A stretch of 64,000 nucleotides of DNA from the NCBI GenBank assembly GCA_964635905.1, contig CAZWPK010000001.1:224293-288292 (forward strand). Direction: 5' to 3'. A program made the translations under genes and the position numbers. Position 1 is the stretch's first letter; each line of letters starts with the position of its first letter. Of the stretch, positions 1-64,000 are shown piece by piece. The stretch is from an uncultured Pseudomonadales bacterium. Its GTDB lineage: Bacteria > Patescibacteriota > Microgenomatia > UBA1400 > UBA12028. The notes beneath the pieces are model-generated. The model was not told where the DNA came from. It worked only from the letters and a program-made list of their open reading frames with translations, and searched no databases.

Positions 1-561
1 CGCTCACAGGATATGGTGCATGGCTGGCCACGCAACACCTTTGCTTTGCGAAAACTACAAAAAGAAATTGCCGATAGTGCAGGAATACCGATGGGACCAT
101 TAACCATGATTACCCACAGTGCCCATATGTATGCCGATGATTTTGGATTAGTGGATAACTTATTAATGTCCCACTACGAAGAAGAACAGGGCTACACTCC
201 CCAAGTCCACTTTGATTTTGATGCCCGAGGGAATGTGGTGGTGGAGATCATCAAAGAAGAAGACGCCCAAGTCTATCCATTTTGGAGTAAGCGCTATGAG
301 AAAGAAGCCATTCCAATGGCGGTGGAACGCATGATGAAAAAAGTGCCCAACGGCAAGCTCATTCGAGCAACCATCTTTGAACCCAACGGGGGACCCGCCA
401 TCAAAATGTTTGAGGGAAGAGTCGCCCAAGAAGTTGCCTGGCAAATCACCGACTGGAAATATCTGACCGATCCTGGACATCTGATGTATGTGGGATTAGA
501 ATTGCAAAAAGCCGAAGATTCCCTGAAGCAGTCCTCTAGCTATGAACAGGATCCGGCCTAA
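1..561 (+). CDS. Thymidylate synthase (ThyA/dCMP-hydroxymethylase) family protein, 5' truncated by window edge, with an unusually long C-terminal extension
   Basis: The translation GWPRNTFALRKLQKEIADSAGIPMGPLTMITHSAHMY aligns to the ThyA C-terminal core (GLPFNIASYALL...GDTHLY). The reading frame is open from nt 1. About 120 aa beyond the usual ThyA end have no recognisable similarity. Confidence 0.5.
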   Translation, partial: RSQDMVHGWPRNTFALRKLQKEIADSAGIPMGPLTMITHSAHMYADDFGLVDNLLMSHYEEEQGYTPQVHFDFDARGNVVVEIIKEEDAQVYPFWSKRYEKEAIPMAVERMMKKVPNGKLIRATIFEPNGGPAIKMFEGRVAQEVAWQITDWKYLTDPGHLMYVGLELQKAEDSLKQSSSYEQDPA

Positions 562-579
562 GAAAAGAGAAAGCGACCT

Positions 580-924
580 ATGGCAATGCAAGAAGCAACC
601 ACAGCAATCTTTAGAACAATGCGTCTTAAAAGGGCGCTTGCTGATTTTGATTTGCGCCGCGAACAAGCGGAATTATCCACATTGTTGTCCAATCCTGAAT
701 TTCAACAAAGCCTCCTGCCAGTTGCCCGACAGTTATTAATGAGACTTCGTACGTATTCTGAAGGAACCATTAAACCCTACTCTGGGATTGAGGCAACTAT
801 TATTGATCACTGGATCCTTACAGATCAGACGGTTGAATATTTTGATAAAATTAAAGAAGTGAAAGGACGCTATGCACCGTACAGCATCCTCCATCTTACC
901 CGAGTGAAAACTAACAGAGACTAG
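580..924 (+). CDS. hypothetical protein
   Basis: 114-aa ORF with no recognisable motif; it lies directly upstream of the fic locus. Confidence 0.35.
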   Translation: MAMQEATTAIFRTMRLKRALADFDLRREQAELSTLLSNPEFQQSLLPVARQLLMRLRTYSEGTIKPYSGIEATIIDHWILTDQTVEYFDKIKEVKGRYAPYSILHLTRVKTNRD

Positions 925-946
925 TTTGTAACCCTTAGAAATCAAT

Positions 947-1258
947 ATGCCAATCCGATACACAGATCAATCCTTCTACTGGAAGGAACGAGACATTCGA
1001 AGAGCCTTATTCAACTTTGAAAAAGATACTCACAGAGTGAATCCTGGCACACCCCTAATGGAAGCAAAAGCAATTCTCTTTCGTTCGGCTTTCGCTCTTT
1101 TTACAGTTTTAAACGAAAACACGAACCCACCCGTAGACATCATTGTCTTTTTAGACTGGATGATTGATGCAACGGGCGCTTCAAAACTAGGTGATGATCG
1201 TTTCTTGGGTGTCACAGCAAGGAGCAGAGAGATTTTAATGATTTCTAAAAGAGACTGA
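947..1258 (+). CDS. hypothetical protein (possible partner of downstream Fic)
   Basis: 103-aa ORF immediately upstream of fic with no recognisable motif. Confidence 0.35.
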   Translation: MPIRYTDQSFYWKERDIRRALFNFEKDTHRVNPGTPLMEAKAILFRSAFALFTVLNENTNPPVDIIVFLDWMIDATGASKLGDDRFLGVTARSREILMISKRD

Positions 1259-1276
1259 GACTAGTATTGCTAGATC

Positions 1277-1310
1277 TTGCAAAGTGTTGCAAGATGTTGC
1301 AATGTTGCAA
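1277..1310. promoter_or_regulatory. Four tandem copies of the palindromic hexamer TTGCAA at roughly 10-bp spacing, overlapping the fic start
   Basis: TTGCAA occurs at 1277-1282, 1287-1292, 1297-1302 and 1305-1310. The hexamer is self-complementary and the spacing is about one helical turn, so it looks like an operator. Confidence 0.35.
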
Positions 1311-2330
1311 TATCCATATCCTGTTTCTGCTCAACTGGTCACTCCGTTACTGGAACGTATTCAGTTTTTAGCCAAGGTGCTTGAAAGTGTGCCTGTCTCT
1401 CCCACCGTAGCGTCTACTGTTTTTCATCGGCAACAGCTTAAAAGCTCCTTATTTTCTGCTCGCATCGAAGGGAATGTCCTCACTCTCGGGCAAGTTGATC
1501 AGTTGTCTAACGATCCACAAGACTTGCAAAAGAAAGAAGTGGATAACTGTTTGCGGGCGTTGCGTTTTGTCAAAACACTTCCTAAAGCATTAACGATGCA
1601 ATCCATAAAAGACATTCATGCACAACTCTTAGAAGGACTTCACGGACAAGCAGGGATCTTTCGTAGTGAACAATCGGGAATATTTGATGCTTCTGGCTCC
1701 GTGGTGTATCTAACCCCCGATCGACTCACGATGCAGCAGATGCTAGAGATCTGGCTGGTAGAGGCAAACAAGGAACGCGAACCCATTGAACACCTCCTCG
1801 ACGTTGCACGACTGCACTACTATTTCGAAAAAATTCACCCTCTCATCGATGGAAATGGGAGAACGGGACGTGTGCTTTTGCAGTGGCAATTAGAGCAAAG
1901 CACCCTGTTTGGCGAATTCACGCTTCCCATCGATCAATACTTTGATGAGCACAAGGCTTCCTACTATGCCTATATGGAACGTAGTACCCGACACACAGAG
2001 GAATTCACATCCTTTGTCTTAGAAGGTATTGTTTGGTCGCTAGAACAGATTCTCCTAGATCTTAAACGGGTCGGAGAAGAACAACTCGCAACATCGCAAA
2101 ACCAACGTTCCAATCGGTTGGGCTTATTACCTCGACGCGAAGAATTAGTGTCCATTATCCATGATCACCCTCTATGTTCCTTTGACCTCCTCTCTCGACG
2201 TTTTCCCACAATCCCTGTGCGAACACTAGCTAACGACCTGCAGTGGTTAGTGAAACACGATTATGTGATCAAACATGGAAGTACACGCGGAGTCCGGTAT
2301 TCAATTAAAGCTACTGGTTTAGATCGATAA
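1284..2330 (+). CDS. fic: Fic/DOC family protein (class II Fic, putative AMPylator) with C-terminal wHTH
   Basis: Fic motif HPLIDGNGRTGR matches HPFx[DE]GNGRxxR. An N-terminal inhibitory-helix-like motif SARIEGN matches [ST]xxxE[GN]. An alternative in-frame ATG lies at 1302. Confidence 0.8.
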   Translation: MLQDVAMLQYPYPVSAQLVTPLLERIQFLAKVLESVPVSPTVASTVFHRQQLKSSLFSARIEGNVLTLGQVDQLSNDPQDLQKKEVDNCLRALRFVKTLPKALTMQSIKDIHAQLLEGLHGQAGIFRSEQSGIFDASGSVVYLTPDRLTMQQMLEIWLVEANKEREPIEHLLDVARLHYYFEKIHPLIDGNGRTGRVLLQWQLEQSTLFGEFTLPIDQYFDEHKASYYAYMERSTRHTEEFTSFVLEGIVWSLEQILLDLKRVGEEQLATSQNQRSNRLGLLPRREELVSIIHDHPLCSFDLLSRRFPTIPVRTLANDLQWLVKHDYVIKHGSTRGVRYSIKATGLDR

Positions 2331-3378
2331 GTTTAGATGAAGGTTTTGGACTTGCGATAGGAATGGAACTTTTTTTAACTTTTCCATGAATAAGATTTTC
2401 AGGCACGCTTCCCCAAGCTCTGCTATCAGAACTATGTTCGCGATGATCACCTAAGACATAGTAGCTATCCTCTGGAACGATATATGTTCCACCGGTAGGT
2501 GGGAAAGAGGACGAGACCGTAGTTCCTTGCGAAAAGAGGTAGGGCTCTTCTAGCTGGACTCCATTGCGAACCACGTATCCAGATTTGATTTCTATCCGAT
2601 CGCCTGGGACTCCAATGACCCTTTTAATCTGCGCACATCCCGTACCTGTAGGGCAGTTAGCCCCCTTCGGAACGGTAAAATAGATCACATCACCGGATTG
2701 TATGCTGGAGGATAGTAAGCCCCCTTTCTGACTGTAGACTCGGTCGCGATCATTGAATGTAGGTTGCATCGATGTACCGGAGACTAGCAATAGAGACTTA
2801 GGTCCATACAGTTGGCCGACATAAAACTGATAACTGGAAAAGACTCCTATGATGACAAGGAATGCAAAGAGAAGTTTTTGCGCAATATCGGGAGAGGTGG
2901 ATGCTGGATGCACCGGATGTTGTTCACGATCGACGCGGACTACTACTGTCTTTGCAAGTTTGTCATGAACACCTTGCTGATGGGGATCAAGAAGTGCCCA
3001 TAATTGGGGAACATTCGCAATCAATGGACTGATTGATCTTACTAGTGAGCGAACTAAAATAGACTGCAGGGCAGGTTTTTGACCGTCAATCACAGAAATG
3101 ACACGTATTTTCATCACAATTCGCCCCAACGTAGACCCTTTGCTACTCAACAAAAGCACTTCATAGATAAAGGGAAGCACATAGGAAAGTACGAGAGTAG
3201 GCGAATATCCATACTGGAGTGGATGATTTGGCTCAAGGACAAAACGGGCAATGCTCACAACTGTCGCAGACAAGGAGAAAACAAAAATAGTGTCAATCAG
3301 TCCCGCAAGAGCACGTCGGACAATTCCGCCTTTCTGGTAGGAAAAAACATCAATCTGAGTAGTTTGTGTGGGATCCAT
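2311..3378 (-). CDS. lepB: Signal peptidase I with N-terminal RDD-like membrane domain
   Basis: SPase I boxes are present: GTSMQPT (catalytic Ser), RVIGVPGDRIE and YYVLGDHREHSSDSRAWG. The N-terminal 110 aa (RRALAGLIDTIFVFSL...) resemble an RDD-family TM domain. The 3' end overlaps convergent fic by 20 nt. Confidence 0.8.
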   Translation of the reverse strand: MDPTQTTQIDVFSYQKGGIVRRALAGLIDTIFVFSLSATVVSIARFVLEPNHPLQYGYSPTLVLSYVLPFIYEVLLLSSKGSTLGRIVMKIRVISVIDGQKPALQSILVRSLVRSISPLIANVPQLWALLDPHQQGVHDKLAKTVVVRVDREQHPVHPASTSPDIAQKLLFAFLVIIGVFSSYQFYVGQLYGPKSLLLVSGTSMQPTFNDRDRVYSQKGGLLSSSIQSGDVIYFTVPKGANCPTGTGCAQIKRVIGVPGDRIEIKSGYVVRNGVQLEEPYLFSQGTTVSSSFPPTGGTYIVPEDSYYVLGDHREHSSDSRAWGSVPENLIHGKVKKSSIPIASPKPSSKLIDLNQ

Positions 3379-3399
3379 TGTGTATAGTATACCTTAACT

Positions 3400-3666
3400 A
3401 TGTCACGATTTCCCCCTGGTGCCTTTAAAAAACAACTCCAAGAGAAGATAAAAACGTTGGACGATGCTCCAGCACAAAAGTTTGAAATCAAGAACGTGGA
3501 TCCAGCAACCTTTGCAACCAGACCTTCTGCCTACCATGCCCAAGACAGCTTACTTCGATCCCCAGTTAGTGGATCGACAGCAAAGTTACCCACAGCCTCG
3601 TTAATGAATAAGCCCGTGCACGAACGAATGAAATCATTTGTCAAAGAACAGTTCGGAAAGAAATAG
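3400..3666 (+). CDS. hypothetical protein
   Basis: 88-aa ORF with no recognisable motif. Confidence 0.3.
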   Translation: MSRFPPGAFKKQLQEKIKTLDDAPAQKFEIKNVDPATFATRPSAYHAQDSLLRSPVSGSTAKLPTASLMNKPVHERMKSFVKEQFGKK

Positions 3667-3729
3667 CAGCTAGCGCCATTTGATCAAACCCTTTGGGTTT
3701 GCTATTGTGTTTTTTATAGGGAGTACATC

Positions 3730-4362
3730 ATGACAATGCAAAAAGGATTCATTATCTCGTTTGAGGGTGGAGAAGGAGCTGGAAAGACAACCCAGATTGT
3801 GCGCCTTCGCGACCACCTGGTCAAAGAAGGTTTCGACGTTGTCGTGGTTCGAGAGCCAGGTGGAACAGTGATCTCCGAACAAATACGTGAAGTTGTGCTG
3901 TCCAGTAAAAATATTGGGATGGCATATACCGCTGAAGTACTCCTGTTTCAAGCGGCGCGTGCCCAGGTCTATCGAGAACTAGTTCTTCCAAGTCTAGAAG
4001 CCAAAAAAATCGTGCTCATGGATCGCACCCGCGATAGTTCCGTCGTCTACCAAGGAATGGTTCGAAAATTTGGAGTCGACACGATTGAAGAACTCAACAA
4101 GATTTCAACCAAAGACACCTATCCCGATTTAACCTTCCTCTTGGACGTGGATCCAAAATTGGGTATCGAGCGTCAGCTCCAAGCCGGTGGAGCCAATCGA
4201 TTCGAGATGGAAAATCTAGCCTTTCACCAAGAAGTTCGGGAAGCCTATCGGTATCTTGCCAAACAAAATGATCATGCTCGATGGGAACTGGTAGATGCTA
4301 ATCAAACCTTAGAAGCCGTGGAAGAAGTGATCTGGAAGAAAGTAGCCGAAATAATCGAATAG
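3730..4362 (+). CDS. tmk: Thymidylate kinase
   Basis: P-loop FEGGEGAGKTTQ and a Tmk-like fold over 210 aa. A GGGAG SD lies 6 nt upstream of the ATG. Confidence 0.9.
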   Translation: MTMQKGFIISFEGGEGAGKTTQIVRLRDHLVKEGFDVVVVREPGGTVISEQIREVVLSSKNIGMAYTAEVLLFQAARAQVYRELVLPSLEAKKIVLMDRTRDSSVVYQGMVRKFGVDTIEELNKISTKDTYPDLTFLLDVDPKLGIERQLQAGGANRFEMENLAFHQEVREAYRYLAKQNDHARWELVDANQTLEAVEEVIWKKVAEIIE

Positions 4363-4366
4363 GCCT

Positions 4367-4717
4367 ATGGCACAAACTGAGTTAGTTTCTGCACAGCTGC
4401 AGATAGCGGTAGAGGACGAACTAGATAGTAATCGATCCTTAAGTTCACAGCTCAGACCGTTTCTTGATGGGGTTGGTGGTCTACCTATTTTGTTGACCAT
4501 GTTCTATGATCTTGCGATCGCCATCAGAGAATTTGATGAAGATAGAATTGATGAACAATATTATCTCTTAAGTTCGAATCCTAAGTTATCTGCCATGTTT
4601 GAACAAAATAACTGGGCTAAGGGTAAGCTGTCCGCAGTCTTCATTGAAAAAATAATTCATGCTCTCCAACATCTTGAATCTAAAGTGGTAAAAGCAGATG
4701 ACGTTGTTGAAACCTAG
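4367..4717 (+). CDS. hypothetical protein
   Basis: 116-aa ORF starting 5 nt after tmk, probably co-transcribed. Confidence 0.4.
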   Translation: MAQTELVSAQLQIAVEDELDSNRSLSSQLRPFLDGVGGLPILLTMFYDLAIAIREFDEDRIDEQYYLLSSNPKLSAMFEQNNWAKGKLSAVFIEKIIHALQHLESKVVKADDVVET

Positions 4718-4728
4718 TTATCCTGATC

Positions 4729-4953
4729 TTAAACATCACCATCGAGTGGTAAATCAGGAATTGCTATGGACAAGTAAGCTTTATACCATTCTGAAAACAC
4801 AAGTAGTAGTTCTTGGTCAGACTTGGTCACCTCGTCTGGATACGCCAGTAGATAGTCGTTCATAAAATCGAGGAATAAAATAGGGCTGGGAAGATTAAGA
4901 GCCTGAATTTTCTGATCATTCACCAATTCAACTGCACGTTCATGAAAGGCCAT
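4729..4953 (-). CDS. hypothetical protein (doubtful)
   Basis: 74-aa ORF on the opposite strand between tmk-operon and argG leader. Confidence 0.25.
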   Translation of the reverse strand: MAFHERAVELVNDQKIQALNLPSPILFLDFMNDYLLAYPDEVTKSDQELLLVFSEWYKAYLSIAIPDLPLDGDV

Positions 4954-5094
4954 AGGTTTTTCCTTTTTACTAACTCTACTAACTTAAAGTTTATTTTTCA
5001 CCTCTATTCTACCACTTCTAGATAGTTTCGCTGATTTCTGCCCGTACTATTTTCCTGCTTGCCTAAAGTGGGGGGTGCGCAGTACACTCATTTT

Positions 5095-5120
5095 CTAGTG
5101 CCCACCACTAGTTTTTTTTT
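5095..5120 (+). terminator. Intrinsic terminator-like hairpin in the argG leader
   Basis: CTAGTG-CCCAC-CACTAG is a perfect 6-bp stem followed by nine T residues. Confidence 0.45.
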
Positions 5121-5178
5121 GGCCAGTTTCCGTACGAAACCATCCCCAATTGGGAAATGGTTGTCATTCTTTCTTTTT

Positions 5179-5204
5179 AAGTCCTCCCACAGGGACTTTT
5201 TTTT
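5179..5204 (+). terminator. Second terminator-like hairpin in the argG leader
   Basis: AAGTCC...GGACTT stem followed by eight T residues, 90 nt upstream of the argG ATG. Confidence 0.4.
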
Positions 5205-5293
5205 GCCCACTAATCTAGTCGATTTCACTCCCAACTTTATTCTGCAATCCTGCGTATCCGCTATCGATTCTACTTATCAAGGAGCATCCTGCT

Positions 5294-6922
5294 ATGTCCG
5301 ACGCAATCTACACTAAAGTGTCATCGTATGAAGGCCGCAAAGGCGAGGTAAAGAAAGTGGTCCTACTCTATTCTGGAGGCTTGGACACATCCGTCATGCT
5401 CAAATGGATTCAAGATGAATACCACGCCCAGGTAGTGGCGCTGACCATCGACATCGGTCAGCAAGCCGATGATTTAAAAGCCATCCAACAAAAAGCCATT
5501 AAACTGGGGGCCGTCAAAGCCATCGTGCTGGATGCCAAGAATGAATTTGCCTATCACTATCTAGCCAAGGGAATCAAAGCCAACGCCTCGTATCAGGGGC
5601 GCTACCACATGAGTACTCCCATGGGTCGACCGCTTCTCTCCAAGCTCGCTGTCCAAGTAGCTCGGGAAGAGGGCTGTGACACGATTGCGCATGGATGCAC
5701 GGGAAAAGGGAATGATCAAGTGCGGATTGAAGGCTCGGTGTTGACGCTAGCGCCCGAAATGAAAATCATTGCTCCAGTTCGTGAGTGGAGCATGGGTCGG
5801 GATGAAGAACTGGTGTATGCCAAGAAGCATGGCATTCCCGTCAAACAAACGGCTGCCTCTCCGTATTCCTATGATGACAACATGTGGGGAGTAACAGGGG
5901 AGAGTGGAGAGATTGAAAATCCCGCCCTGATTCCGCCATTAGAGAAAATCCTGCAGGTCTGTCGCATTGTGGAAAAGACACCCAATAAACCGGTGTATCT
6001 GAAACTGCGCTTTGTCAAAGGAATCCCCGTCGAACTGGATGACAAACCCTTCGGTCTCGTCCAGATCATTGCCAAACTCAATACCATCGGAGCCAAGCAT
6101 GGTGTTGGAGTCACGCATCATATTGAGGATCGTCTCGTGGGACTCAAGGTCCGCGGTCTGTATGAAGCGCCAGCCGCAGAAATCATCATCAATGCCCACT
6201 TTAACCTAGAAAAATACGTCTCCACCCGTCAGGAAAATGAATTTAAATCCATCGTAGATACCAAGTGGGCGTACCTCTGTTATGGTGCTCTCTGGTACGA
6301 GCCACTCATGGATGATCTCAATGCCTATATTGAAAAGGTCAATGAAAAAGTGAGTGGAATCGTCACGGTCAAACTGCATAAAGGGCAAGCGGAAGTGGTG
6401 GCAGTCGAAACCCCCAATACGATCTTTGATGAGAAGCTAGCTACCTTTATGAAATCGTCGGCATTCAACCAGAATGCATCGGCAGGTTTTACCGAGATTT
6501 ACACCATGCAGATGCGACTGGCGCAGGAAAAAGAACGCTTGTGTTTGCTCACGATCGGGGAAGACTATAATAAGGAACGTTTCCTGCCCATCGTACTCAA
6601 ACTCAAAGACCTAGGATTTTCCTTCTACGCAACCGAACACACGCATGAGTTCTACAAGAAACACGGGGTGGAGTCGATTCCAGTGCATAAGATGTACAAG
6701 AAAACGACACCAAACTTGGAAAGTGTCCTTCGCCAGGATCTGTTCGATTTGATCATTCATGTGGCCTATAGCAATCAGTTCCCCGAAGCCAAAAAAGATG
6801 AAAAAGTCATTCGTTCTTGGGCAATCAAGAATAACGTGCCGCTCGTGCGTGATCTTGAAACAGCAGAGGACTTAATCAAGACAGTGGAGAAGCGCATGGT
6901 GGTGCGTAAAAAGTCAGCCTAA
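5294..6922 (+). CDS. argG: Argininosuccinate synthase with C-terminal MGS-like (CarB-type allosteric) domain
   Basis: PP-loop LLYSGGLDTS, AHGCTGKGNDQVR, and an ArgG fold to about residue 415. The C-terminal ~125 aa (LGFSFYATEHTHE...FDLIIHV) resemble the methylglyoxal-synthase-like domain found at the CarB C-terminus. Confidence 0.85.
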   Translation: MSDAIYTKVSSYEGRKGEVKKVVLLYSGGLDTSVMLKWIQDEYHAQVVALTIDIGQQADDLKAIQQKAIKLGAVKAIVLDAKNEFAYHYLAKGIKANASYQGRYHMSTPMGRPLLSKLAVQVAREEGCDTIAHGCTGKGNDQVRIEGSVLTLAPEMKIIAPVREWSMGRDEELVYAKKHGIPVKQTAASPYSYDDNMWGVTGESGEIENPALIPPLEKILQVCRIVEKTPNKPVYLKLRFVKGIPVELDDKPFGLVQIIAKLNTIGAKHGVGVTHHIEDRLVGLKVRGLYEAPAAEIIINAHFNLEKYVSTRQENEFKSIVDTKWAYLCYGALWYEPLMDDLNAYIEKVNEKVSGIVTVKLHKGQAEVVAVETPNTIFDEKLATFMKSSAFNQNASAGFTEIYTMQMRLAQEKERLCLLTIGEDYNKERFLPIVLKLKDLGFSFYATEHTHEFYKKHGVESIPVHKMYKKTTPNLESVLRQDLFDLIIHVAYSNQFPEAKKDEKVIRSWAIKNNVPLVRDLETAEDLIKTVEKRMVVRKKSA

Positions 6923-6931
6923 GGAACATCT

Positions 6932-7912
6932 ATGCAACAACACTGGGATATCCAAGCAGAACTGCTCGAACGCATCAAGGAGAACGGGGGATGGGTGAAC
7001 TGTCATGCGCATATTGATCGTGCGTATACGATCACTGAGGAAAACTTTACCCTCAGTCAACAACCACGATCTGAAAAGTGGGCACTCAACAGTGAGCTGC
7101 GCAAAACCTCTACCGTCGATCAAATCTATGATCGCATGGCAAAGGCGATCGAACGGATGCTCGAGCAAGGAGTCAGTGCGTTAGGAACCTTCATTGATGT
7201 GGATGGGGATGTGAAAGACAAGGCAATCAAGGCAAGTCAACGGATCAAGGAGTCGTATGGAAAGCAACTTACATTACGCTTCCTCAATCAGTCCAGTTAT
7301 GGATTATTCAACGAAGAAAAAGAATCTCGAGAATGGTTTGAGGTAGGCGCAGAGTATGTTGATATTATCGGCGGACTGTTGAAAGCCGATGCCGGACGCG
7401 AAGCGGAACATCTGGATATCTTGTTATCCACCGCTAAACGACTCGGAAAAATGGTCCATGTGCACGTGGATGAACTCAACCTTCCGGAAGAGCATGAGAC
7501 AGAATTACTGGCACAAAAAACCATCGAGCATGGCATGGAAGGCAAGGTTGTGGGGATTCACGGGATCTCGATCAATGCGCGTCCGCTAGAAGAACGCCAA
7601 GCTCTGTACACACTCATCGCCAAGGCACAGTTGCAATTCATTGCCTGTCCAGTCTCCTGGCTCAATGAGCGTCGCTCGGAATCCCTCTCACCCATCCACA
7701 ATCCGATTACCCCAGTTGATGAGCTGCTTACCTACAACATTCCGGTGGGAATTGGGACAGATAATATTGCGGATATTTGGATGCCGCTCAATAACGCGGA
7801 TCTCTGGCTGGATTTGCGCGTGTTGCTCGAAGCTGCGCGCATCTATGACCTGGACACACTGGTTCAGATTGCGACGAGTAATGGGAAAAAAATATTAGGA
7901 CTATCGGCATGA
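6932..7912 (+). CDS. Metal-dependent amidohydrolase, possibly a divergent dihydroorotase
   Basis: An N-terminal HxH-like CHAHIDR motif, 326 aa. It sits immediately upstream of pyrD-like, pyrE and pyrF with a 4-nt overlap. Assignment as PyrC is inferred from context only. Confidence 0.5.
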   Translation: MQQHWDIQAELLERIKENGGWVNCHAHIDRAYTITEENFTLSQQPRSEKWALNSELRKTSTVDQIYDRMAKAIERMLEQGVSALGTFIDVDGDVKDKAIKASQRIKESYGKQLTLRFLNQSSYGLFNEEKESREWFEVGAEYVDIIGGLLKADAGREAEHLDILLSTAKRLGKMVHVHVDELNLPEEHETELLAQKTIEHGMEGKVVGIHGISINARPLEERQALYTLIAKAQLQFIACPVSWLNERRSESLSPIHNPITPVDELLTYNIPVGIGTDNIADIWMPLNNADLWLDLRVLLEAARIYDLDTLVQIATSNGKKILGLSA

Positions 7913-8982
7913 CCACACCTTTTTACGATCCCACCCGTTCCTATGATGAGAACTATGCGCGTGGCCCGTTCGGGGCATTTGAACATCCAAGAGAATGGAT
8001 GCCCACATCGACATCTTCTACCTCATTTTTAGGTATTCCACTTGATTTTCCCTTTGGGATTCCCGCAGGACCACTGCTAAACGCTCGCTATGTTTCTGCG
8101 GCATTCACCATGGGATTTCCGGTCTGTGTGTATAAGACAGTGCGTTCCCGCCAGACCCCTAGTCATCCTGTTCCTAATGTACTCCCAATTGAGATTAACG
8201 GAGATTTAACGTTAGACAAGGCAGCCAAGCCAGTCACCGTAAAATCAAGCTATAGCCAACCGCTCTCCATCACCAACTCCTTTGGAGTTCCTTCCAAAGA
8301 GCCCAGTGTGTGGGAAGTCGATATGAGAGAGGCTCTTGAGTCTGCTCGTCCAGGCCAGTTACTGATCGGAAGCTTTCAAGGAACCTCATCGCCTGATGGT
8401 TTTGATGCGTTCCTTGGGGACTGTGTCTCCACCGCAGTACGGGTGGCGGCAACCGGAGTGAAAGTATTGGAACTCAATTTGAGCTGTCCCAATGAGGGAA
8501 AGAAAGCACTCCTATGTTTTGATATTGAACGGGTGGAAGCTATCGTAGACGCAATCAAATCCCAGGTAGCAACCCCACTTCTGTTAAAACTGGCCTATTT
8601 TTGCGATCAACAACAGCTAACCAAATTTGTTGAACACATCGGACCCAGGGTAGAAGGACTGTGCGCAATCAATACCATTCCAGCCACCATTGTCGACACA
8701 AATGGGAACCAAGCCTTGCCTGGGGAGGGACGCGCAGTCAGTGGGGTGTGTGGGGATGCGATTCGCTGGGCAGGACTTGAAATGGTGGGCCGACTCGCAT
8801 TACTTCGAAAGTCCATGCAACTAGAATTTGCCATCATCGGGGTAGGGGGAGTATTGACCCCAGATCACTATCATGAATATCGTAGCGTTGGTGCCGACCT
8901 AGTCCTTTCTGCGACGGGGGCAATGTGGAATCCACAATTGGCTCAAGAAATCTATTCATCTAAATCCACAGGAGAATTATGA
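7909..8982 (+). CDS. pyrD: Dihydroorotate dehydrogenase-like flavoprotein
   Basis: The LNLSCPN motif is characteristic of the DHOD/DHPD family. It overlaps its neighbours on both sides. Confidence 0.65.
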   Translation: MTTPFYDPTRSYDENYARGPFGAFEHPREWMPTSTSSTSFLGIPLDFPFGIPAGPLLNARYVSAAFTMGFPVCVYKTVRSRQTPSHPVPNVLPIEINGDLTLDKAAKPVTVKSSYSQPLSITNSFGVPSKEPSVWEVDMREALESARPGQLLIGSFQGTSSPDGFDAFLGDCVSTAVRVAATGVKVLELNLSCPNEGKKALLCFDIERVEAIVDAIKSQVATPLLLKLAYFCDQQQLTKFVEHIGPRVEGLCAINTIPATIVDTNGNQALPGEGRAVSGVCGDAIRWAGLEMVGRLALLRKSMQLEFAIIGVGGVLTPDHYHEYRSVGADLVLSATGAMWNPQLAQEIYSSKSTGEL

Positions 8983-9617
8983 CCCTTGATCGACAAATTG
9001 CTCTAGACCTACTGGAAATCAAAGCAGTGGGTTTTTCCCTGCAAAAACCCATTACCTTTAAGTCCGGAATGCTCTCTCCCATCTATGTCGATAATCGTCG
9101 CTTCCCATACTATCCCACAGCCTGGAAGCACGTGATTGAAGGATTTGGTGAACTACTAACGAAAAACAATCTCGCTCCAGAAACCATTGCCGGTATTGAA
9201 ACGGCGGGGATTCCACATAGTGCAGCACTCGGTTTCCACTTGCAGACACCCTCTGTGTTTGTACGGAAGGCTCTTAAAGATCATGGAACCAAAAAGCGTG
9301 TGGAAGGGGGAGAAGTGACAGGGAGGAATGTGCTGTTAATTGAAGATCACGTTACCACTGGTGAATCGAGCTTAAGTGGTCTTCAAGCACTACGGGACGA
9401 GGGGGCAACGGTGCCGACCTGTCTAAGTATCACTTCCTATGCATTTCCCGAGACTCGTAAACGTTTTGAGGAAGCGCAGGTAAAGTTGTTTACGTTGACA
9501 ACCTTTCCAGTAATCCTCGATGTAGCAATGGAACAAGGATATTTTAATCAATCTCAAAAAGCCTCCATTCAAACCTGGTTTGAAAATCCCTGGGAATGGA
9601 AGGAAGCAAAGGAATAA
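8979..9617 (+). CDS. pyrE: Orotate phosphoribosyltransferase
   Basis: PRPP-binding motif VLLIEDHVTTGES, 212 aa. Confidence 0.8.
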   Translation: MTLDRQIALDLLEIKAVGFSLQKPITFKSGMLSPIYVDNRRFPYYPTAWKHVIEGFGELLTKNNLAPETIAGIETAGIPHSAALGFHLQTPSVFVRKALKDHGTKKRVEGGEVTGRNVLLIEDHVTTGESSLSGLQALRDEGATVPTCLSITSYAFPETRKRFEEAQVKLFTLTTFPVILDVAMEQGYFNQSQKASIQTWFENPWEWKEAKE

Positions 9618-9621
9618 CCCT

Positions 9622-10425
9622 ATGACCGCAATGGAAAAATACCGAGCCCGAGTCAAAGAATCCGGAACGCTTCTGTGTGTCGGACTCGACAGTGACATGG
9701 ACAAGATTCCGAAGCGATTTAAAGACTCCAAAACTCCGCAGTTTGATTTCAACACATGGATCATTGACCAAACCTACGACTCTGCGTGTGCCTACAAACC
9801 CAATCTGGCTTTCTATGAAGCGCGTGGTGAACAGGGAATCCATGAACTTCAACTAACCATGGACTATCTGCGGGCAAAGCATCCAACAATCTTTACCATC
9901 GCCGATGCGAAACGGGGAGATATTGGCAATACCAATCAAGGGTACGTAACAGCCATCTTTGATACGCTCGGTTTTGATGCGGTGACGTTGCATCCCTATC
10001 TTGGACAGGAAGCCATTCAACCATTCCTGGACCGCAAGGACAAAGTTAGTATTTTCCTCTGCAAAACCTCAAACCCCGGGGCAGGTGAATTTCAAGATTT
10101 ACTCCTCGATGGCAAACCGCTCTGGATGCACGTTGCAACGGCGGTATCAAGGAAATGGAACACTAACAATAACTGTATGTTGGTTGTGGGGGCAACCTAT
10201 CCAACCGAGCTACAAGCGATTCGGAAAACTGTAGGCTCGATGCCATTTTTGGTTCCCGGAGTTGGAGCACAAGGAGGGGATATCCACGAGGTGCTACAGG
10301 CAGGATTAAGTGCAAACAAGAGCGATCTCCTCATCAATGTCTCGCGCACTATTCTCTTTGCTAACGATCCAAAATCGGAAGCAGTGAAACTTACAAAGAT
10401 CATGAAAGAGTACTTACAGAAATAA
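9622..10425 (+). CDS. pyrF: Orotidine 5'-phosphate decarboxylase (type 2)
   Basis: LLCVGLDS motif and KRGDIGNT. The start is taken at ATG 9622, 4 nt after the pyrE stop with an AAGGAA SD. The ORF track gives an upstream alternative at 9580. Confidence 0.8.
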   Translation: MTAMEKYRARVKESGTLLCVGLDSDMDKIPKRFKDSKTPQFDFNTWIIDQTYDSACAYKPNLAFYEARGEQGIHELQLTMDYLRAKHPTIFTIADAKRGDIGNTNQGYVTAIFDTLGFDAVTLHPYLGQEAIQPFLDRKDKVSIFLCKTSNPGAGEFQDLLLDGKPLWMHVATAVSRKWNTNNNCMLVVGATYPTELQAIRKTVGSMPFLVPGVGAQGGDIHEVLQAGLSANKSDLLINVSRTILFANDPKSEAVKLTKIMKEYLQK

Positions 10426-10645
10426 TATAACCAGTATTGTAAGAAAAGACGGATCCATCAATCAAAAACTGACACTTGCGATGGAAAAATACAGTGGAGT
10501 ATAGTAGATTAAGTAAGTCACAAAACAGTATAGGTAGTGTGTTCGACATCCATTTATATGCGTCGAATTTTTTTTAGGGCAAAAATCACCCAAACACCGA
10601 CTTGCCTCGTTGTAAAAGGCAATGATTTCGACTCCTTTTTTCACT

Positions 10646-10670
10646 CCCGCCTGACAGCGGGATTTTTTTT
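10646..10670 (+). terminator. Intrinsic terminator
   Basis: CCCGC-ctgaca-GCGGG followed by eight T residues. Two weaker hairpin plus T-run elements precede it at about 10541-10578 and 10611-10640. Confidence 0.6.
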
Positions 10671-10690
10671 GATCATTGATAGGAGTGTGT

Positions 10691-12043
10691 ATGCTTAACC
10701 GTCAGGAAACAAGCCCATTTCGTTGGTCTAGAAATGAACTAGAAGCCATTGTGGCTATTCAACCGAAAGCTAGAACCACAGAGCCCTTCAGTCAACCGCG
10801 AATGTCCGCCATAGAATCTGAATCTCAAACACAGCTTTCTCAACATGATGTCGATACGATCTTTTTAAGTTCCATTGCTGCAATTTTTATTCGCTCGGAA
10901 CCAAACAGCTTTAAGTTCGATTCATTAATCAGATTACTGCGAGGATATTTTGGTGATTCCAAAGTACAGCATCAACCAGAAGAAATTGATGAAACGCAAT
11001 ACAACAAATTACCCACTATTCAGGCGCGTCCAGCGGTTATTGCAGCAATGAAAGCAGATGCTAGTTTATTGTTTAACTCCGTTGATGAGGATGCGCGATT
11101 CAAGGTCATCCTTGAGCTACTGCGTTCGCACGAAAAAGCTCCAGAAAGAATTGATGGAAGTGAAATAGGCACAGAGGTCCTGTTTCGAGGAAATGACGTC
11201 ATGGCAAACTTGGATATCGGGAACGGCATAACTTCCTTATTCAAGCCACCCAGCGAAATTCAAACCAAAACACAGCTGTTTGACTATTTAGTGGCACATT
11301 TTGAACAGGATGCAGAAGATGCTGTACAACCCTCACTAATTACGATGGATTGGAAAGCGGCCGAGGCGTTGTATGCTGCAAGGGAAAATGTCGGTGTAAC
11401 TCAGGAATCAACAATCCGAATTTTGATGCAACGACCAGATAGAGCATTTTTGTTTTGCTATTTATTCGGAACGAAAGATCCTAGTATGCCACCGGAATAT
11501 CAAGCAACGGCAAGAAAATTCGAATCCATTTATCAACGGGTAAAACTAGAAGGAGATCGCACTCCAGAAGTAATGGAACGACTACGAGGATGGACTCCCG
11601 AACATGGAGCTAAAAACCCAGAAAAGGTAAACGGAGGATTTCAAGGAGACACAATCTTTTTTCAAGAACTACTGTTTGAATCCATTGATGGCATTCATAA
11701 AGCGTCACCAGAATTTGAAGGAAAAGCTGCAACTGCCGTTGCTCTGGTTCGAGGGGAGCCGGTGTTATTTATGGATACGCTTAGAAAACTTGCAGATATT
11801 TTAAGTAGAATCGATAGGAATCTTCCTTTTCCAGAAAATGAGACGACTCTGCAGTGGAGAGAAGTGCAAGATCAATTGGCCGATGTATTTTCACACCATC
11901 CTCAACGAGAAACAATATTTTCTGGCCGCTGGTTTGATGCGTCACCGGACCGAAATCCAAATTATCACATTGATGTAGCTGCGATTCGCTTTTACGTTTA
12001 CGCGCATAAAGCGCTATTACTTCCACCAACTATGTTACAATAG
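10691..12043 (+). CDS. hypothetical protein (about 450 aa, no recognisable domain)
   Basis: Long ORF. ATG at 10691 is preferred because an AGGAG lies 5 nt upstream; the ORF track begins at TTG 10676. Confidence 0.55.
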   Translation: MLNRQETSPFRWSRNELEAIVAIQPKARTTEPFSQPRMSAIESESQTQLSQHDVDTIFLSSIAAIFIRSEPNSFKFDSLIRLLRGYFGDSKVQHQPEEIDETQYNKLPTIQARPAVIAAMKADASLLFNSVDEDARFKVILELLRSHEKAPERIDGSEIGTEVLFRGNDVMANLDIGNGITSLFKPPSEIQTKTQLFDYLVAHFEQDAEDAVQPSLITMDWKAAEALYAARENVGVTQESTIRILMQRPDRAFLFCYLFGTKDPSMPPEYQATARKFESIYQRVKLEGDRTPEVMERLRGWTPEHGAKNPEKVNGGFQGDTIFFQELLFESIDGIHKASPEFEGKAATAVALVRGEPVLFMDTLRKLADILSRIDRNLPFPENETTLQWREVQDQLADVFSHHPQRETIFSGRWFDASPDRNPNYHIDVAAIRFYVYAHKALLLPPTMLQ

Positions 12044-12047
12044 CGCG

Positions 12048-12407
12048 ATGATTATTGACTCTAAAGGATCCGGATTCTCATTGTTCATTCACGCTGATAT
12101 TGGTAGCTCAGGCATCGAGTGGTTTGTTGCAGACGATGCTCAAATCAACGATGTACTCCGGTCTTTTCAGCTTGCTCAGCCTATGGCTATTCGTCTTATT
12201 CAGGTTGCCCAATCAACGGATCAATCAACCTTTAACGCTACTGATAAAGCCCTGCATGCTGTTTTAGAGAGTATGCCTGATGAGAAAAGTAAGCTTGAGC
12301 AAAAAGTTCAAACAGTCCAGGATCTAGTGAAATTATCACAAGCAGTTTTGCGGTATATTGCTCAAAATGCAGGTGTTTACGAGATTCCAACAATGAGACG
12401 TGGTTGA
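12048..12407 (+). CDS. hypothetical protein
   Basis: 119 aa, starting 4 nt after the upstream ORF, so probably in the same operon. Confidence 0.5.
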   Translation: MIIDSKGSGFSLFIHADIGSSGIEWFVADDAQINDVLRSFQLAQPMAIRLIQVAQSTDQSTFNATDKALHAVLESMPDEKSKLEQKVQTVQDLVKLSQAVLRYIAQNAGVYEIPTMRRG

Positions 12408-12440
12408 TAAAAACCCCCAATTTGCTATTTATTTCATTTT

Positions 12441-12676
12441 TGGTATACTATTTAAAAGTGGAAAGTCTCATTTGAGCACCCACTTTTGATCCAAGAAACG
12501 TCAGTCCGACAATCGGACGGAAACCAAGTCATCAAAAGGCAGGGTGTTTTTTATTACCCTACCCGAGTAATATCATGAGACACACGATTCAAACCAACCA
12601 AGGGATGCAACACATTTGTTCAGGTAAACCTGTGCAACATGAAGGATGGACCCGCCAATAGTAGGCGGGTTTTTTT
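12441..12676 (+). promoter_or_regulatory. Extended -10 promoter (TGGTATACT) followed by a ~225-nt structured leader ending in an intrinsic terminator abutting the next start codon
   Basis: TGGTATACT at 12441-12449. Hairpins GTCCGA-caa-TCGGAC (12501-12515), AGGGT...ACCCT (about 12541-12563) and CAGGT-aaa-CCTG (12621-12632). Terminator CCCGCC-aatagta-GGCGGG plus seven T residues at 12651-12676. Confidence 0.4.
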
Positions 12677-13462
12677 ATGGCAAGACAAGAAGGTCAAAGC
12701 TACCACGTCGTTGCAACTGGAAAATCCTCTACAGTAGATGTGGTGGAACGGGTGTATGGCATCACAGCCAGTGCGATAAATCCCGAAGATGTTGCCAGAT
12801 CTAGAGAACCATTAAGCGAAAGCGCATGGACGCAAGCTTCTTGGAAAGCAGCAATTCTCGCAGACGCGGCCAGAAGGGGATATATCAAAGAAGGGCCTGC
12901 AACAATTCTTGCGGCGGATACTGTCTATCTTCACAACGGTGTTGCATTACATAAACCGGGGAATGAATACGGTCGAACTCCCTATGGTGAAGACGGCACA
13001 TTAAGTCAGGAACAGGTAGAATATTACATCCAAGAAACGGAGAGATTATTTTCAGCTGCATTTAACGCTAAATGGGAAGTTGCAATTATTTATCATGAAC
13101 TTGGGCGTAAGAATCGTTCTGCTATTTTAGAAGTTACGACAGCTTTTCCCCAAGGTGTGTCCCCAGAACATATCCGTGAAAACTTTCGACCAGAATTGAA
13201 TACTAGAATTCCACTATTAGAACTTGCAATACAGCAAGAACAAAAACTATTGATTTCCAATGGAGGAAGAGGAGAACAAGCAGAAGCGCATCCAGATTTG
13301 GCGTTACAACTCATTGTAGATCGAGTGCTTAGTCCTGGCATGTTCGCGAACTTAATAGATGGTACTCCAACTGGAAAAAAACGCGATAAATTTGGTAGTC
13401 GTAATATAATAGAAATTGACTTATCCAGAGAAGAATTGGTCAGAAAAGCAACCAGAGACTAA
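12677..13462 (+). CDS. hypothetical protein (weak Maf/ITPase-like resemblance)
   Basis: 261 aa. VVATGKSS...ADTVYLHNGVALHKP loosely resembles the Maf LASxSPRR...ADTVV.DG.ILGKP pattern. The match is weak. There is no SD, and the ATG directly follows the terminator T-run. Confidence 0.5.
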   Translation: MARQEGQSYHVVATGKSSTVDVVERVYGITASAINPEDVARSREPLSESAWTQASWKAAILADAARRGYIKEGPATILAADTVYLHNGVALHKPGNEYGRTPYGEDGTLSQEQVEYYIQETERLFSAAFNAKWEVAIIYHELGRKNRSAILEVTTAFPQGVSPEHIRENFRPELNTRIPLLELAIQQEQKLLISNGGRGEQAEAHPDLALQLIVDRVLSPGMFANLIDGTPTGKKRDKFGSRNIIEIDLSREELVRKATRD

Positions 13463-13499
13463 GTATTTTTATTTTTGAGGTATAATACATCAGAATCGT

Positions 13500-13763
13500 A
13501 TGGCTGACAGATTAAAACCGATCAGAGTGGAAAATATAGCGGGAACGATGACTCTCGTTTTCCCCGATGAGGCTGTGCTTGAAGAGACAGATCGCCATTG
13601 GATTATCTGGAAAGATAAAAACCGAAAGGATACCTTAACGATGATCTCAAAAGGAGACCGTGATACTTTTGGTTTGGCCATGCAACTGTTTGCAATGATG
13701 GGAAATATGGCAGAGGAGAAATTTGATGCTGTTCGACTTCCCAGGGCTGCTAGTAGACGGTAA
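13500..13763 (+). CDS. hypothetical protein
   Basis: 87 aa, 38 nt downstream of the previous ORF. Confidence 0.4.
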   Translation: MADRLKPIRVENIAGTMTLVFPDEAVLEETDRHWIIWKDKNRKDTLTMISKGDRDTFGLAMQLFAMMGNMAEEKFDAVRLPRAASRR

Positions 13764-13787
13764 TTGCTGATGAAGGATTTTGTATTT

Positions 13788-13807
13788 CCCGCTCCCGCGG
13801 GTTTTTT
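13788..13807 (+). terminator. Intrinsic terminator
   Basis: CCCGC-tccc-GCGGG followed by six T residues. Confidence 0.6.
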
Positions 13808-13867
13808 AATGCCTCTGGTGATCTAGTCTCAATCGTACTAAAATGACGCGGTAAGACGTAGAGATCT

Positions 13868-14641
13868 ATGTTTTCTGAACAAAACTCTATCGAAATATTG
13901 CAACATGAAGTCTCTCCCTTCCCAGAGACTGTGATTATTCTTGGTTCCGGTTGGAACAAAATCCTTTCCAAAATCAAAGTAGAATGTGAAATAGACTACG
14001 AAGTCCTCTTTGGGGTCCAAGCAACAGTTCCCGGACACCTTGGTAAATTAATTATCGCCAAGATTGGTAAAAAACGCGTAGCCTTCATGTCGGGAAGGCT
14101 CCACATGTATGAAGGATATACAGCAAGGGAAGCAACCAGTCCAATCCGGGTCTTTGCCAGTCTTGGGATGAAAAATCTGATACTCACCTCTGCTTCCGGA
14201 GCTTTAAACGAGAAGTACAAAGTAGGCGACTTTGTTGTGATCTCCGATCTCCTCACGCTGTTTATGTCCTTAGATAATCCACTGATTGGCCCAGAATTTC
14301 TGGACATGTCCTCGGTATTCTGTCCAGAATGGAGACTTAAAGCGATGCAGATTCTAGCATCCGAAAAAATCGTATTCCATGAAGGAGTCTATTGTTATTA
14401 TCATGGCCCCAACTATGAAACTCCCGCAGATAAGATGGCGTTACGCTTCCTTGGAGCGGATGTGGTCGGTATGAGTGTGGTGCCTGAAACCATCATGGCG
14501 CGTTCCTTGAATGTCAATGTTCTCGGTCTGTCGTTTGTCACTAATCTCGCCTTTGTGAAACATGACCATACGGATGTCGTCGCGCAAGCGAATAAAGCGA
14601 GTGCGCAGATGAGTAAGCTCTTGCTAGGGTTACTTGCATAA
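13868..14641 (+). CDS. Purine nucleoside phosphorylase / MTA phosphorylase family (PNP_UDP_1)
   Basis: The motifs YHGPNYETPAD and GADVVGMSVVPE are typical of PunA/MTAP-type phosphorylases. Confidence 0.75.
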   Translation: MFSEQNSIEILQHEVSPFPETVIILGSGWNKILSKIKVECEIDYEVLFGVQATVPGHLGKLIIAKIGKKRVAFMSGRLHMYEGYTAREATSPIRVFASLGMKNLILTSASGALNEKYKVGDFVVISDLLTLFMSLDNPLIGPEFLDMSSVFCPEWRLKAMQILASEKIVFHEGVYCYYHGPNYETPADKMALRFLGADVVGMSVVPETIMARSLNVNVLGLSFVTNLAFVKHDHTDVVAQANKASAQMSKLLLGLLA

Positions 14642-14679
14642 GGGTCTTTCCTCAAGCCAATCGTGATACACTATCCATC

Positions 14680-15984
14680 ATGAACGATCCTATTTTTGAT
14701 CTAATTTCCAAGGAAGAGTTGCGTCAGCAGGAAACGCTGATGCTGATCCCATCTGAAAACTACGCAAGCAAAGAAGTTCGCGCTGCGGTGGGGAGTGTCC
14801 TTCTAAACAAATACTCCGAAGGATATCCTGGACGTCGCTACTACGAAGGCAATGAAGTGATCGATCAGATCGAAACCTTGGCAATCACCCGTGCCAAGGA
14901 CCTCTTCAAGGTTCCATACGCAAACGTGCAACCGTATTCTGGAAGCCCAGCTAACAGTGAGATCCTGTTTGCCTTAGCTCAACCGGGAGATACTATTTTA
15001 GGTCTTTCCTTATCCTCCGGTGGACATCTCACCCATGGCCATCCAAAGGTAACCTTCTCGGGTCGCTACTATACCAGTGTGCAATTTGGACTAGACTCCC
15101 AAGCTCGCATTGACTATGACCAGATGGAACGATTAGCAATCGAACACAAGCCCAAGGTAATTATCTTGGGAACTACCGCCTATCCATTTGTGTTAGATTT
15201 TCAACGTGCACGAGCGATTGCAGACAAAGTGGGAGCGTACTTAGTTGCCGACATTTCGCACATTGTTGCCTTAGTCATCGCGGGTCTTCATCCGTCTCCG
15301 GTTCCTCATGCCCATGTCATCATGAGTACCACGCATAAGAGTTTACGTGGTCCACGCGGAGCGATGATCCTGGTGACCCAAGCCGGATTAGATAAGGAAC
15401 CGACTTTGGGACAGAAAATCGATGCTGCGGTAATCCCTGGAATGCAAGGTGGTCCGCATAACAACACAACCGCTGGGATCGCCATTGCACTGGAGCAGGC
15501 AAAAACACCAGACTACCTGGAATACGCACAGCGGATAATTGCGAATGCCCAAGCTCTATCTAGAGCACTTCAAGCTAACGGGATCTCCTTGGTAGGCAAG
15601 GGAACAGAAAACCATCTGATGGTTTTAGATTTTTCAGCGCAAGGTGTGGGTGCTGGAGTACTGGTTGCCAAGGCCATGCACGCTGCCGGACTGGTCGCCA
15701 ACTTTAACTCCGTTCCTGGGGATAAAAGCCCATTCTATCCTTCTGGTGTTCGCATTGGTACGCCAGCTATGACCACCCGTGGGCTCCAGCCTACTCACAT
15801 GCAGCACGTTGCAGATTGGATCAAGCAAGTTGTGGAAACGATCGCTGATGAAAAAATGCCGGAGGAGAAGTCTGCCCGAGCTAGTTTTGTTTCGGATTTT
15901 TCAATGCGAATGCACTCCAACTCAACCCTTGCAACTATTCGAGAGGAAGTAAAACTTCTTCTCTCGGAGTTTCCGCTGTCGTAG
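14680..15984 (+). CDS. glyA: Serine hydroxymethyltransferase
   Basis: LIPSENYASKEVR, the PLP-lysine motif TTHKSLRGPRG, 434 aa. Confidence 0.9.
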   Translation: MNDPIFDLISKEELRQQETLMLIPSENYASKEVRAAVGSVLLNKYSEGYPGRRYYEGNEVIDQIETLAITRAKDLFKVPYANVQPYSGSPANSEILFALAQPGDTILGLSLSSGGHLTHGHPKVTFSGRYYTSVQFGLDSQARIDYDQMERLAIEHKPKVIILGTTAYPFVLDFQRARAIADKVGAYLVADISHIVALVIAGLHPSPVPHAHVIMSTTHKSLRGPRGAMILVTQAGLDKEPTLGQKIDAAVIPGMQGGPHNNTTAGIAIALEQAKTPDYLEYAQRIIANAQALSRALQANGISLVGKGTENHLMVLDFSAQGVGAGVLVAKAMHAAGLVANFNSVPGDKSPFYPSGVRIGTPAMTTRGLQPTHMQHVADWIKQVVETIADEKMPEEKSARASFVSDFSMRMHSNSTLATIREEVKLLLSEFPLS

Positions 15985-16573
15985 CCAATTCCTTTTCACG
16001 TTGTTCGAGTAGTGGTTCAAGTTGTCCCTGGATGCTCTCATACAGTGACGTAACATACGGGTTTCCCAACGCCGCTATCTCTTTCTTTCCATACTCTCTG
16101 GTATGTGCGCCTAATTCTTCTTTAAATAAGTGGTCTTTTCCAGCTTCTAAATGTTGGAGGAGCGTCTCAATCCGATCCAGAGCTTTTGCCAATTTGGATT
16201 CCAAGGATTGCTGGGCATCGTACTCATCGAGGATCGTCAGATAGTGATGTTGTAACGGGACTGGTAGTGAAGCAAAAACAAATTCTGCTGCTTCCTTCTC
16301 CGATGCCTTATCGGATGCCTGCTTTTTAAATCCAGGAATATCTCCATGCACGACTTCGCAAAGATCATGAATCAATAACATCGTTTGCATTTTGACAGGG
16401 TCAACGGCAAAGTGCTCAGATTCCTGAACGAGTGAAAATAACAGTAAAAGTCTCCACGTATGTTCTGCTGTACTTTCTTGACGACCAGTTGTTGTCCAGT
16501 TATGCCGCAATGTGCTTTTGAGTTTTTCGGCGGTGGATAAGAATTGGAGGAGATTGGATAGTGGTACGGTCAT
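15935..16573 (-). CDS. HD-domain phosphohydrolase (YfbR-like 5'-deoxynucleotidase family)
   Basis: HD motif HDLCEVVHGDIP and upstream H..R. The 3' end overlaps the glyA 3' end. Confidence 0.7.
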   Translation of the reverse strand: MTVPLSNLLQFLSTAEKLKSTLRHNWTTTGRQESTAEHTWRLLLLFSLVQESEHFAVDPVKMQTMLLIHDLCEVVHGDIPGFKKQASDKASEKEAAEFVFASLPVPLQHHYLTILDEYDAQQSLESKLAKALDRIETLLQHLEAGKDHLFKEELGAHTREYGKKEIAALGNPYVTSLYESIQGQLEPLLEQREKELATTAETPREEVLLPLE

Positions 16574-16659
16574 GGTTCTATTCTAACGCAGAAATCACGA
16601 ACCCAGGACGAACACGGCGTGGTAGACTACAATTACCAATTTTTTCTAAAGGAATAACT

Positions 16660-17514
16660 ATGGCCACACCTCGATTAATCGGAGCCCATGTCAGCGCCCA
16701 AGGAGGTATCGCGAATGCCCCCAAACGTGCCGCAGATATTGGGTGTAACTATGTTCAAATCTTTTCCGATAGTCCTCGAGTTTGGCAGCGTCGCATGGTC
16801 ACCGATGAGAACTGCGCACTCTTTGTGAAGAACTGTGAAGACAACGGTATTTTGGGCAATGTCATCCATGCGCTCTACTTAAATAATTTAGCGTCCGATA
16901 AACCAGAACTTGTTGAGAAATCGATCATGAGTTTGGCCTTTGATTTGCAACTTGCTCCTAAGATCAAATCCACTGGCGTAGTGGTGCACGTAGGTAGCTA
17001 TAGTAAACGGGACTGGAATTCGTGTAGTGATCAGGTTGTCAAAAATATCGCAACTCTTCTGGAACAAAGCCCCGATGATTCCGTGTTCTTGATTGAAAAC
17101 TCCGCAGGACAGGGTGGAAAAGTAGGGTCTGATTTGCGCGAGATTAAAACCATGATCGATCAGCTCCAAGCAGGGAAGAGAGTGGGAGTCTGTATTGATT
17201 CTTGTCATGCATTTGCAGCCGGATACGCTTTGGTCCCGATGGAAGGGGAAAAACTCCTCTACGATTGGTTGGAACAATTAAACCTTGTGGAACATCTGCG
17301 CGTCCTGCACGTCAACGATTCCCGTGATGAATACTTTTCGCATAAGGATCGCCACGCAAATATCAATGACGGACAGATTGGAAAAGAAACACTCGCTCAT
17401 TTTGTCAATCATCCCATGTTTGCGTCGCTTCCCATCGTCTTGGAAGTACCTGGACTTGAAAACGAAGGTCCCGATGCTGAAAACATTAATCGCTTAAAAG
17501 CACTACTCACCTAA
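16660..17514 (+). CDS. nfo: Endonuclease IV (AP endonuclease family 2)
   Basis: AHVSAQGGIANAP, HVNDSRDEYFSHKDRHANI. The start is taken at ATG 16660 with an AAAGGAAT SD. The ORF track start at 16561 would overlap the divergent HD gene. Confidence 0.85.
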   Translation: MATPRLIGAHVSAQGGIANAPKRAADIGCNYVQIFSDSPRVWQRRMVTDENCALFVKNCEDNGILGNVIHALYLNNLASDKPELVEKSIMSLAFDLQLAPKIKSTGVVVHVGSYSKRDWNSCSDQVVKNIATLLEQSPDDSVFLIENSAGQGGKVGSDLREIKTMIDQLQAGKRVGVCIDSCHAFAAGYALVPMEGEKLLYDWLEQLNLVEHLRVLHVNDSRDEYFSHKDRHANINDGQIGKETLAHFVNHPMFASLPIVLEVPGLENEGPDAENINRLKALLT

Positions 17515-17520
17515 GTCTGT

Positions 17521-18414
17521 ATGGCTATTCGTTTTGATGGAAAAGCATTTGCGGCTGCCAAAGAACAGGGTCTTGCTGAGAAAGTACAGACACTCAAAGA
17601 GTCTGGTCGACCAATTGTGGTGCAGACGACAACCTTTCAAGAGGACGCCGGTAGTCAGTTATATACCAAACTAAAACAACAGGCTGCCACGCGGATTGGC
17701 ATAGATTATCAATCGCATGTGGTATCGTTTCATGATCCCGTGGATCAGTTAGTTACTTCAATTCAAGCAAGTTCCGAGAATCCCTCTGTTACGGGCGTCA
17801 TGGTACAAAAACCTAGTAAACAGGTATGGATGCAGGAAACAGGGAAGGATGATACAGCCTTTCAGGCTTGGTGGCAGCAGCTCACCGATGCGATCGCACC
17901 CCAGAAAGATGTCGACTGTTTAACCCAAGCAAATCTGGATGCAATTTTGAACTCCACATCCTACGCACCCTCGCAATTGCTTCCCGCAACTGTTTCAGCA
18001 TGTCTATCAATACTAAATGAAGCCCGGATCGCAGTAGACCAAACGGAGGAGGAATGGAACGACAGAAAAATCCTCGTTGTGGGGCGATCGGCAATTGTGG
18101 GGAAACCATTGGCACACATGCTCACACTCGCTGGGCATTCGGTTGTGAATGTCGGTAAAGATTTCTCGAGTGTTAATTCCACAGAATTTCCGATTATCAT
18201 TTCCGCTGTTGGGGTTCCCAACCTGATTGGTGGGTCGCAGGTTTCCGATCAAAGCATTTTAATTGATGTGGGCTCTCCGCAAGGAGATTTTGATGTTGCC
18301 ACCGTTGAACGAAAGGCACTTTTTTACACACCCGTTCCTGGTGGGGTTGGGCCAGTCACCATCAGCTGTCTGCTTGATAACTGTCTACAAATTGCCACAA
18401 TTCTCGTGGGGTAG
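17521..18414 (+). CDS. folD: Bifunctional methylene-THF dehydrogenase/methenyl-THF cyclohydrolase
   Basis: VVGRSAIVGKPLAHML, PVPGGVGPVTISCLL. Confidence 0.85.
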   Translation: MAIRFDGKAFAAAKEQGLAEKVQTLKESGRPIVVQTTTFQEDAGSQLYTKLKQQAATRIGIDYQSHVVSFHDPVDQLVTSIQASSENPSVTGVMVQKPSKQVWMQETGKDDTAFQAWWQQLTDAIAPQKDVDCLTQANLDAILNSTSYAPSQLLPATVSACLSILNEARIAVDQTEEEWNDRKILVVGRSAIVGKPLAHMLTLAGHSVVNVGKDFSSVNSTEFPIIISAVGVPNLIGGSQVSDQSILIDVGSPQGDFDVATVERKALFYTPVPGGVGPVTISCLLDNCLQIATILVG

Positions 18415-18450
18415 AATGGTCGACGTTAGTACGCACTTTTGATTTCTAGC

Positions 18451-18479
18451 TTGACCTATAGTATGTCTTTTGCTATACT
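18451..18479 (+). promoter_or_regulatory. Sigma-70-type promoter TTGACC-N17-TATACT (with TGn extension)
   Basis: TTGACC 18451-18456, a 17-nt spacer, TGCTATACT 18471-18479. Confidence 0.45.
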
Positions 18480-18532
18480 ACCCCTTATCTCCACAACGCC
18501 TTGACCCAAAGTTTTTGGGTAATTACAACCGG

Positions 18533-18568
18533 CCAGAGATATCGTAAACGATATTGGGCTGGTTTTTT
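18533..18568 (+). terminator. Intrinsic terminator-like hairpin plus six T residues, about 55 nt downstream of the promoter above
   Basis: CCAG...CTGG outer stem with an inner ATATCGT/ACGATAT stem, followed by TTTTTT. A CCCAAA-gtt-TTTGGG hairpin precedes it at 18505-18519. Confidence 0.55.
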
Positions 18569-18597
18569 CTAGCTCAACATAGCCGGAGGCTTTTTGG

Positions 18598-19851
18598 ATG
18601 CAGTCATCCAAAAAAATAATTATGATGCGTGAATTCAAAGGAAGATCGTATCCGCCTGACTTGGAAATTCGTCGGGTGACCTACAAACAAGGTGAGAAAG
18701 AAAAAGGAGAAAACATTGTCTATGCCAATCCTGTGTCGGTGATCATCTCCATCTCCGAAACTGGACAGATATCATCGCGTAAACAGTATCATCCTAAACA
18801 ATCTCCAAACGAGCAGCACCAATCCAGTGACAACTGGGCACGTAAGCACCTGGGAGAGAAATCTCGACAGTATACGTTTTTAGGAGAAATAGACCCTTGG
18901 GGAAAATATCTGTCCCAAGACTGTACAGTCTATGTTAATGTACCGTTGTCCATGTACTCTTATGCGAAAGCAGAACAGCTGATCCCTTGTGTTGATGCAC
19001 TATTACCTGGAATGTATGCCGAAGACGTAGATCTCACGATAGTGGCAGCGTTGTTCAAACTCAAGCTCTGGTTGGAATATCGTTCCCAAAGTGGACAGAT
19101 GATGAAAGCTCCTCCATTGCTAAATCTGGATCGTCGCAATCATGGAAAACCTGCGGAGGCAAACGAGTGGATGCGTATACATCACAATCGAATTGAGTCC
19201 TCAAATGATGGTGGCAAAACGGACCACGCAGGAAACGAAGCGGTCGGACTTGTATTGTTAGATCGTGAAGCTCGAAGAAACTATAGAACTATGCTGCGAG
19301 AGTTGGTCTTTTCGGATTCAGCCATGAGTGCAAAAGCACAAGCTCATAATTTTCAGTTTCCAAATGATATCGATACCTCAACGAATGACCTTCGCGTTGC
19401 CTTCTTAAACGAGCGTCGCAGTGCACAAGGAACGGAGACCCCCAACATCATTGGCGGGGGAGTATTACCTGGCCAAAAGCCTAGTGATGCATTCAAAACG
19501 GAGTTGACGCAGGAGACGATGATGGTTGCACCTACTTTTGGTTCCGTTCAACTTCTTGCATCGGGTTATTCGGACAAAGAGATCTTGTCCACCAACACAT
19601 CCATTTTCTTGGTGCCTAGAGCAGAAATTGGACGACGCGATGAAATTGTTCGTGCACTACAAAAACGGGATGAGATCTTTCGTACCGAGACAGTGATGGT
19701 TCCGCTTACGGAATTACTACATCAAATTGCCATTGGGGAGATTCGTGATGCACGCATCATTTCTGCGCTATCCACTCTCTTTAACGTGGAGGATCATAAA
19801 CAGCACTATAGAGATGCAGTACGCTATATGTCAAAGAGGCTACGCGAATAG
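18598..19851 (+). CDS. hypothetical protein (417 aa, no recognisable domain)
   Basis: Long ORF; the exact start is uncertain, with alternative Met codons at 18622 and 18625. Confidence 0.5.
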   Translation: MQSSKKIIMMREFKGRSYPPDLEIRRVTYKQGEKEKGENIVYANPVSVIISISETGQISSRKQYHPKQSPNEQHQSSDNWARKHLGEKSRQYTFLGEIDPWGKYLSQDCTVYVNVPLSMYSYAKAEQLIPCVDALLPGMYAEDVDLTIVAALFKLKLWLEYRSQSGQMMKAPPLLNLDRRNHGKPAEANEWMRIHHNRIESSNDGGKTDHAGNEAVGLVLLDREARRNYRTMLRELVFSDSAMSAKAQAHNFQFPNDIDTSTNDLRVAFLNERRSAQGTETPNIIGGGVLPGQKPSDAFKTELTQETMMVAPTFGSVQLLASGYSDKEILSTNTSIFLVPRAEIGRRDEIVRALQKRDEIFRTETVMVPLTELLHQIAIGEIRDARIISALSTLFNVEDHKQHYRDAVRYMSKRLRE

Positions 19852-19921
19852 TTGCGTTCACACAATACGGTCGAAATACTAAGCGAATGAGAGGACAGGT
19901 TGTAATCCTTGTATTGTTAAA

Positions 19922-21094
19922 ATGTTACAATACAGGCCTATTATGGCTAAAAAGGAAGAAAGAGCTTTGGGTGCTGCAGATGGTCGGTCAGAACGACGAC
20001 GAGAGCGTCCCGACGACAATAGAACCGAAGCAGCTGCAATTCGATCTGCGTCAATTTCGGAACTCAGGAATGTACCTTTATCGGAGCTGCAAGTTCGTTG
20101 GCAGTCAAGGTTTCCACAGTTTTTGGCTGGATTATCAGCTCTTCGAAGGGATAGGTATAGAGTTGTTGCGAGTGTGCCTTTCGTAGTAAAGGAATACATT
20201 GCTCTGCTTTCGATTGCTACACAAATATTGACCACCGCTGAAACGACGAAGGCTAGGCTTACAGACTTTACAGTTGAGGGACTGCAACGATTAATCGTGA
20301 GCGTAGACATGGAGTATTTTCGTTGTGAGCGTGAGAGGCTACCATTCTTTACAGCCTATGCAACCAATGAGCAACAACAGAGTCTTCTAGCATTAGAAGG
20401 GTACTTGCGAGATCAATTATCGATTTCACCGCGAGAGCAGAATCGAACTCAGTTTGTAGAAAAGATGATCGTCGACTTAGATAGACTTCTGGGGACATTT
20501 AAACAATCAGTATTTTCGTATCTGTCCGCAGAAGATCGATCCAGACCAGTCGAACTTTCCCAACTGCTTGAACAACGATTAGAGATTAACTCGATGATTG
20601 ATCAGCTTCTTCAGAGCTCGCAGGCTGGAATCTTTCGACAGCGTATTCAAGCAGCGCAGGCAAAATATCAGACGTATCAGACGCTTCTTTCCCTAGATGC
20701 GGCTGCTATTTATAACGCCCCATCTGAAAAAGAAGTAACTCAGGCGTTGTTATACACTTTGCTACGGAGTGCTGCCCAATCTCTCTCTACGTTCTTTCAT
20801 GTTAATGAGTATTGGAGAAATTATAAGGTACATGATCCACGACTGACGCCACTTTTTAGATCCACACTGACAATCTATAAAGTGCTGCAGGCTTTTTTTG
20901 TTTTGGACCCAAGTGGTGCGTATGAAAAAAGGATTAAATCTTCAATAAAAAGTATTCAATATATGCTACGGGACGTCCCGAGAGATATTGAAAAAAGGTA
21001 TCAACCTGGTTCACAAGAAAATATTCAAGAATTTTCCACCGCTCTTGAGTATATTAAGAATGCTCCGCATACTAAAAATCCTAGACGCAATTGA
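19922..21094 (+). CDS. hypothetical protein (390 aa, no recognisable domain)
   Basis: Long ORF. Extended -10 TGTTAAAAT at 19913-19921, and a 9-bp inverted repeat CTTGTATTG/CAATACAGG (19908-19936) flanks the first ATG. The alternative start at 19943 (MAKKEE) is more likely. Confidence 0.5.
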   Translation: MLQYRPIMAKKEERALGAADGRSERRRERPDDNRTEAAAIRSASISELRNVPLSELQVRWQSRFPQFLAGLSALRRDRYRVVASVPFVVKEYIALLSIATQILTTAETTKARLTDFTVEGLQRLIVSVDMEYFRCERERLPFFTAYATNEQQQSLLALEGYLRDQLSISPREQNRTQFVEKMIVDLDRLLGTFKQSVFSYLSAEDRSRPVELSQLLEQRLEINSMIDQLLQSSQAGIFRQRIQAAQAKYQTYQTLLSLDAAAIYNAPSEKEVTQALLYTLLRSAAQSLSTFFHVNEYWRNYKVHDPRLTPLFRSTLTIYKVLQAFFVLDPSGAYEKRIKSSIKSIQYMLRDVPRDIEKRYQPGSQENIQEFSTALEYIKNAPHTKNPRRN

Positions 21095-21202
21095 TGAGTA
21101 GTGAGCTAAAGAGCAGTTAATCGGACTGTTTTTGCTTTTTTTAGTGAATACGGTCACCAGTGCTATCAAATCAAGGACATAACCGCTCCCATTTCTTTAG
21201 TC

Positions 21203-21214
21203 TTGTGATATACT
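21203..21214 (+). promoter_or_regulatory. Extended -10 promoter for rpsB-tsf (TGATATACT) embedded in a 7-bp inverted repeat
   Basis: TGATATACT 21206-21214. Inverted repeat TGTGATA (21204-21210) and TATCACA (21228-21234) with a 17-nt spacer. Confidence 0.4.
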
Positions 21215-21295
21215 ACGACCTCGTATTTATCACACACCCGTAGTAGATTCTCCTTGAACTACACCGCTACGGGGAGGCTGAAAGGAGAGAAACAT

Positions 21296-22036
21296 ATGGC
21301 ATCAGAGCCACAATTCTCTATTGATCTTGAGTTACTTTTGGAGGCAGGTTGTCACTTTGGACACCAGGCACGCCGATGGAACCCCAAGATGAAGAAGTAT
21401 ATTTTTACCGAACGGGATGGAGTCCATATCTTTGACTTGGCTCAGACTGCAGCCCAGCTCGAAGAAGCATGCAACACGTTGTATGCCGCTGGAAAAGAAG
21501 GCAAAACGGTCGTTTTTGTCGGAACCAAACGCCAAACCAAAGATATCGTGCGTGAGCATGCCATTGATGCCGGAGCTAGTTTCACCGTTACCCGTTGGCC
21601 AGCTGGCTTAATCACCAACTGGGAACAGGTGGGGAAATCTATTACCAAGCTCAACCAAATGAAAAAGGATCGTGAAGAGGGTAAATTTGCCAAGTACACC
21701 AAGTATGAACAGGTGCAGTTGGATAAAGATATCGAACGCTTAGAACGATTCTTCGGTGGAGTTGCCACCTTGAAACGCACTCCCGATATGTTAGTGGTCG
21801 CTGACTTAAACACCGACTTAGTCGCTGTCAAAGAAGCGAAGCTTAAAAACATTCCTGTCATTGCCTTGGCAGACAGTAATACCGATCCTGACTACGCTGA
21901 CATCGCAATCCCAGGGAATGACGATGCGGTTGGCAGTATCAAAATTCTCATTGCGCATTTGGCGACTGCCTTCAAACAAGGCAAAGAATTAGTCAAGAGT
22001 GCAGAAGAGAAGAAAGAAACAGTCGTACAGGCATAA
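21296..22036 (+). CDS. rpsB: 30S ribosomal protein S2
   Basis: LLEAGCHFGHQARRWNPKM, an S2 fold. AAAGGAGAG SD upstream of ATG 21296. Confidence 0.9.
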   Translation: MASEPQFSIDLELLLEAGCHFGHQARRWNPKMKKYIFTERDGVHIFDLAQTAAQLEEACNTLYAAGKEGKTVVFVGTKRQTKDIVREHAIDAGASFTVTRWPAGLITNWEQVGKSITKLNQMKKDREEGKFAKYTKYEQVQLDKDIERLERFFGGVATLKRTPDMLVVADLNTDLVAVKEAKLKNIPVIALADSNTDPDYADIAIPGNDDAVGSIKILIAHLATAFKQGKELVKSAEEKKETVVQA

Positions 22037-22054
22037 GTAAAGGAGAGAAACCCT

Positions 22055-22507
22055 ATGGCATTTGATAAAGCATTACTTATTCAACTTCGTGATGAAATGG
22101 GAGCTGGCGTCATGGACGTCAAACGCGCGCTAGAAGAATGTGATGGAGACGTGGACAAGGCACGACAATGGCTATCTGAAAAAGCAATCAAGACTGCTGA
22201 GAAAAAAGCAGATCGAGAAGCTGGAGAAGGCGTGATTGGCTCCTACGTGCATACCACCGGAAAAGTCGCTGCTCTGGTCACCTTAAACTGTGAAACAGAT
22301 TTTGTGGCACGTACCCCAGATTTTCAAAATTTGGCACGAGAAGTCGCCATGCAGGTTGCTAGTATGAATCCAGAAACAGTGGAAGAATTACTCGCACAAC
22401 CCTACATCCGCGATGCCAAAAAGAGTATTGCTGAGCTGGTCAAAGAGACCGCAGGCAAACTTGGAGAAAATGTCGTCGTGAAGGAATTTTCCCGCCTAAG
22501 CATCTAG
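22055..22507 (+). CDS. tsf: Elongation factor Ts (short, 150-aa form)
   Basis: N-terminal UBA-like LRDEMGAGVMDVKRALEECDGDVDKARQWL and core TDFVART. It is about half the length of the canonical EF-Ts. Confidence 0.85.
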   Translation: MAFDKALLIQLRDEMGAGVMDVKRALEECDGDVDKARQWLSEKAIKTAEKKADREAGEGVIGSYVHTTGKVAALVTLNCETDFVARTPDFQNLAREVAMQVASMNPETVEELLAQPYIRDAKKSIAELVKETAGKLGENVVVKEFSRLSI

Positions 22508-22530
22508 CGAAAAAAAAGATCGTAATTAAA

Positions 22531-22559
22531 AAGGGCTCGATGACATCGGGCCCTTTTTT
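22531..22559. terminator. Hairpin plus T-run between convergent tsf and a minus-strand ORF
   Basis: AAGGGC-TCGATGACATCG-GGCCCTT extended stem followed by TTTTTT, with an A-run on the 5' side. Confidence 0.55.
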
Positions 22560-22587
22560 GTAGTCAATCGTTGCAATGTGTTGTAAC

Positions 22588-23505
22588 TTAATTTGCTTGC
22601 GGAGTAGAGGACCCTGTCGTTGGGTCTTCTGCTACCGTAGGCATCGCCGGAATGGCGGCATCTACTGTCTGCGTTGCATCCAGTGGCTGATCCAATGGTT
22701 GGGTGACCGAGTCCGATAAATCGGGAACCGTCGACGGTTGAGGGTCTGTTGGTGGCTGTGAGGCTGCAGCAGTACTGGCCGTGATGGCAAGCTGTCGTAA
22801 GACTTGGGCTAGATGTTCAACGGTAGCAATGATTTGTGCCGAGGTTACGGTTTCTTTGAGGTGACCAAGTAGCGAGTCGACAATATCTGCATAGAAGTGA
22901 ATACCTTGTTCTTTGGGCATGCCGCCGCGCTGCATAAAGGTAAACAGGGAAATGGATCGATTGTAGGCATCTTGGAGGTAGTCATGCGTGACTGCATTGA
23001 TGACGATCAGTGTTTTAATTCCCACAATTACTTCAATCAAATTCAAGCTGTCTTCTTGTTCAAACACATGCGAGAGCACCAGATGATCCATCAAGGTCAT
23101 ATCATAATACAGCAGCACCTCTTCTTTGCTAAAGGCATGGGAGTCTTTGACCTGTATTTCTAGACTCGAAAGGTAGCGCTGGTAGGCAGGAATGATGGTG
23201 GTAAAAATCACGGAAAAGCTGTGTCCCAACGAGGGGTAGGTGGTAAGCAGTGGAGAAAGTTGGGGTGTTAAGGCATGAATCATTTCTCGACTGGTAGACA
23301 GCTTGTGGTCGTCTAACGAATTGAGCAAATCAATGAGCTGTTTTAAGGAATCCCGCTGCGTATCGGTTAAGGGCTGATTGGTCAAACTGTTCCAGAGAAA
23401 ATCCACAAAAAAGCGGATTTTATTCACTGGAAAATCTTGATCGGAATCTTTAGCGTAGGTTGGAACAAGCTGGGTATAGAGTGTTGAAAGTTGTGATGCA
23501 TCCAT
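22588..23505 (-). CDS. hypothetical protein with Pro/Thr/Gln-rich C-terminus
   Basis: 305 aa with no recognisable catalytic motif. Confidence 0.5.
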   Translation of the reverse strand: MDASQLSTLYTQLVPTYAKDSDQDFPVNKIRFFVDFLWNSLTNQPLTDTQRDSLKQLIDLLNSLDDHKLSTSREMIHALTPQLSPLLTTYPSLGHSFSVIFTTIIPAYQRYLSSLEIQVKDSHAFSKEEVLLYYDMTLMDHLVLSHVFEQEDSLNLIEVIVGIKTLIVINAVTHDYLQDAYNRSISLFTFMQRGGMPKEQGIHFYADIVDSLLGHLKETVTSAQIIATVEHLAQVLRQLAITASTAAASQPPTDPQPSTVPDLSDSVTQPLDQPLDATQTVDAAIPAMPTVAEDPTTGSSTPQAN

Positions 23506-23523
23506 AGAAGGGAAATTTCTAGT

Positions 23524-24369
23524 TTACGATACTGTGTATTGTATCCTGTTTTTGCGGATTTCGAAGCAGACGAGTGCCACGATTCCAAAGAAGGCGATGC
23601 TTAGAAGGGATATGTTTAAATCCGAATACAGGATCTGTGCAACGGCATCAATAAAGGCGGCGACCGCTCCCACACTCAAACCCAACTTGATTAAGGATTT
23701 TTGCGTGAAGCGAATCCCAATCAACGGAGAAAAGAGTGCGACCACAAACAGGTAGATAGCGACGGCTACAAGTGTCGACAACATTCCCGCCAGCCATAAG
23801 AAGGGAAACAACAATACTAGCAGGATCGACACACTCAACGGCAGTGCCGTTAGAATTTCCTGCACGCGACCAGCCAGCTCAAGTTTGGTAAACGAAAAAT
23901 CATCGTTGAGGAAATCGCGGTAGGAGAGTGGGGTAGCTTCCATCCAGGTTCCCTCTACCGGGTAACGCAGTTGCATTGTTGACTCTTGAAGGTTTACGAC
24001 GGCTAACGTCTGCGCATCAAAGGCTTGAAGCAATGTCTGGGGCATGCCGTTGTCCAATAGCTTTTTTGGCGTTTTTAAGACCAAGGGTAGGGATGTATGT
24101 TCAATTGTCAGTTTGTCATTGGAATACTGGATGACAGTTTGCTCTGGGAGTTGATCCAGAACACCGGGTAACTCTTCTTGAGCCAGTTTGATGAAGCGAG
24201 GCAAGGTTTGAAAACGGAGATCAAGACTGTTCAAGAGTACCGTAAATCCAGAGACCAGGATAAAGAAGAGTACCGAAGAGAGAACAGGAGAGCGTAATTT
24301 CCCTAAATAAAACTGCGGCGTGATCAGCGCAAATTTAAGTTGAGAAAAAATCCAAAAGAGACGAACCAT
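23524..24369 (-). CDS. hypothetical integral membrane protein
   Basis: 281 aa with multiple hydrophobic helices at the N- and C-termini. Confidence 0.5.
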   Translation of the reverse strand: MVRLFWIFSQLKFALITPQFYLGKLRSPVLSSVLFFILVSGFTVLLNSLDLRFQTLPRFIKLAQEELPGVLDQLPEQTVIQYSNDKLTIEHTSLPLVLKTPKKLLDNGMPQTLLQAFDAQTLAVVNLQESTMQLRYPVEGTWMEATPLSYRDFLNDDFSFTKLELAGRVQEILTALPLSVSILLVLLFPFLWLAGMLSTLVAVAIYLFVVALFSPLIGIRFTQKSLIKLGLSVGAVAAFIDAVAQILYSDLNISLLSIAFFGIVALVCFEIRKNRIQYTVS

Positions 24370-24446
24370 ACAGCGTATGGTATCACGAGGACCGATCTTT
24401 CTTTCTGTGCAGTTCCCTCTATAATAGGACTACATTAAGGAGAACT

Positions 24447-24998
24447 ATGTTTAATTTCGCCCCACTCAAACAAGACGCTGAAAAACTCATTGAGGTGTTT
24501 GCTTCCGATCTTGCCACCATTCGCACCGGTCGAGCCAAGCCATCGCTCGTCGAAAACATTGAGGTCCAGGCCTATGGCTCGATGATGAAAATGTTAGAGG
24601 TTGCTTCCATTACTGCTCCCGATTCGGCCTCCATTGTAATTAAGCCATGGGACAAATCGGTCTTAAAAGACATTGAAAAAGCCATCTCGATATCCGATCT
24701 CCACATTCCACCCGTCAATGATGGAGAACAAATCCGTCTAAACATTCCTCCATTAACCGGTGAGCGTCGACAAGAACTCATTAAGCTTGTGGCGCAAAAA
24801 AAGCATGCCGCCCTAGACATGCTGCGGGACATCCGGACCAAGTACAAGAAAATGGTCGATAACCAAAAAGGCCAGGCTGGAGTAAGTGAAGATGACATCA
24901 AGCGCGATCTAGAGGCACTGCAAAAGCATACCGAAGAATTCACCGCTAAGCTAGAAGAGCGCGCTGCAGGGAAAGAAAAAGAGCTTTCCGAGCTTTAA
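24447..24998 (+). CDS. frr: Ribosome recycling factor
   Basis: LATIRTGRAKPSL, IPPLTGERRQELIK, 183 aa. Confidence 0.9.
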   Translation: MFNFAPLKQDAEKLIEVFASDLATIRTGRAKPSLVENIEVQAYGSMMKMLEVASITAPDSASIVIKPWDKSVLKDIEKAISISDLHIPPVNDGEQIRLNIPPLTGERRQELIKLVAQKKHAALDMLRDIRTKYKKMVDNQKGQAGVSEDDIKRDLEALQKHTEEFTAKLEERAAGKEKELSEL

Positions 24999-25061
24999 AC
25001 GTCATCGTGTACGTTCCTGATTGCGATTGAGATACCGCAGTACTTCCCGTACAATTGCCGG

Positions 25062-26159
25062 ATGGATGTTGTGATTTTCATTCTAATCTTATTGTTTCTC
25101 ATCGTGATTCACGAGTTGGGGCATTTCTTTACTGCTCTTTGGTGCAAGGTAAACGTTTTAGAATTTGGAATTGGAATTCCACCGAAAGTTAAAACACTCT
25201 TTACCTATAAAGGAATTCCCTTCACGCTCAACGCTCTTCCGTTTGGTGGTTTCGTACGCATGGAAGGTGAAGGAGACGAGAGTGGTACTTCATCTGTCTC
25301 GGGTCGAGTTTCACTCCGTGATCTACCTTTGCATAAGAAATTATTCGTCGTGCTTGCAGGAGCAGCAGTTAATTTTATTTTTGGCATTGTTGCATTTTCA
25401 ATCATCTTTTCGATTATTGGTATTCCTGTCAAAGATCCCTACGTTCGGATCACTGGGACTTCTGAAGGTAGTCCAGCCCAGCTTGCAGGAATACAGGCAG
25501 GTGACCAAGTTGTTTCCATGACCTTAGAAGACAAATCCACAATTGAAATTACGAATAAGGATCAATTTGAAGAGATTATCAAGTCGCAAAAAGGGAAATT
25601 CATTACAGTAACTTTTCTGCGTCAAGATCAACTAACCGATGTGACAGCAAAAGTTCGAACTGATGATGAAATTCCTCCGGGAGATGGTGCGCTGGGGGTT
25701 GGTTTCACGCAAGAAACGTTGAAGCGCTTCCCTTGGTATCAGGTTCCATTTCGTGCAGTTGTAGTGGGAACAGAGCAGTCGGTCCAGTTCGGTACTTTAA
25801 TCGTTACTTCTTTAGGTGACATGTTTGGCAAACTATTTAGTAACGGCACAGTACCCACAGATGTGGCTGGACCAATCGGAATCGCCTATAGAGTGCAGAA
25901 GGACAATCTATTTGAGGGAGGACCCATCGTGATGCTAAACTTTGCCGCTATGCTCTCGGTGAACTTGGCAATTATGAATGTGCTTCCGATTCCAGCACTG
26001 GATGGGGGACGCGCCTTTTTCATGTTGATCGAAAAACTATTTCCGAAAGGAAAGCGCGTACAGATTGAACAGGTCTTTAATAACGTGGGCTTTACGCTCC
26101 TGATTGGGTTACTAATCCTGATTACTTTCAAGGATGTGTTGCAAATCTTTCGACCGTAA
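25062..26159 (+). CDS. rseP: RIP metalloprotease RseP (site-2 protease, M50) with PDZ domain
   Basis: HExxH in a TM helix (IHELGHFFTAL), a PDZ-like middle region, and the C-terminal LDGG motif PIPALDGGRAF. Confidence 0.8.
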   Translation: MDVVIFILILLFLIVIHELGHFFTALWCKVNVLEFGIGIPPKVKTLFTYKGIPFTLNALPFGGFVRMEGEGDESGTSSVSGRVSLRDLPLHKKLFVVLAGAAVNFIFGIVAFSIIFSIIGIPVKDPYVRITGTSEGSPAQLAGIQAGDQVVSMTLEDKSTIEITNKDQFEEIIKSQKGKFITVTFLRQDQLTDVTAKVRTDDEIPPGDGALGVGFTQETLKRFPWYQVPFRAVVVGTEQSVQFGTLIVTSLGDMFGKLFSNGTVPTDVAGPIGIAYRVQKDNLFEGGPIVMLNFAAMLSVNLAIMNVLPIPALDGGRAFFMLIEKLFPKGKRVQIEQVFNNVGFTLLIGLLILITFKDVLQIFRP

Positions 26160-26203
26160 GCGCGTCTCTTGTCAAACCACCATTTGGTCGGCATACTTAC
26201 TGT

Positions 26204-27859
26204 ATGCGTCGAGCTTTTTTTTGTTTTTTATTTCTTAGCTTTTTTACATTTCTTGCATTTCAGTCTGCGTCTCCAGTCTTTGCTGGTCGCACCTGTTGTG
26301 AACGTCGCTATCTACCCAACGGCGCGGTAGATCCTGCTGGCTGTAATGCCTGTACCGAAGGCATTGACACGAAAAACTATGGAGATAGTTGTGGATCTGT
26401 TTCATACCCCTCCTGTCAGGTGTGTCCTGCCAGTCGACCCATAGCCAATGCCTGTGGTGGTGGAGGGAGTACTCCACCTCCAACCGCACCACCCACTGCG
26501 CCCCCACCAGTGTGTACTTGTGAAGCTTGGAAGCCAGCCGAATGTGGAGCTGCAGGAGGTTGTCCATTGGGTCAACGACGCTTGATGCGAACCTGTAGTC
26601 CTTCTGGCTGTCAGACCCAGAGTATGTGTCAGGCGGACCCGACGTGTTCTGCCACAGTAACTTCCACGATTCAAACGGACCCATCGTTAGCAGGGAAGGC
26701 ACCACCACAACGCATCGGTGGATTTGGCGGTGGATACTGTATCTCGGCTGATCCAGGAAGTCCGATTAGTACGGGAAGCATTTCGGCGAAAGACGCAGCT
26801 GGAAAAGTAACGAATGGAACTATTAGTTCTGGTGTCTATACGATTTCGAATCTAGATCCCAAAACCAATGAATACACGATCACCTATGACCCGTTAAATC
26901 CCAACCTCACCTGTACGTGTCCAGCGGGCTGTGTGTATACCGGGAAAAGTGCCCCAACCACAGAAGATTTGAAATTCTTTGTCTCCCCAATGGGAACCTC
27001 GTGGTTCCAGACCATGGGTGGCGACATCGGTGCCTTTGCCTCCGGTGGAACAAGTATTCGCAATCGGATCCCTGACACGTGTACCGAGCCGTGGTGTCAG
27101 CCGTACTTGTCACTTCCCACCACTCCCACACAGCTGCAAACTGTTGGGGCAGTGGTGACGAATCGCGGAGCAAGTATCGATCTGCAAGAACAAGCTGGTA
27201 CCCAAGAATTCTATGTTGGACCGTCTGGAATTAATCGCGTTGCCAAGTTGCCAACCTCACTTGTTTGTCGCGAAAATTATGACTATTTTTACCGGCTCTA
27301 TAGCATGGGAGCAAGTCCCACACTAGACTTTACTAACCCAATCGATGCTAGAAAACCAACCGTGCCTCCACTGAATGGAAAACCCGCCTATTTCTATCAG
27401 GGGAGCGTCCCGCTCACAATTGATTCTCCCTGGCAAGTTTCTGGAAACGAAAGCATCGTGATCTTTGTAAAAGGGAACTTGGTCATCAAAAATACGATCA
27501 AGGTCGCAAACGGAGCATTCCTTTCCTTTATCGTTTCAGGTTCGATTACCATTGATCCAAGTGTAGGGACCACGGACTTTACTAGCGTCTCCGGAGTGGT
27601 TCAGGGAGTGTACATTGCCAATGGCAATATCGTAGTCAACTCGACAGGGGCAGCCGGAACAGACTTAAAATTCGTGGGAGAGGGCATCTTTGCGACTTGC
27701 GGAAGTGTTCGATTACCTCGAGACTACAAGAATGGCGGCAATGGACTGCAGAATAACAAGGTACCCGCCTCGCTCTTTGTGTATCGCCCCGACTTCGTCC
27801 AAAATACGCCCTCAAGGATGAAAGAGAGCCGGATCAACTGGCAAGAAGTTGCGCCCTAA
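26204..27859 (+). CDS. Secreted Cys-rich surface protein sharing a paralogous C-terminal domain with 29920-32823
   Basis: Signal peptide MRRAFFCFLFLSFFTFLAFQSASPVFA, a Cys-rich N-terminal region, and a PPPTAPPTAPPP linker. The C-terminal ~315 aa (from CTCPAGCVY to NWQEVAP) align with the C-terminus of the 967-aa protein. Confidence 0.6.
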   Translation: MRRAFFCFLFLSFFTFLAFQSASPVFAGRTCCERRYLPNGAVDPAGCNACTEGIDTKNYGDSCGSVSYPSCQVCPASRPIANACGGGGSTPPPTAPPTAPPPVCTCEAWKPAECGAAGGCPLGQRRLMRTCSPSGCQTQSMCQADPTCSATVTSTIQTDPSLAGKAPPQRIGGFGGGYCISADPGSPISTGSISAKDAAGKVTNGTISSGVYTISNLDPKTNEYTITYDPLNPNLTCTCPAGCVYTGKSAPTTEDLKFFVSPMGTSWFQTMGGDIGAFASGGTSIRNRIPDTCTEPWCQPYLSLPTTPTQLQTVGAVVTNRGASIDLQEQAGTQEFYVGPSGINRVAKLPTSLVCRENYDYFYRLYSMGASPTLDFTNPIDARKPTVPPLNGKPAYFYQGSVPLTIDSPWQVSGNESIVIFVKGNLVIKNTIKVANGAFLSFIVSGSITIDPSVGTTDFTSVSGVVQGVYIANGNIVVNSTGAAGTDLKFVGEGIFATCGSVRLPRDYKNGGNGLQNNKVPASLFVYRPDFVQNTPSRMKESRINWQEVAP

Positions 27860-27989
27860 TACGTGCTTCTAACGCGTAATTATTGATTTTCCTACAAATG
27901 TGCTAAAATATAGTCTTAATGAAGCGATCTGAGTGCTTAAGCACCCACGAAGTAGATGATCTCTTTGTTACTTACGTAGACAAATAAGT

Positions 27990-28013
27990 AACCGCTCCTG
28001 CGGTTCTTTTTTT
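27990..28013 (+). terminator. Intrinsic terminator
   Basis: AACCGC-tcct-GCGGTT followed by a T-run. A 12-nt perfect palindrome GTGCTTAAGCAC lies upstream at about 27935. Confidence 0.55.
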
Positions 28014-28052
28014 ACCCTACCGCAAGTCTTATAGTAATAGAGTAAAGGTTAT

Positions 28053-29315
28053 ATGGGAAGAGAAGTAGTAAAAGACTTAAAGACATTGAAATCAAATAAC
28101 ATTTTAAGAGATCTACGATACGAGCAAATTTACGCAAACGCTAAACGCGTGCCCGCAGTTCTAGCTGCAGCGGGGGCAACACTCGTTTTTGGATTGTCAG
28201 CTGCTCAAGCAGATGCAGCAAGACCTCAAGATATTTCCAAAGCTCTCAAATCAAGTCCGGAGCACACTAGCATTATGGCTCCCGGAGCTGACTTTGCAGA
28301 GAAGTTTTTCTTGCGACCTGAGTATCAAGGCGGAGGCCCTTTTATTGGCTCTGTTACCATTACAACGGAGGGAAATGCTGGGGCAAACATTCGTACAGCA
28401 CCTGTTTCCGGTGAGATTATCATGGTAGCCCCCAATGGAACTCAGTTTAACGTGTTAGAGGTAAGCTCGGATGGATGGTACAAGATTCAATTAGCAGATG
28501 GGCAAATCGGGTGGGTTTCAGCTACACTCGGTATTTTTTCTGCACAACCTGTTGCAGCTCCTGAACCTGGTACAGACCCCGCTACAAGAGAACCTCAAGG
28601 TGGTGCTGCCACATTGGAGTCTCCCATCATCCCCGGGCCTGATGGTATTCCTACGCCATCGTTCCTAACTCCAGGACAGGTGATAGGACCAATGAGTGCC
28701 TTTGGATACCCTGAAATCCAGCATGTAATACAAGCGCATCCGGACTGGTTTGAACCAGCAGATTCCTCCCCAGAGTTAACGGGGACAGGTTTTACTCAAT
28801 CAATGGTGCTCGAAGGTGTTCTTCGAGGATGTAGTGTAGAGCAAACAACGTATAATGACCAATTGTATTGTGTGATCAAAGTTCAATCTGGGAATCCGCA
28901 TGGGATCCCAAGTTTCTTCCTTATTTTTCGCAATACGATTGTGGATGGTCAAATGGGAGGCAATGTTGGTGTGATCCAAAATGGACAAGCGATCACCATA
29001 AACGATGCAGAAGAAGTACGGGACCGTTATACTCAGGCTCCTGCAATGACTCGAGTTCGAATAGAATTTCGTCCTAGTGCGTTTCGTGGGACAGACGTTT
29101 ACGGGGAGCTAGATGCAGCGCTGATGACAGCCGCGATCGAGAATCTTAGAATTGCAATTGAAACTGGGACCCCGATTGCGTCTCTAGACGTAACGGGAAT
29201 CATTCAAGATTTAGCGCAACGACGAAATGTGCCGGTAGATGATCTCCAAAATTTTGCTGGGCATTTGATCTCTGGGTTACCAGTTGGATTCCGCACATCG
29301 TTAGTCCTGTCGTAA
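28053..29315 (+). CDS. Secreted protein with bacterial SH3 (SH3b) domain
   Basis: N-terminal signal/TM (VPAVLAAAGATLVFGLSAAQADA). SH3b-like segment NIRTAPVSGEIIMVAPNGTQFNVLEVSSDGWYKIQLADGQIGWVSATL. Confidence 0.55.
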   Translation: MGREVVKDLKTLKSNNILRDLRYEQIYANAKRVPAVLAAAGATLVFGLSAAQADAARPQDISKALKSSPEHTSIMAPGADFAEKFFLRPEYQGGGPFIGSVTITTEGNAGANIRTAPVSGEIIMVAPNGTQFNVLEVSSDGWYKIQLADGQIGWVSATLGIFSAQPVAAPEPGTDPATREPQGGAATLESPIIPGPDGIPTPSFLTPGQVIGPMSAFGYPEIQHVIQAHPDWFEPADSSPELTGTGFTQSMVLEGVLRGCSVEQTTYNDQLYCVIKVQSGNPHGIPSFFLIFRNTIVDGQMGGNVGVIQNGQAITINDAEEVRDRYTQAPAMTRVRIEFRPSAFRGTDVYGELDAALMTAAIENLRIAIETGTPIASLDVTGIIQDLAQRRNVPVDDLQNFAGHLISGLPVGFRTSLVLS

Positions 29316-29374
29316 CCGTGCTGGTACGAAGCTCTCTTGAATTCTGAAGTAGAACACGCTACTTTATAAGGAGT

Positions 29375-29923
29375 ATGGTTGTTTCAAAATCGCTAGTAGC
29401 GGTTGGAGGTTTTTTTATCGTATTAGCGTTGGTCATTTCCGGTGTGTTTTTTTTCTTATCTAGACCAAAAACAACTACTGTTCCCACCAGTCTGAATGCT
29501 CAACCTTCAAGCAGTAATTCAAAGTATAAAGTCACTAAGCTCTCTGTAGATGATTCTAGCTACCTCTACATTATAGAAGGGAAGTTTACTCAAAACTTAA
29601 ATAACCTTGGTTCCTTATCTCGATCTACATTTTTGATTGATGGCGAATCAACGAATGAAATCATGGTGACGTTTCCTGCCGAGGCATCTAGTTTTTTTGT
29701 CGGAACGAAAAATGCCAAGGGTGGGATGGAATGGGAAAATCAACCGTTTTCTGCGGTCAAATCTAGAATTTTTCCTGGAGCAACACTTCAACTGCGCATG
29801 CAACTCTCCGCAACTACTCCAGAACATGAACAGCAAATGAAGACGTTAGACGAACTTATTAAAGCTTCTGAAATAAAGCCAACGTACTATGCTATTCAGC
29901 CAGATGGGATTGGTTTCTTATGA
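29375..29923 (+). CDS. hypothetical membrane-anchored protein
   Basis: N-terminal TM helix LVAVGGFFIVLALVISGVFFFL, 182 aa. The stop overlaps the start of the downstream 967-aa gene. Confidence 0.45.
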   Translation: MVVSKSLVAVGGFFIVLALVISGVFFFLSRPKTTTVPTSLNAQPSSSNSKYKVTKLSVDDSSYLYIIEGKFTQNLNNLGSLSRSTFLIDGESTNEIMVTFPAEASSFFVGTKNAKGGMEWENQPFSAVKSRIFPGATLQLRMQLSATTPEHEQQMKTLDELIKASEIKPTYYAIQPDGIGFL

Positions 29924-32823
29924 TTCGATCAATCCTCATAGGAACTATGTTTTTTGTTTTCGCATCTTTTCTGAAGCCCGAAACGATTTTTGCCCAAGTC
30001 TGTGCACCTACCCGAATTATTAATCAATATGCCTGTGTAACACTGGGCCAGACCTGCAATAACTGGGAACCTCGGTGTGCTTGGTCTGGAGAAAGATGTG
30101 GTCTCGGCGACTTGGGGCGAGCTACTGGAGTCTGCGGCGATCCTGGTGATGGAGTGTGTACCAACTACTGTACCAGCTATACCCCAACGGGTCCTCCCAC
30201 GTGCCGTAACACGGGAACACAGGTAGTGGCATGTTCTGCCGCTGCCGCTGGCTGTTCTTGGACTAATCAAATTATCGATTGTAACGGAGGAACGAGTGGA
30301 GGAACTGGTCAATGTACCGAATCCTCTGTAGGCGTAACCTACCAGTGTTGGGTTGTGGGTGGGGGAACTCCCGGACCGACTGGCGGTGGTGGCGGTGGAG
30401 GAGGCTCTTGGGGCGGATGTGGTTCGTGTGGATCGTGTCCGCCATTTGGTGGGAGTAGTCAGTGTGTGCAAGCTCCCGATGGAACCTGTCGCTGGGATCC
30501 AACCTCGTGTGGAGGTGGCTCCACGTGTGCTTCCGCTGGTCAGGGTTGTGGTGGCTGGGCGGATACCACAACGTGTTGTTCCGGCCTAACCTGCAACTGG
30601 CTACCCGGTGATGCAGGATATAGTTGCGGAGATTGTCGAAGTCCACAAGTGATTGCGCGCTATTGTGGAACGGATCCTTCCTTGTGGTGTGGCCAAAACT
30701 ACATTTGTAATAACGGCAATTTCACCTGTCCGAATGCACAGTCGTTTGAAATTCCTTCGGCACCGACTGGAATGACACCTGCAGATGGTGCCATTGTTAC
30801 AAGCACAGGCAGCCCGAGTACGCAGCTTCGCTGCAATGCAGCCTGTTCCGATGACTATGACTGTGGAGCAAACCGAGTCGAAGCACGACTCAATCGCGGT
30901 AGTTTTGCGGTAAACCCCTATACGTATTTTAGATTTATTGGATTTTTGGAAAACAGCGCACTCATCTCCATTGGGTCGTCTCCAAGTACATTGAATCCGC
31001 GCATGACCTACCGGCCTCCTGGTGTGTTCACAACGGGAGTGGCTGGTGGATATCCCGTTCAATATACAACGACGCAGGGAGCGGGCGTAAACATGGCCTC
31101 AGGGACAACTTCTGTGGGGGTATCAGGCTATCGTGATGCGACGGGCTCACTGGTTGATTTCTTTATCAATGGCGCCTTTAAGCAAAACATCAACTTCAAT
31201 TCCGTGATGACTGGACAACCGCAAGGGGACTACCGGGTGAGTTTTGCCGCGGGAGCTGAAAAACCGTTTGCCTGTTCTTCCGGTGTGTGTCGATTACGCG
31301 CAAACGTATCCGATGCAACGTGTGCGGGATCTCCATCATCCACTGAAAAATTTGTGCAGTTGTCCTGGAATCCCGGGCCTTCCAATAGTTCTGGTCCTAT
31401 CTATCGAGAGTGGGAAGTCCAGGTGGTACCCGAAGGATCTAACTGTAACAATCCTGCTTCCTTCTGTGGTACAGTGCTCAAACCTTCCTATCGATTCGTG
31501 CCCAGTGCGGCTTTCTCGCGTTACTCTTGGTCAGTGCGAACGATCAATGATGTTTGTACCTATCAGGGAGCCCCACGCGTCAATGGTCGCTGGAGTGTCC
31601 CTCATTTGTTTGTGGTAGAGGATAAAGTCGATTTTGGTTCCACCATTAACATGGATAACTCTCGAACTGCCTTAGTTGTGGGTGGTGTTTGTACCACGTC
31701 CGGTGTCCCTGCTGCGTATACCGGCGGAGGGAACGTGACAATTACCAAAGCCCCATTCACACAGACAGTCCCAGTGTCCACGACGAATGGATCCTATTCC
31801 TTTACCCAAGTCGATCGAGGAACTGGGTATAACGTCAGTTTACAGTTAACGCAGCCACCCGTCGGACAACCACAACTAGTCTGTACCTGTCCCGTTGGCT
31901 GTACGTACAGCAATGTCAGTGTTCCCCAGAATTTACCTTTTTACGTCAGCCAGGTGGCCATGCCATGGTTCCAGACGCAAGGTGCAGATATTGCTGCCTT
32001 AACTTCTGGAAGCGGTGTGAGTATGCAAGATCCGATCGCGCCATTGCTATTAAATGGGGCCAAAATTTCCAAGCCATTTGATTCTTCAAATTACGCGACG
32101 ATTGGACAGTACACCCAAGGTGCATTAGTCGTGCAACGCTCATCGATCGTGGACTTAGATTCTGCCGCAGGAAATCAAGAAACGAATATCTCGGATCCCA
32201 ACCGTCTGGTTCGGACCTCGTACTCCAATGTCTGTAAAGAAAATTACGATTATTTTTATCGAAAGTTTAGTTTGGGGGTGAACCCCGCCAATGACATTAC
32301 CTCTCTGAACGGTGCGAACGCTCCGGTCTCGGATAAGCCTAATGGTAAAAACGCCTACTATGTAGCGTCAGATTTGAGTGTGAACTCGAATTGGTCATTA
32401 ACGGGTAATCGGAAGATGGTCATCTTTGTGAACGGTGATCTCACCATCAATGCCAATATTACTGTCGCCAACAGCGCCTTCCTAGCCTTCATCGTCAAAG
32501 GAAATATCATCGTGTCGCCCACCGTCGGAACTTCAGACGTGAGTCAAACAGGGAATGGTCAAGTTCAAGGTGTGTATATTGCCAACGGAAATTTGACGGT
32601 ACAGAGTGCAGGAGCAGCTGGGACAGATCTTAAATTTATCGGAGAAGGTGTGTTTGCAGTCTGCGGAAACGTCCGACTTCCACGTGATTTTAAAAATGGA
32701 GGCGACCCTTCCCGCAATAACTTGAGCCCAACCTCACTCTTTATCTACCGACCGGATCTGCTTTCCAATACTCCAGACCTAATGAAAGATAACTTGAGTA
32801 ACTGGAAAGAGATCGCTCCCTAA
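29920..32823 (+). CDS. Large secreted Cys-rich surface protein (967 aa) with poly-Gly tract and paralogous C-terminal domain
   Basis: A signal peptide, numerous CxxC/Cys pairs, G8 and GSCGSC tracts. The C-terminal ~315 aa (from CTCPVGCTY to NWKEIAP) are paralogous to the C-terminus of 26204-27859, including shared blocks ENYDYFYR, VQGVYIANGN, AAGTDLKF and VRLPRD. Confidence 0.6.
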   Translation: MIRSILIGTMFFVFASFLKPETIFAQVCAPTRIINQYACVTLGQTCNNWEPRCAWSGERCGLGDLGRATGVCGDPGDGVCTNYCTSYTPTGPPTCRNTGTQVVACSAAAAGCSWTNQIIDCNGGTSGGTGQCTESSVGVTYQCWVVGGGTPGPTGGGGGGGGSWGGCGSCGSCPPFGGSSQCVQAPDGTCRWDPTSCGGGSTCASAGQGCGGWADTTTCCSGLTCNWLPGDAGYSCGDCRSPQVIARYCGTDPSLWCGQNYICNNGNFTCPNAQSFEIPSAPTGMTPADGAIVTSTGSPSTQLRCNAACSDDYDCGANRVEARLNRGSFAVNPYTYFRFIGFLENSALISIGSSPSTLNPRMTYRPPGVFTTGVAGGYPVQYTTTQGAGVNMASGTTSVGVSGYRDATGSLVDFFINGAFKQNINFNSVMTGQPQGDYRVSFAAGAEKPFACSSGVCRLRANVSDATCAGSPSSTEKFVQLSWNPGPSNSSGPIYREWEVQVVPEGSNCNNPASFCGTVLKPSYRFVPSAAFSRYSWSVRTINDVCTYQGAPRVNGRWSVPHLFVVEDKVDFGSTINMDNSRTALVVGGVCTTSGVPAAYTGGGNVTITKAPFTQTVPVSTTNGSYSFTQVDRGTGYNVSLQLTQPPVGQPQLVCTCPVGCTYSNVSVPQNLPFYVSQVAMPWFQTQGADIAALTSGSGVSMQDPIAPLLLNGAKISKPFDSSNYATIGQYTQGALVVQRSSIVDLDSAAGNQETNISDPNRLVRTSYSNVCKENYDYFYRKFSLGVNPANDITSLNGANAPVSDKPNGKNAYYVASDLSVNSNWSLTGNRKMVIFVNGDLTINANITVANSAFLAFIVKGNIIVSPTVGTSDVSQTGNGQVQGVYIANGNLTVQSAGAAGTDLKFIGEGVFAVCGNVRLPRDFKNGGDPSRNNLSPTSLFIYRPDLLSNTPDLMKDNLSNWKEIAP

Positions 32824-33023
32824 TCGGTCCATCCACGGATGCCTAACTGTTGTTGTTACCCTCAGGATGATGGTGTAGTTTCTATTATTCTTCCCAAGTG
32901 TTGTCCAGCTCATCGCTGCTTTAAAACTGCACAGAGTCCCCAAGCAGTAATCCATTGCAGTGCGTTGGAGAGGTGGGAGAGCACGTAGGGAACGCAAGGC
33001 ATCAGAGAGTTTGAAACTACCTG

Positions 33024-33812
33024 TTATGGTTCCGGGAGAAAATGGGGCTGATTGGAAAACGCTGGTTCTCCATATAACTCATTCCAAATAGTCCAGAGGT
33101 GGTTGGACTGCGGACTCTGGGAGAATCCTACCCAGGCATCAAATTCCGATTCAGATGTCGCTTGCTGGGATAGGTAACCGTACACCACCCGACTGCCAAT
33201 ATTCAAACGAGGTTCGTAGCGATAGAGCTTGGATCCTGCAATCGCCAGTGATGAAGGGAAGGTCCGTTCTGTTCGGATACCTTCTCTAAGGATAATCGCA
33301 AGTTGTTTGATTTGTGATGCAAGGGTGGGCTCTGATCGCTTGAGCATGTTCGATACTGGTGCATTCGTTGCATTCCAAATTTCCGGAGACTGTAACCGCA
33401 TGAACGCAATCAAAATTTTGGGTTGAATCCGAGTATTTATGGAAGTGTAACTGAGAATCTCAGCCAAGGTATAACGCGTTTGTTGCGGTGTCGTTTGCAT
33501 CGTTCCATCAAGATCCGTAAAAAAGGTCGGAGAAACTGTTTCGGTATAGTTTTTTAAGTTTACGTTTGCAGACCGTTGTAAGATCTTTTCTGTGGAATAC
33601 ACGAGATACGGAGGAAGACTAATTCCTTTTGGTGTGGGAGTACATTCATGTGAAAACTGGACATTACAGTCATCCAGGAGAACAGGCAAGATCACTTGAG
33701 AATCTTGAGCACGAATCTGTGGATCAATCGTTTCTGACTTCCGCAGTGTATACACAACAATTGCCATCGACAAAAAGGCAAAAAACGCAAAGACTATTCC
33801 AATCGTTTTCAT
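33024..33812 (-). CDS. hypothetical membrane-anchored/secreted protein
   Basis: N-terminal TM MKTIGIVFAFFAFLSMAIVVYTL, 262 aa. Confidence 0.45.
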   Translation of the reverse strand: MKTIGIVFAFFAFLSMAIVVYTLRKSETIDPQIRAQDSQVILPVLLDDCNVQFSHECTPTPKGISLPPYLVYSTEKILQRSANVNLKNYTETVSPTFFTDLDGTMQTTPQQTRYTLAEILSYTSINTRIQPKILIAFMRLQSPEIWNATNAPVSNMLKRSEPTLASQIKQLAIILREGIRTERTFPSSLAIAGSKLYRYEPRLNIGSRVVYGYLSQQATSESEFDAWVGFSQSPQSNHLWTIWNELYGEPAFSNQPHFLPEP

Positions 33813-33912
33813 ACCTTAAGCATACGCAGAATGGATCTAGCTTTCAATATCATGGAAAGAAGAGGAAAACTTATCTTGCTCTTCTCTCCAAATTGCTTTA
33901 ATCTTATTAGAT

Positions 33913-34908
33913 ATGAGTGCACCATCCAAATCTAAACCAACCTCATCCAAGTCTAAAACTTCTTCTGACATTCCAGTTGTTAATGTCTTCGATGAAGAAG
34001 TCAAAGAAACGACACCAGCTCCACGACGTTCGGTTGTCGTAGAAATTGAAGATGTTCCTCCTCAAGCTCCAGAACAACCGGTAGCAGCGCAGCCGCAAAC
34101 CTTGCCAACCCCAACGGAGATTTCTGTCGATCCTGCCCATGACACGACCGTTGCCACCGCAGAACCAGAAGTCTCTTTTGCACCCCCATTAGAAGCACCA
34201 GCTGCCCCCAGTGCTCCTGTACCGGACGTGGTACAACCCAACGAACCTGCACTGCCATCCTTTTTCGAGCACGATCTCAAAGGTGAAGTTGCAGCTCCCG
34301 CCGCACAAGCGCCCAGCGTCTCCTTTGACTTGCCGCAGGCTTCTTCGGAAGGTTCGATGAATTCTGGTGTGGTCCCACAGGCCGTCGTCGGTGAAATTCA
34401 TGAGATCAACGACGGTGGAAATTCGAAGAAAATCATCGGCATCATCTTAATGTTGATTGCAGTCGTTCTTTTAGGTGTTGGTGCCTTTGTTGTCTATTCC
34501 AAGACGCAGTCAAGTTCCAATGAGCCAGCCCCAACCCCAATGATTCAACCAACAGCCACCCCAACTCCAGTTCCGTCTGCTACGCCACAAGCTAGTGACA
34601 GTGCGTCGTTGGTCGCAACTAATAGCGCCGAATTTATCGCCTTAAAGAAGAAATACAAAGTGGATGTGCTCAATGGAACGAAGGTCGCTGGACTTGCCAG
34701 TAAGCAAGCCGCCTTGGTAAAGAAAGAAGGCTATACCACGGGAACCGTTGGAAATGGTGATGAGGAAAAAGCAGGAACTATTACTGTTCCCGCGACAGCC
34801 GCAGCGCTTGCTAAAGATTTGCAACGCATCCTAGCGGACTTTACCTTCACGATAACCGAAGATACAAAAGCGACGAGCATTACAGTCACCTTGGGTGAAC
34901 CGAACTAA
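33913..34908 (+). CDS. Membrane protein with disordered Pro/Ala-rich N-terminus and C-terminal LytR_C-like domain
   Basis: Central TM IIGIILMLIAVVLLGVGAFVVY. The C-terminus (KVDVLNGTKVAGLASKQAALVKKEGY...ITV) resembles the LytR/CpsA/Psr C-terminal domain. Confidence 0.5.
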   Translation: MSAPSKSKPTSSKSKTSSDIPVVNVFDEEVKETTPAPRRSVVVEIEDVPPQAPEQPVAAQPQTLPTPTEISVDPAHDTTVATAEPEVSFAPPLEAPAAPSAPVPDVVQPNEPALPSFFEHDLKGEVAAPAAQAPSVSFDLPQASSEGSMNSGVVPQAVVGEIHEINDGGNSKKIIGIILMLIAVVLLGVGAFVVYSKTQSSSNEPAPTPMIQPTATPTPVPSATPQASDSASLVATNSAEFIALKKKYKVDVLNGTKVAGLASKQAALVKKEGYTTGTVGNGDEEKAGTITVPATAAALAKDLQRILADFTFTITEDTKATSITVTLGEPN

Positions 34909-34926
34909 TCAACTGAAGCTGCAACA

Positions 34927-34956
34927 AAAAGCCCTGTGAGAACGGGGCTTTTTTAC
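34927..34956. terminator. Bidirectional hairpin terminator between convergent genes
   Basis: AAAAA-GCCCTGTGAGAACGGGGC-TTTTTT, with an A-run on one side and a T-run on the other. Confidence 0.5.
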
Positions 34957-35594
34957 TGGCTGTTTATTACTCCGAGGCGCGGACACAAGTGTGCGATCGG
35001 ACACCGGCTACAGTGTGGGGACCGAGGAAGACAGAGCGTTTGTCCATGGGCCACAAACACTCGGTTCACGATGGCATGAAACCGCGGTGGGATTAGACGC
35101 GTGAGCGCAATTTCGGTATCCAACACCGTCGTGGTGGTCACCCAGCCCAACCGATGGGTAATCCGATGCACATGGATATCCACAGCGATTTGGGGCGTAT
35201 TAAAACACGAGGTCAGGACAATATTGGCTGTCTTTCGACCCACGCCAGGGAGGGAGAGTAAATCAGCTTCCAACGATGGCACCTTCCCATCGTATTTTTC
35301 AATCAAGATTTTACTGATGGCTTTAATCGCAGCTGCTTTTCCCACATAAAAACCTGCGGGTTTGATCAATTGTTGGATCTGTTCAAGCGTGGCATGATCC
35401 ATTGCTTGTGGCGTGGGGTAGTGCGAAAAAAGACGCGAGGCAAGCGGGACGACAACTTGATCACGGGATCGCTGGGACAGGAGCACTGCAATTAAGAGAT
35501 GAAAGGGATCATGGCCATGAATCTCGTGCATGGGTAAGGAAGGATAGGTTTGATCCAAGATCGACAACACGGTTTCAATCGTTGACTTCCGCAT
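34953..35594 (-). CDS. nth: Endonuclease III (DNA glycosylase/AP lyase)
   Basis: HhH-GPD LPGVGRKTANIVL and the 4Fe-4S cluster C-x6-C-x2-C-x5-C (CLPRSPHCSRCPIAHLC). Confidence 0.85.
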   Translation of the reverse strand: MRKSTIETVLSILDQTYPSLPMHEIHGHDPFHLLIAVLLSQRSRDQVVVPLASRLFSHYPTPQAMDHATLEQIQQLIKPAGFYVGKAAAIKAISKILIEKYDGKVPSLEADLLSLPGVGRKTANIVLTSCFNTPQIAVDIHVHRITHRLGWVTTTTVLDTEIALTRLIPPRFHAIVNRVFVAHGQTLCLPRSPHCSRCPIAHLCPRLGVINSQ

Positions 35595-35617
35595 GGACTC
35601 ATTCTAGCATCGAGCTC

Positions 35618-36202
35618 ATGGAAACTTTGCTCTTTGCGACCGGTAATCCCGGGAAAATCAATGAACTACTTGCGTTATTTGACCATGATCAGGTAAACAT
35701 TAAGACACTCAAAGATCTAGAAACAACAATCCCCGAACCAGAAGAAACGGGGGCAACCTTTGAAGAGAATGCCATTTTGAAAGCACAGTACTACTCCAAA
35801 CACTCTGGCTTACCAACGTTGGCCGATGATTCGGGCCTGGAAGTAGATGCCCTAGAGAAACGACCGGGAGTCTATTCTGCACGGTATATCGACGGGACAG
35901 ATGCAGATCGTAGCAACAAGATCCTGCACGAGCTTGAAGGAGTAAGAGAGCGTCAAGCATGCTTTGTCTGTGTACTCGCCTATGTTCCGCTTCAAGGTGA
36001 ACCACAAACCTTTCGTGGAAGTTGTGAGGGGAGAATCGGTTTTGCGATCCAAGGTGGGCAGGGGTTTGGCTACGATCCGATCTTTATTCCCACAGGCTAC
36101 ACCCAATCCTTTGGTGAATTGGGAAGTGACATCAAAAATACCTTGAGCCATCGTCATCAAGCAATGGAAGCATTTTCATCCTGGTATAGAAAGCAACTTT
36201 AA
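35618..36202 (+). CDS. rdgB: Non-canonical purine NTP pyrophosphatase (RdgB/HAM1)
   Basis: ATGNPGKINEL, ADDSGLEVDAL, FGYDPIF. The start is set at ATG 35618; the ORF-track N-terminal extension from 35402 overlaps nth on the opposite strand and is rejected. Confidence 0.8.
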   Translation: METLLFATGNPGKINELLALFDHDQVNIKTLKDLETTIPEPEETGATFEENAILKAQYYSKHSGLPTLADDSGLEVDALEKRPGVYSARYIDGTDADRSNKILHELEGVRERQACFVCVLAYVPLQGEPQTFRGSCEGRIGFAIQGGQGFGYDPIFIPTGYTQSFGELGSDIKNTLSHRHQAMEAFSSWYRKQL

Positions 36203-37275
36203 TGTCAGACCCTCGTAGTGATCAACTCGCGTCCCTCCTCGTTTCCTATAGCACCAAAGTACAACCTGGTGATCATGTTTGGATTCGTTGTGTTGGAGTG
36301 GCTGCGTTACCCTATGCCCGATCGGTGTACAAAAAAGTGATTGAGGTTGGCGGTCATCCCTACCTAGATATTGCCGACGAAACGTTGTCTCCGTTTTTCT
36401 TTTCCACAGCAAGTAGTGCGCATTTGGAAAAAGATCCTGCCATTGATTTGTTTCTAGCCAACTGGGCAGACTGCATCATCACCTTGGTTGGGGAAGAGAA
36501 CACCCGAGCGTTAGTGGCTGCGGATCCAAAAAAGATCCTACAGATGCAAAAGATCAAACAACCCGTCAAGAAAGTCATTCTCTCCAAACGCTGGGTGCTG
36601 ACCTGGGTACCAACACCAGCATTGGCACAGGAATCCGGAATGAGTACGGATGACTTTGAAGAATTTTATTTCTCTGCATGTTTACGCGACTGGAAAAAAG
36701 AATCGAAGCGCATAGTGTCGCTTTCAAAACGACTGTCCCATGCAACGAAGATCGAGGTCATTGGGAAAGACACACAACTCACGTTGAGTGCGACTGATCG
36801 CATTTTCATTCCGGATGTGGGTGATTGCAATATGCCTGCCGGAGAAGTCTTTACCTCCCCAGTGGAAAATTCGGTCAACGGAGTCATCACTTTTGATTTT
36901 CCTCTCTTTCGGTTTGGAAAAGAACTAACGGATATCCGGCTTGAATTCACCGATGGGCTCATTACCAAAGCAAGTGCGAGTAAACATGAAGACACGTTAC
37001 ACGCGATCCTTTCTACGGATGACGGCGCAAAACGACTAGGTGAATTTGCGATCGGAATGAACCCTGGAATCACGCGCTATTTTAATAACACACTCTTTGA
37101 CGAAAAGATCGAAGGGACCATTCACTGTGCGATTGGAGATAGTTTCTTGGAAGCAGGGGGAAAGAATCATTCGGGGGTGCATATGGACATCGTTAAAGAC
37201 ATGCGCCAGCCTGGCTCCAAAGTGCTTGCTGATGGGGTAACAATTCTTGAGGATGGAGTGCTACTTTCTTCCTAG
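36202..37275 (+). CDS. Aminopeptidase, M29 (AmpS/PepS) family
   Basis: 357 aa with the family-typical C-terminal GEFAIGMNPGI...GTIHCAIGDS block. Confidence 0.7.
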   Translation: MSDPRSDQLASLLVSYSTKVQPGDHVWIRCVGVAALPYARSVYKKVIEVGGHPYLDIADETLSPFFFSTASSAHLEKDPAIDLFLANWADCIITLVGEENTRALVAADPKKILQMQKIKQPVKKVILSKRWVLTWVPTPALAQESGMSTDDFEEFYFSACLRDWKKESKRIVSLSKRLSHATKIEVIGKDTQLTLSATDRIFIPDVGDCNMPAGEVFTSPVENSVNGVITFDFPLFRFGKELTDIRLEFTDGLITKASASKHEDTLHAILSTDDGAKRLGEFAIGMNPGITRYFNNTLFDEKIEGTIHCAIGDSFLEAGGKNHSGVHMDIVKDMRQPGSKVLADGVTILEDGVLLSS

Positions 37276-37278
37276 GAA

Positions 37279-37400
37279 ATGGTCAATTCATGAGCGTTTC
37301 TATTGACCATATGAGAACGTCACTTCTAAATGTCAACTAAAGAGCGTTGATTGTTGACATTAGTACTGATGATGTAAACAAACATCATACACTTGTTTAC
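37279..37400. repeat. Cluster of long perfect inverted repeats (two related 9-bp-arm palindromic elements plus two overlapping 7-8-bp inverted repeats)
   Basis: ATGGTCAAT-N14-ATTGACCAT (37279-37310); AATGTCAAC-N15-GTTGACATT (37329-37361), where both spacers contain GAGCGTT; ATGATGT/ACATCAT (37369-37388); GTAAACAA/TTGTTTAC (37374-37400). No T-runs follow any of them. Confidence 0.45.
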
Positions 37401-37437
37401 TTTGTTTGAGTAGGAATTTGAGAAGGAAAGAACCCTG

Positions 37438-37650
37438 TTACAGATTCCACGCAATCAACAGAATAATCCCCACAATAATGACTCCAACCAGGAGTGTTTT
37501 GACGATGTCAAAACGTAAACTTCTTTTTGTCGGGACCGGCAGGGGATCCGATGGTTTCTTCTTTAAGGCTTTGGTATCCAGCTTGTAGGTAAGTTCTAAC
37601 GCGGATATCTGTTGACTGGCATCCAGTTGATGACGGCGTTGTATTCCCAT
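37438..37650 (-). CDS. hypothetical small membrane protein
   Basis: 70 aa with a C-terminal hydrophobic helix; weak evidence. Confidence 0.3.
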   Translation of the reverse strand: MGIQRRHQLDASQQISALELTYKLDTKALKKKPSDPLPVPTKRSLRFDIVKTLLVGVIIVGIILLIAWNL

Positions 37651-37778
37651 AGATACAACCTATCTTAATCTATCGCTGCCTTGACTACCAGACCCTCAAC
37701 AGGTTTTCATGGACTGTCATTTTTTAAATCTGTTTGATACCATGATCTGTATTGGTTTTTTTGTTACAAGGAAATCGT

Positions 37779-38984
37779 ATGCAGCCAAAACAGATTGGTA
37801 CACTTGTCGCTCTCTATATCGCTACCACGGCTATTGCCTTTGGTGGGTTTAAATTGGCCTTTGCCAATGGAGCTGTGGCTCCTGTGGGAAGTGCTGGTGG
37901 GGGACTTGCGAACTTAATTTCTCCCTCCGTCCCTAAGAGCTCTGGAGGTGTGAATGTTGACTCTTCACTGCCAAAGACAGAGGAATGTCCCATTAATGGT
38001 GCCATGTATACCAAGCCAGAAGCAGAAGCTTGGGCAAAACGCCGTCCCTTGGCAGTCATGATCGAAAACCACATGGATGCCCGACCCCAATCGGGACTCT
38101 CCAAAGCAGATGTCATTTATGAAGCTGTTGCGGAAGGTGGGATCACCCGCTTCATGGGACTCTTCTATTGTGCCGCACAAGCCAAAGATACCATCGTCGC
38201 TCCCGTACGTAGTGCACGTTCCTATTTTATTGAATGGGCCAGTGACTATAACAATCCTCTCTATGTTCACGTGGGTGGAGCGAATAACTTTGGAAACGAT
38301 GGCACGGATAAACGGGTTCAAGCGCTTGAACAGCTCACCACCTATGGATGGGCACAGGTTAACGACATTGATGGTCGTGGCGTCTCGTATCCCGTCTTTG
38401 CACGGAACTATAATCGTATTCCTGGAAAAGATTTAGCCACCGAACACACGATGGAATCCTCTACGAGTCGAGTTTGGGAATTTGCCGCGACCAAGCGTGG
38501 ATTAACCAACAAAGACAAGAAGGGGACAGACTGGAGTACTGGATTTGTAAAATGGACGTTTGCGGATGATGCCGCTGCCAGCGGAGCAACCCAGAAGATC
38601 TCCTATGAATTCTGGGAAGGCTTTACGCAGTTTGCTGTCCAATGGAACTATGATGCGACGAGTAACACATACCTTCGTACCATGGCTGGTGAAAAACACG
38701 TTGACCTAAACGATGGTAAACAATTGGCAACCAAGAATGTGGTTGTTCTCTTCACCAAAGAAGAAGGCCCTGTGGATGTGCATAAGCACATGTGGTATCA
38801 GACGGCAGGAAGCGGGAAAGCAATTATCTTCCAAAATGGGAAGCGTGTCGATGCAACCTGGAGCAAGAAAGATAGAACCTCCAGACTTACCTTTACGGAT
38901 GCCAAAGGGAAAGCAATCTCCTTTGTCCGCGGTCAAATTTGGATTAGTGTCCTACAAACCAATACTCCTGTAACCGTGGAGTAG
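37779..38984 (+). CDS. Secreted DUF3048 (YerB-like) protein
   Basis: Signal/TM IGTLVALYIATTAIAFGG and RPLAVMIENHMDARPQSGLSKADVIYE, typical of the DUF3048 N-terminal domain. ATG 37779 has an AAGGAA SD; the ORF track starts at 37752. Confidence 0.6.
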   Translation: MQPKQIGTLVALYIATTAIAFGGFKLAFANGAVAPVGSAGGGLANLISPSVPKSSGGVNVDSSLPKTEECPINGAMYTKPEAEAWAKRRPLAVMIENHMDARPQSGLSKADVIYEAVAEGGITRFMGLFYCAAQAKDTIVAPVRSARSYFIEWASDYNNPLYVHVGGANNFGNDGTDKRVQALEQLTTYGWAQVNDIDGRGVSYPVFARNYNRIPGKDLATEHTMESSTSRVWEFAATKRGLTNKDKKGTDWSTGFVKWTFADDAAASGATQKISYEFWEGFTQFAVQWNYDATSNTYLRTMAGEKHVDLNDGKQLATKNVVVLFTKEEGPVDVHKHMWYQTAGSGKAIIFQNGKRVDATWSKKDRTSRLTFTDAKGKAISFVRGQIWISVLQTNTPVTVE

Positions 38985-38993
38985 GAGAAACCT

Positions 38994-39281
38994 ATGTTAG
39001 AGGGCGCGAATTATCGTTGCTCAGTCTGCGGCATGCCACACTTTACAGCGAAGGAAGCAGAAGAGTGTAGTAAGATTCCTGTTCCTCTACATACCTTACA
39101 AGTAGGACAAGAAGTACCAATCCCATATCTCCAGCGCTCCGGCGTCATCATAGAATTAATTTCACAAGTGGCGGTGCTGACACATGAACGGTTCGTTCGG
39201 GTTAGGATACCTAACTACGACGATCAGAATTTAACCGAAGAGACTGCGCTTCGCTTTATTCACAGCGCGAAACGAGACTAG
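38994..39281 (+). CDS. hypothetical protein with N-terminal zinc-ribbon-like Cys pairs
   Basis: CSVCG...x14...EEC; 95 aa. Confidence 0.4.
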   Translation: MLEGANYRCSVCGMPHFTAKEAEECSKIPVPLHTLQVGQEVPIPYLQRSGVIIELISQVAVLTHERFVRVRIPNYDDQNLTEETALRFIHSAKRD

Positions 39282-39359
39282 GGCACACTTGATCCTTTCG
39301 CTTGCCGTTGCGCGCAACACGATCTAGTGTAAAATTGAGCCAAGGATTTACTCACTCCT

Positions 39360-39959
39360 ATGGCCCAACTCTCTGATTTCATGCTCTCTAAAGTTCGTGT
39401 GGAACTCATCGAACTGTTTTTTTCCAAACCCTCTGAGATGTGGTATGTGCGTGAGCTCACCCGTCTGACTGGAGAAGAGATCAATGCGGTGCGACGCGAA
39501 CTTTCCCGCATGCAAGAAGTAGGGATGGTGCGAAATGAAGAGCGCGGCAATCGTCTGTACTACATGCTCAATCCTCAATATGAATTTTTTCCCGATCTTC
39601 TCACGATGGTTGCAAAGACTACGGGACTGGGAAAAGATTTGCGCAAAAACAAAAAGAAACTTGGTGATGTGAAATTTATCATGTTCTCCGGACCCTTTGC
39701 TCGGTTTGGCAAGCGCTTGCATACCGATGTGGACATTTTGGTGGTCGGCAATATTGTGCTTCCAGAAATGTCAGCCTTAGTGAAGGCAGAGGAGTCAAAG
39801 CGCGGTCACGAGATCAACTATACCGTGATGACAGAAGAAGAATTTTTATTTCGAAAGAATCGCCGTGATCCATTTCTGCGCGACATTTTAGCAGGGAGTC
39901 GCGTTATGATCATTGGAGATGAGGATAGTTTGCTGGAAGTGAAGCCTCAATTGGGATAA
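39360..39959 (+). CDS. wHTH transcription-regulator domain fused to minimal nucleotidyltransferase domain
   Basis: An N-terminal ArsR-like wHTH (VRELTRLTGEEINAVRRELSRMQEVGMV), and an NTase signature GPFARFGKRLHTDVDILVVG (G[SG]x9-13DxD). Confidence 0.6.
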   Translation: MAQLSDFMLSKVRVELIELFFSKPSEMWYVRELTRLTGEEINAVRRELSRMQEVGMVRNEERGNRLYYMLNPQYEFFPDLLTMVAKTTGLGKDLRKNKKKLGDVKFIMFSGPFARFGKRLHTDVDILVVGNIVLPEMSALVKAEESKRGHEINYTVMTEEEFLFRKNRRDPFLRDILAGSRVMIIGDEDSLLEVKPQLG

Positions 39960-40238
39960 GTGGGCGCTATGATGTTCCTATTCAATTGTGTGACGTTAAT
40001 CCTCTCCATCCTGTATCTGTATGGAGCCTTTCGTTTCCTATTGCCCCAAGTATTACGTGCGTCCAAACAACCTGACTGTACAGTTGATAATTCTGGCTCA
40101 AAACGGCGCACCTTCGTGCGAAAAGACGAAGCGCTAAAAGCGGCCATCGTCTACGTCCTATTATTCTTCCTCTCGATCATCGCTATCCTCTCGACACTGT
40201 TTCCCGCGCTTCCCAACATGTTGTTAACGGCGATCTAA
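39960..40238 (+). CDS. hypothetical small membrane protein
   Basis: 92 aa with two hydrophobic helices, starting 1 nt after the NTase gene stop. Confidence 0.35.
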   Translation: MGAMMFLFNCVTLILSILYLYGAFRFLLPQVLRASKQPDCTVDNSGSKRRTFVRKDEALKAAIVYVLLFFLSIIAILSTLFPALPNMLLTAI

Positions 40239-40283
40239 ACGAAAATCCCTTACTTGAAAAAGTGAAGCTTACGGTAAAAAATA

Positions 40284-41711
40284 ATGGTCATGTCATTTTT
40301 CTCTGCACTGCGTTTCTATCTGCTTTTTCTTGTAGTGACTGTCATTGCATTCGTGCTGTTGCTTCCAAAGACTTTGACGATTAATCTTGGATCGGAGCAG
40401 TTGTGCCAGCAGCGTTTTGCTCCCATGCTATGTAAAAACTTGCCACTTGCTCCAATTACGATCCATCGACCAGATCTTTCGTTTTCCATCTTTGGAAAGA
40501 CCTTCGCGCGTGATCTTAATACCATTCTTGGTCTAGATCTAAATGGGGGAACCCAAGTCACCCTCCGTGCGAATTTGGCATCAATTCCGGCGGATCAACA
40601 CGCTACTGTTTCCGCTGGGGTCAAAGAGATCTTAACCAGGCGTCTAAAGGACTATGGAGTCCTGGATGCACAATTTTCCACACTCTCCCAAAAAGATGCC
40701 ATCGAATTGGATATCGTACTGCGTCCCCAAGGGAATATGGAAACGATAAAAGCATTGTTAGGTACAACGGCAAAACTTGATTTTCGCGAATACAAACCGG
40801 CCAACGGATCGATGAGTGCGACTCCCTCTGCTCAGGTAAAGGACTATCTTCCTACGGACTTAACCGGAAAAGAATTACTGCAGGCTGCCGTTCTTACGGA
40901 TCCGCAAACGCAACAACCTAGTGTGGGAATCGCCTTTACCTCCACTGGCACCCAAAAGTTTGCAGTGCTCACACGGAATAACATCGGAAAACCATTAGCA
41001 ATTTTCTTGGATGACTATCCCATTAGTGTCCCGAAGGTGGACAAAGAGATTACGGATGGGCGTGCCATGATTCGTGGTGATTTTTCCCTCGATCAGGCAC
41101 GGTCGCTTGCCGCTGTCTTAAATTCGGGACCACTTCCTGTGGATGTCGGAGTTGTCTCGATGCAGACAGCAGAACCACTCTTCGGGCAGCAAACCTTCTC
41201 TCTCCTCATCAAGGTGGGAATCGTTGGATTTTTTGCAGTGGGTTTGAGTCTTCTCTTACTCTACCGACTCAAAGGGGTCTTAGGTACCATCGTGATTGCC
41301 TTTTTAATCCTCATCTCATTAGTACTGTATAAACTGCTGTTAATCCCCATTACCATAGCAGGAATTGTGGGCATGTTTCTGTCGCTCTGTATTGCAGTGG
41401 ATACCATTATCTTGGGATTTGAGCGTCTACGGGAACTGGAAACAGACGGTGCAAGAAAAACCATTCCCACGCTGTTGTCATTGTCCTTTAAGAAAAATAG
41501 AGCGGCGATCACGGACGCCAATTTCTTCATTGTGGTGATGTGTGTCTGTCTTGCCAACCCCTTTGATTGGAACTTTCTGGTGCAGTCCCCAGTCGCACGA
41601 AGTTTTGGCTTGACCCTTGCGATCGGGATTCTCCTCAACGCGATCCTGGGACAATTACTCTTGAAGGTATTGTTGACCCTCTTTTATCATCCAAAGGCAG
41701 GTACCGTATGA
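40284..41711 (+). CDS. secD: Protein translocase subunit SecD
   Basis: LGLDLNGGTQV, a large periplasmic domain, and a C-terminal multi-TM bundle. Confidence 0.8.
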   Translation: MVMSFFSALRFYLLFLVVTVIAFVLLLPKTLTINLGSEQLCQQRFAPMLCKNLPLAPITIHRPDLSFSIFGKTFARDLNTILGLDLNGGTQVTLRANLASIPADQHATVSAGVKEILTRRLKDYGVLDAQFSTLSQKDAIELDIVLRPQGNMETIKALLGTTAKLDFREYKPANGSMSATPSAQVKDYLPTDLTGKELLQAAVLTDPQTQQPSVGIAFTSTGTQKFAVLTRNNIGKPLAIFLDDYPISVPKVDKEITDGRAMIRGDFSLDQARSLAAVLNSGPLPVDVGVVSMQTAEPLFGQQTFSLLIKVGIVGFFAVGLSLLLLYRLKGVLGTIVIAFLILISLVLYKLLLIPITIAGIVGMFLSLCIAVDTIILGFERLRELETDGARKTIPTLLSLSFKKNRAAITDANFFIVVMCVCLANPFDWNFLVQSPVARSFGLTLAIGILLNAILGQLLLKVLLTLFYHPKAGTV

Positions 41712-42607
41712 GACATGGAATACTTTCGACAAACAGCACAACCTATCTGATTGTTTCTGCGCTCTTTGTATCTGTGTGTTCACTATTGATTTGGCGGTTT
41801 CCTCTGCGCTTTGGGATTGAATTTGCCGGTGGAGTAGTCCATGAAGTTCGGATTGAAACCCAAGAGGGGAGAGTAGCTACCACTGCAATCACCGCAGCAG
41901 TCGCACCCATCGCCGAACCAGTGTCGATCATCGGTACTGGGGAGTCGCAGTTTAGAATTGAGTTTCTACAACTGCCGGAAGAGAAACAACAGGAAATTGA
42001 ACAGGCTCTAGCCCCGTTGGGAACGGTAAAAACGGTCCAGCTTGCCCGAAAGGACCCAGCACTGGCTCCCACACTTCAACGGCAGGCAGTGATCACCCTA
42101 GGAGTAGCGCTGCTTTCCGTTTTAGTTCTGATTGGGATGCGCTTTAAATCGATCCCATTTGCCCTAGCTTCGCTACTAGCTGCAATCCATGATCTTGTAT
42201 TCCTTGTAGCTGTCAGCAGTGTGCTTAGTCACGTGACCAACTTTAGTGCCGACATGTTATGGGTGATTGCGATAGTAACGGGATTTTGTTTTTCAACGCA
42301 TGACACACTTGTCATTCTGAATAGATTAAGAGAACTACAAAAGATAGCACCAACCACACCCTTTCCACTCTTAGCAGATCAAACACTCCAGAGCACTATT
42401 GTTCGTAGTCTCCGGATGGGTCTCCTAACTAGTGCAGTGCTGCTTTCCTTGGTAGCCATCGGCCCTGCAAGTTTACAAGCCTTTGGCATTCTTTTATTCC
42501 TAGGTGTTCTAGTGGGGATGTACTCAAGCTTCTTTGTTGTACTGCCACTGTTGACTATGTTGAGATCACTTCAAGATACAGTCAGTACTCTCGCTATCAA
42601 ACCATAG
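41708..42607 (+). CDS. secF: Protein translocase subunit SecF
   Basis: FGIEFAGGVVHEVRIE and C-terminal TM helices. The start at ATG 41708 overlaps the secD stop (ATGA). Confidence 0.75.
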   Translation: MRHGILSTNSTTYLIVSALFVSVCSLLIWRFPLRFGIEFAGGVVHEVRIETQEGRVATTAITAAVAPIAEPVSIIGTGESQFRIEFLQLPEEKQQEIEQALAPLGTVKTVQLARKDPALAPTLQRQAVITLGVALLSVLVLIGMRFKSIPFALASLLAAIHDLVFLVAVSSVLSHVTNFSADMLWVIAIVTGFCFSTHDTLVILNRLRELQKIAPTTPFPLLADQTLQSTIVRSLRMGLLTSAVLLSLVAIGPASLQAFGILLFLGVLVGMYSSFFVVLPLLTMLRSLQDTVSTLAIKP

Positions 42608-42768
42608 TTCCATTAGTTCGTATTGATCAAGACTAGAGGTAGACAGCCTAGTATACTATTGCTATCTGGTGAGTGAAGGATGTATTTATAGCTACTGTGA
42701 TGCGTAAGAAAATACAGTTAGAATAGTGAACTCAATAGCAATCTAGCTGAATCAATCTAAGGAATACT

Positions 42769-44346
42769 ATGTCTGAAGAACAACGACGCCTTCTTGAGAA
42801 ACAACTGTGGGCCGTTGCAAATATTCTCCGCGGCAAGATGAATGCTGATGAATACCGAAACTATATCTTGGGATTCATCTTCTACAAATATCTTTCCGAA
42901 AAACTCGAAAAATTTGTCAACGAAAAGCTTCTTGCTAGAGAATCATACACATTTTCAACAATTGATGGAAAAAGCCCAAAGGGGAAATCTGTCCTAGAAG
43001 AAATAAAAGAGGCCTCCGTGGAGCATTTAGGCTTTTTTCTTAAGCCGACGGATTTGTTTGGTTTCTTGGTCAAAAAGGGGAACGGAGAAATATCAGGAGA
43101 AAGCACCTTCATTCTTGAAGATTTAAAAAATGTACTAAATACCATTGAACAAACGTCGATGGGTACTGCAAGTGAAGACGATTTCAAAGGTCTTTTTGAT
43201 GATGTGGTGTTGACCTCTCCAAAACTTGGGAAGTCTGAGCAAAAGAAAAATGAAGTCATCGTTGAGGTTTTGACGAAATTAAGCGAAATTGATTTCAGAC
43301 TTGAAGATTCAAAGAGTGATCTGCTGGGGGATGCCTACGAATACCTCATTGGTGAATTTGCCGCAGGTGCAGGCAAAAAGGGTGGCGAATTCTATACTCC
43401 AGCACAGGTTTCCAGATTACTTGCTCAAATTGTAACAGAAGGGAAAAAGCGCCTGAAATCAGTGTATGACCCGACTTGTGGCTCTGGCTCACTCCTCCTT
43501 CGTATTGGGGACTTTGCCAACGTGTCTACATACTACGGGCAAGAACTGAACCCAACCACCTACAATTTAGCCCGCATGAACATGATTCTGCATGGTGTGC
43601 CATTTGATAGTTTCAGCATCAGGCAAGGTGACACGCTTGTTGACGACATGCATTTGGATTTACAGGCTGAAGCGGTGGTGGCAAACCCTCCTTTTTCAGC
43701 AGAATGGAAAAGTGACAGTGACCCTCTCTTGGTTCAAGATGAGCGGTTTTCACAATATGGCAGGCTAGCACCAAAAAATAGGGCTGACTATGCTTTTGTT
43801 GCTCACATGCTTCACCACTTAGCCGAAAATGGAACTATGGCAGTAATTTTGCCTCATGGTGTACTTTTTGCTGGCGGTGCGAATGAAACAATTCGTAAGT
43901 ACATTCTTGAGAATCAAAACTCACTTGACGCAGTAATTGGATTGCCTTCTGATCTCTTTTATGGCACAGGTATTCCCGCAGTCGTCATGGTTTTCAAAAA
44001 GTGCAGAAAAGAGGATGACGACGTTCTCTTTATTGATGCTTCTAGAGAATTTGAAAAAGGAAAAAATCAAAATTGGCTAAGTGATGAAAATATCAATAAA
44101 ATATTTGAAACATATTCACAGAGAAAAGAAATCGAACGATATTCTCACAGAGCAAGACAGGACGAAATTAAGGAAAACGAGTTCAACCTAAACATACCAC
44201 GGTATGTTGATACGTTTGAAGAAGAGCCGGAATTGGACCTAAACAGAATAGCCAAAAATATAAGATCTCTTCAAAGGACTGAAATAGAGTCAAAAAAAAA
44301 TATTGCTGAATTTTGTAAAGAACTTAATATTGATAATCCATTTTAA
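42769..44346 (+). CDS. hsdM: Type I restriction-modification system, N6-adenine methyltransferase subunit
   Basis: An N-terminal HsdM_N-like region, the catalytic motif VVANPPFS, and an AdoMet-binding DPTCGSGSLL. Confidence 0.85.
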   Translation: MSEEQRRLLEKQLWAVANILRGKMNADEYRNYILGFIFYKYLSEKLEKFVNEKLLARESYTFSTIDGKSPKGKSVLEEIKEASVEHLGFFLKPTDLFGFLVKKGNGEISGESTFILEDLKNVLNTIEQTSMGTASEDDFKGLFDDVVLTSPKLGKSEQKKNEVIVEVLTKLSEIDFRLEDSKSDLLGDAYEYLIGEFAAGAGKKGGEFYTPAQVSRLLAQIVTEGKKRLKSVYDPTCGSGSLLLRIGDFANVSTYYGQELNPTTYNLARMNMILHGVPFDSFSIRQGDTLVDDMHLDLQAEAVVANPPFSAEWKSDSDPLLVQDERFSQYGRLAPKNRADYAFVAHMLHHLAENGTMAVILPHGVLFAGGANETIRKYILENQNSLDAVIGLPSDLFYGTGIPAVVMVFKKCRKEDDDVLFIDASREFEKGKNQNWLSDENINKIFETYSQRKEIERYSHRARQDEIKENEFNLNIPRYVDTFEEEPELDLNRIAKNIRSLQRTEIESKKNIAEFCKELNIDNPF

Positions 44347-44348
44347 GT

Positions 44349-45536
44349 ATGGCTTCCAAATCCATAAAAAAACCAAAATTGAGATTTCCTAAGTTCACTT
44401 CTGAACTGCGTTTGTTCCAGCTTGGAAATGTGATAGAAGAGTATAGCGAAAAGACTAAGATTAATAATCAATACAAGGTGTTAACTTCATCGAGAAAGGG
44501 ACTATTAGCACAAGAGGAGTACTACGGTGATAGTAATAGGATAACTCAGCGCGAAAATGCTGGATTTAATATCATCCCCAATGGATTTCTAACTTATCGA
44601 TCTCGGAGCGATGATGGGAAGTTTCATTTTAACATAAACGATACGGGTGATTATGCTGCAATAAGTGTCTACTATCCAGTTTTTAGATGCAAAAGTGATA
44701 ATGAATTATATCTACTTAATCTATTAAATTCTAACTGGAAAAAACTATATAAATACAGCGTAGGAACATCTCAAAAAGTACTGTCTTTTAGAGACCTAAA
44801 AAGTATAGAATTCTTATTTCCAGAATTCGAAGAACAAAAAGAAATCTCAACTTTTTTTTCAAAGATTGACTGTTTCATCGATAATCTTAAAAAGCATAAA
44901 TGTGAGCTAGAGCTCTATAGAAAAGCGGTACTTCAACTGTTCTTTACTAAAAAAATTCTCTTTAAAGACAAAGAAGGTCGCGATTTCCCTGACTGGGAAC
45001 TAAAAAAAGCAGGTGAAATATTCGCAAACCACACTGATAAAAATCATCAGGGAGATTTGCCCTTATTAGCCGTTACCCAAGATCGTGGGGTAATCAAGAG
45101 AAGTGATTTAGATTTAAGAATCAATACGTCCGAAGCTGGTGTAAAGAGCTACAAAATTATTGATGTAGGTGACTTCGTAATAAGTTTAAGGTCCTTTCAA
45201 GGTGGTATTGAGTATTCGAATATCAGAGGTATCTCTAGTCCTGCATACACGGTATTGAGAAATAAAGTTCCCATCTGCCATGATTTTTTTAGAATTTACT
45301 TTAAAAAGGAAAGCTTTATCAAGCAGTTAAACTCAATGATCTATGGAATCCGTGATGGGAAACAAATTAGCTACTCAGAATTCAAGAATATGAAGCTTCC
45401 ATTTCCTTCGTTAGACGAGCAAAAGAAAATTGCTGACTTTATAAAATCACTTGATGAGTTAATTGTTCTCAAAGAAAAACAAATAGAAATGGCTGAGCAA
45501 TGGAAAAAGGGTCTGCTTCAACAAATGTTTGTATAA
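44349..45536 (+). CDS. hsdS: Type I R-M specificity subunit (two target-recognition domains)
   Basis: 395 aa, very AT-rich, with a duplicated TRD architecture and conserved central and C-terminal coiled-coil spacers. It starts 2 nt after the hsdM stop. Confidence 0.7.
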
Positions 45537-45541
45537 GAACT

Positions 45542-48340
45542 ATGACCCATCAATCTGAATTTCAACTTGAACAAGAATTACTTCAACAACTCATTTCACT
45601 TGGATTTGAGTTGGTTTCCGTTCCTGATAACGATGCTCTGACCATCAATCTCCGTTCTCAGCTTGAAAAATTCAATGAAGTGAAGTTTTCTGATACTGAG
45701 TTTTCTCGAATCCTCAATCACCTCCAAAAAGGAGATAGATTTCAGAAATCAAAAACGCTGCGTGATAGATTTGCGCTGACACGCGATGATGAGTCAATCT
45801 TTTATGTTCGTTTCTTCAACACTGAGAAACGGTGCAAGAATGAGTACCAGGTCACGCATCAGGTCAACCAAGAAGGCACCCATAAAAATCGCTATGACGT
45901 GACACTGCTGATCAATGGCTTTCCATTAGTACAAATTGAGTTAAAGCGTCGTGGCATGGAAATGAAGGAGGCATTCAACCAAATTCAACGCTACCATCGC
46001 CATTCTTTTGCAGGCACGCTTTTCGAATATGTCCAGATCTTCGTGATTTCAAATGGAGTAAATACGAAGTATTTCTCCAACAATCCGAAACAATCATTCG
46101 AGCAGACGTTCTACTGGACGGACAAAGACAATGTAAAAATTACAAAATTACGTCAGTTTACCGATATTTTTCTAGAGAAGTGCACGATATCAAAGATGAT
46201 TGCTGAATACATTGTGCTGGCTGAATCATTACAAATTCCGATGGTTCTTCGACCATACCAATACTATGCAGTGAACGCCATTGAACAACGAGTTCGAGAG
46301 TCTAGTAAAAACGGGTACATTTGGCATACAACAGGATCAGGCAAGACCTTAACTTCCTATAAGGCAAGTCAGGTTCTTGAGCGGATGCCCGAAGTGAAAA
46401 AAGTATTGTTTGTGGTGGATAGAAAAGATTTGGACATTCAAACCACCAAAGAGTTCAATTCATTCTCCGATGGGTCTGTGGATGGGACAAACAGTACCAC
46501 TCATTTGGTTAGACAGCTCAAAGATCCCAATCGTAAATTAATTGTTACAACAATTCAAAAGCTGGATATTGCTATCTCAAGAGAATCATATTTAGAACAA
46601 TTTCCAGGCTTACAACACGAAAAAATTGTAATCATTTTTGATGAGTGTCATCGAAGTCAATTTGGACAGACTCATGCTCGCATCTCCAATACCTTTAAAA
46701 ACGCACAACTGTTTGGTTTTACTGGAACTCCGATTTTTGCCGATAATAATGTGGGAGGTGTAACTACAGCAGATGTTTTTGGTGAGTGTTTGCACAAGTA
46801 CATCATTACCCATGCGATTGATGACAATAATGTGCTCGGATTTGCTGTTGAGTATGTAGGGAAGTATCGGCAGCGATATCCGGAAACACGCTTCACCGAC
46901 AACTTTGAAGAAGTTCAGGTGGAAGGAATAGACACTAAAGAGGTCTTAGAGAGTGATGACCGATTAAGTAAGATAACAGACTATGTGCTCACCGACTGGA
47001 AAAGAAAAACAAAAAATGGACAATTTAATGCGCTGTTTGCAACACCAAATATCGAGGTGCTCAAAAAGTACTACCGATTATTTAAGGAAAAAAAGCCTGA
47101 CTCCTTACGCATTGCCACGATCTTTACGTACCAGGCCAATGAAGATGAGAGTTCTGACATGTTGGACGTAGATGTATTTGCAGGCGAAGGTACGGTAGGG
47201 AATCTGCACTCCAGAGACTTTCTTGAAGCATGTATTACGGATTACAACGCATTGTACGGCACAAACTACTCAACCGAACGCTTCTATGATTACTATCGCA
47301 ATTTACAGGAAAGAATAAAGAATAAGCAGGTAGATCTTGTACTGGTAGTCAACATGTTTCTGACAGGTTTCGATAGTCCTCGGCTCAACACGCTCTATGT
47401 GGACAAAAACTTACGGTACCATGGCCTAGTTCAGGCCTATTCCCGTACCAACCGATTGCTAAACTCTACGAAGCCCCATGGAAACATTGTCTCTTTCAGA
47501 AATTTGAAGGAAAACACTGATCAAGCCTTGGCTCTCTTTGGTGATGAACATGCCAAAGAAGTCGTGTTTAAGAAACCCTATGAAGAACAGCAGCGGGACT
47601 TCGTGAAGGAACTTACTCTTCTCAAGGAGTCGGTACCAACAGTGGAGAGTGTTGATGATTTGCAGGGAGATGAGCAACGCTCAATCTTCGTAAAGTCTTT
47701 TCGTAACCTATTACGGATTAAATCATCACTTGAAACCTTTGCTGAATTTAGTTTTAGCGATCTTAGAATAACCGAACAAGAATTTTATGACTATCAAAGC
47801 AAATATTTAGATATTCACGAGGAGCGTAAGCGACATAGCCCAGCAGTTGAATCCATTCTTGATCAGATCGATTTTGAGCTTGAGCTCACAACAACTGATA
47901 TCATCAACTTTGACTACATCATTCAGCTCATATCAGGCTTGAAAAATATAAGCTCTGACACCATCAGAGAAAAGAAAACTGAAGATATCCTCAAATTGTT
48001 TGATAGAGATGTGAAGCTTCGCAAGAAGAAAGAACTCATTCGCAAGTTTATCGAAGAAAACCTACCCCAAATTTCAAGCGGGGACGATGTTGAGAAGGCA
48101 TTTGGCGCTTTTTGGAATAGTGAGCGATCAACTGCCTTAAAAGAAGTTGCCCAAGCGGAAAATATCTCTGTAGAGAGTCTTGAGGGAGTAATTAGTGAAT
48201 ACCTCTATACTCAAAAGCTACCGAAAGGGCAGGATATTATTGAATTGTTACCACAGACTCCGTTCATGTCGGAAAGGCAAAGTATCATCGATCGAGTGAG
48301 AAATGCGATACAAACTATTGTTGATATGTTCGAATGGTAA
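45542..48340 (+). CDS. hsdR: Type I R-M restriction endonuclease/helicase subunit
   Basis: Walker [13 protein letters not shown] and DEAD/H-box [11 protein letters not shown] 45542 follows the hsdS stop; the ORF-track start at 45500 overlaps hsdS. Confidence 0.85.
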
Positions 48341-48551
48341 TGCAAGAATGCATTGATGACTCAACTCCAAGTGTGTTAGAGCTTCAAAATGTTTTGGGAA
48401 GATTTCTAAAAAGCAACTGATTTCTCCTTCTTACAATTCTCGAGGTGTTAACTAAGTATTATACACGCAAATAATACCCCAAAGAAAGTCGTTGATTTTC
48501 CATCCTTCTTGAGGTTAAATCTATTTTTAAAAGCTAGTTGGAGGTCCAACT

Positions 48552-48743
48552 ATGATAGAGGCACAAATTGATAATGCTGCAGCAAGGCTTGCTGAAGCAG
48601 AACTCTTGCGTACAGTCGCAAAAGCTGACCAGAAGGCTGGCGAAGCTAAAACAATTCGATCGTCCGAATCTGACAAACGATCGCGCACACTACTTAGCGA
48701 ATCAGTTCCTTTCATCTATGTAGAGGGTGCTGTTCGTCAGTAA
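48552..48743 (+). CDS. hypothetical small protein
   Basis: 63 aa, followed by a strong terminator. Confidence 0.3.
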   Translation: MIEAQIDNAAARLAEAELLRTVAKADQKAGEAKTIRSSESDKRSRTLLSESVPFIYVEGAVRQ

Positions 48744-48764
48744 ACTTATCTCGACACACAAAAA

Positions 48765-48790
48765 CCCCGTTTCATCGCGGGGTTTTTTTT
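48765..48790 (+). terminator. Intrinsic terminator
   Basis: CCCCG-tttcatcg-CGGGG followed by eight T residues. Confidence 0.55.
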
Positions 48791-48839
48791 ATCCCTCTCT
48801 TCTCGTACAATCAATCTAGTATCTTGCTATCATCATCCT

Positions 48840-49736
48840 ATGATCCTACTTTCTGGTTCCTCCAACATCTCCTTGGCTCGAAAGATAGCTGAACACTTGG
48901 GTCAGCCGTTAGGCAGTATCGAGTCCTCTACCTTTGCCAATGGAGAACGACGCGTGTGGGTCAAAGAAGAAGTGAAGGGAAAAGATGTGGCGCTCATTCA
49001 AAGCTTTAGTGAGCCCGTGGATGCGCACATCATTGAATTCTCATTAATTGTGGATGCGCTCTTTCGACTAGGTGCTCGCCGTGTCTTTGCAGTGATCCCT
49101 TGGTTTGGCTACAGTTTGCAAGATAAGTCGTTTCGTCCGGGAGAACCCATTGCCGCCAAGGTCATCGCTACCATGCTAGGCAGTCTCTCCATCTATCGCT
49201 ACATTCTTTTGAATCTACATAACAACAGTAGTGCGGGTTTCTTTCAAAACCCTACGTCTGTACTCTCTTCTGATTCCGTCTTTGAACAAGAGATCAAAGC
49301 GTTAGGGAAGGATACAGTTTTAGTCTCCTCAGACTTTGGCGGCTTAAAGAAGGTGGGACTATTCTCTCAACGCCTGAATCTTCCCTTTGCCAATATTGAT
49401 AAACGACGGGATTTGGCAACAGGACACGTCTTGGCCCATTCCATCTCCGGTGATGTGGAAAACAAAACGGCAGTGATTCTCGATGACATCATTAACTCCG
49501 GCTCCACCGCCATTGAAGCTGCACGGATCGCCCGCGAACGTGGAGCAAAAAAGATTCTAATGCTTGCAACCCATGCGCTTCTGGCAGGTGATGCAAGTCA
49601 ACGACTTCAAGAGAGTGAAATTGATGAAGTCATTGTCACCGATACGGTTGACTCCTCAGCAAAACGATTTCCAAAACTTCGCGTAGTATCGATCTCCCAT
49701 CTGATCGCCGATGAACTAGCGCAATGGTCTAAATAA
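48840..49736 (+). CDS. prs: Ribose-phosphate pyrophosphokinase
   Basis: LLSGSSNISLARKIAEHLG, a PRPP-binding loop ILDDIINSGST. Confidence 0.85.
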   Translation: MILLSGSSNISLARKIAEHLGQPLGSIESSTFANGERRVWVKEEVKGKDVALIQSFSEPVDAHIIEFSLIVDALFRLGARRVFAVIPWFGYSLQDKSFRPGEPIAAKVIATMLGSLSIYRYILLNLHNNSSAGFFQNPTSVLSSDSVFEQEIKALGKDTVLVSSDFGGLKKVGLFSQRLNLPFANIDKRRDLATGHVLAHSISGDVENKTAVILDDIINSGSTAIEAARIARERGAKKILMLATHALLAGDASQRLQESEIDEVIVTDTVDSSAKRFPKLRVVSISHLIADELAQWSK

Positions 49737-49738
49737 CT

Positions 49739-50611
49739 ATGCCATTCTGGAATAAAAAGGATCAACCAGCTGGGCATGATAAACCAAAAAGAAGAGAAAC
49801 TGGGAATACCGACCCCTATCCGATTGAGCAGATTGGAAGTCCGGAATTTCAAGCTCGAGTAAAACGACTCTCAGCGGAGCTTGCCAAGTCACTCAATCAA
49901 AGGGAATGGGCCGCCCAAATCGATAAACACACCACACCAAGTAGTTATCTTACTGCACTCACGAGGGCTCTGTATAACAGTTTGAGTCAGGAAAATGGGA
50001 AAGCTCAAACACACCGAGGAGATCCATTTGCCTATCTTCCCAGTGACGAAAATTCTAGCCCTGGTTCCATGAAAGCGTATTTTCAACTTCGGCCAGAATA
50101 TAAGGCTGCAACGGAGGCAATTGCCACAACGATTCAAACAAGAGTAAGACAACGAGGTTTGCAACTGGAGGGAAAATTCGATCGCTATCCTGACAGTAAC
50201 CGAAGGGATCGAATTGTCTTTTACTTTAACTCAGAAGATCGTGCAACAATCCTTCCGGTGCTTGCAGAGTTGGCAAGTGATTTTGTTGAGGATCCCGGAG
50301 TGTTACGTGACATTTCTCCTCAAGTGATTCCAGGTATTAACTATGCAGTTGATCCGAATGAGATTTGGAACAGCTTTGTATCCAAATGCATCCCCGAAGA
50401 CCAAAAATATGTTTTTTCCTACCGCCGGATGTTTGCATTCTTTTCTGCAACTGAAGTTGCACTGCAGCTCATAAATAGTCGGGGAAAAGATCAGAAATCA
50501 ACGGAGTTGCAGCAATACGTCTCTACTGTTGCCGAAGCAATCAAGGATTTTAATACGGACCCTCAAGGAGCGTACATAAAATTCATGAAGAGGTTGAATC
50601 CTCGTGGCTAG
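49739..50611 (+). CDS. hypothetical protein
   Basis: 290 aa, starting 3 nt after the prs stop, with no recognisable domain. Confidence 0.5.
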   Translation: MPFWNKKDQPAGHDKPKRRETGNTDPYPIEQIGSPEFQARVKRLSAELAKSLNQREWAAQIDKHTTPSSYLTALTRALYNSLSQENGKAQTHRGDPFAYLPSDENSSPGSMKAYFQLRPEYKAATEAIATTIQTRVRQRGLQLEGKFDRYPDSNRRDRIVFYFNSEDRATILPVLAELASDFVEDPGVLRDISPQVIPGINYAVDPNEIWNSFVSKCIPEDQKYVFSYRRMFAFFSATEVALQLINSRGKDQKSTELQQYVSTVAEAIKDFNTDPQGAYIKFMKRLNPRG

Positions 50612-50619
50612 TCGCGTTA

Positions 50620-50836
50620 TGCTATACTTTCAAGTGAATTGCAGCGGAAGAGCACCCAACTCTTCTTCCAGAAATGGAATGCTGATGTGGACATCAAAAG
50701 TACTAACACATCCGGAAGATAGCCGTCATCTATCAGAATCAAGGTCATTGGAGAACCAATGATAAAGAACGGTGGTACCGCGTGAAAACGCCCGTTTGTA
50801 TAGAACAGCTGTTCTGTATGGATGGGTTTTTTTATA
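50620..50836 (+). promoter_or_regulatory. T-box riboswitch leader (candidate proline-specific) with its own extended -10 promoter and intrinsic terminator
   Basis: TGCTATACT 50620-50628. GAAGAG/CTCTTC hairpin with a CACCCAA loop (CCC then A, 50653-50659). Exact T-box core GGTGGTACCGCG at 50771-50782. Terminator helix (50791-50826) followed by seven T residues (50827-50833). The downstream operon ends in proS. Confidence 0.6.
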
Positions 50837-50845
50837 GGAAAAGGT

Positions 50846-51136
50846 ATGACTGCAGAAACATATAGCTTCTCACTAGGTGCAGAAAACTTTCGAATTCCTA
50901 GTACGGTTGGCTACGAAGAACTGCTTTCTACACTAGGGATACAAATTATCGATCTCATCCTTGCCTATGGAAATAACAGCAGCTGGGAAGAACTTGTCCA
51001 GCGGTCAAAAAACGCACGTTTGCGAACAGGACATCAAACACAAGAAGACTTTCGTGCGGATACTATTATGAAAGCATGTAAACAATTATCATTATCACAA
51101 AGTCAGTTTTCAATTAATAAACCGGAGCAACTATGA
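50846..51136 (+). CDS. hypothetical small protein, first gene of the T-box-controlled operon, translationally coupled to proS
   Basis: 96 aa from ATG 50846 (the ORF track starts at 50822 inside the terminator T-run). Its stop overlaps the proS ATG (ATGA). Confidence 0.45.
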   Translation: MTAETYSFSLGAENFRIPSTVGYEELLSTLGIQIIDLILAYGNNSSWEELVQRSKNARLRTGHQTQEDFRADTIMKACKQLSLSQSQFSINKPEQL

Positions 51137-52803
51137 AATATTCAACTCTCTATGGCAAAACGAATAAAAACGATGTGGGTGGTTCCCAATTCATCAGTCA
51201 TCAGCTCCTGACGCGTGCGGGGTTTGTTCAGGAATCCACCGCAGGGAGGTACTACTTCTTGCCGTTAGGCTGGAGAGTTCATGACAAGATCAAAGCGATC
51301 ATCAAGGAAGAAATGGATGCGGTAGGCGGTCAGGAAATGATTACTCCGGTATTACATCCCATTGAGCTATGGGAAGAAACCAACCGAACAACCTCTGTCG
51401 GCTTTGAACTCATGTCCATTCAAGATGCCCGTGGAGCTAAGTTTGCACTAGGTGGAACAGCGGAAGAAATGTTTGTTGATTCCGTGCGCAAACTGCAGCT
51501 CTCATATCGTGATCTTCCTCTAAACCTGTACCAGTTCTCCACCAAATTCCGTGACGAGAAGCGCGCCCGTGGTGGACTCCTGCGTGTACGAGAATTTGTG
51601 ATGAAAGATGCCTATTCCTTTGACCGTAGCGAAGCAGAGTTTGCCAAAGTCTACGAACAGATGGCCCAAGTATATAGTCGCATCTTTTCTAAAATTGGAC
51701 TCTCAACCCTTAAAGTCGAAGCCGACAACGGTTACATTGGGGGAGAGTACTGTCACGAGTACCAAGTCGAATCCGCAATCGGAGAAGGACGATTTTTTGT
51801 GAGCCAAGATGGAAGCTATGTCGCCCATGAGGATGTCGCCAAGTTTAAGCGGGATGAGAAAAATGTGACGGACGACTTGAAAGACTATCAAGAAATTGAT
51901 GCCGTACGTGGAAACACCATGGAAGATGGGGTCGCTCTGCACGGACTCCCACTCTGGCAACAGATGAAAGATGTCATGATGGTCAACGAGGCAGGGAAGT
52001 TGATCCTGGCTGTGATTCGAGGTGACTATGATGTCAATGAAACCAAGCTTGCTCATGTTACGAATTCGTTCCACTTGCGACCGGCTACCGTTGAAGAAAT
52101 TCGTGCCATCGGCTCTGAACCTGGCTTCATCTCTCCGCATGGATTATCGGGGAAAGCGATCATCGTAGGCGATCTGTCGCTTCGAACCGTACGCAACATG
52201 TATGGAGGAGCGAACGCAAAACACAAAGATGCACTCAACTTGAACATCGACCGTGATTACACCGTCGATATTGAAGCGGATATTGTCATGTGTGCGAATG
52301 GCTACACTTCTGAATCTGGAAGTGTGTTGGAAGAAAAACGGGGAATTGAAGTCGGAAATATTTTCCAGCTAGGATACCACTACTCCTCCAAAATGACCGG
52401 AGCGACATTTACCGATGAAGATGGTTCCAAGAAGCCCTACTACATGGGCTGTTATGGAATTGGTTTGGGCAGAACCTTAGCGACTGTGGTCGAAAAACAT
52501 CATGATGACAAGGGCATTGTCTGGCCGAGTGCCATTGCACCCTATCAAGTGCATTTAGTAGATATCCAATCCAAAGAGCGTGGGCAAGAAATCTACGCAT
52601 CCTTGTGCCAGGCTGGCATAGAAGTGTTGTGGGATGATCGAGATGTCCGTGCAGGAGAAAAATTTGCTGACGCTGATTTGATCGGAATCCCTGTACGACT
52701 CGTTGTCTCCAATAAAACTGGGGAAAAATTAGAATGGAAGCGACGTAGCGAAAATGAATCAATATTGCTAGATCTATCTGAAGTGATTGGGAAACTGTTG
52801 TAA
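51133..52803 (+). CDS. proS: Prolyl-tRNA synthetase (bacterial type)
   Basis: Class II motifs (FRDEKRARGGLLRVREF, GGEYCHEYQV) and the N-terminal ISHQLLTRAGFV typical of bacterial ProRS. Confidence 0.9.
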   Translation: MKYSTLYGKTNKNDVGGSQFISHQLLTRAGFVQESTAGRYYFLPLGWRVHDKIKAIIKEEMDAVGGQEMITPVLHPIELWEETNRTTSVGFELMSIQDARGAKFALGGTAEEMFVDSVRKLQLSYRDLPLNLYQFSTKFRDEKRARGGLLRVREFVMKDAYSFDRSEAEFAKVYEQMAQVYSRIFSKIGLSTLKVEADNGYIGGEYCHEYQVESAIGEGRFFVSQDGSYVAHEDVAKFKRDEKNVTDDLKDYQEIDAVRGNTMEDGVALHGLPLWQQMKDVMMVNEAGKLILAVIRGDYDVNETKLAHVTNSFHLRPATVEEIRAIGSEPGFISPHGLSGKAIIVGDLSLRTVRNMYGGANAKHKDALNLNIDRDYTVDIEADIVMCANGYTSESGSVLEEKRGIEVGNIFQLGYHYSSKMTGATFTDEDGSKKPYYMGCYGIGLGRTLATVVEKHHDDKGIVWPSAIAPYQVHLVDIQSKERGQEIYASLCQAGIEVLWDDRDVRAGEKFADADLIGIPVRLVVSNKTGEKLEWKRRSENESILLDLSEVIGKLL

Positions 52804-52840
52804 CGCTTTTTATATTCAAGTTAAGGTCAAGAAGGAATTT

Positions 52841-53176
52841 ATGACTAAAATGGAGAAACCTAGAGAAGAGTGGGATCATCGTCGAATCAAAATGGCAAGC
52901 ATGTTCTACGATGATGTTCTCTTACCAGCTATACGTCATACTCCGTCGATTGGTAGTATCGATATCTTGCGACTAATTTCTGAATATCAAAATGGATTCC
53001 CTATTTTGGGAAACGATTTTGATGTCGATCACGTCTGGGGAACTGCGGTAAAGCGCTGTTTAGCAATCAAACAGAACGATCCAAGTACCGCTCACGACTC
53101 ACCAGAAGACAAAGAAACGCATCTTGAGGCATGGCGATTATTATCAATTCTAATTCGCGATCAACCAAGAATTTAA
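52841..53176 (+). CDS. hypothetical protein
   Basis: 111 aa from ATG 52841 with an AAGAAGGAA SD; the ORF track begins at 52787. Confidence 0.4.
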   Translation: MTKMEKPREEWDHRRIKMASMFYDDVLLPAIRHTPSIGSIDILRLISEYQNGFPILGNDFDVDHVWGTAVKRCLAIKQNDPSTAHDSPEDKETHLEAWRLLSILIRDQPRI

Positions 53177-53255
53177 TCTCAAAGAACAAAAAAGTACTAT
53201 TAAGGGAATGCACTGGTGCTTTGGGGTTGCAAGAGAATGGGTTACTTAATTTGTT

Positions 53256-53912
53256 CTATTGATTTGAACTAGTTTTTAACACTGCTAAATGGTGGTACGA
53301 ATAGAGTGAGGTTTTGGGAAAACACTCGGACCACTCTTGTTCATGAACTAATTGTAGTTTGTGTTTTCGATAGGTCTTTTTCCACTGGGCAACACTGCGA
53401 TAGGGATGGGGATAGAATTCAAAATTATCGAGCATGTCGGATGCGGATAGAATTTTCCGTTCAATGGGATTGCGAAAGACGTCTTCAATCACGATCACTT
53501 TTTTTGCCACCCGTTTGGCCTCGGCCAACACTTGCACTTGATCGCTGCAGTGATGGAGAACGTGTAAAAGTAACGCGCAGTCAAAGGATTGATCCTTGAA
53601 GGGGAGTCGCTCTCCATCATAGAGAATAGGTTGAATATCGGAATACATACTCATATTCACGATATCCACACTTGAAACTTTGTAACCTCGGCGTTGTAAC
53701 TCACAGGCAACGGATCCACCGCCTAATCCAATCTCTAATAACTTTTTATCGTTGCCAATAAACGGAGTGATCTTTGAAACGGTAGAGTGCGCTTTGCGCA
53801 TTGCAAATTTGTAGACAAGTTTGGAAAAAAAGTTTTTTGCCGCACCCGTTTTGCACGACACAGAGGTTGATTTGGTGATGAACGGAATCGGCATGAACCA
53901 CATCATACGCAA
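53256..53912 (-). CDS. Class I SAM-dependent methyltransferase
   Basis: Motif I LEIGLGGGSVACEL and an acidic motif II SSVDIV. Confidence 0.6.
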   Translation of the reverse strand: MRMMWFMPIPFITKSTSVSCKTGAAKNFFSKLVYKFAMRKAHSTVSKITPFIGNDKKLLEIGLGGGSVACELQRRGYKVSSVDIVNMSMYSDIQPILYDGERLPFKDQSFDCALLLHVLHHCSDQVQVLAEAKRVAKKVIVIEDVFRNPIERKILSASDMLDNFEFYPHPYRSVAQWKKTYRKHKLQLVHEQEWSECFPKTSLYSYHHLAVLKTSSNQ

Positions 53913-54105
53913 TGATTTTTGGTAAATCTACTACTGGATTTTTTAGAGAATGAATTTATACTCAACACCTAATATCCCGGTGAGGATTTCTACCACCACA
54001 ACGCCGTTAACATGGGTTGGGGTGGTAGTCTTGGTTTACACTACTTTTTCCTTTTTTTGTTTCCTTGATCTTTCTATTCACGTGCTTGCACGATACAATG
54101 GCGCT

Positions 54106-54981
54106 ATGAAATTACTCGTCACGCATCGTGGTCCCGATCTTGATGCAATCGCAAGTTTGTGGGTATTAAAACGCTTTCACACACAGGTATATGGAGATGC
54201 AAAACTCTATTTTGTTAATGCAGGGGACTCTATTGATTTGCGCACGGCTGCAGATATGGGATTTGCGATTGAAGATGTAACCCATGTGGATACAGGACTG
54301 GGAGAATTTGACCATCATCAGGAAGATCGGGGAAAGAAACGAATCTGTGCAACCAGCTTAGTCATTGACTATGTTGTCTCCATTCATCCGGAGCTTGGTA
54401 AAGACAAAGCGCTGCAGTATCTTTCAGAATTTGTTACCGCAATTGATCATTTCGAAGAACAACAATGGCCGAATGCCGCTGACCTAAAAAATCAATTCAT
54501 GATTCACAGCTTGATTGAGGGGATTCGTCGCAGTGGTCAAGCACCCGATGATGAAGCAACCGCGCATTTTGGATTCCTATGTTTGGACGCTGCGTATGCA
54601 GGAATTCTTGAACAGATTCAAGCCCAAGAAGATTTAGACACAAAGAAACAAGAATTTTCTACTCCGTGGGGAACTGGAGTCGGAATCGAAAGTGCCAACG
54701 ATGAAGTTGTAAAACTGGCGCAAAAAAGTGGCTATGTGGTCGCAGTTCGCAAGGATCCAAATAAAGGCGATATTCGCATCAAGGCAGTCCCAGGAAGAGG
54801 AATTGATTTAACACCCATCGAAAAGAAAGTGAAACAGATGGATTCGGTGGGTCGCTGGTATTTTCATCCTGGCAAAACAATGCTCCTTAACGGCTCCAGT
54901 AAAGATTCCAGTCGGTTACCCAGTCCACTCACGCTTCAGCAAATCATGACGCTGTTTGAACAATTACCAAAGGAGGGATAA
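54106..54981 (+). CDS. DHH-family phosphoesterase (NrnA-like)
   Basis: THRGPDLDAIAS (motif I) and GEFDHHQ (DHH motif). ATG 54106 is preferred to the ORF-track start at 53950. Confidence 0.65.
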   Translation: MKLLVTHRGPDLDAIASLWVLKRFHTQVYGDAKLYFVNAGDSIDLRTAADMGFAIEDVTHVDTGLGEFDHHQEDRGKKRICATSLVIDYVVSIHPELGKDKALQYLSEFVTAIDHFEEQQWPNAADLKNQFMIHSLIEGIRRSGQAPDDEATAHFGFLCLDAAYAGILEQIQAQEDLDTKKQEFSTPWGTGVGIESANDEVVKLAQKSGYVVAVRKDPNKGDIRIKAVPGRGIDLTPIEKKVKQMDSVGRWYFHPGKTMLLNGSSKDSSRLPSPLTLQQIMTLFEQLPKEG

Positions 54982-54989
54982 CACAGACT

Positions 54990-55325
54990 ATGTCAGACCC
55001 AACCATTTTTACAAAAATCATTAACCGAGAAGTTCCCGCGACCATCCACTACGAGGATGACGAGTTTATCGCCTTCAATGACATTTACCCACAAGCTCCC
55101 ATTCATGTGCTTGTGGTCCCAAAACATCTCTACCAGACGCTAGAAGAGGTAGGAATGGAGGATTCAGCTTTTCACGCCAAGCTCTTACAAACTGTGCGTA
55201 AAGTGGCTAACAAGCTAGGGATTAGTGAGAACTATAAAATTCAGATGAATGTGGGACAGAAAATGCAGTTGGTCCCTCATCTGCATGTGCACCTACTGGG
55301 AGGGTGGGAAAATCCCAGTCCCTAA
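54990..55325 (+). CDS. HIT-family (histidine triad) nucleotide hydrolase
   Basis: C-terminal HLHVHLLGG histidine triad. Confidence 0.7.
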   Translation: MSDPTIFTKIINREVPATIHYEDDEFIAFNDIYPQAPIHVLVVPKHLYQTLEEVGMEDSAFHAKLLQTVRKVANKLGISENYKIQMNVGQKMQLVPHLHVHLLGGWENPSP

Positions 55326-55490
55326 GTAGTGTTTCCTTTGGTAAATGGATCCAGACAGATCCCAAGGAAGGGCAGTGGTGTACCGGTTTTCCGATTACGG
55401 CTTTTAAGACCCTGATTCGTACAGTATAATAGCTACTCTTACATTGAGTTTGACCCATTTGAGTCTACCCGTGAGAGGAGGTGTTCGTTC

Positions 55491-55697
55491 ATGCCTACCA
55501 TCGTAAAAGCAAAAAAAGATGAAAATACCGACAGTGTCATTCGTCGCTTCAAGAAGCGCGTGCTTACTGACGACATTTTAAAGTTAGTGCAACGTAAAGA
55601 ATTTTACTTTAAGCCAGCTTTAATTCGTAAAGAAAAGAAGAAAGAGCTTGCTAAAAAGCTCGCTCGCGAACGTCGTATTCAAGCCAAAATGGGCTAG
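55491..55697 (+). CDS. rpsU: 30S ribosomal protein S21
   Basis: MPTIVKAKKDE...IRRFKKRV...KPALIRKEKKK, typical of S21. Confidence 0.8.
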   Translation: MPTIVKAKKDENTDSVIRRFKKRVLTDDILKLVQRKEFYFKPALIRKEKKKELAKKLARERRIQAKMG

Positions 55698-55812
55698 AAT
55701 TTTATTTGATTCTTAGGAAAGAGGCAGCTCTCGGGCTGTCTCTTTTTGTTTCCCCACCAAACTCCGGAATACTGAGATTGTCGTAATGATCCGATGGTAG
55801 AATAGAAGAACC

Positions 55813-56736
55813 ATGACTACCACAAAACAGACAACCATTCCGGCATTCATTGGAACACTTTGTATTCTTGCATCGGCTCTGGCCTTTGGTTCCTATGGAG
55901 TCTTTTCGCGGTACTTAGGTGCGTACGATATTTTCTTCCAGACATACGTCCGTTGTTTTTTGGTTGCTCTTGTTCTAGGTGGATATGGACTGCTGACCCA
56001 CCAATTTAAGAAGATCCAGCCTAAAGACTATGGTTGGTTTGCAGTCGTGCTCGTCTTTACCTCATTCTCCATCGCTCCGATTACGTATTCCTATCGTTTT
56101 CTAACTTTGGGGACAGCCGCGTTTCTGTTTTATAGTTCGGTAACGGTATTTACCTATCTCTTTGGTTTCCTCTTTTTTAAAGAAAAATGGACACCTGTCA
56201 AACTAATTTCTCTGGGACTATCTTTAGTGGGAATGCTTCTTATTTTCTCGTTACAGTTAACTGCGCTACTTTTGGTTCCTGCAGTACTAGCAATCTTTAC
56301 AGGGCTAGCAACCAGTGGGGAAGTGACGTTCTCAAAAAAGATCTCGGGTATGTACTCTAGTACGCAGATTACCTTTTTGGTATTTGCTGTGATTGGAGTC
56401 AGTCACTTGATTCTTTCACTGTTGTTAGGCGAGAATCAAAATATTGGGATTGTTTCCCACTCGCTCCCCGTGCTCTTGTTATTTGTCTTTGCCGCTATTG
56501 TAGGAATGATAAGTGTGGTCGAAGGATTTAAACGCGTCGAACCTAGTATCGGAGCGGTGTTAGGGTTAACGGAGATTGTGTTTAGTGTTGTCCTAGGAAT
56601 TGTCTTGTTTTCGGAGAGCCTCTCAAGCGGAACAATCCTAGGAGGAGCACTCATTCTTATTGCGGCCCTGCTTCCAAACATTGCGCCTCTCCAACGGTAT
56701 TGGGCACGTCGATCACAGCTAAACGCCTCAGTGTAA
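55813..56736 (+). CDS. EamA/DMT-family transporter
   Basis: 307 aa with about 10 TM helices in a duplicated 5+5 arrangement. Confidence 0.55.
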   Translation: MTTTKQTTIPAFIGTLCILASALAFGSYGVFSRYLGAYDIFFQTYVRCFLVALVLGGYGLLTHQFKKIQPKDYGWFAVVLVFTSFSIAPITYSYRFLTLGTAAFLFYSSVTVFTYLFGFLFFKEKWTPVKLISLGLSLVGMLLIFSLQLTALLLVPAVLAIFTGLATSGEVTFSKKISGMYSSTQITFLVFAVIGVSHLILSLLLGENQNIGIVSHSLPVLLLFVFAAIVGMISVVEGFKRVEPSIGAVLGLTEIVFSVVLGIVLFSESLSSGTILGGALILIAALLPNIAPLQRYWARRSQLNASV

Positions 56737-56738
56737 AG

Positions 56739-57197
56739 ATGGTACAATCTTCCCACCGTATGATTACTGTCTTCCTCTCTGTTGGATCCCGCTATCCAGT
56801 CGATCGAAAAAAAATTCGAGAGCATGTCAAACAAGTTCTTCTCTCAGAGAAAGTTTTTGACGCCACTATCTCTATCAGTATCGTTGGCGAACGAAAGATT
56901 AAATACCTCAATGAGCGCCTGATTAAGCATGAAGGGGTAACCGACGTGCTTTCCTTTCCCCAATACGATAAAGGTTCAGATCTTGATTTTGAATCCACAT
57001 TAGATCCGACTCCACAACTCAATGAGATCGGTGCCTTTGTGCTTCCTCCCACGCCAACACGAAACCTGGGAGATATTGTTGTCTGTTTTCCCGAAGTCGT
57101 CCGCCAAGCCATGAAGAAGGGGAAGATGGTCGATGACCATATCTGCTTTCTCATTGAACATGGAATCCATCATCTCCTGGGGCATCATCACGAATAA
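56739..57197 (+). CDS. ybeY: rRNA maturation endoribonuclease YbeY
   Basis: C-terminal HGIHHLLGHHH matches the YbeY H..LHL.G.DH zinc motif. Confidence 0.7.
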   Translation: MVQSSHRMITVFLSVGSRYPVDRKKIREHVKQVLLSEKVFDATISISIVGERKIKYLNERLIKHEGVTDVLSFPQYDKGSDLDFESTLDPTPQLNEIGAFVLPPTPTRNLGDIVVCFPEVVRQAMKKGKMVDDHICFLIEHGIHHLLGHHHE

Positions 57198-57253
57198 GAG
57201 GTCAGAGTCGCAAAAGTGTGCAAATGAGACTACCTAATAGGAATTACCCTGTT

Positions 57254-59188
57254 CTAAGTTGCTTGATTCTCTGATTTTATAGTCACAAACAATTTCTGAA
57301 CGCTATCCTTCATCGCAGTATAGTCTCGGACATTTGCTTCAGTTTTATCTGTCGGAGTCGAAATGCTATCAGTATGATACTCTCGGATTTTGTTTCGGAT
57401 TACAGCTAACAGCGTATCTCGAATATCAATATTTCTAGCCAAAACTTCTTGAATGTCTGCCGCAATTCCAAGTGTTGATAGATAGGACTCAATCAGTGGA
57501 ATATTTTGCGCTTGAATCACAAATCCCTGTTCTGCAACCCGATCAATGAATTGCTGATCTAGTGGCGTGAGTGATCCTTCAAACCCTGCCACAGTTCGTT
57601 GTAGATAGCGCATCATTTCTTCCAGCTCACGCATTTGCTTTGCCAGTGGACTATTCTCCCCCAATCGTTTTCGAAACGCTTCTCTTTGCGCAAGTATTGG
57701 ACTATCTGCCAATGGGGCGAGGTAGTTAAAAGTATCGTTAGGATTTCTACCAACCTCATGCACGAATAAATAGCCTTCTGTATTAAATCCACCAAGATAG
57801 AAAAGTCGACGTTGGGCAGTTTGAATTTCAGGTAAGTAGGCAGCTCTGTAGCTTGGAACTTTCGCTAACGCATCAAAAAAACGTTGTAACAAGAAAACAT
57901 GTTCAGTATTGATAGGGAAATCGGGTTCTTTTGAGATTGTAGGATCTAAGGCAGAGCGAAGAAGCATTTCAGGAGATAGTTGAAACTGTGTAGAAAGCAA
58001 GGCGAGTCCGCGCAACTTTTCCGTGAAATTTAATCCTTTATCCCAGAAACCGTCAGGAAGTCTTGTGGAATCTTGTGATAACTGATCAAAGAAGGTAAGT
58101 AGCATTCGATAGTTCTCTTTTTTATCCGTTAAGAGAGCCTCAAGTCGAGTGCGCTCCCTGATTTGATCCTCTTTTGGTAGTTGGTTAATTCGATCTAACA
58201 GATGGAGAATGGCGACAGAATCCACACTGATCTTTCTATCTGGATGACGAAAATCAAACTTCTCTTCCATTCGCTCCAAAATCTTTCTCGGTTCTTCATC
58301 ACGCTCAAATGGAGCATCAAGCGTGAAAATATTCAATGAGATGTGTAACTTAAGACTCAGTAACAAGGGATGATCGGGCGGCAGCGTGTCAGTGAGGTAC
58401 GCAAGAACGTTCTTTCTTTGAATGGGAGATAACGATCGCACCAGAGTTTCGAGGGAATGTCCGATCGCGGGCCAGGAGTCGTCAGAGTTTTGATGCGGAG
58501 CTGGTATAACTTCCGTATAGAGCGTATACAGCGTTAAGATTTTTTCAGGCGAAAGCACGTGGAGAACTGATGTTGGAATCTCAAATGAGTGGGCGGTCTT
58601 GAAGAGGTTTTGCACACTGGCAACATCATCAGCCAGTAAAGCGATTCCAATATACAAACCACGGCGTCTCTTTTCTGAGAGGTCCTCATACTGACCTTGT
58701 TCAAATTTTACAAACGGACGAATCTGAGCAAGTTTCTGCTGAATAGGCAAATTGTCGCTGATCGCCAATAACGAACCGAGTATTTCCTCTGCGCCTGCCG
58801 GATAATATCCCTTCAAATTGATCGGTAATTCATCGGTTAGCCCCTGATTAGCAACAGCAATGATTTCTGGGTCTGATGCAATGCCTGCCTCAATCGCTGC
58901 TAGGACGGTCTTCTTATTGATTGCATATCCTTTTGCAGTGGCGATTGTAAGATCATGTTCCAGCGCAAGTGCAGGATCGACTGGAAGGGGATACTCATGA
59001 ACGTCTAAAGGAAACGTCCGTTCGTTAGACTCAACATTGCCTACTGTGTTCTGGGATTGTACATCTTCTCGAAAATTTCGCTTAAATAATTTTCCAAGTC
59101 GTTCTCTCCACCCTGCTTTTTCTGGTTTTTCAGATGATTCTTTACCTTGGTGTGTTTCCATAACGTAGGTGCAACAAGAATAGATCAA
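57254..59188 (-). CDS. hypothetical protein (644 aa, no recognisable domain)
   Basis: Long uninterrupted ORF with typical coding composition. Confidence 0.5.
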   Translation of the reverse strand: MIYSCCTYVMETHQGKESSEKPEKAGWRERLGKLFKRNFREDVQSQNTVGNVESNERTFPLDVHEYPLPVDPALALEHDLTIATAKGYAINKKTVLAAIEAGIASDPEIIAVANQGLTDELPINLKGYYPAGAEEILGSLLAISDNLPIQQKLAQIRPFVKFEQGQYEDLSEKRRRGLYIGIALLADDVASVQNLFKTAHSFEIPTSVLHVLSPEKILTLYTLYTEVIPAPHQNSDDSWPAIGHSLETLVRSLSPIQRKNVLAYLTDTLPPDHPLLLSLKLHISLNIFTLDAPFERDEEPRKILERMEEKFDFRHPDRKISVDSVAILHLLDRINQLPKEDQIRERTRLEALLTDKKENYRMLLTFFDQLSQDSTRLPDGFWDKGLNFTEKLRGLALLSTQFQLSPEMLLRSALDPTISKEPDFPINTEHVFLLQRFFDALAKVPSYRAAYLPEIQTAQRRLFYLGGFNTEGYLFVHEVGRNPNDTFNYLAPLADSPILAQREAFRKRLGENSPLAKQMRELEEMMRYLQRTVAGFEGSLTPLDQQFIDRVAEQGFVIQAQNIPLIESYLSTLGIAADIQEVLARNIDIRDTLLAVIRNKIREYHTDSISTPTDKTEANVRDYTAMKDSVQKLFVTIKSENQAT

Positions 59189-59284
59189 CTACTTACGCAT
59201 TCCATCCTACATCAACGGACTCTTCTTTGGAAGACTTTGTCGTGGTAATGGCATCCGAGCCTACCTAGTACTCTTGCTTTTTTT

Positions 59285-59293
59285 TGGTACACT
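59285..59293 (+). promoter_or_regulatory. Extended -10 promoter (TGGTACACT) positioned for a leaderless dnaX mRNA
   Basis: The -10 hexamer ends 6 nt before ATG 59300, and there is no SD sequence. Confidence 0.4.
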
Positions 59294-59299
59294 GAGCCC

Positions 59300-60907
59300 A
59301 TGAGCTGGTATCGAACCTATCGACCCCAACGCTTCTCCGACTTACATAGTACTTCTGTCCGACAAGCGTATCTTCGTCTTTTGGAATCCGGATCCTTTTC
59401 CCATGCCTATCTGCTCACTGGTCCCAAAGGAACAGGGAAGACGAGTGGAGCCCGAATTCTTTCAAAGATGCTCAACTGCGATGCGAACAAAGAAGCGGTT
59501 CTCCAGAGCATGGATCCGACAACAGGAAGCAAAAAAAAGAGTGTCACTTTTACGGAACCCTGTAACAGCTGTTCTTCCTGTCTTGCCATCACCAAAGGCA
59601 CCAGTATGTCGGTCCTGGAAATGGATGCTGCAAGTAACCGTGGGATCGATGATATTCGGGCACTGCGGGAACGCATCGGGCTTTCTCCCGCGGATGGGCA
59701 GGTAGCAGTGTATATTATCGATGAAGTCCACATGCTTACTACGGAGGCCTTTAATGCCCTCTTAAAAGTCTTGGAAGAACCTCCAGCCCATGTCGTCTTC
59801 ATCCTTGCAACCACCGACCCACAAAAAATCCCAGCTACCGTCATTTCTCGTTGTACTCAAATTGGGTATACCAAAGCGAGTGCCTCTGAGATTGCCCAAG
59901 CACTGGAACAGGTGGCAACCAAAGAATCACTGGTCGCTGATCCCGAGGTTCTGATCCGCATTGCAAAACTTGCCGACGGAAGTTTTCGCGATGCCGTCAA
60001 ACTCTTGGAATCCGTCGGGGTAGGGAAAAAAACGCTCGGGATTGCAGAGCTGGAAGCAGTGATCGGCACAGGATCTACTTCTCAGGTTTCTGCTCTACTG
60101 AACGCGCTCATCGCCAAAGACAGTGCGCAGGTGAGTGCCGTGTTTGAGTCCCTGCAATCGGAAGGTCGACAAGGGGCAAGTTTTCAGGTGGAGGTTATCA
60201 CAACGCTCCATGCTCGATTGCTTGAATATGCGAAAACCGGGGATAAGCGTCTAGCCACGGTTGTGGCGCTAGTTAAACAGGTAGCAGTGCCCTTAGAACC
60301 CAGTCTTCCCATTCCTTGGATTGGCTTTGAGTTAGCGTGTGTAGAGTGGACGTTATCCGGAACAACGTCGATGACATCACTCCCACCGCCCGTATCCCTA
60401 CCCACAGCAAATGCTACAACCTCGACACCTTCGAATGCTCCGGTAAAGTCCCCAACCAGCACGAAGAAAAAAGAGAGTATTCCACCAGTAGTTGTAGTAC
60501 CAAAACCCGTAGCGGAAACCCAAATTGCTCCAGAGGTAATTCCCATCGATTCTGTAGTGAGTGTGGTAGACTTTTCTCTCATCGAGACCAAATGGATAAC
60601 GATCCTTCAGAATGTGAAAATAAAAAGTAATTCTGTGGAAGGGTTACTTCGTGCTACACGTCCAAAAGCGATTACGAATAACAAACTCATTATTGAAGCG
60701 GGGTATCAATTTCATAAGGAACAATTAGAGGTAGAACGCAATCGGCATGTAATTGAAACAGTTCTAGAATCGATCTGTGGTTCACCACTCCAAGTTGAAT
60801 TCGTGGTTGGAATAAAAACCACAGTACTCAACTCACCGCATAATAATGTTTCGGGAGCAGTGGCGGATGATTCCTTAGTAAAAGCGGCTGCAGAGGCTTT
60901 TGCGTAG
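59300..60907 (+). CDS. dnaX: DNA polymerase III subunit gamma/tau
   Basis: Walker A GPKGTGKTS, a zinc module CNSCSSC, and clamp-loader AAA+ boxes. Confidence 0.85.
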   Translation: MSWYRTYRPQRFSDLHSTSVRQAYLRLLESGSFSHAYLLTGPKGTGKTSGARILSKMLNCDANKEAVLQSMDPTTGSKKKSVTFTEPCNSCSSCLAITKGTSMSVLEMDAASNRGIDDIRALRERIGLSPADGQVAVYIIDEVHMLTTEAFNALLKVLEEPPAHVVFILATTDPQKIPATVISRCTQIGYTKASASEIAQALEQVATKESLVADPEVLIRIAKLADGSFRDAVKLLESVGVGKKTLGIAELEAVIGTGSTSQVSALLNALIAKDSAQVSAVFESLQSEGRQGASFQVEVITTLHARLLEYAKTGDKRLATVVALVKQVAVPLEPSLPIPWIGFELACVEWTLSGTTSMTSLPPPVSLPTANATTSTPSNAPVKSPTSTKKKESIPPVVVVPKPVAETQIAPEVIPIDSVVSVVDFSLIETKWITILQNVKIKSNSVEGLLRATRPKAITNNKLIIEAGYQFHKEQLEVERNRHVIETVLESICGSPLQVEFVVGIKTTVLNSPHNNVSGAVADDSLVKAAAEAFA

Positions 60908-60966
60908 ATGTGAATGTGTCTTATCTGTTCAGTGTCGAAAAATAGTATTCGTTCTTTGTTCTATCT

Positions 60967-62310
60967 ATGCGCTGGTCAATCGAAAAAATGACTTACAACG
61001 AACCACGACAAGAGTTGCCCTCTGAAGTATTTCAAGATGTAATTGTATTAAAGAGAACATTCTTTCAACGAATTTCAAGGCCTGGCTGGATACTTCAATG
61101 GCAGAAGATCAGCGATAGGCAACGGCAGAACGATTTTAAAGAAACACAAATCGAGCACACCACTCACCATGATTTAGCTGGTTCCCACTATCTAAATACA
61201 TTGTCACCAATCACTGGGATTGCGGAAAAAAGCGGAAACATCTTGGATACGGATGCCGTGTACTACTTCTCCTTTATTTGTTTTCCATATGCGGATTTAT
61301 CTTCGACTGATGCCTCCACTTTCTTAGACTATGCGTTATCTCAGGAGTTTGGGTCAACAGTAGCTGGTCAGCAGCTATTGGAACTACAACAACGATTATC
61401 TTATAATGTGCACTGGTCTCTCCAACTACCGCGTGTTTCGACTGAGGAAATTGAAGCCTGGGGACCAGGTGTGGTGCCGTTTATTCAAAGCTTAGGCTTA
61501 GAACCATACTGGAGGAGTCATCCTTCTTTAGAGCATTGGAAAAAAGCGCTCGTGCCAATCTGTGATTTCTTAGAAAGACTTGAAGCATTTTGTTATGCAA
61601 CGTTTGTTATGGATACGGTCTCAAGGGACATCACGAACTTGATTCCGTCTTGGAAAAAACTGAATGAACGAACTAAAAAGCATTTGATCGTTCATATCCA
61701 CAACTATAGCTCAATAGTGCAGGATAAGCTCATTCCTGGAGATTTTCATCACCTTATCATCAACATTCAGGATCATTTACCAGAGCCAGCTGAATTTTCT
61801 TCAGATTATTTGACGTTTAGTCATGAGTACGCCCATGCCATCGTGCAAGAATTTTTCTTTTCGACGACCAAACAATTGGATCACATTCAAAACCCTCAAT
61901 TGATCGGGATGATTCATGAGGCAATTGCGATCACAGTGGAACAGGCATTCATTCAACTCTATGCACTGGATCCACACGAAAAATCGTTTCTTAACTGGGC
62001 ATCAGACAGAACATCGGACACAAAAACCGTATTGCAGGGACGCAGAGATCGCGATCTAAACGACTATCCTTTCGAGCCAAAGATCACTCACTATACAGAA
62101 GGAGTTCGCCTCGCACGGAAGCTGCAAGCAAAAGGATGGAGAGTCGAAGATATACCTGTTCTCTTGGAGCGAATTCGAAACATCTTTTTTAAGGTCATGC
62201 AAACGAAGGACGTTTATGCAATGTATTCTGTTGGACTGACGTTTGATCCGGCATCAGCCTATCAAAAAATCATTCGTACCTTGTTGGAGGAGCAACCACC
62301 CAAACAATGA
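60967..62310 (+). CDS. hypothetical protein with HExxH motif (possible divergent metallopeptidase-like)
   Basis: 447 aa containing SHEYAHAIVQEF (HExxH), inserted between dnaX and ybaB. Confidence 0.5.
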   Translation: MRWSIEKMTYNEPRQELPSEVFQDVIVLKRTFFQRISRPGWILQWQKISDRQRQNDFKETQIEHTTHHDLAGSHYLNTLSPITGIAEKSGNILDTDAVYYFSFICFPYADLSSTDASTFLDYALSQEFGSTVAGQQLLELQQRLSYNVHWSLQLPRVSTEEIEAWGPGVVPFIQSLGLEPYWRSHPSLEHWKKALVPICDFLERLEAFCYATFVMDTVSRDITNLIPSWKKLNERTKKHLIVHIHNYSSIVQDKLIPGDFHHLIINIQDHLPEPAEFSSDYLTFSHEYAHAIVQEFFFSTTKQLDHIQNPQLIGMIHEAIAITVEQAFIQLYALDPHEKSFLNWASDRTSDTKTVLQGRRDRDLNDYPFEPKITHYTEGVRLARKLQAKGWRVEDIPVLLERIRNIFFKVMQTKDVYAMYSVGLTFDPASAYQKIIRTLLEEQPPKQ

Positions 62311-62382
62311 ATACATCGTAGTCTCACTCACAGAGTTTCTCGGTTAAACAAGTTATCTTAGTTTGGATCATTCATGATAAAA

Positions 62383-62391
62383 TAAGCAAGA
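62383..62391 (+). promoter_or_regulatory. Extended -10 promoter (TGATAAAAT) for ybaB
   Basis: It lies 32 nt upstream of the ybaB ATG, with a GAGAAGGAG SD between. Confidence 0.35.
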
Positions 62392-62423
62392 TTCTACACA
62401 GTAGAAAATGAGAAGGAGCACAC

Positions 62424-62705
62424 ATGGCAAACCCATTACAAAAACTCGGTGACTTAAACCAATTGCGTCAGCAAGCAATGCAAATGCAGCAACAATTGGC
62501 TGCCGAAGAAATTGAAGTCGTCAAAGGTGATATCCGTGTGGTGATCACTGGCGATCAGAAAATAAAGGTCTTTACCGTGCAAGGAATTACCTCCCAACAA
62601 GCAATTGATGCACTCAATGAAGCAGTCAAGAAATCGCAAGAATTAGCAGCACGTAAGCTACAGCAGATGAGTGGTGGTTTGGGTGGGTTATTGGGAGGAA
62701 AATAA
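62424..62705 (+). CDS. ybaB: Nucleoid-associated protein YbaB/EbfC
   Basis: 93 aa with a Q-rich helix, typical of YbaB/EbfC. Confidence 0.8.
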   Translation: MANPLQKLGDLNQLRQQAMQMQQQLAAEEIEVVKGDIRVVITGDQKIKVFTVQGITSQQAIDALNEAVKKSQELAARKLQQMSGGLGGLLGGK

Positions 62706-62736
62706 TCGTTCTTTCCTACTTTTATCGACAAGACTA

Positions 62737-62764
62737 ACGCAGCTCTAACCAGGCTGCGTTTTTA
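62737..62764 (+). terminator. Intrinsic terminator
   Basis: AACGCAGC-tctaaccag-GCTGCGTT followed by a T-run. Confidence 0.5.
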
Positions 62765-62799
62765 ATTGTAAGGGAATGTCTCGTAACCGTCACCCTACA

Positions 62800-63474
62800 T
62801 TAGGGGATGGGGGTAGCGGTCAACTTTAAGCTATAGACTTTGCGTGCACTAGCTGTAGCGCCAGTTGTTTCCGGCAGGATGACAATTAGCGGATCGGTTG
62901 CCTGTATTGTGGCTTTATTAATTCTTTCGCCCAAGATGTTGACAAACTGGGTGGCGCTCGTAATAGGAACATCAAGATTTTGTCCGCCATTTTCTCCCAG
63001 TGATCGTGCTTTCAAGAGTCGTGTAGTGGAGGAATTAAAGGAGAGCCAGATTGCTTTGCGTTTGGTTGGGAAAATCGATTCGTCGGAGACGATGACACGT
63101 TTTCCGACATAGGTTTCACTGTCATCCATGCTGCCTAAGACCATGACGGGGGAATTCAATTCTACCTCTTCTTTTTGGATTGGCTTATTGGCTTTGAGAA
63201 ACACCACATCTTTTGCTAGTTCCACAACGCGCATGGGGCCAGCATAGCTTTTGATTTGCAGACTGGATCCCACACTTTTCTCCAGCGTACCCACAATTGC
63301 AAAGGTTTTAAGCTCGGTAGAGGTACCGGCAACTTTACTTCCGGATTCAATCACGCGCTGCACGTGTTCTTTAATCGTATTGGTTACTTCTTCATCAATG
63401 GAGGTTTGTGCAGCGACTGGCATCGGAAAGACTAGCGCGATGGTGAGTAGGAAAAAAAGAATGCGTGTGTTCAT
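62800..63474 (-). CDS. hypothetical secreted protein (possible SAF/CpaB-like)
   Basis: Start taken at MNTRILFFLLTIALVFPMPVAAQT (signal peptide), which removes the overlap with the upstream gene. The fold assignment is weak. Confidence 0.45.
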   Translation of the reverse strand: MNTRILFFLLTIALVFPMPVAAQTSIDEEVTNTIKEHVQRVIESGSKVAGTSTELKTFAIVGTLEKSVGSSLQIKSYAGPMRVVELAKDVVFLKANKPIQKEEVELNSPVMVLGSMDDSETYVGKRVIVSDESIFPTKRKAIWLSFNSSTTRLLKARSLGENGGQNLDVPITSATQFVNILGERINKATIQATDPLIVILPETTGATASARKVYSLKLTATPIP

Positions 63475-63478
63475 AGTG

Positions 63479-63985
63479 TTATGGTCTTGCGGTCGGACTT
63501 GGTGATGGTTTTGTGGTTGCACTCGTTGTTGCTTGACCGGGTAGGCTGAAATCTTCTCGGGCATAGACGACGGTACGCGTTGTTTCTACGGAGTTTTGTC
63601 CCGCAAGCATGGCTTTGATGGTAAAAATGTTTGCTCCAGAGGAAAGTGTCGCTTGTGCAGAGAAATTACCTTGTTTATCAGAAAAAACGATGATTTCTTT
63701 CTCATTGTGTAAAATGACGACTGGGATCTCTGCTTGCGTAGCACCGGTGATATTGAGGGTGGGAGTAAACACGAGTGCATCCTGAGTAGGAGAACTCACC
63801 GTAAGTCCGGATTGTGAGGGTGCGCTCGTCTGGGTAGGGATGTTTGCCGCAGGGGAGGCTAACACTTGAAAGGTAGCTTCAGGATTTGCCGTCTGCACTG
63901 CTTGGCGTGCACGATACATCCCGACGGTGATGATCAATCCACCAACCAGCCCTAAGATAACAGCGATTAAAACTTCCTTTTTCAT
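63479..63985 (-). CDS. hypothetical membrane-anchored secreted protein
   Basis: N-terminal TM MKKEVLIAVILGLVGGLIITVGM, Ser/Thr/Pro-rich, 168 aa. Confidence 0.45.
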   Translation of the reverse strand: MKKEVLIAVILGLVGGLIITVGMYRARQAVQTANPEATFQVLASPAANIPTQTSAPSQSGLTVSSPTQDALVFTPTLNITGATQAEIPVVILHNEKEIIVFSDKQGNFSAQATLSSGANIFTIKAMLAGQNSVETTRTVVYAREDFSLPGQATTSATTKPSPSPTARP

Positions 63986-64000
63986 ACAGCGTAGAGCTAT

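Follow-up and report, generated by a model that had tools for sequence, protein, structure and literature searches.

Two large secreted proteins, A and B, encoded in a 64,000-nucleotide stretch of DNA (the window, meaning the whole stretch analysed), end in paralogous copies of a C-terminal domain (CTD) that, judged by sequence comparison, defines a large and previously undescribed family centred on Patescibacteria. We propose that A and B are modular, disulfide-rich adhesins presented on a solenoid stalk and that the family acts in a PilY1-like role on pili, a reading to which we would give a probability of about 0.4. How the ultrasmall Patescibacteria recognise and attach to their hosts has yet to be settled; suspicion falls mainly on type IV pili, and the adhesive pilus components named so far are tentative and come from Saccharibacteria only. 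The CTD family brings together several thousand clusters, secretion, hypervariable Cys-rich heads (some with PA14 or fn3), a ComZ-like solenoid and a fixed place at the pilus cluster in many species, which makes it a tangible candidate for the adhesive component. Its members are candidates for the proteins by which these tiny symbionts attach, probably in association with pili, and the family offers a domain that can be annotated, a partner pilin and a means of comparing head variability with host range. Should the link to pili be wrong, a large unannotated family of surface proteins would still have gained a defined fold, extent and conserved gene neighbourhood.

Two Cys-rich secreted proteins with a paralogous domain

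Gene A (26204..27859, plus strand) encodes 551 aa and gene B (29920..32823, plus strand) 967 aa, as delineated by the ORF list, BLASTP and Cys counts. The signal peptide of A (aa 1-27) is followed by a Cys-rich region (aa 28-205) and the CTD (aa 206-551); that of B (aa 1-25) leads into a Cys/Gly-rich region (aa 26-320), a beta-rich middle part (aa 321-619) and the CTD (aa 620-967). Both signal peptides are of the Sec/SPase I-like type, with the cleavage sites, judged by eye and not by a prediction tool, lying between ...PVFA and GR in A and between ...TIFA and QV in B. The first-pass annotation had pointed to signal peptides and Cys-dense N-terminal regions in the two proteins, and the counts bear this out: 17 of the 25 Cys of A fall within mature residues 28-205 (9.6%) and 34 of the 46 of B within residues 26-320 (11.5%), against a mean of 0.69% for the other 55 genes of the window. 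The poly-Gly and GSCGSC tracts noticed in the larger protein are also there, as G8 and GSCGSC at residues 155-175 of B. A and B are probably Sec-exported, disulfide-rich modular surface proteins, in which the variable Cys-rich N-terminal part is presumed to be the ligand- or host-binding end.

Neither protein carries a prepilin signal (class III, cut between G and F..xE) or matches N_methyl or TIGR02532 in Pfam and NCBIfam. Their extreme C-termini (...INWQEVAP in A, ...SNWKEIAP in B) are without a hydrophobic tail, and inspection of the sequence, Pfam and NCBIfam revealed no LPXTG motif, C-terminal TM helix, SLH or other wall-binding or anchor family, which sets them apart from sortase-anchored proteins (LPXTG with tail) and S-layer wall proteins (SLH, wall modules). 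Nor do they show the C-terminal beta-barrel or N-terminal TPS domain, together with a closely similar beta-helix, of an autotransporter or two-partner-secretion passenger.

The CTDs, at 26819..27856 in A and 31777..32820 in B (both plus strand), share 45% identity over 354 aa (BLASTP, E = 1e-91; B's copy also by tblastn), and tblastn found no further copies within the window. Homology of the two C-terminal regions had been recognised from the sequence, and all of the motif blocks then quoted (CTCP.GC.Y, ENYDYFYR, VQGVYIANGN, AAGTDLKF.GEG.FA.CG.VRLPRD.KNGG and NW.E.AP) are present in the A-B alignment; the length then given, ~315 aa, falls short of the ~346 aa measured here, which include ~30 aa more on the N-terminal side, and the former start of B's domain, 31881, lies one base off frame.

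Copies of A and of B, exact or at >=90% identity, are found in several independent assemblies from NCBI, Logan and JGI, and other genomes hold separate orthologues of each: A-type genes immediately 3' of rseP (L002, L005, L007, L085 and the P0032 contig) and B-type genes in P0019-P0021, L005, L006 and L007. An origin of the pair by assembly artefact or recent duplication is ruled out by these copies and orthologues.

A beta-solenoid capped by a conserved tail

The suggestion that the CTD might be a beta-helix was a good one, since the predicted model is a right-handed beta-solenoid. In A, the domain passes from a beta-sandwich end with a CxCPxGC motif into the solenoid and then into a conserved tail (RPD..N.P..M......WQEVAP) that runs to the final residue. 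The predicted fold is the right-handed triangular solenoid of IBP-1 and, equally, the IBP-like solenoid of ComZ. The conserved part of the family would be a solenoid of this IBP-1/ComZ type, ~300 aa long and capped by the near-invariant C-terminal tail, and would most likely act as a stiff stalk and a module for docking. The tail is modelled with pLDDT 76-87, so that a structured cap fits better than a free docking strand. It is unlikely, in our estimate, that the solenoid is instead a secreted polysaccharide- or cell-wall-degrading enzyme (a beta-helix lyase or hydrolase) that remodels or attacks the host envelope, with the Cys-rich region binding carbohydrate.

Of the two structural relatives, ComZ, the competence tip pilin of Thermus thermophilus (PDB 6qvi), has its solenoid inserted in a GspK-like pilin fold, whereas A and B have a Sec signal, no pilin domain and no detectable sequence similarity to it; no genes fusing a pilin to a solenoid in the manner of ComZ occur among the related loci. 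A solenoid acting as a ComZ-like DNA receptor, through which Patescibacteria would scavenge nucleotides by pilus-mediated DNA uptake, seems very improbable to us. Across the whole family the CTD is acidic (median pI 4.4, none >8; 6.3 in A and 5.5 in B), which makes DNA binding unlikely, the pilin fold and prepilin signal are absent, and the structural similarity to ice-binding proteins is equally strong, so that the resemblance to ComZ denotes a fold class and not a shared function.

That A and B themselves belong to the DUF3494 family of ice-binding or antifreeze proteins (IBP-1; PDB 3wp9, 6bg8, 5uyt) is scarcely credible. The identity is ~15%, the Ice_binding HMM (PF11999) matches neither protein and only 1 of 20 relatives at E 1.3e-3, leaving A and B without membership at the sequence level, and the CTD profile has 0 matches among PDB sequences. 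A long helix usually accompanies the solenoid in IBP-1 proteins. The helices of the CTD model are all short (154-160, with 7 residues the longest; 309-313; 324-328), a contrast drawn with the general picture of IBP-1 rather than with its coordinates. Further, the CTD has added the CxCPxGC motif and the RPD...WQEVAP cap, its architecture and pilus context are unlike those of known IBPs, the organisms and gene context of the family are unrelated to cold adaptation, and ComZ puts the same fold to another purpose.

A large family across Patescibacteria

In a profile search counted as clusters at 50% identity, at least 4,812 clusters match the CTD, spread over many Patescibacteria classes and some Chloroflexota. 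The pair had been described as a lineage-specific cell-surface or adhesion module; this extent contradicts the first half of that description, and the second stands as the most reasonable reading, given that the variable part of relatives contains PA14 (4 of 48), fn3, SdrD_B and CarboxypepD_reg modules. N-terminal parts change faster than the CTD (74-75% vs 89%, and 43-46% vs 54-57%).

The shared domain had further been assigned to no described family, which is right in that no functionally characterised family fits and wrong in that the solenoid core shows overlap with Pfam DUF7305 (PF23981), itself of unknown function. DUF7305 aligns with the regular solenoid core of B (aa 812-896 against model positions 50-133 of 185) at 17.9 bits and E 0.0031, below the gathering score of 27, and gives no match to A at E <= 0.1; among relatives, 6 of 20 match at E <= 0.01 and as few as 4 of 48 at E <= 1e-5. 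The Pfam model spans only about a quarter of the CTD and bears no functional annotation. On this sequence evidence, A and B are divergent relatives of DUF7305 and non-members under Pfam's rule. A literature search returned no paper or experiment on the CTD family, and nothing relevant on DUF7305/PF23981, DUF3494 in Patescibacteria, CPR pili with a beta-helix or Cys-rich surface proteins.

Type IV pilus genes beside related CTD genes

The association with pili emerges from 80 related loci, all of them retrieved by one degenerate peptide pattern and phylogenetically akin to one another. On the downstream side of the CTD gene, 25 of the 80 loci have pilin-like genes (106 of 585 genes there), and on the upstream side 1 locus has them (3 of 352 genes), an enrichment with Fisher p = 1e-19 by genes and p = 8e-7 by loci (25 vs 1); given the single-pattern recovery and the kinship of the loci, the percentages are biased and the p-values overstate independence. 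At 25 of the 80, a dedicated prepilin-type gene comes after the CTD gene, together with a convergent cluster of pilin, PilD, PilC and PilT/B genes, in which Pfam identifies N_methyl pilins, PilD (A24), PilC (T2SSF), PilT/B (T2SSE) and PilM; at L086, independent gene calls and precomputed Pfam annotation agree on such a convergent pilus cluster. The pilin gene occupies the +1 position on the same strand as the CTD gene in 21 loci, and the +1 proteins form one orthologous family, with 18 of 22 exceeding the cutoff of TIGR02532 (prepilin cleavage/methylation).

In the window itself, none of the 91 ORFs is of prepilin type and no pilus machinery genes were found. Adjacency to pilins varies with the tail of the CTD, being 2 of 33 for the W.E..P type to which the window's WQEVAP belongs and 9 of 17, 4 of 5 and 7 of 14 for other types. 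With no pilin nearby and a tail subtype so seldom beside one, A and B may have dropped out of the pilus system. The CTD of A is 36-41% identical to pilin-linked CTDs of the WQETN type, only a little below the 45% between A and B.

A recurrent three-gene unit

A cassette made up of a larger protein, an N-anchored protein of ~190 aa and a CTD protein occurs in about 40-49 loci, and the order of the SH3b protein, TM182 and B in the window matches it. The two genes between A and B had been correctly recognised as encoding an SH3b protein and a membrane-anchored protein. The former, SH3_420 (28053..29315, plus strand), is itself membrane-anchored by hydropathy, with a hydrophobic segment at ~aa 33-55 and a bacterial SH3 domain at aa 110-157 (Pfam SH3_3, E 1.4e-13); its C-terminal half matches no family and has only near-identical copies as relatives. 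An SH3_3 protein is found in the equivalent position in the P0032 contig and L085. The latter, TM182 (29375..29923, plus strand), has 182 aa and one N-terminal TM helix, and its stop lies within a 4-nt overlap with the start of B, coupling the two translationally. A hairpin with a T-run separates A from these three genes (27990..28013, plus strand; pattern scan) and is suggestive of a terminator, with the count of such sites in the region no higher than in shuffles. B is apparently made from this three-gene unit.

Across loci, the equivalence of the partner proteins appears mostly positional, with almost no sequence conservation. The small N-anchored proteins cannot be unified: BLAST places them in clusters of 8, 4, 4 and 2 members, hhalign between the clusters gives a probability of at most 30%, no Pfam family covers them, and an iterative HMM search with TM182 halted at 3 matches. 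The large "third genes" upstream show no links by BLAST and small clusters only by phmmer, in which those of L046 and L053, with no adjacent pilin, group with those of the pilin-linked L047, L052, L056 and L064. SH3_3 is present in 5 of 50 third genes, including the pilus-linked L015.

These neighbours lend themselves to another account, possible in our view if somewhat doubtful, in which A and B are envelope adhesins independent of pili, tethered by TM182 and/or the peptidoglycan-bound SH3b protein, with the solenoid stalk projecting the Cys-rich head, and the link to pili belongs to other branches of the family. It would explain a window without pilin or pilus genes, the rarity of pilins beside W.E..P-type genes, the conserved place that these genes have in many genomes, next to genes of housekeeping and the envelope (rseP, LytR_C, SH3b), and the small N-anchored protein, the commonest neighbour of CTD genes (about 40 loci) and the one coupled to B. 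However, A and B have no recognisable anchor of their own, the tether through TM182 or SH3_420 is conjectural (a fold search with TM182 gave no identification), the cassette in the window corresponds, by homology or by position, to the pilus-linked one, and the CTDs are highly identical to those of pilus-linked members.

A proposed PilY1-like role

The PilY1-like reading is proposed because the three-gene unit stands at the edge of the pilus cluster with a dedicated minor-pilin-type gene following it. A unit comparable to that of B lies at such an edge in many related species, with the minor-pilin-type gene directly after it. On the proposed reading, the family would be a non-pilin, Sec-exported adhesin whose variable part faces outward and whose conserved part is seated on minor pilins. 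A and B may be this organism's versions of the PilY1-like adhesin, encoded apart from the pilus locus. As with PilY1/PilC of Pseudomonas, Myxococcus and Neisseria, the signal peptide is of the Sec type instead of a prepilin signal, a variable N-terminal part precedes a conserved C-terminal domain, and the gene sits among minor-pilin genes beside the pilus machinery (at 25 of the 80 loci of the family, the window not being among them). The small genes alongside CTD genes are comparable to the accessory genes PilY2 or TfcP of the PilY1 system (PMC7541494, PMC8833165). The differences are equally clear: the conserved domain is modelled as a beta-solenoid and not a beta-propeller, with no Pfam match to the PilY1-type C-terminal propeller and no sequence relation, the N-terminal part of A and B is Cys-rich and not vWA-like, and the two genes lie outside any pilus locus. 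Adhesion by A and B, their docking onto pilins and their continued use of a pilus are inferred.

More tentatively still, the solenoid family might be the missing PilY1 equivalent of Patescibacteria and some Chloroflexota, a Sec-exported adhesin for the pilus tip or for priming, with the capped solenoid as its docking site on the dedicated minor pilin; the fast-evolving heads would then set the host or surface, and A and B would represent two variants for host recognition in one organism. Large putative tip adhesins are likewise encoded in the type IV pilus loci of Saccharibacteria, where the "PilX" tip-pilin candidates, with large accessory domains and non-canonical signal peptides, have been proposed as host-binding tip adhesins (PMC11623550). 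Those proteins combine lollipop pilin folds with a jelly-roll or beta-propeller, whereas the CTD family, surveyed here outside Saccharibacteria, has a solenoid and no pilin fold and comes mainly from Microgenomates, Paceibacterota-type and Chloroflexota genomes.

Chromosomal neighbourhood

Upstream of A lies rseP (25062..26159, plus strand), which encodes an M50 site-2 protease (Pfam E 1.3e-49) and is a conserved positional neighbour, and downstream of B lies a LytR_C protein gene (33913..34908, Pfam E 7e-11). Both had been noted as flanking the cluster, and both are present; a functional module is not what their presence indicates, because the position beside the housekeeping genes glyA-folD-rpsB-tsf-frr-rseP is itself conserved on the chromosome. 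The order frr, rseP, CTD gene recurs in L002, L005, L007, L038, L068, L081, L082, L085 and the P0032 contig. A functional link to RseP is unsupported, the adjacency tracking the conserved frr-rseP housekeeping block. Convergent with B is orf262 (33024..33812, minus strand), an N-anchored protein gene with no match in Pfam or NCBIfam; tblastn finds it in L003, L005, L006 and L007, conserved 3' of B-type genes, and a 268-aa minus-strand gene takes the same place in the P0032 contig.

The locus and its secreted proteins

Four same-strand genes lie between rseP and a convergent gene: A (26204-27859, 551 aa), SH3_420 (28053-29315, 420 aa), which encodes a membrane-anchored SH3b protein (Pfam SH3_3, E 1.4e-13), TM182 (29375-29923, 182 aa), which encodes a small N-anchored protein, and B (29920-32823, 967 aa). 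The 59-nt spacing from SH3_420 to TM182 and the 4-nt overlap of TM182 with B suggest a single transcription unit for the last three. A terminator-like hairpin at 27990-28005, between A and the following genes, is only suggestive as a terminator, the pattern scan that found it being overall not above shuffles. Upstream of A lie frr (24447-24998) and rseP (25062-26159, Pfam Peptidase_M50), and B is followed by orf262 (33024-33812, minus strand), a LytR_C protein gene (33913-34908, Pfam LytR_C) and nth. The orf262 product is an N-anchored protein with no family match, conserved as the convergent gene directly downstream of B-type genes in four other loci (L003, L005, L006, L007) and on the contig of the related protein P0032. 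Attempts to classify TM182 gave no assignment, A has no Pfam match, and the sole match of B is a sub-threshold one to DUF7305 (17.9 bits against a cutoff of 27); an NCBIfam scan of the locus contributed nothing beyond Pfam.

Both A and B start with a Sec-type signal peptide, and cysteine makes up 9.6% of A 28-205 and 11.5% of B 26-320 in the mature N-terminal regions, as against 0.69% in the window's other 55 genes. Over 354 aligned residues the two are 45% identical (E = 1e-91), and the alignment contains every motif block that the first-pass annotation had quoted for a homologous C-terminal domain (CTD), of which the window holds only these two copies. The export signals, the Cys-dense N-terminal regions, the intervening SH3b and membrane-anchored proteins, and the flanking RseP and LytR_C genes that it described were likewise all recovered. 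Since A, B and SH3_420 recur, unchanged or almost so, in independent assemblies from NCBI, Logan and JGI, the observation is real, and the assembly artefact that it had considered is excluded.

Fold of the shared domain

An AlphaFold2 model of A 206-551, built on a 48-sequence alignment, is almost wholly beta (mean pLDDT 89.1, pTM 0.85). Its first ~50 residues (pLDDT 53-77) look, from their sequence, like the end of a preceding beta-sandwich bearing a CxCPxGC motif; beyond them runs a regular solenoid, whose short helices fall at the ENYDYFYR block and close to the end. In this model the pLDDT of 76-87 over the conserved tail is more consistent with a structured cap than with a free peptide.

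At the sequence level the CTD has no PDB relative. Pfam DUF7305 comes closest but is related only weakly, covering the regular core (B 812-896), and our literature search found no paper mentioning DUF7305 or PF23981. By fold, the ComZ solenoid and DUF3494 are closest, the closest relative of the former being the ice-binding protein FfIBP (PMC6561018). Despite this likeness, A and B have no Ice_binding HMM match, and that they are true ice-binding proteins is highly improbable. ComZ itself has been argued to occupy the pilus tip and to bind both the neighbouring pilin PilA2 and DNA (PMC6561018). A role of the CTD as a ComZ-like DNA receptor we regard as improbable, the CTDs being acidic (median pI 4.4, none above 8). 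Structurally, a CTD protein resembles a ComZ whose solenoid has been separated from its pilin; A and B have neither a pilin fold nor a prepilin signal. Given that the defining test of each family failed, they are not filed under PilY1, pilin/ComZ, DUF3494 or DUF7305. The earlier view that the domain belongs to no described family is qualified by the weak relation to DUF7305.

Extent and architecture of the family

Word-indexed searches returned 18 and later 42 clusters. When 1.84 billion representatives were searched exhaustively with a profile, 4,812 proteins scored at E <= 1e-3, 2,479 of them at E <= 1e-30. The family is large and old, and not the lineage-specific module that had been proposed. 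A single degenerate peptide pattern applied to species-representative genomes yielded 91 loci, mostly from Patescibacteria (Woese-, Gottesman-, Beckwith-, Shapiro- and Pacebacteria, Paceibacterota) and some from Chloroflexota. Two of the latter (L010, L014) lie ~90 kb apart on one 3.68-Mb contig (CBDCER010000003.1, Aggregatilineales); their domains, each ~40-41% identical to that of A, end in WQETN, and a 296-aa protein with a twin-arginine-like signal replaces the small N-anchored protein before them. They may reflect transfer between Patescibacteria and Chloroflexota.

The 89 family ORFs from the recovered loci share a constant architecture of signal peptide, variable region (median 6.3% Cys) and CTD, with the tail motif forming the exact C-terminal end in ~70. 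By tail type, 39 are W.E..P, 21 W.E[TS]N and 11 W.EV[NDS], the other 18 having short extensions or being truncated or different. Similarity to the N-terminal parts of A or B is detectable in only 4-6 of the 89. Moreover, N-terminal parts diverge faster than CTDs between orthologues (74-75% against 89% identity; 43-46% against 54-57%), and the variable regions of relatives bear PA14 (4 of 48, best E 1.4e-27), fn3, SdrD_B and CarboxypepD_reg modules.

Association with type IV pilus loci

The genes adjoining the CTD gene were tabulated in 80 loci. About 40 have a same-strand ORF of 140-330 aa upstream, mostly with an evident N-terminal hydrophobic anchor and often at a gap of -4 to -14 nt, which is exactly the relation of TM182 to B. 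Downstream, the next same-strand gene starts with a textbook prepilin signal (…G|FTLIELLVV…) in 21 loci. When the motif is relaxed slightly, pilin-like genes number 106 of 585 downstream (25 loci), against 3 of 352 (1 locus) in the upstream half, which acts as an internal control drawn from the same genomes; the p-values (Fisher, 1e-19; binomial on 25 against 1 loci, 8e-7) overstate independence because the loci are related by descent.

Gene maps reveal a fixed order in at least 13 species. The CTD strand reads [550-900 aa] [N-anchored ~190 aa] [CTD] [pilin ~180 aa], and the convergent strand carries a pilin-like gene (~160 aa), 2-3 pilins, an N-anchored gene (~320 aa, PKD), PilD, a pilin (~206 aa), PilC, PilT and PilB, supported by Pfam A24_N_bact/Peptidase_A24, T2SSF, T2SSE, PilM_2 and N_methyl. 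An independent gene call with precomputed Pfam around the related protein P0030 (L086) gives the same layout, including an MshEN+T2SSE PilB, T2SSG and PilM. The pilins directly after the CTD gene (+1 pilins) belong to a single orthologous family in which two cysteines are conserved. TIGR02532 scores above cutoff in 18 of 22, and their only other matches are weak ones to minor-pilin classes, which cover no more than the N-terminal helix in the one member and the PDB matches with coordinates shown.

The N-anchored protein of ~300-335 aa between PilD and the minor pilins (L015:11394-12305, minus strand; equivalents in at least 10 pilus loci) has a PKD domain in the L015 copy, the sole one scanned, and may be a further extracellular component of Patescibacteria pilus loci. 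In three pilus loci (L037, L039, L059) an N-anchored protein of 375-398 aa lies between two CTD genes, accompanied in L059 by a 630-aa gene. In L054 the two lie further apart, a ~417-aa protein of the same kind preceding the second, and in L024 they are in direct tandem (492 and 358 aa).

In function and genomic position, PilY1/PilC is the nearest analogue, though A and B lack its propeller; a CTD protein docked on the +1 minor pilin, as proposed below, would be a functional counterpart of PilY1. Large Saccharibacteria pilins with non-canonical signals have been proposed as tip adhesins (PMC11623550), with folds that differ from the CTD solenoid. The CTD protein would be a non-pilin adhesin encoded in pilus loci, and the literature searched contained no description of the solenoid family or of its pilus association. 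This family-level finding is relevant to host attachment in Patescibacteria and can be tested directly in silico.

Bearing of the pilus link on A and B

The analysis establishes the export signals, the paralogy of A and B, the class of fold, how far the family extends, the order of the cassette and, for other genomes, the association with pilus loci. Adhesion, docking on pilins and a continuing use of the pilus by A and B, like every statement made here on function, we infer. Our preferred reading, to which we give a probability of roughly 0.4, is that the family comprises Sec-exported adhesins that work with the type IV pilus in many species, A and B being this organism's two versions of such an adhesin. 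The conserved solenoid would serve as a rigid stalk or docking module, the Cys-rich heads would bind the target, and in many species the protein would dock on the dedicated +1 minor pilin.

For the window itself the pilus link is indirect: its 64 kb contain neither prepilin-type ORFs nor pilus machinery. When the loci with at least 3 kb of sequence downstream are sorted by tail type, pilins come after 9 of 17 W.E[TS]N, 4 of 5 W.EV[NDS] and 7 of 14 'other' genes, but only 2 of 33 of the W.E..P type, to which A (WQEVAP) and B (WKEIAP) belong. Both observations fit the main rival, which we hold somewhat less likely: A and B would act in the envelope as adhesins independent of the pilus, anchored there by TM182, by the peptidoglycan-binding SH3b protein or by both. 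Three others point against such independence. The CTD of A is 36-41% identical to pilus-linked WQETN-type domains, compared with 45% to B, so that on sequence the split between tail types is shallow. SH3_420-TM182-B matches the pilus-locus unit of third gene (the larger gene preceding the small N-anchored one), N-anchored gene and CTD gene in order, strand and spacing, and SH3_3 is detected in 5 of the 50 third genes, that of the pilus-linked L015 among them. Further, the third genes of two loci that lack adjacent pilins (L046, L053) group by sequence with those of pilin-linked loci (L047, L052, L056, L064); the other partner proteins are too divergent for sequence linkage.

Chromosomal position

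Proteins related to A and B were found in Patescibacteria, including a Candidatus Woesebacteria MAG with an A-type protein ~55% identical, and the window probably stems from a Woesebacteria-like Microgenomates bacterium. Its gene order is conserved: on the JGI contig of P0032, frr is followed by M50, an 845-aa CTD protein, a 146-aa gene, an SH3_3 protein and a 159-aa gene, and then by a 1074-aa protein, a 268-aa gene on the minus strand and LytR_C, with nth two genes later; a Woesebacteria contig (L085) is similar with a few genes inserted. A Fic gene lies between the A-type and B-type genes of the latter (L085:16417-16809), and the window has its own Fic-domain protein at 1284-2330 (+). More distant Microgenomates (L082, L038, L081) have glyA-folD-rpsB-tsf-frr-rseP, then a large unknown protein and a CTD protein. 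That A adjoins rseP most plausibly reflects a conserved position beside a housekeeping block, and no functional tie of RseP or LytR_C to A and B was found. As A-type and B-type orthologues lie side by side in L005 and L007, the A/B duplication is old.

Many MAG records (within L002-L081) are titled 'uncultured Pseudomonadales' or 'Gammaproteobacteria', which conflicts with their gene content: frr and rseP are up to 81% and 54% identical to those of the window, and Patescibacteria-type pilus loci are also present. These titles look like placeholder taxonomy.

Other features of the window

Otherwise the window consists of housekeeping genes (argG, pyrimidine genes, glyA, folD, rpsB, tsf, secDF, proS) together with a type I restriction-modification island; ARAGORN found no tRNA or tmRNA genes in the 64 kb, and no Rfam family reached its gathering threshold. 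The island (42769-48340) is a complete system of HsdM (42769-44346), HsdS (44349-45536) and HsdR (45500-48340), with a GC content of 0.35-0.40 against about 0.45 elsewhere, and was probably acquired horizontally. An ORF at 2311-3378 (-) joins an N-terminal RDD-family membrane domain to a signal peptidase I (S26) domain, an unusual fusion, and the argininosuccinate synthase at 5294-6922 (+) carries an extra C-terminal MGS-like domain.

Follow-up and report, generated by a model that had tools for sequence, protein, structure and literature searches.

A putative proline-specific T-box leader with an ultrashort Stem I and an intrinsic terminator upstream of a small ORF and proS

T-boxes are a model system for the recognition of one folded RNA by another. 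The locus described here raises the question of whether the leader of a prolyl-tRNA synthetase gene (proS), contained in a 64,000-nucleotide stretch of DNA (hereafter the window), is a T-box, which tRNA it would sense, and how it would do so with a Stem I reduced to little more than a hairpin. We consider it probable (about 0.85) that the leader is a tRNA-Pro-responsive T-box attenuating transcription of a small ORF and proS through a minimal decoding module. All the features listed in the earlier note were found at the positions given there, and its interpretation is largely borne out. The features on which this reading is based are listed in Table 1.

Table 1. Positions of the leader elements and genes in the window
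Feature	Position	Strand	Remarks
Extended -10 promoter	50620..50628	+	TGCTATACT, read from the sequence; putative function; no recognisable -35
Stem I equivalent, three-way junction	50642..50684	+	folds so alone, -14.9 kcal/mol
P1, CAGC/GCUG	50642-45 with 50681-84	+	slips register in relatives
P2, GAAGAG/CUCUUC	50647-52 with 50660-65	+	100% paired in all members; 4 sequence versions
Specifier loop, CACCCAA	50653..50659	+	fully unpaired in ensemble
P3 hairpin, UUCCA-GAAA-UGGAA	50666-79	+	A-U to U-A compensatory changes
Stem II, AUGUG/CACAU	50685..50711	+	17-nt loop containing AGUA; aligned to RF00230 Stem II region
Stem IIA, CGG/CCG	50713-15 with 50723-25	+
IIB pseudoknot, GAUAG/CUAUC	50718-22 with 50730-34	+	covariation
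Stem III, GUCAUUGG-AGAA-CCAAUGAU	50744..50763	+	folding
T-box sequence and antiterminator	50767..50797	+	RF00230 alignment; folds alone
Helices A1 (ACGG/CCGU) and A2 (GCGU-GAAA-ACGC)	within 50767-50797	+	both covary
Antiterminator 7-nt bulge, UGGUACC	50773-79	+	UGGU (50773-76) placed to pair with tRNA 3' ACCA
Intrinsic terminator	50790..50833	+	17-bp stem (50790-50827) and U7 (50827-33); terminator scan
Ribosome-binding site	50836-50844	+	AGGAAAAGG, ahead of small ORF
Small ORF, 96 aa	50846..51136	+	first regulated gene; conserved ORF in syntenic relatives
proS	51133..52803	+	bacterial-type prolyl-tRNA synthetase with inserted editing domain; Pfam PF00587, PF04073, PF03129

The operon and its promoter

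The operon of a small ORF and proS that the earlier note had proposed was found as described, with the stop codon of the ORF overlapping the proS start (ATGA) and with three Pfam domains (class II core, editing and anticodon-binding) matched in the deduced synthetase, a member of whose protein cluster is named proline--tRNA ligase (Candidatus Woesebacteria bacterium). The ATG at 50846 was assigned as the start of the first gene instead of the in-frame ATG at 50822, because the latter sits inside the terminator. This upstream ATG, within the terminator stem, lengthens the small ORF in mechanical ORF lists, and in the related locus L167 (158-514) the 118-aa product of the gene caller reads through the terminator and is an annotation artefact.

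Homologues of the small ORF occur in the same gene order with 89% aa identity in L161, a Candidatus Woesebacteria MAG, and 54% in L162/L163, where the ProRS is 95% identical; the small ORF is thus much faster evolving than proS. No Pfam match was obtained for it, and an HMM search of 1.8 billion representatives gave no function and a lineage-restricted family of 5 members. The AlphaFold model is confident (pLDDT 83) and consists of a beta-hairpin and three helices, with no PDB match in a fold search. On comparison, the small ORF proved to be neither an ornithine cyclodeaminase remnant nor kin of the ORFs inserted at the same place in L097 and L087.

Upstream of the leader lie prs (48840-49736) and a 290-aa ORF (49739-50611) with no Pfam match, which is syntenic in L162 but has little sequence conservation (53% nt). 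ARAGORN detected neither tRNA nor tmRNA genes in the 64-kb window, and no tRNA-Pro gene was found in any locus of the window lineage, the sole one among the loci belonging to an unrelated actinobacterial MAG.

The extended -10 element read in the earlier note (TGCTATACT) holds up on comparison, as sequence conservation between the window and L162 begins there. Its TG-N-TATACT form is kept in L161, L162 and L168, which are all the variants reaching that far, and -10 or -35/-10 motifs occur at the same spacing to Stem I in L010, L011, L013, L097, L005, L083 and L094. From its position, transcription would start near 50634-50637, approximately 7 nt past the element. Over the locus, identity to L162 amounts to 95% aa for ProRS, 84% nt for the leader (from TGnTATACT to the U-run), 65% nt for the small ORF, 53% nt for the upstream ORF, and 16% nt for the 60 nt preceding the promoter.

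T-box core and expression platform

The 12-mer GGTGGTACCGCG, given in the earlier note as an exact T-box core, is present at 50771-50782 and is the only match in the window at no more than 1 mismatch (0.14 expected by chance). The conserved T-box sequence (...GGUGGUACCGCG) was aligned to the Rfam T-box model RF00230 with high posterior probability. An Rfam scan of the 64-kb window in gathering mode gave no match; under E-value reporting, RF00230 was the only credible Rfam match in the window, with 37 bits versus a gathering score of 93. Hence the cmscan check proposed earlier succeeded in terms of E-value (1e-6 when 501 nt were searched, 1.3e-4 over the whole window) but failed the curated threshold. 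The score is low because the long Stem I is absent: the alignment is good over the 3' two-thirds of the leader, comprising the antiterminator and Stems II, IIA and III, while the 76 positions standing for distal Stem I in the covariance model were skipped by a local end spanning 71 nt. Leaders of the short-Stem-I proline family described below score 26-49 bits, as compared with 92.2 and 70.4 bits for the canonical proS leaders L071 and L022. Since both of the latter are also below 93 bits, the curated threshold misses some ordinary T-boxes too; the Rfam gathering threshold and standard annotation miss the short-Stem-I proline T-boxes. The two canonical proS T-boxes are located at 2672-2854 in L071 (Clostridium) and 2736-2959 in L022 (a Chloroflexota MAG).

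Compared with shuffled sequences, the leader has a more stable fold (z = -3.7). Following Stem I, the window Stem II carries a loop (GAC...AGUA) that aligns to GAA...AGUA of RF00230; the AGUA is lost in L162 and L167, and in most relatives the loop is only a pentaloop. Stem II is paired in 11/11 tabulated leaders, which have 9 sequence versions of it with changes on both sides in 5/5 columns. The IIB pseudoknot occurs in 7 covarying versions (GAUAG/CUAUC, GACAG/CUGUU, AUUGUU/AACAAU, UCUCA/UGAGA, GUCA/UGAC, GGAUA/UAUCC and GUCGG/CCGAU), the strands of which pair 100% with their own partners versus 44% when swapped between sequences. Stem III is 100% paired in five variants of the window subfamily, a G.U pair being changed to A-U and a C-G pair to U.G in L167. 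Stem II, IIA/B and Stem III are paired in all tabulated members.

Folded alone, the antiterminator adopts the canonical shape ACGG-UGGUACC-GCGU-GAAA-ACGC-CCGU, and its helices A1 and A2 covary across the family (e.g. GUCC/GGGC and ACGA/UCGU). The terminator proposed in the earlier note, a helix followed by a run of seven T, was confirmed as a stem of 17 pairs at 50790-50827 with the T run at 50827-50833; five variants show 100% pairing of this stem, two pairs having changed in a compensatory manner. Folding, which had been suggested as a check, gave -9.4 kcal/mol for the antiterminator and -22.1 kcal/mol for the terminator, both within the TBDB ranges for transcriptional T-boxes. As the 3' strand of the antiterminator (50790-97) is reused by the 5' arm of the terminator, the two structures are mutually exclusive. 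The terminator does not include the Shine-Dalgarno (SD) sequence at 50836-44, which is 83-98% unpaired in the ensemble and mostly so even in the terminator state. This indicates that the expression platform is transcriptional and makes SD sequestration unlikely. A stem and U-run upstream of the SD sequence were also found in 13/13 relatives.

From this arrangement we infer the following mode of action. Transcription would start about 7 nt after the extended -10 element, and the nascent RNA would fold the short Stem I, of which the P2 hairpin would present a proline codon (CCA or, in the neighbouring register, CCC) and a purine in its 7-nt loop; Stem II and then the IIA/B pseudoknot would fold thereafter. 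The anticodon of tRNA-Pro could pair with the P2 terminal loop and, if the tRNA is uncharged, its 3' ACCA with the UGGU of the antiterminator bulge. The antiterminator would then be held by the tRNA, allowing RNA polymerase to read into the small ORF and proS; with the tRNA charged or absent, the more stable terminator would form and transcription would stop. By analogy with the actinobacterial ileS T-boxes (see below), Stem II and the IIA/B pseudoknot may supply the affinity that is missing without a distal Stem I platform.

Specifier hairpin and related leaders

Relatives of the leader were sought with the ProRS protein in genome and metagenome collections. The closest ProRS relatives, 47-69% identical, are from organisms resembling the Candidate Phyla Radiation (CPR)/Patescibacteria, and 13 further distinct leaders of the same build were recovered (L161, L162, L167, L168, L087, L013, L010, L011, L084, L097, L005, L083 and L094). 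Their common order of elements is as follows: AGC, a short hairpin with a 6-7-nt loop, and GCU-G; a short Stem II; CGG/CCG of IIA with IIB; a variable region; Stem III; AAGG/ACGG-UGGUAC(C/A); helix A2; and a terminator with a U-run. The family is small and consists mostly of metagenome bins with unreliable taxon labels. Three leaders with helix A2 starting with GUCC (L005, L083 and L094) and one with the bulge UGGUACA (L087) were found by a looser pattern and a covariance model.

A MAFFT alignment of six divergent leaders was unusable in the variable middle; a manual modular alignment of 11 of the 14 leaders, checked by script, was used instead, and L087, L167 and L168 were inspected separately and follow the same scheme. 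Over the 11 tabulated leaders, every helix is 97-100% paired with strands from one and the same sequence, versus 44-62% for strands swapped between sequences in P2, Stem II, IIB and A2, and most columns of these four helices show changes on both sides. For five close variants aligned by MAFFT, an alignment not fitted to structure, the ON-state fold is 91% paired versus 35-57% in slid controls; this alignment gives only 64% for IIB, the 3' strand of which is misplaced at a 4-nt indel, while the manual register pairs fully. From the decoding module, pruned to 57 nt, a covariance model was built. Besides its seed members it retrieved L097, which lay outside the seed, and one new member, L087; it missed L013, which has a large 3' insertion, and no match with an E value of 1 or less emerged from distant proS loci totalling 586 kb. 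Because the alignment by this model has local ends across P2 in some matches, it was left out of the pair counts. Folding, the significant RF00230 match and covariation support the assignment of the leader as a proline T-box, together with its promoter and the competition between terminator and antiterminator.

In the window, the specifier hairpin (GAAGAG-CACCCAA-CTCTTC, 50647-50665) forms one arm of a three-way junction. The closing helix P1 slips register in relatives (UGC/GCA in L161, L167 and L168) and is 60% paired in the five-variant alignment. The loop of P3 varies (GAAA, AAAA, UAAAA and UAUCU), so that a specific tertiary contact by P3 is unlikely. The window Stem I has no GA/K-turn motif, no AG bulge/distal-loop platform (IDTM) and no internal specifier loop; its junction consists of a single G (or AGCG) on the 5' side and of P3 and a U on the 3' side, with no tandem G.A. 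A GA (K-turn) motif is kept at the base of Stem I in L010, L011, L013 and L094, and the K-turn is replaced by the three-way junction in the window lineage. Some relatives have extra Stem I hairpins, located on the 3' strand by the GA motif in L094 (1143-1232), L083 (1091-1173) and L013 (2750-2830), and within the Stem I 5' bulge in L084 (1083-1140) and L005 (1662-1720).

Aligned from the 3' end, the terminal loops are CAC-CCA-A in the window subfamily (invariant in its five variants), CUC-CCA-A in L087, UUC-CCC-G in L010 and L011, UAU-CCC-G in L013, L005 and L083, UUU-CCC-G in L094, UU-CCC-G in L097, and CUU-CCU-A in L084. All 14 leaders have CC at positions 4 and 5 and a purine at position 7, next to the stem, with A, C or U between them at position 6. 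Such a pattern is expected of a CCN proline specifier held in a fixed register ahead of a conserved purine, and the family loops mirror the specifier loops of the canonical L071 and L022 (GAA-CCA-G and GAA-CCG-G). The family register points to CCA (50656-58) with A50659 as the window specifier, and thereby to tRNA-Pro(UGG); we favour it modestly over CCC (50655-57) with A50658. As both are proline codons, the specifier is proline in either register. Thus, of the CCC-A loop described in the earlier note, the 7-nt loop and the proline specifier stand, and the register is the part that may need revision; the placement of the specifier in a hairpin loop instead of an internal loop is corroborated by the same build in the 13 homologous leaders. 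The specifier agrees with the genes controlled, CCN and a purine being found in all 14 leaders and the cargo being proS or an ornithine cyclodeaminase gene (ocd) with proS. The anti-discriminator position is U in every family member (U50776 in the window) as well as in L022 and L071; bacterial tRNA-Pro typically has A73, which would pair with this U.

Alternative readings and relation to known T-boxes

Three other explanations of the leader were weighed. One possibility is a canonical T-box transcribed from further upstream, its long Stem I beginning within the upstream ORF near 50582 and including a K-turn (UUCAUGAAGAGG...CUUCCAGAAA). Indeed, in the cmscan alignment model positions 1-18 fall on 50576-50593, with UGA...AGA paired in the manner of a K-turn, and no terminator was found between the upstream ORF and the promoter, so that read-through transcripts could include this region. 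However, with the 76 distal positions skipped, no specifier internal loop, AG bulge or distal loop is aligned, and the pairing would destroy the invariant P2 hairpin. In addition, the counterpart of 50560-50619 in L162/L163 is unrelated (16%), in contrast to the conserved leader from TGnTATACT onward, and in L162 the same model begins Stem I within the leader. With conservation beginning at the promoter, the Rfam placement of Stem I at 50582 was ruled out, and a long Stem I is extremely unlikely. A translational T-box similar to those of actinobacterial ileS, in which the tRNA would free the ribosome-binding site without termination control, has in its favour that the Stem I architecture matches a class described as translational. 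It is very unlikely in view of the 17-bp, GC-anchored stem directly before U7, which is the signature of an intrinsic terminator, of the SD sequence lying outside the helix and largely unpaired, and of the stem and U-run preceding the SD sequence in the relatives too.

The absence of the K-turn and the elbow platform, the low RF00230 score and the reduced nature of CPR genomes would also fit a decayed relic, the truncated Stem I of which no longer binds tRNA, so that a constitutive terminator merely attenuates the upstream operon. Yet the specifier hairpin and its loop show no change beside flanking genes that have diverged to 53-65% nt identity, compensatory changes maintain the helices, the element has its own conserved promoter, and lineages with ProRS proteins only 47-67% identical have kept both the CCN-purine loop and the UGGU bulge; decay is therefore very unlikely. 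What speaks against the preferred reading of a functional transcriptional T-box is that the window lacks both the K-turn and the platform, the latter being called essential for transcriptional T-boxes in PMC7583486, that the score is far below gathering, that P1 is weak, and that a Stem II S-turn is not evident.

The leader shares with canonical transcriptional T-boxes the T-box sequence, an antiterminator with a UGGN bulge opposed to an intrinsic terminator, Stem III, Stem II and IIA/B, a specifier codon followed by a purine, and control of the cognate aminoacyl-tRNA synthetase gene. Unlike them, the family has no long Stem I, no S-turn internal specifier loop and no AG bulge/distal-loop platform, and the window lineage has no K-turn. 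The core and expression platform are those of a canonical transcriptional T-box, and the closest known class is that of the ultrashort (US) Stem I T-boxes. In PMC7583486, PMC10651847 and 10.1101/2023.02.28.530422, this class is described as actinobacterial, controlling only ileS, translationally and in response to tRNA-Ile; it is credited there to Sherwood, Grundy & Henkin 2015, its structures are from Mycobacterium and Nocardia, and a Stem II S-turn and the IIA/B pseudoknot are stated to compensate for the missing elbow contact. According to PMC7583486, fast capture of tRNA by transcriptional T-boxes generally depends on the long Stem I platform, a short Stem I is tolerated only where regulation is translational and not time-limited, and insertions in helix A2 are common in translational T-boxes with a short Stem I.

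The proline family resembles the US class in i) the specifier located in the terminal loop of a short Stem I (7 nt on a 6-bp stem in the window), ii) the lack of an elbow platform, Stem II and the IIA/B pseudoknot following directly, and iii) A2 insertions in some members, of 30 nt in L013 (2900-2930) and 15 nt in L097 (2108-2125). It differs in several respects. The US class is described as translational, with an SD sequestrator, whereas the proline family has an intrinsic terminator (with U7 and an accessible SD sequence in the window). The former, actinobacterial, is described as restricted to ileS and tRNA-Ile, whereas the window, with a Woesebacteria-like CPR host, has a proline specifier and proS. 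Most family members have a much shorter Stem II (5 bp and a pentaloop), and where some relatives have a K-turn at the base of Stem I, the window has a three-way junction. A K-turn elaborated into a three-way junction is known as a k-junction and has been described for TPP riboswitches. The hairpins of L094, L083 and L013 on the 3' strand at the GA motif recall this arrangement, and P3 of the window is at the same position; since the window has no tandem G.A signature, the likeness is topological only.

Full-text literature searches found no T-boxes in Patescibacteria/CPR, and the combination of an ultrashort Stem I with a terminator is not described in the searchable literature, in which the US class was compared through secondary descriptions. 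A T-box ahead of proS is of a known kind; a terminator-type, proline-specific one with an ultrashort Stem I in CPR appears to be new, with a function predicted from the sequence comparisons above. The odds are slightly in favour of the broader proposal that CPR bacteria carry a distinct class of T-boxes sensing tRNA-Pro co-transcriptionally with a module of about 60-90 nt that has no elbow platform and, in some cases, no K-turn. If so, the distal Stem I platform would not be a general requirement for terminator-type T-boxes, and the union of an ultrashort Stem I with an intrinsic terminator would provide a natural test of the kinetic argument based on fast tRNA capture. It would also extend the T-box mechanism to the CPR bacteria, in which regulation is almost unexplored, and offer a very small tRNA-sensing transcriptional switch of use for engineering.

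Every member of the family precedes proS, or a gene for ornithine cyclodeaminase, a proline-forming enzyme, and proS. The latter arrangement, in which the cyclodeaminase (PF02423, E=3e-91) is followed by proS, was found in L084 (1458-2480), L094 (1460-2479), L005 (1940-2950) and L083 (1396-2415), and suggests riboswitch-controlled synthesis of proline from ornithine in some reduced CPR-like organisms, a group usually credited with little amino-acid biosynthesis. In L097 (2175-2444, 89 aa) and L087 (1781-2488, 235 aa), unrelated ORFs with no Pfam match are located between the T-box and proS, and in L010, L011 and L013 nothing lies between them. The slot just downstream of the riboswitch thus seems to acquire varied cargo.
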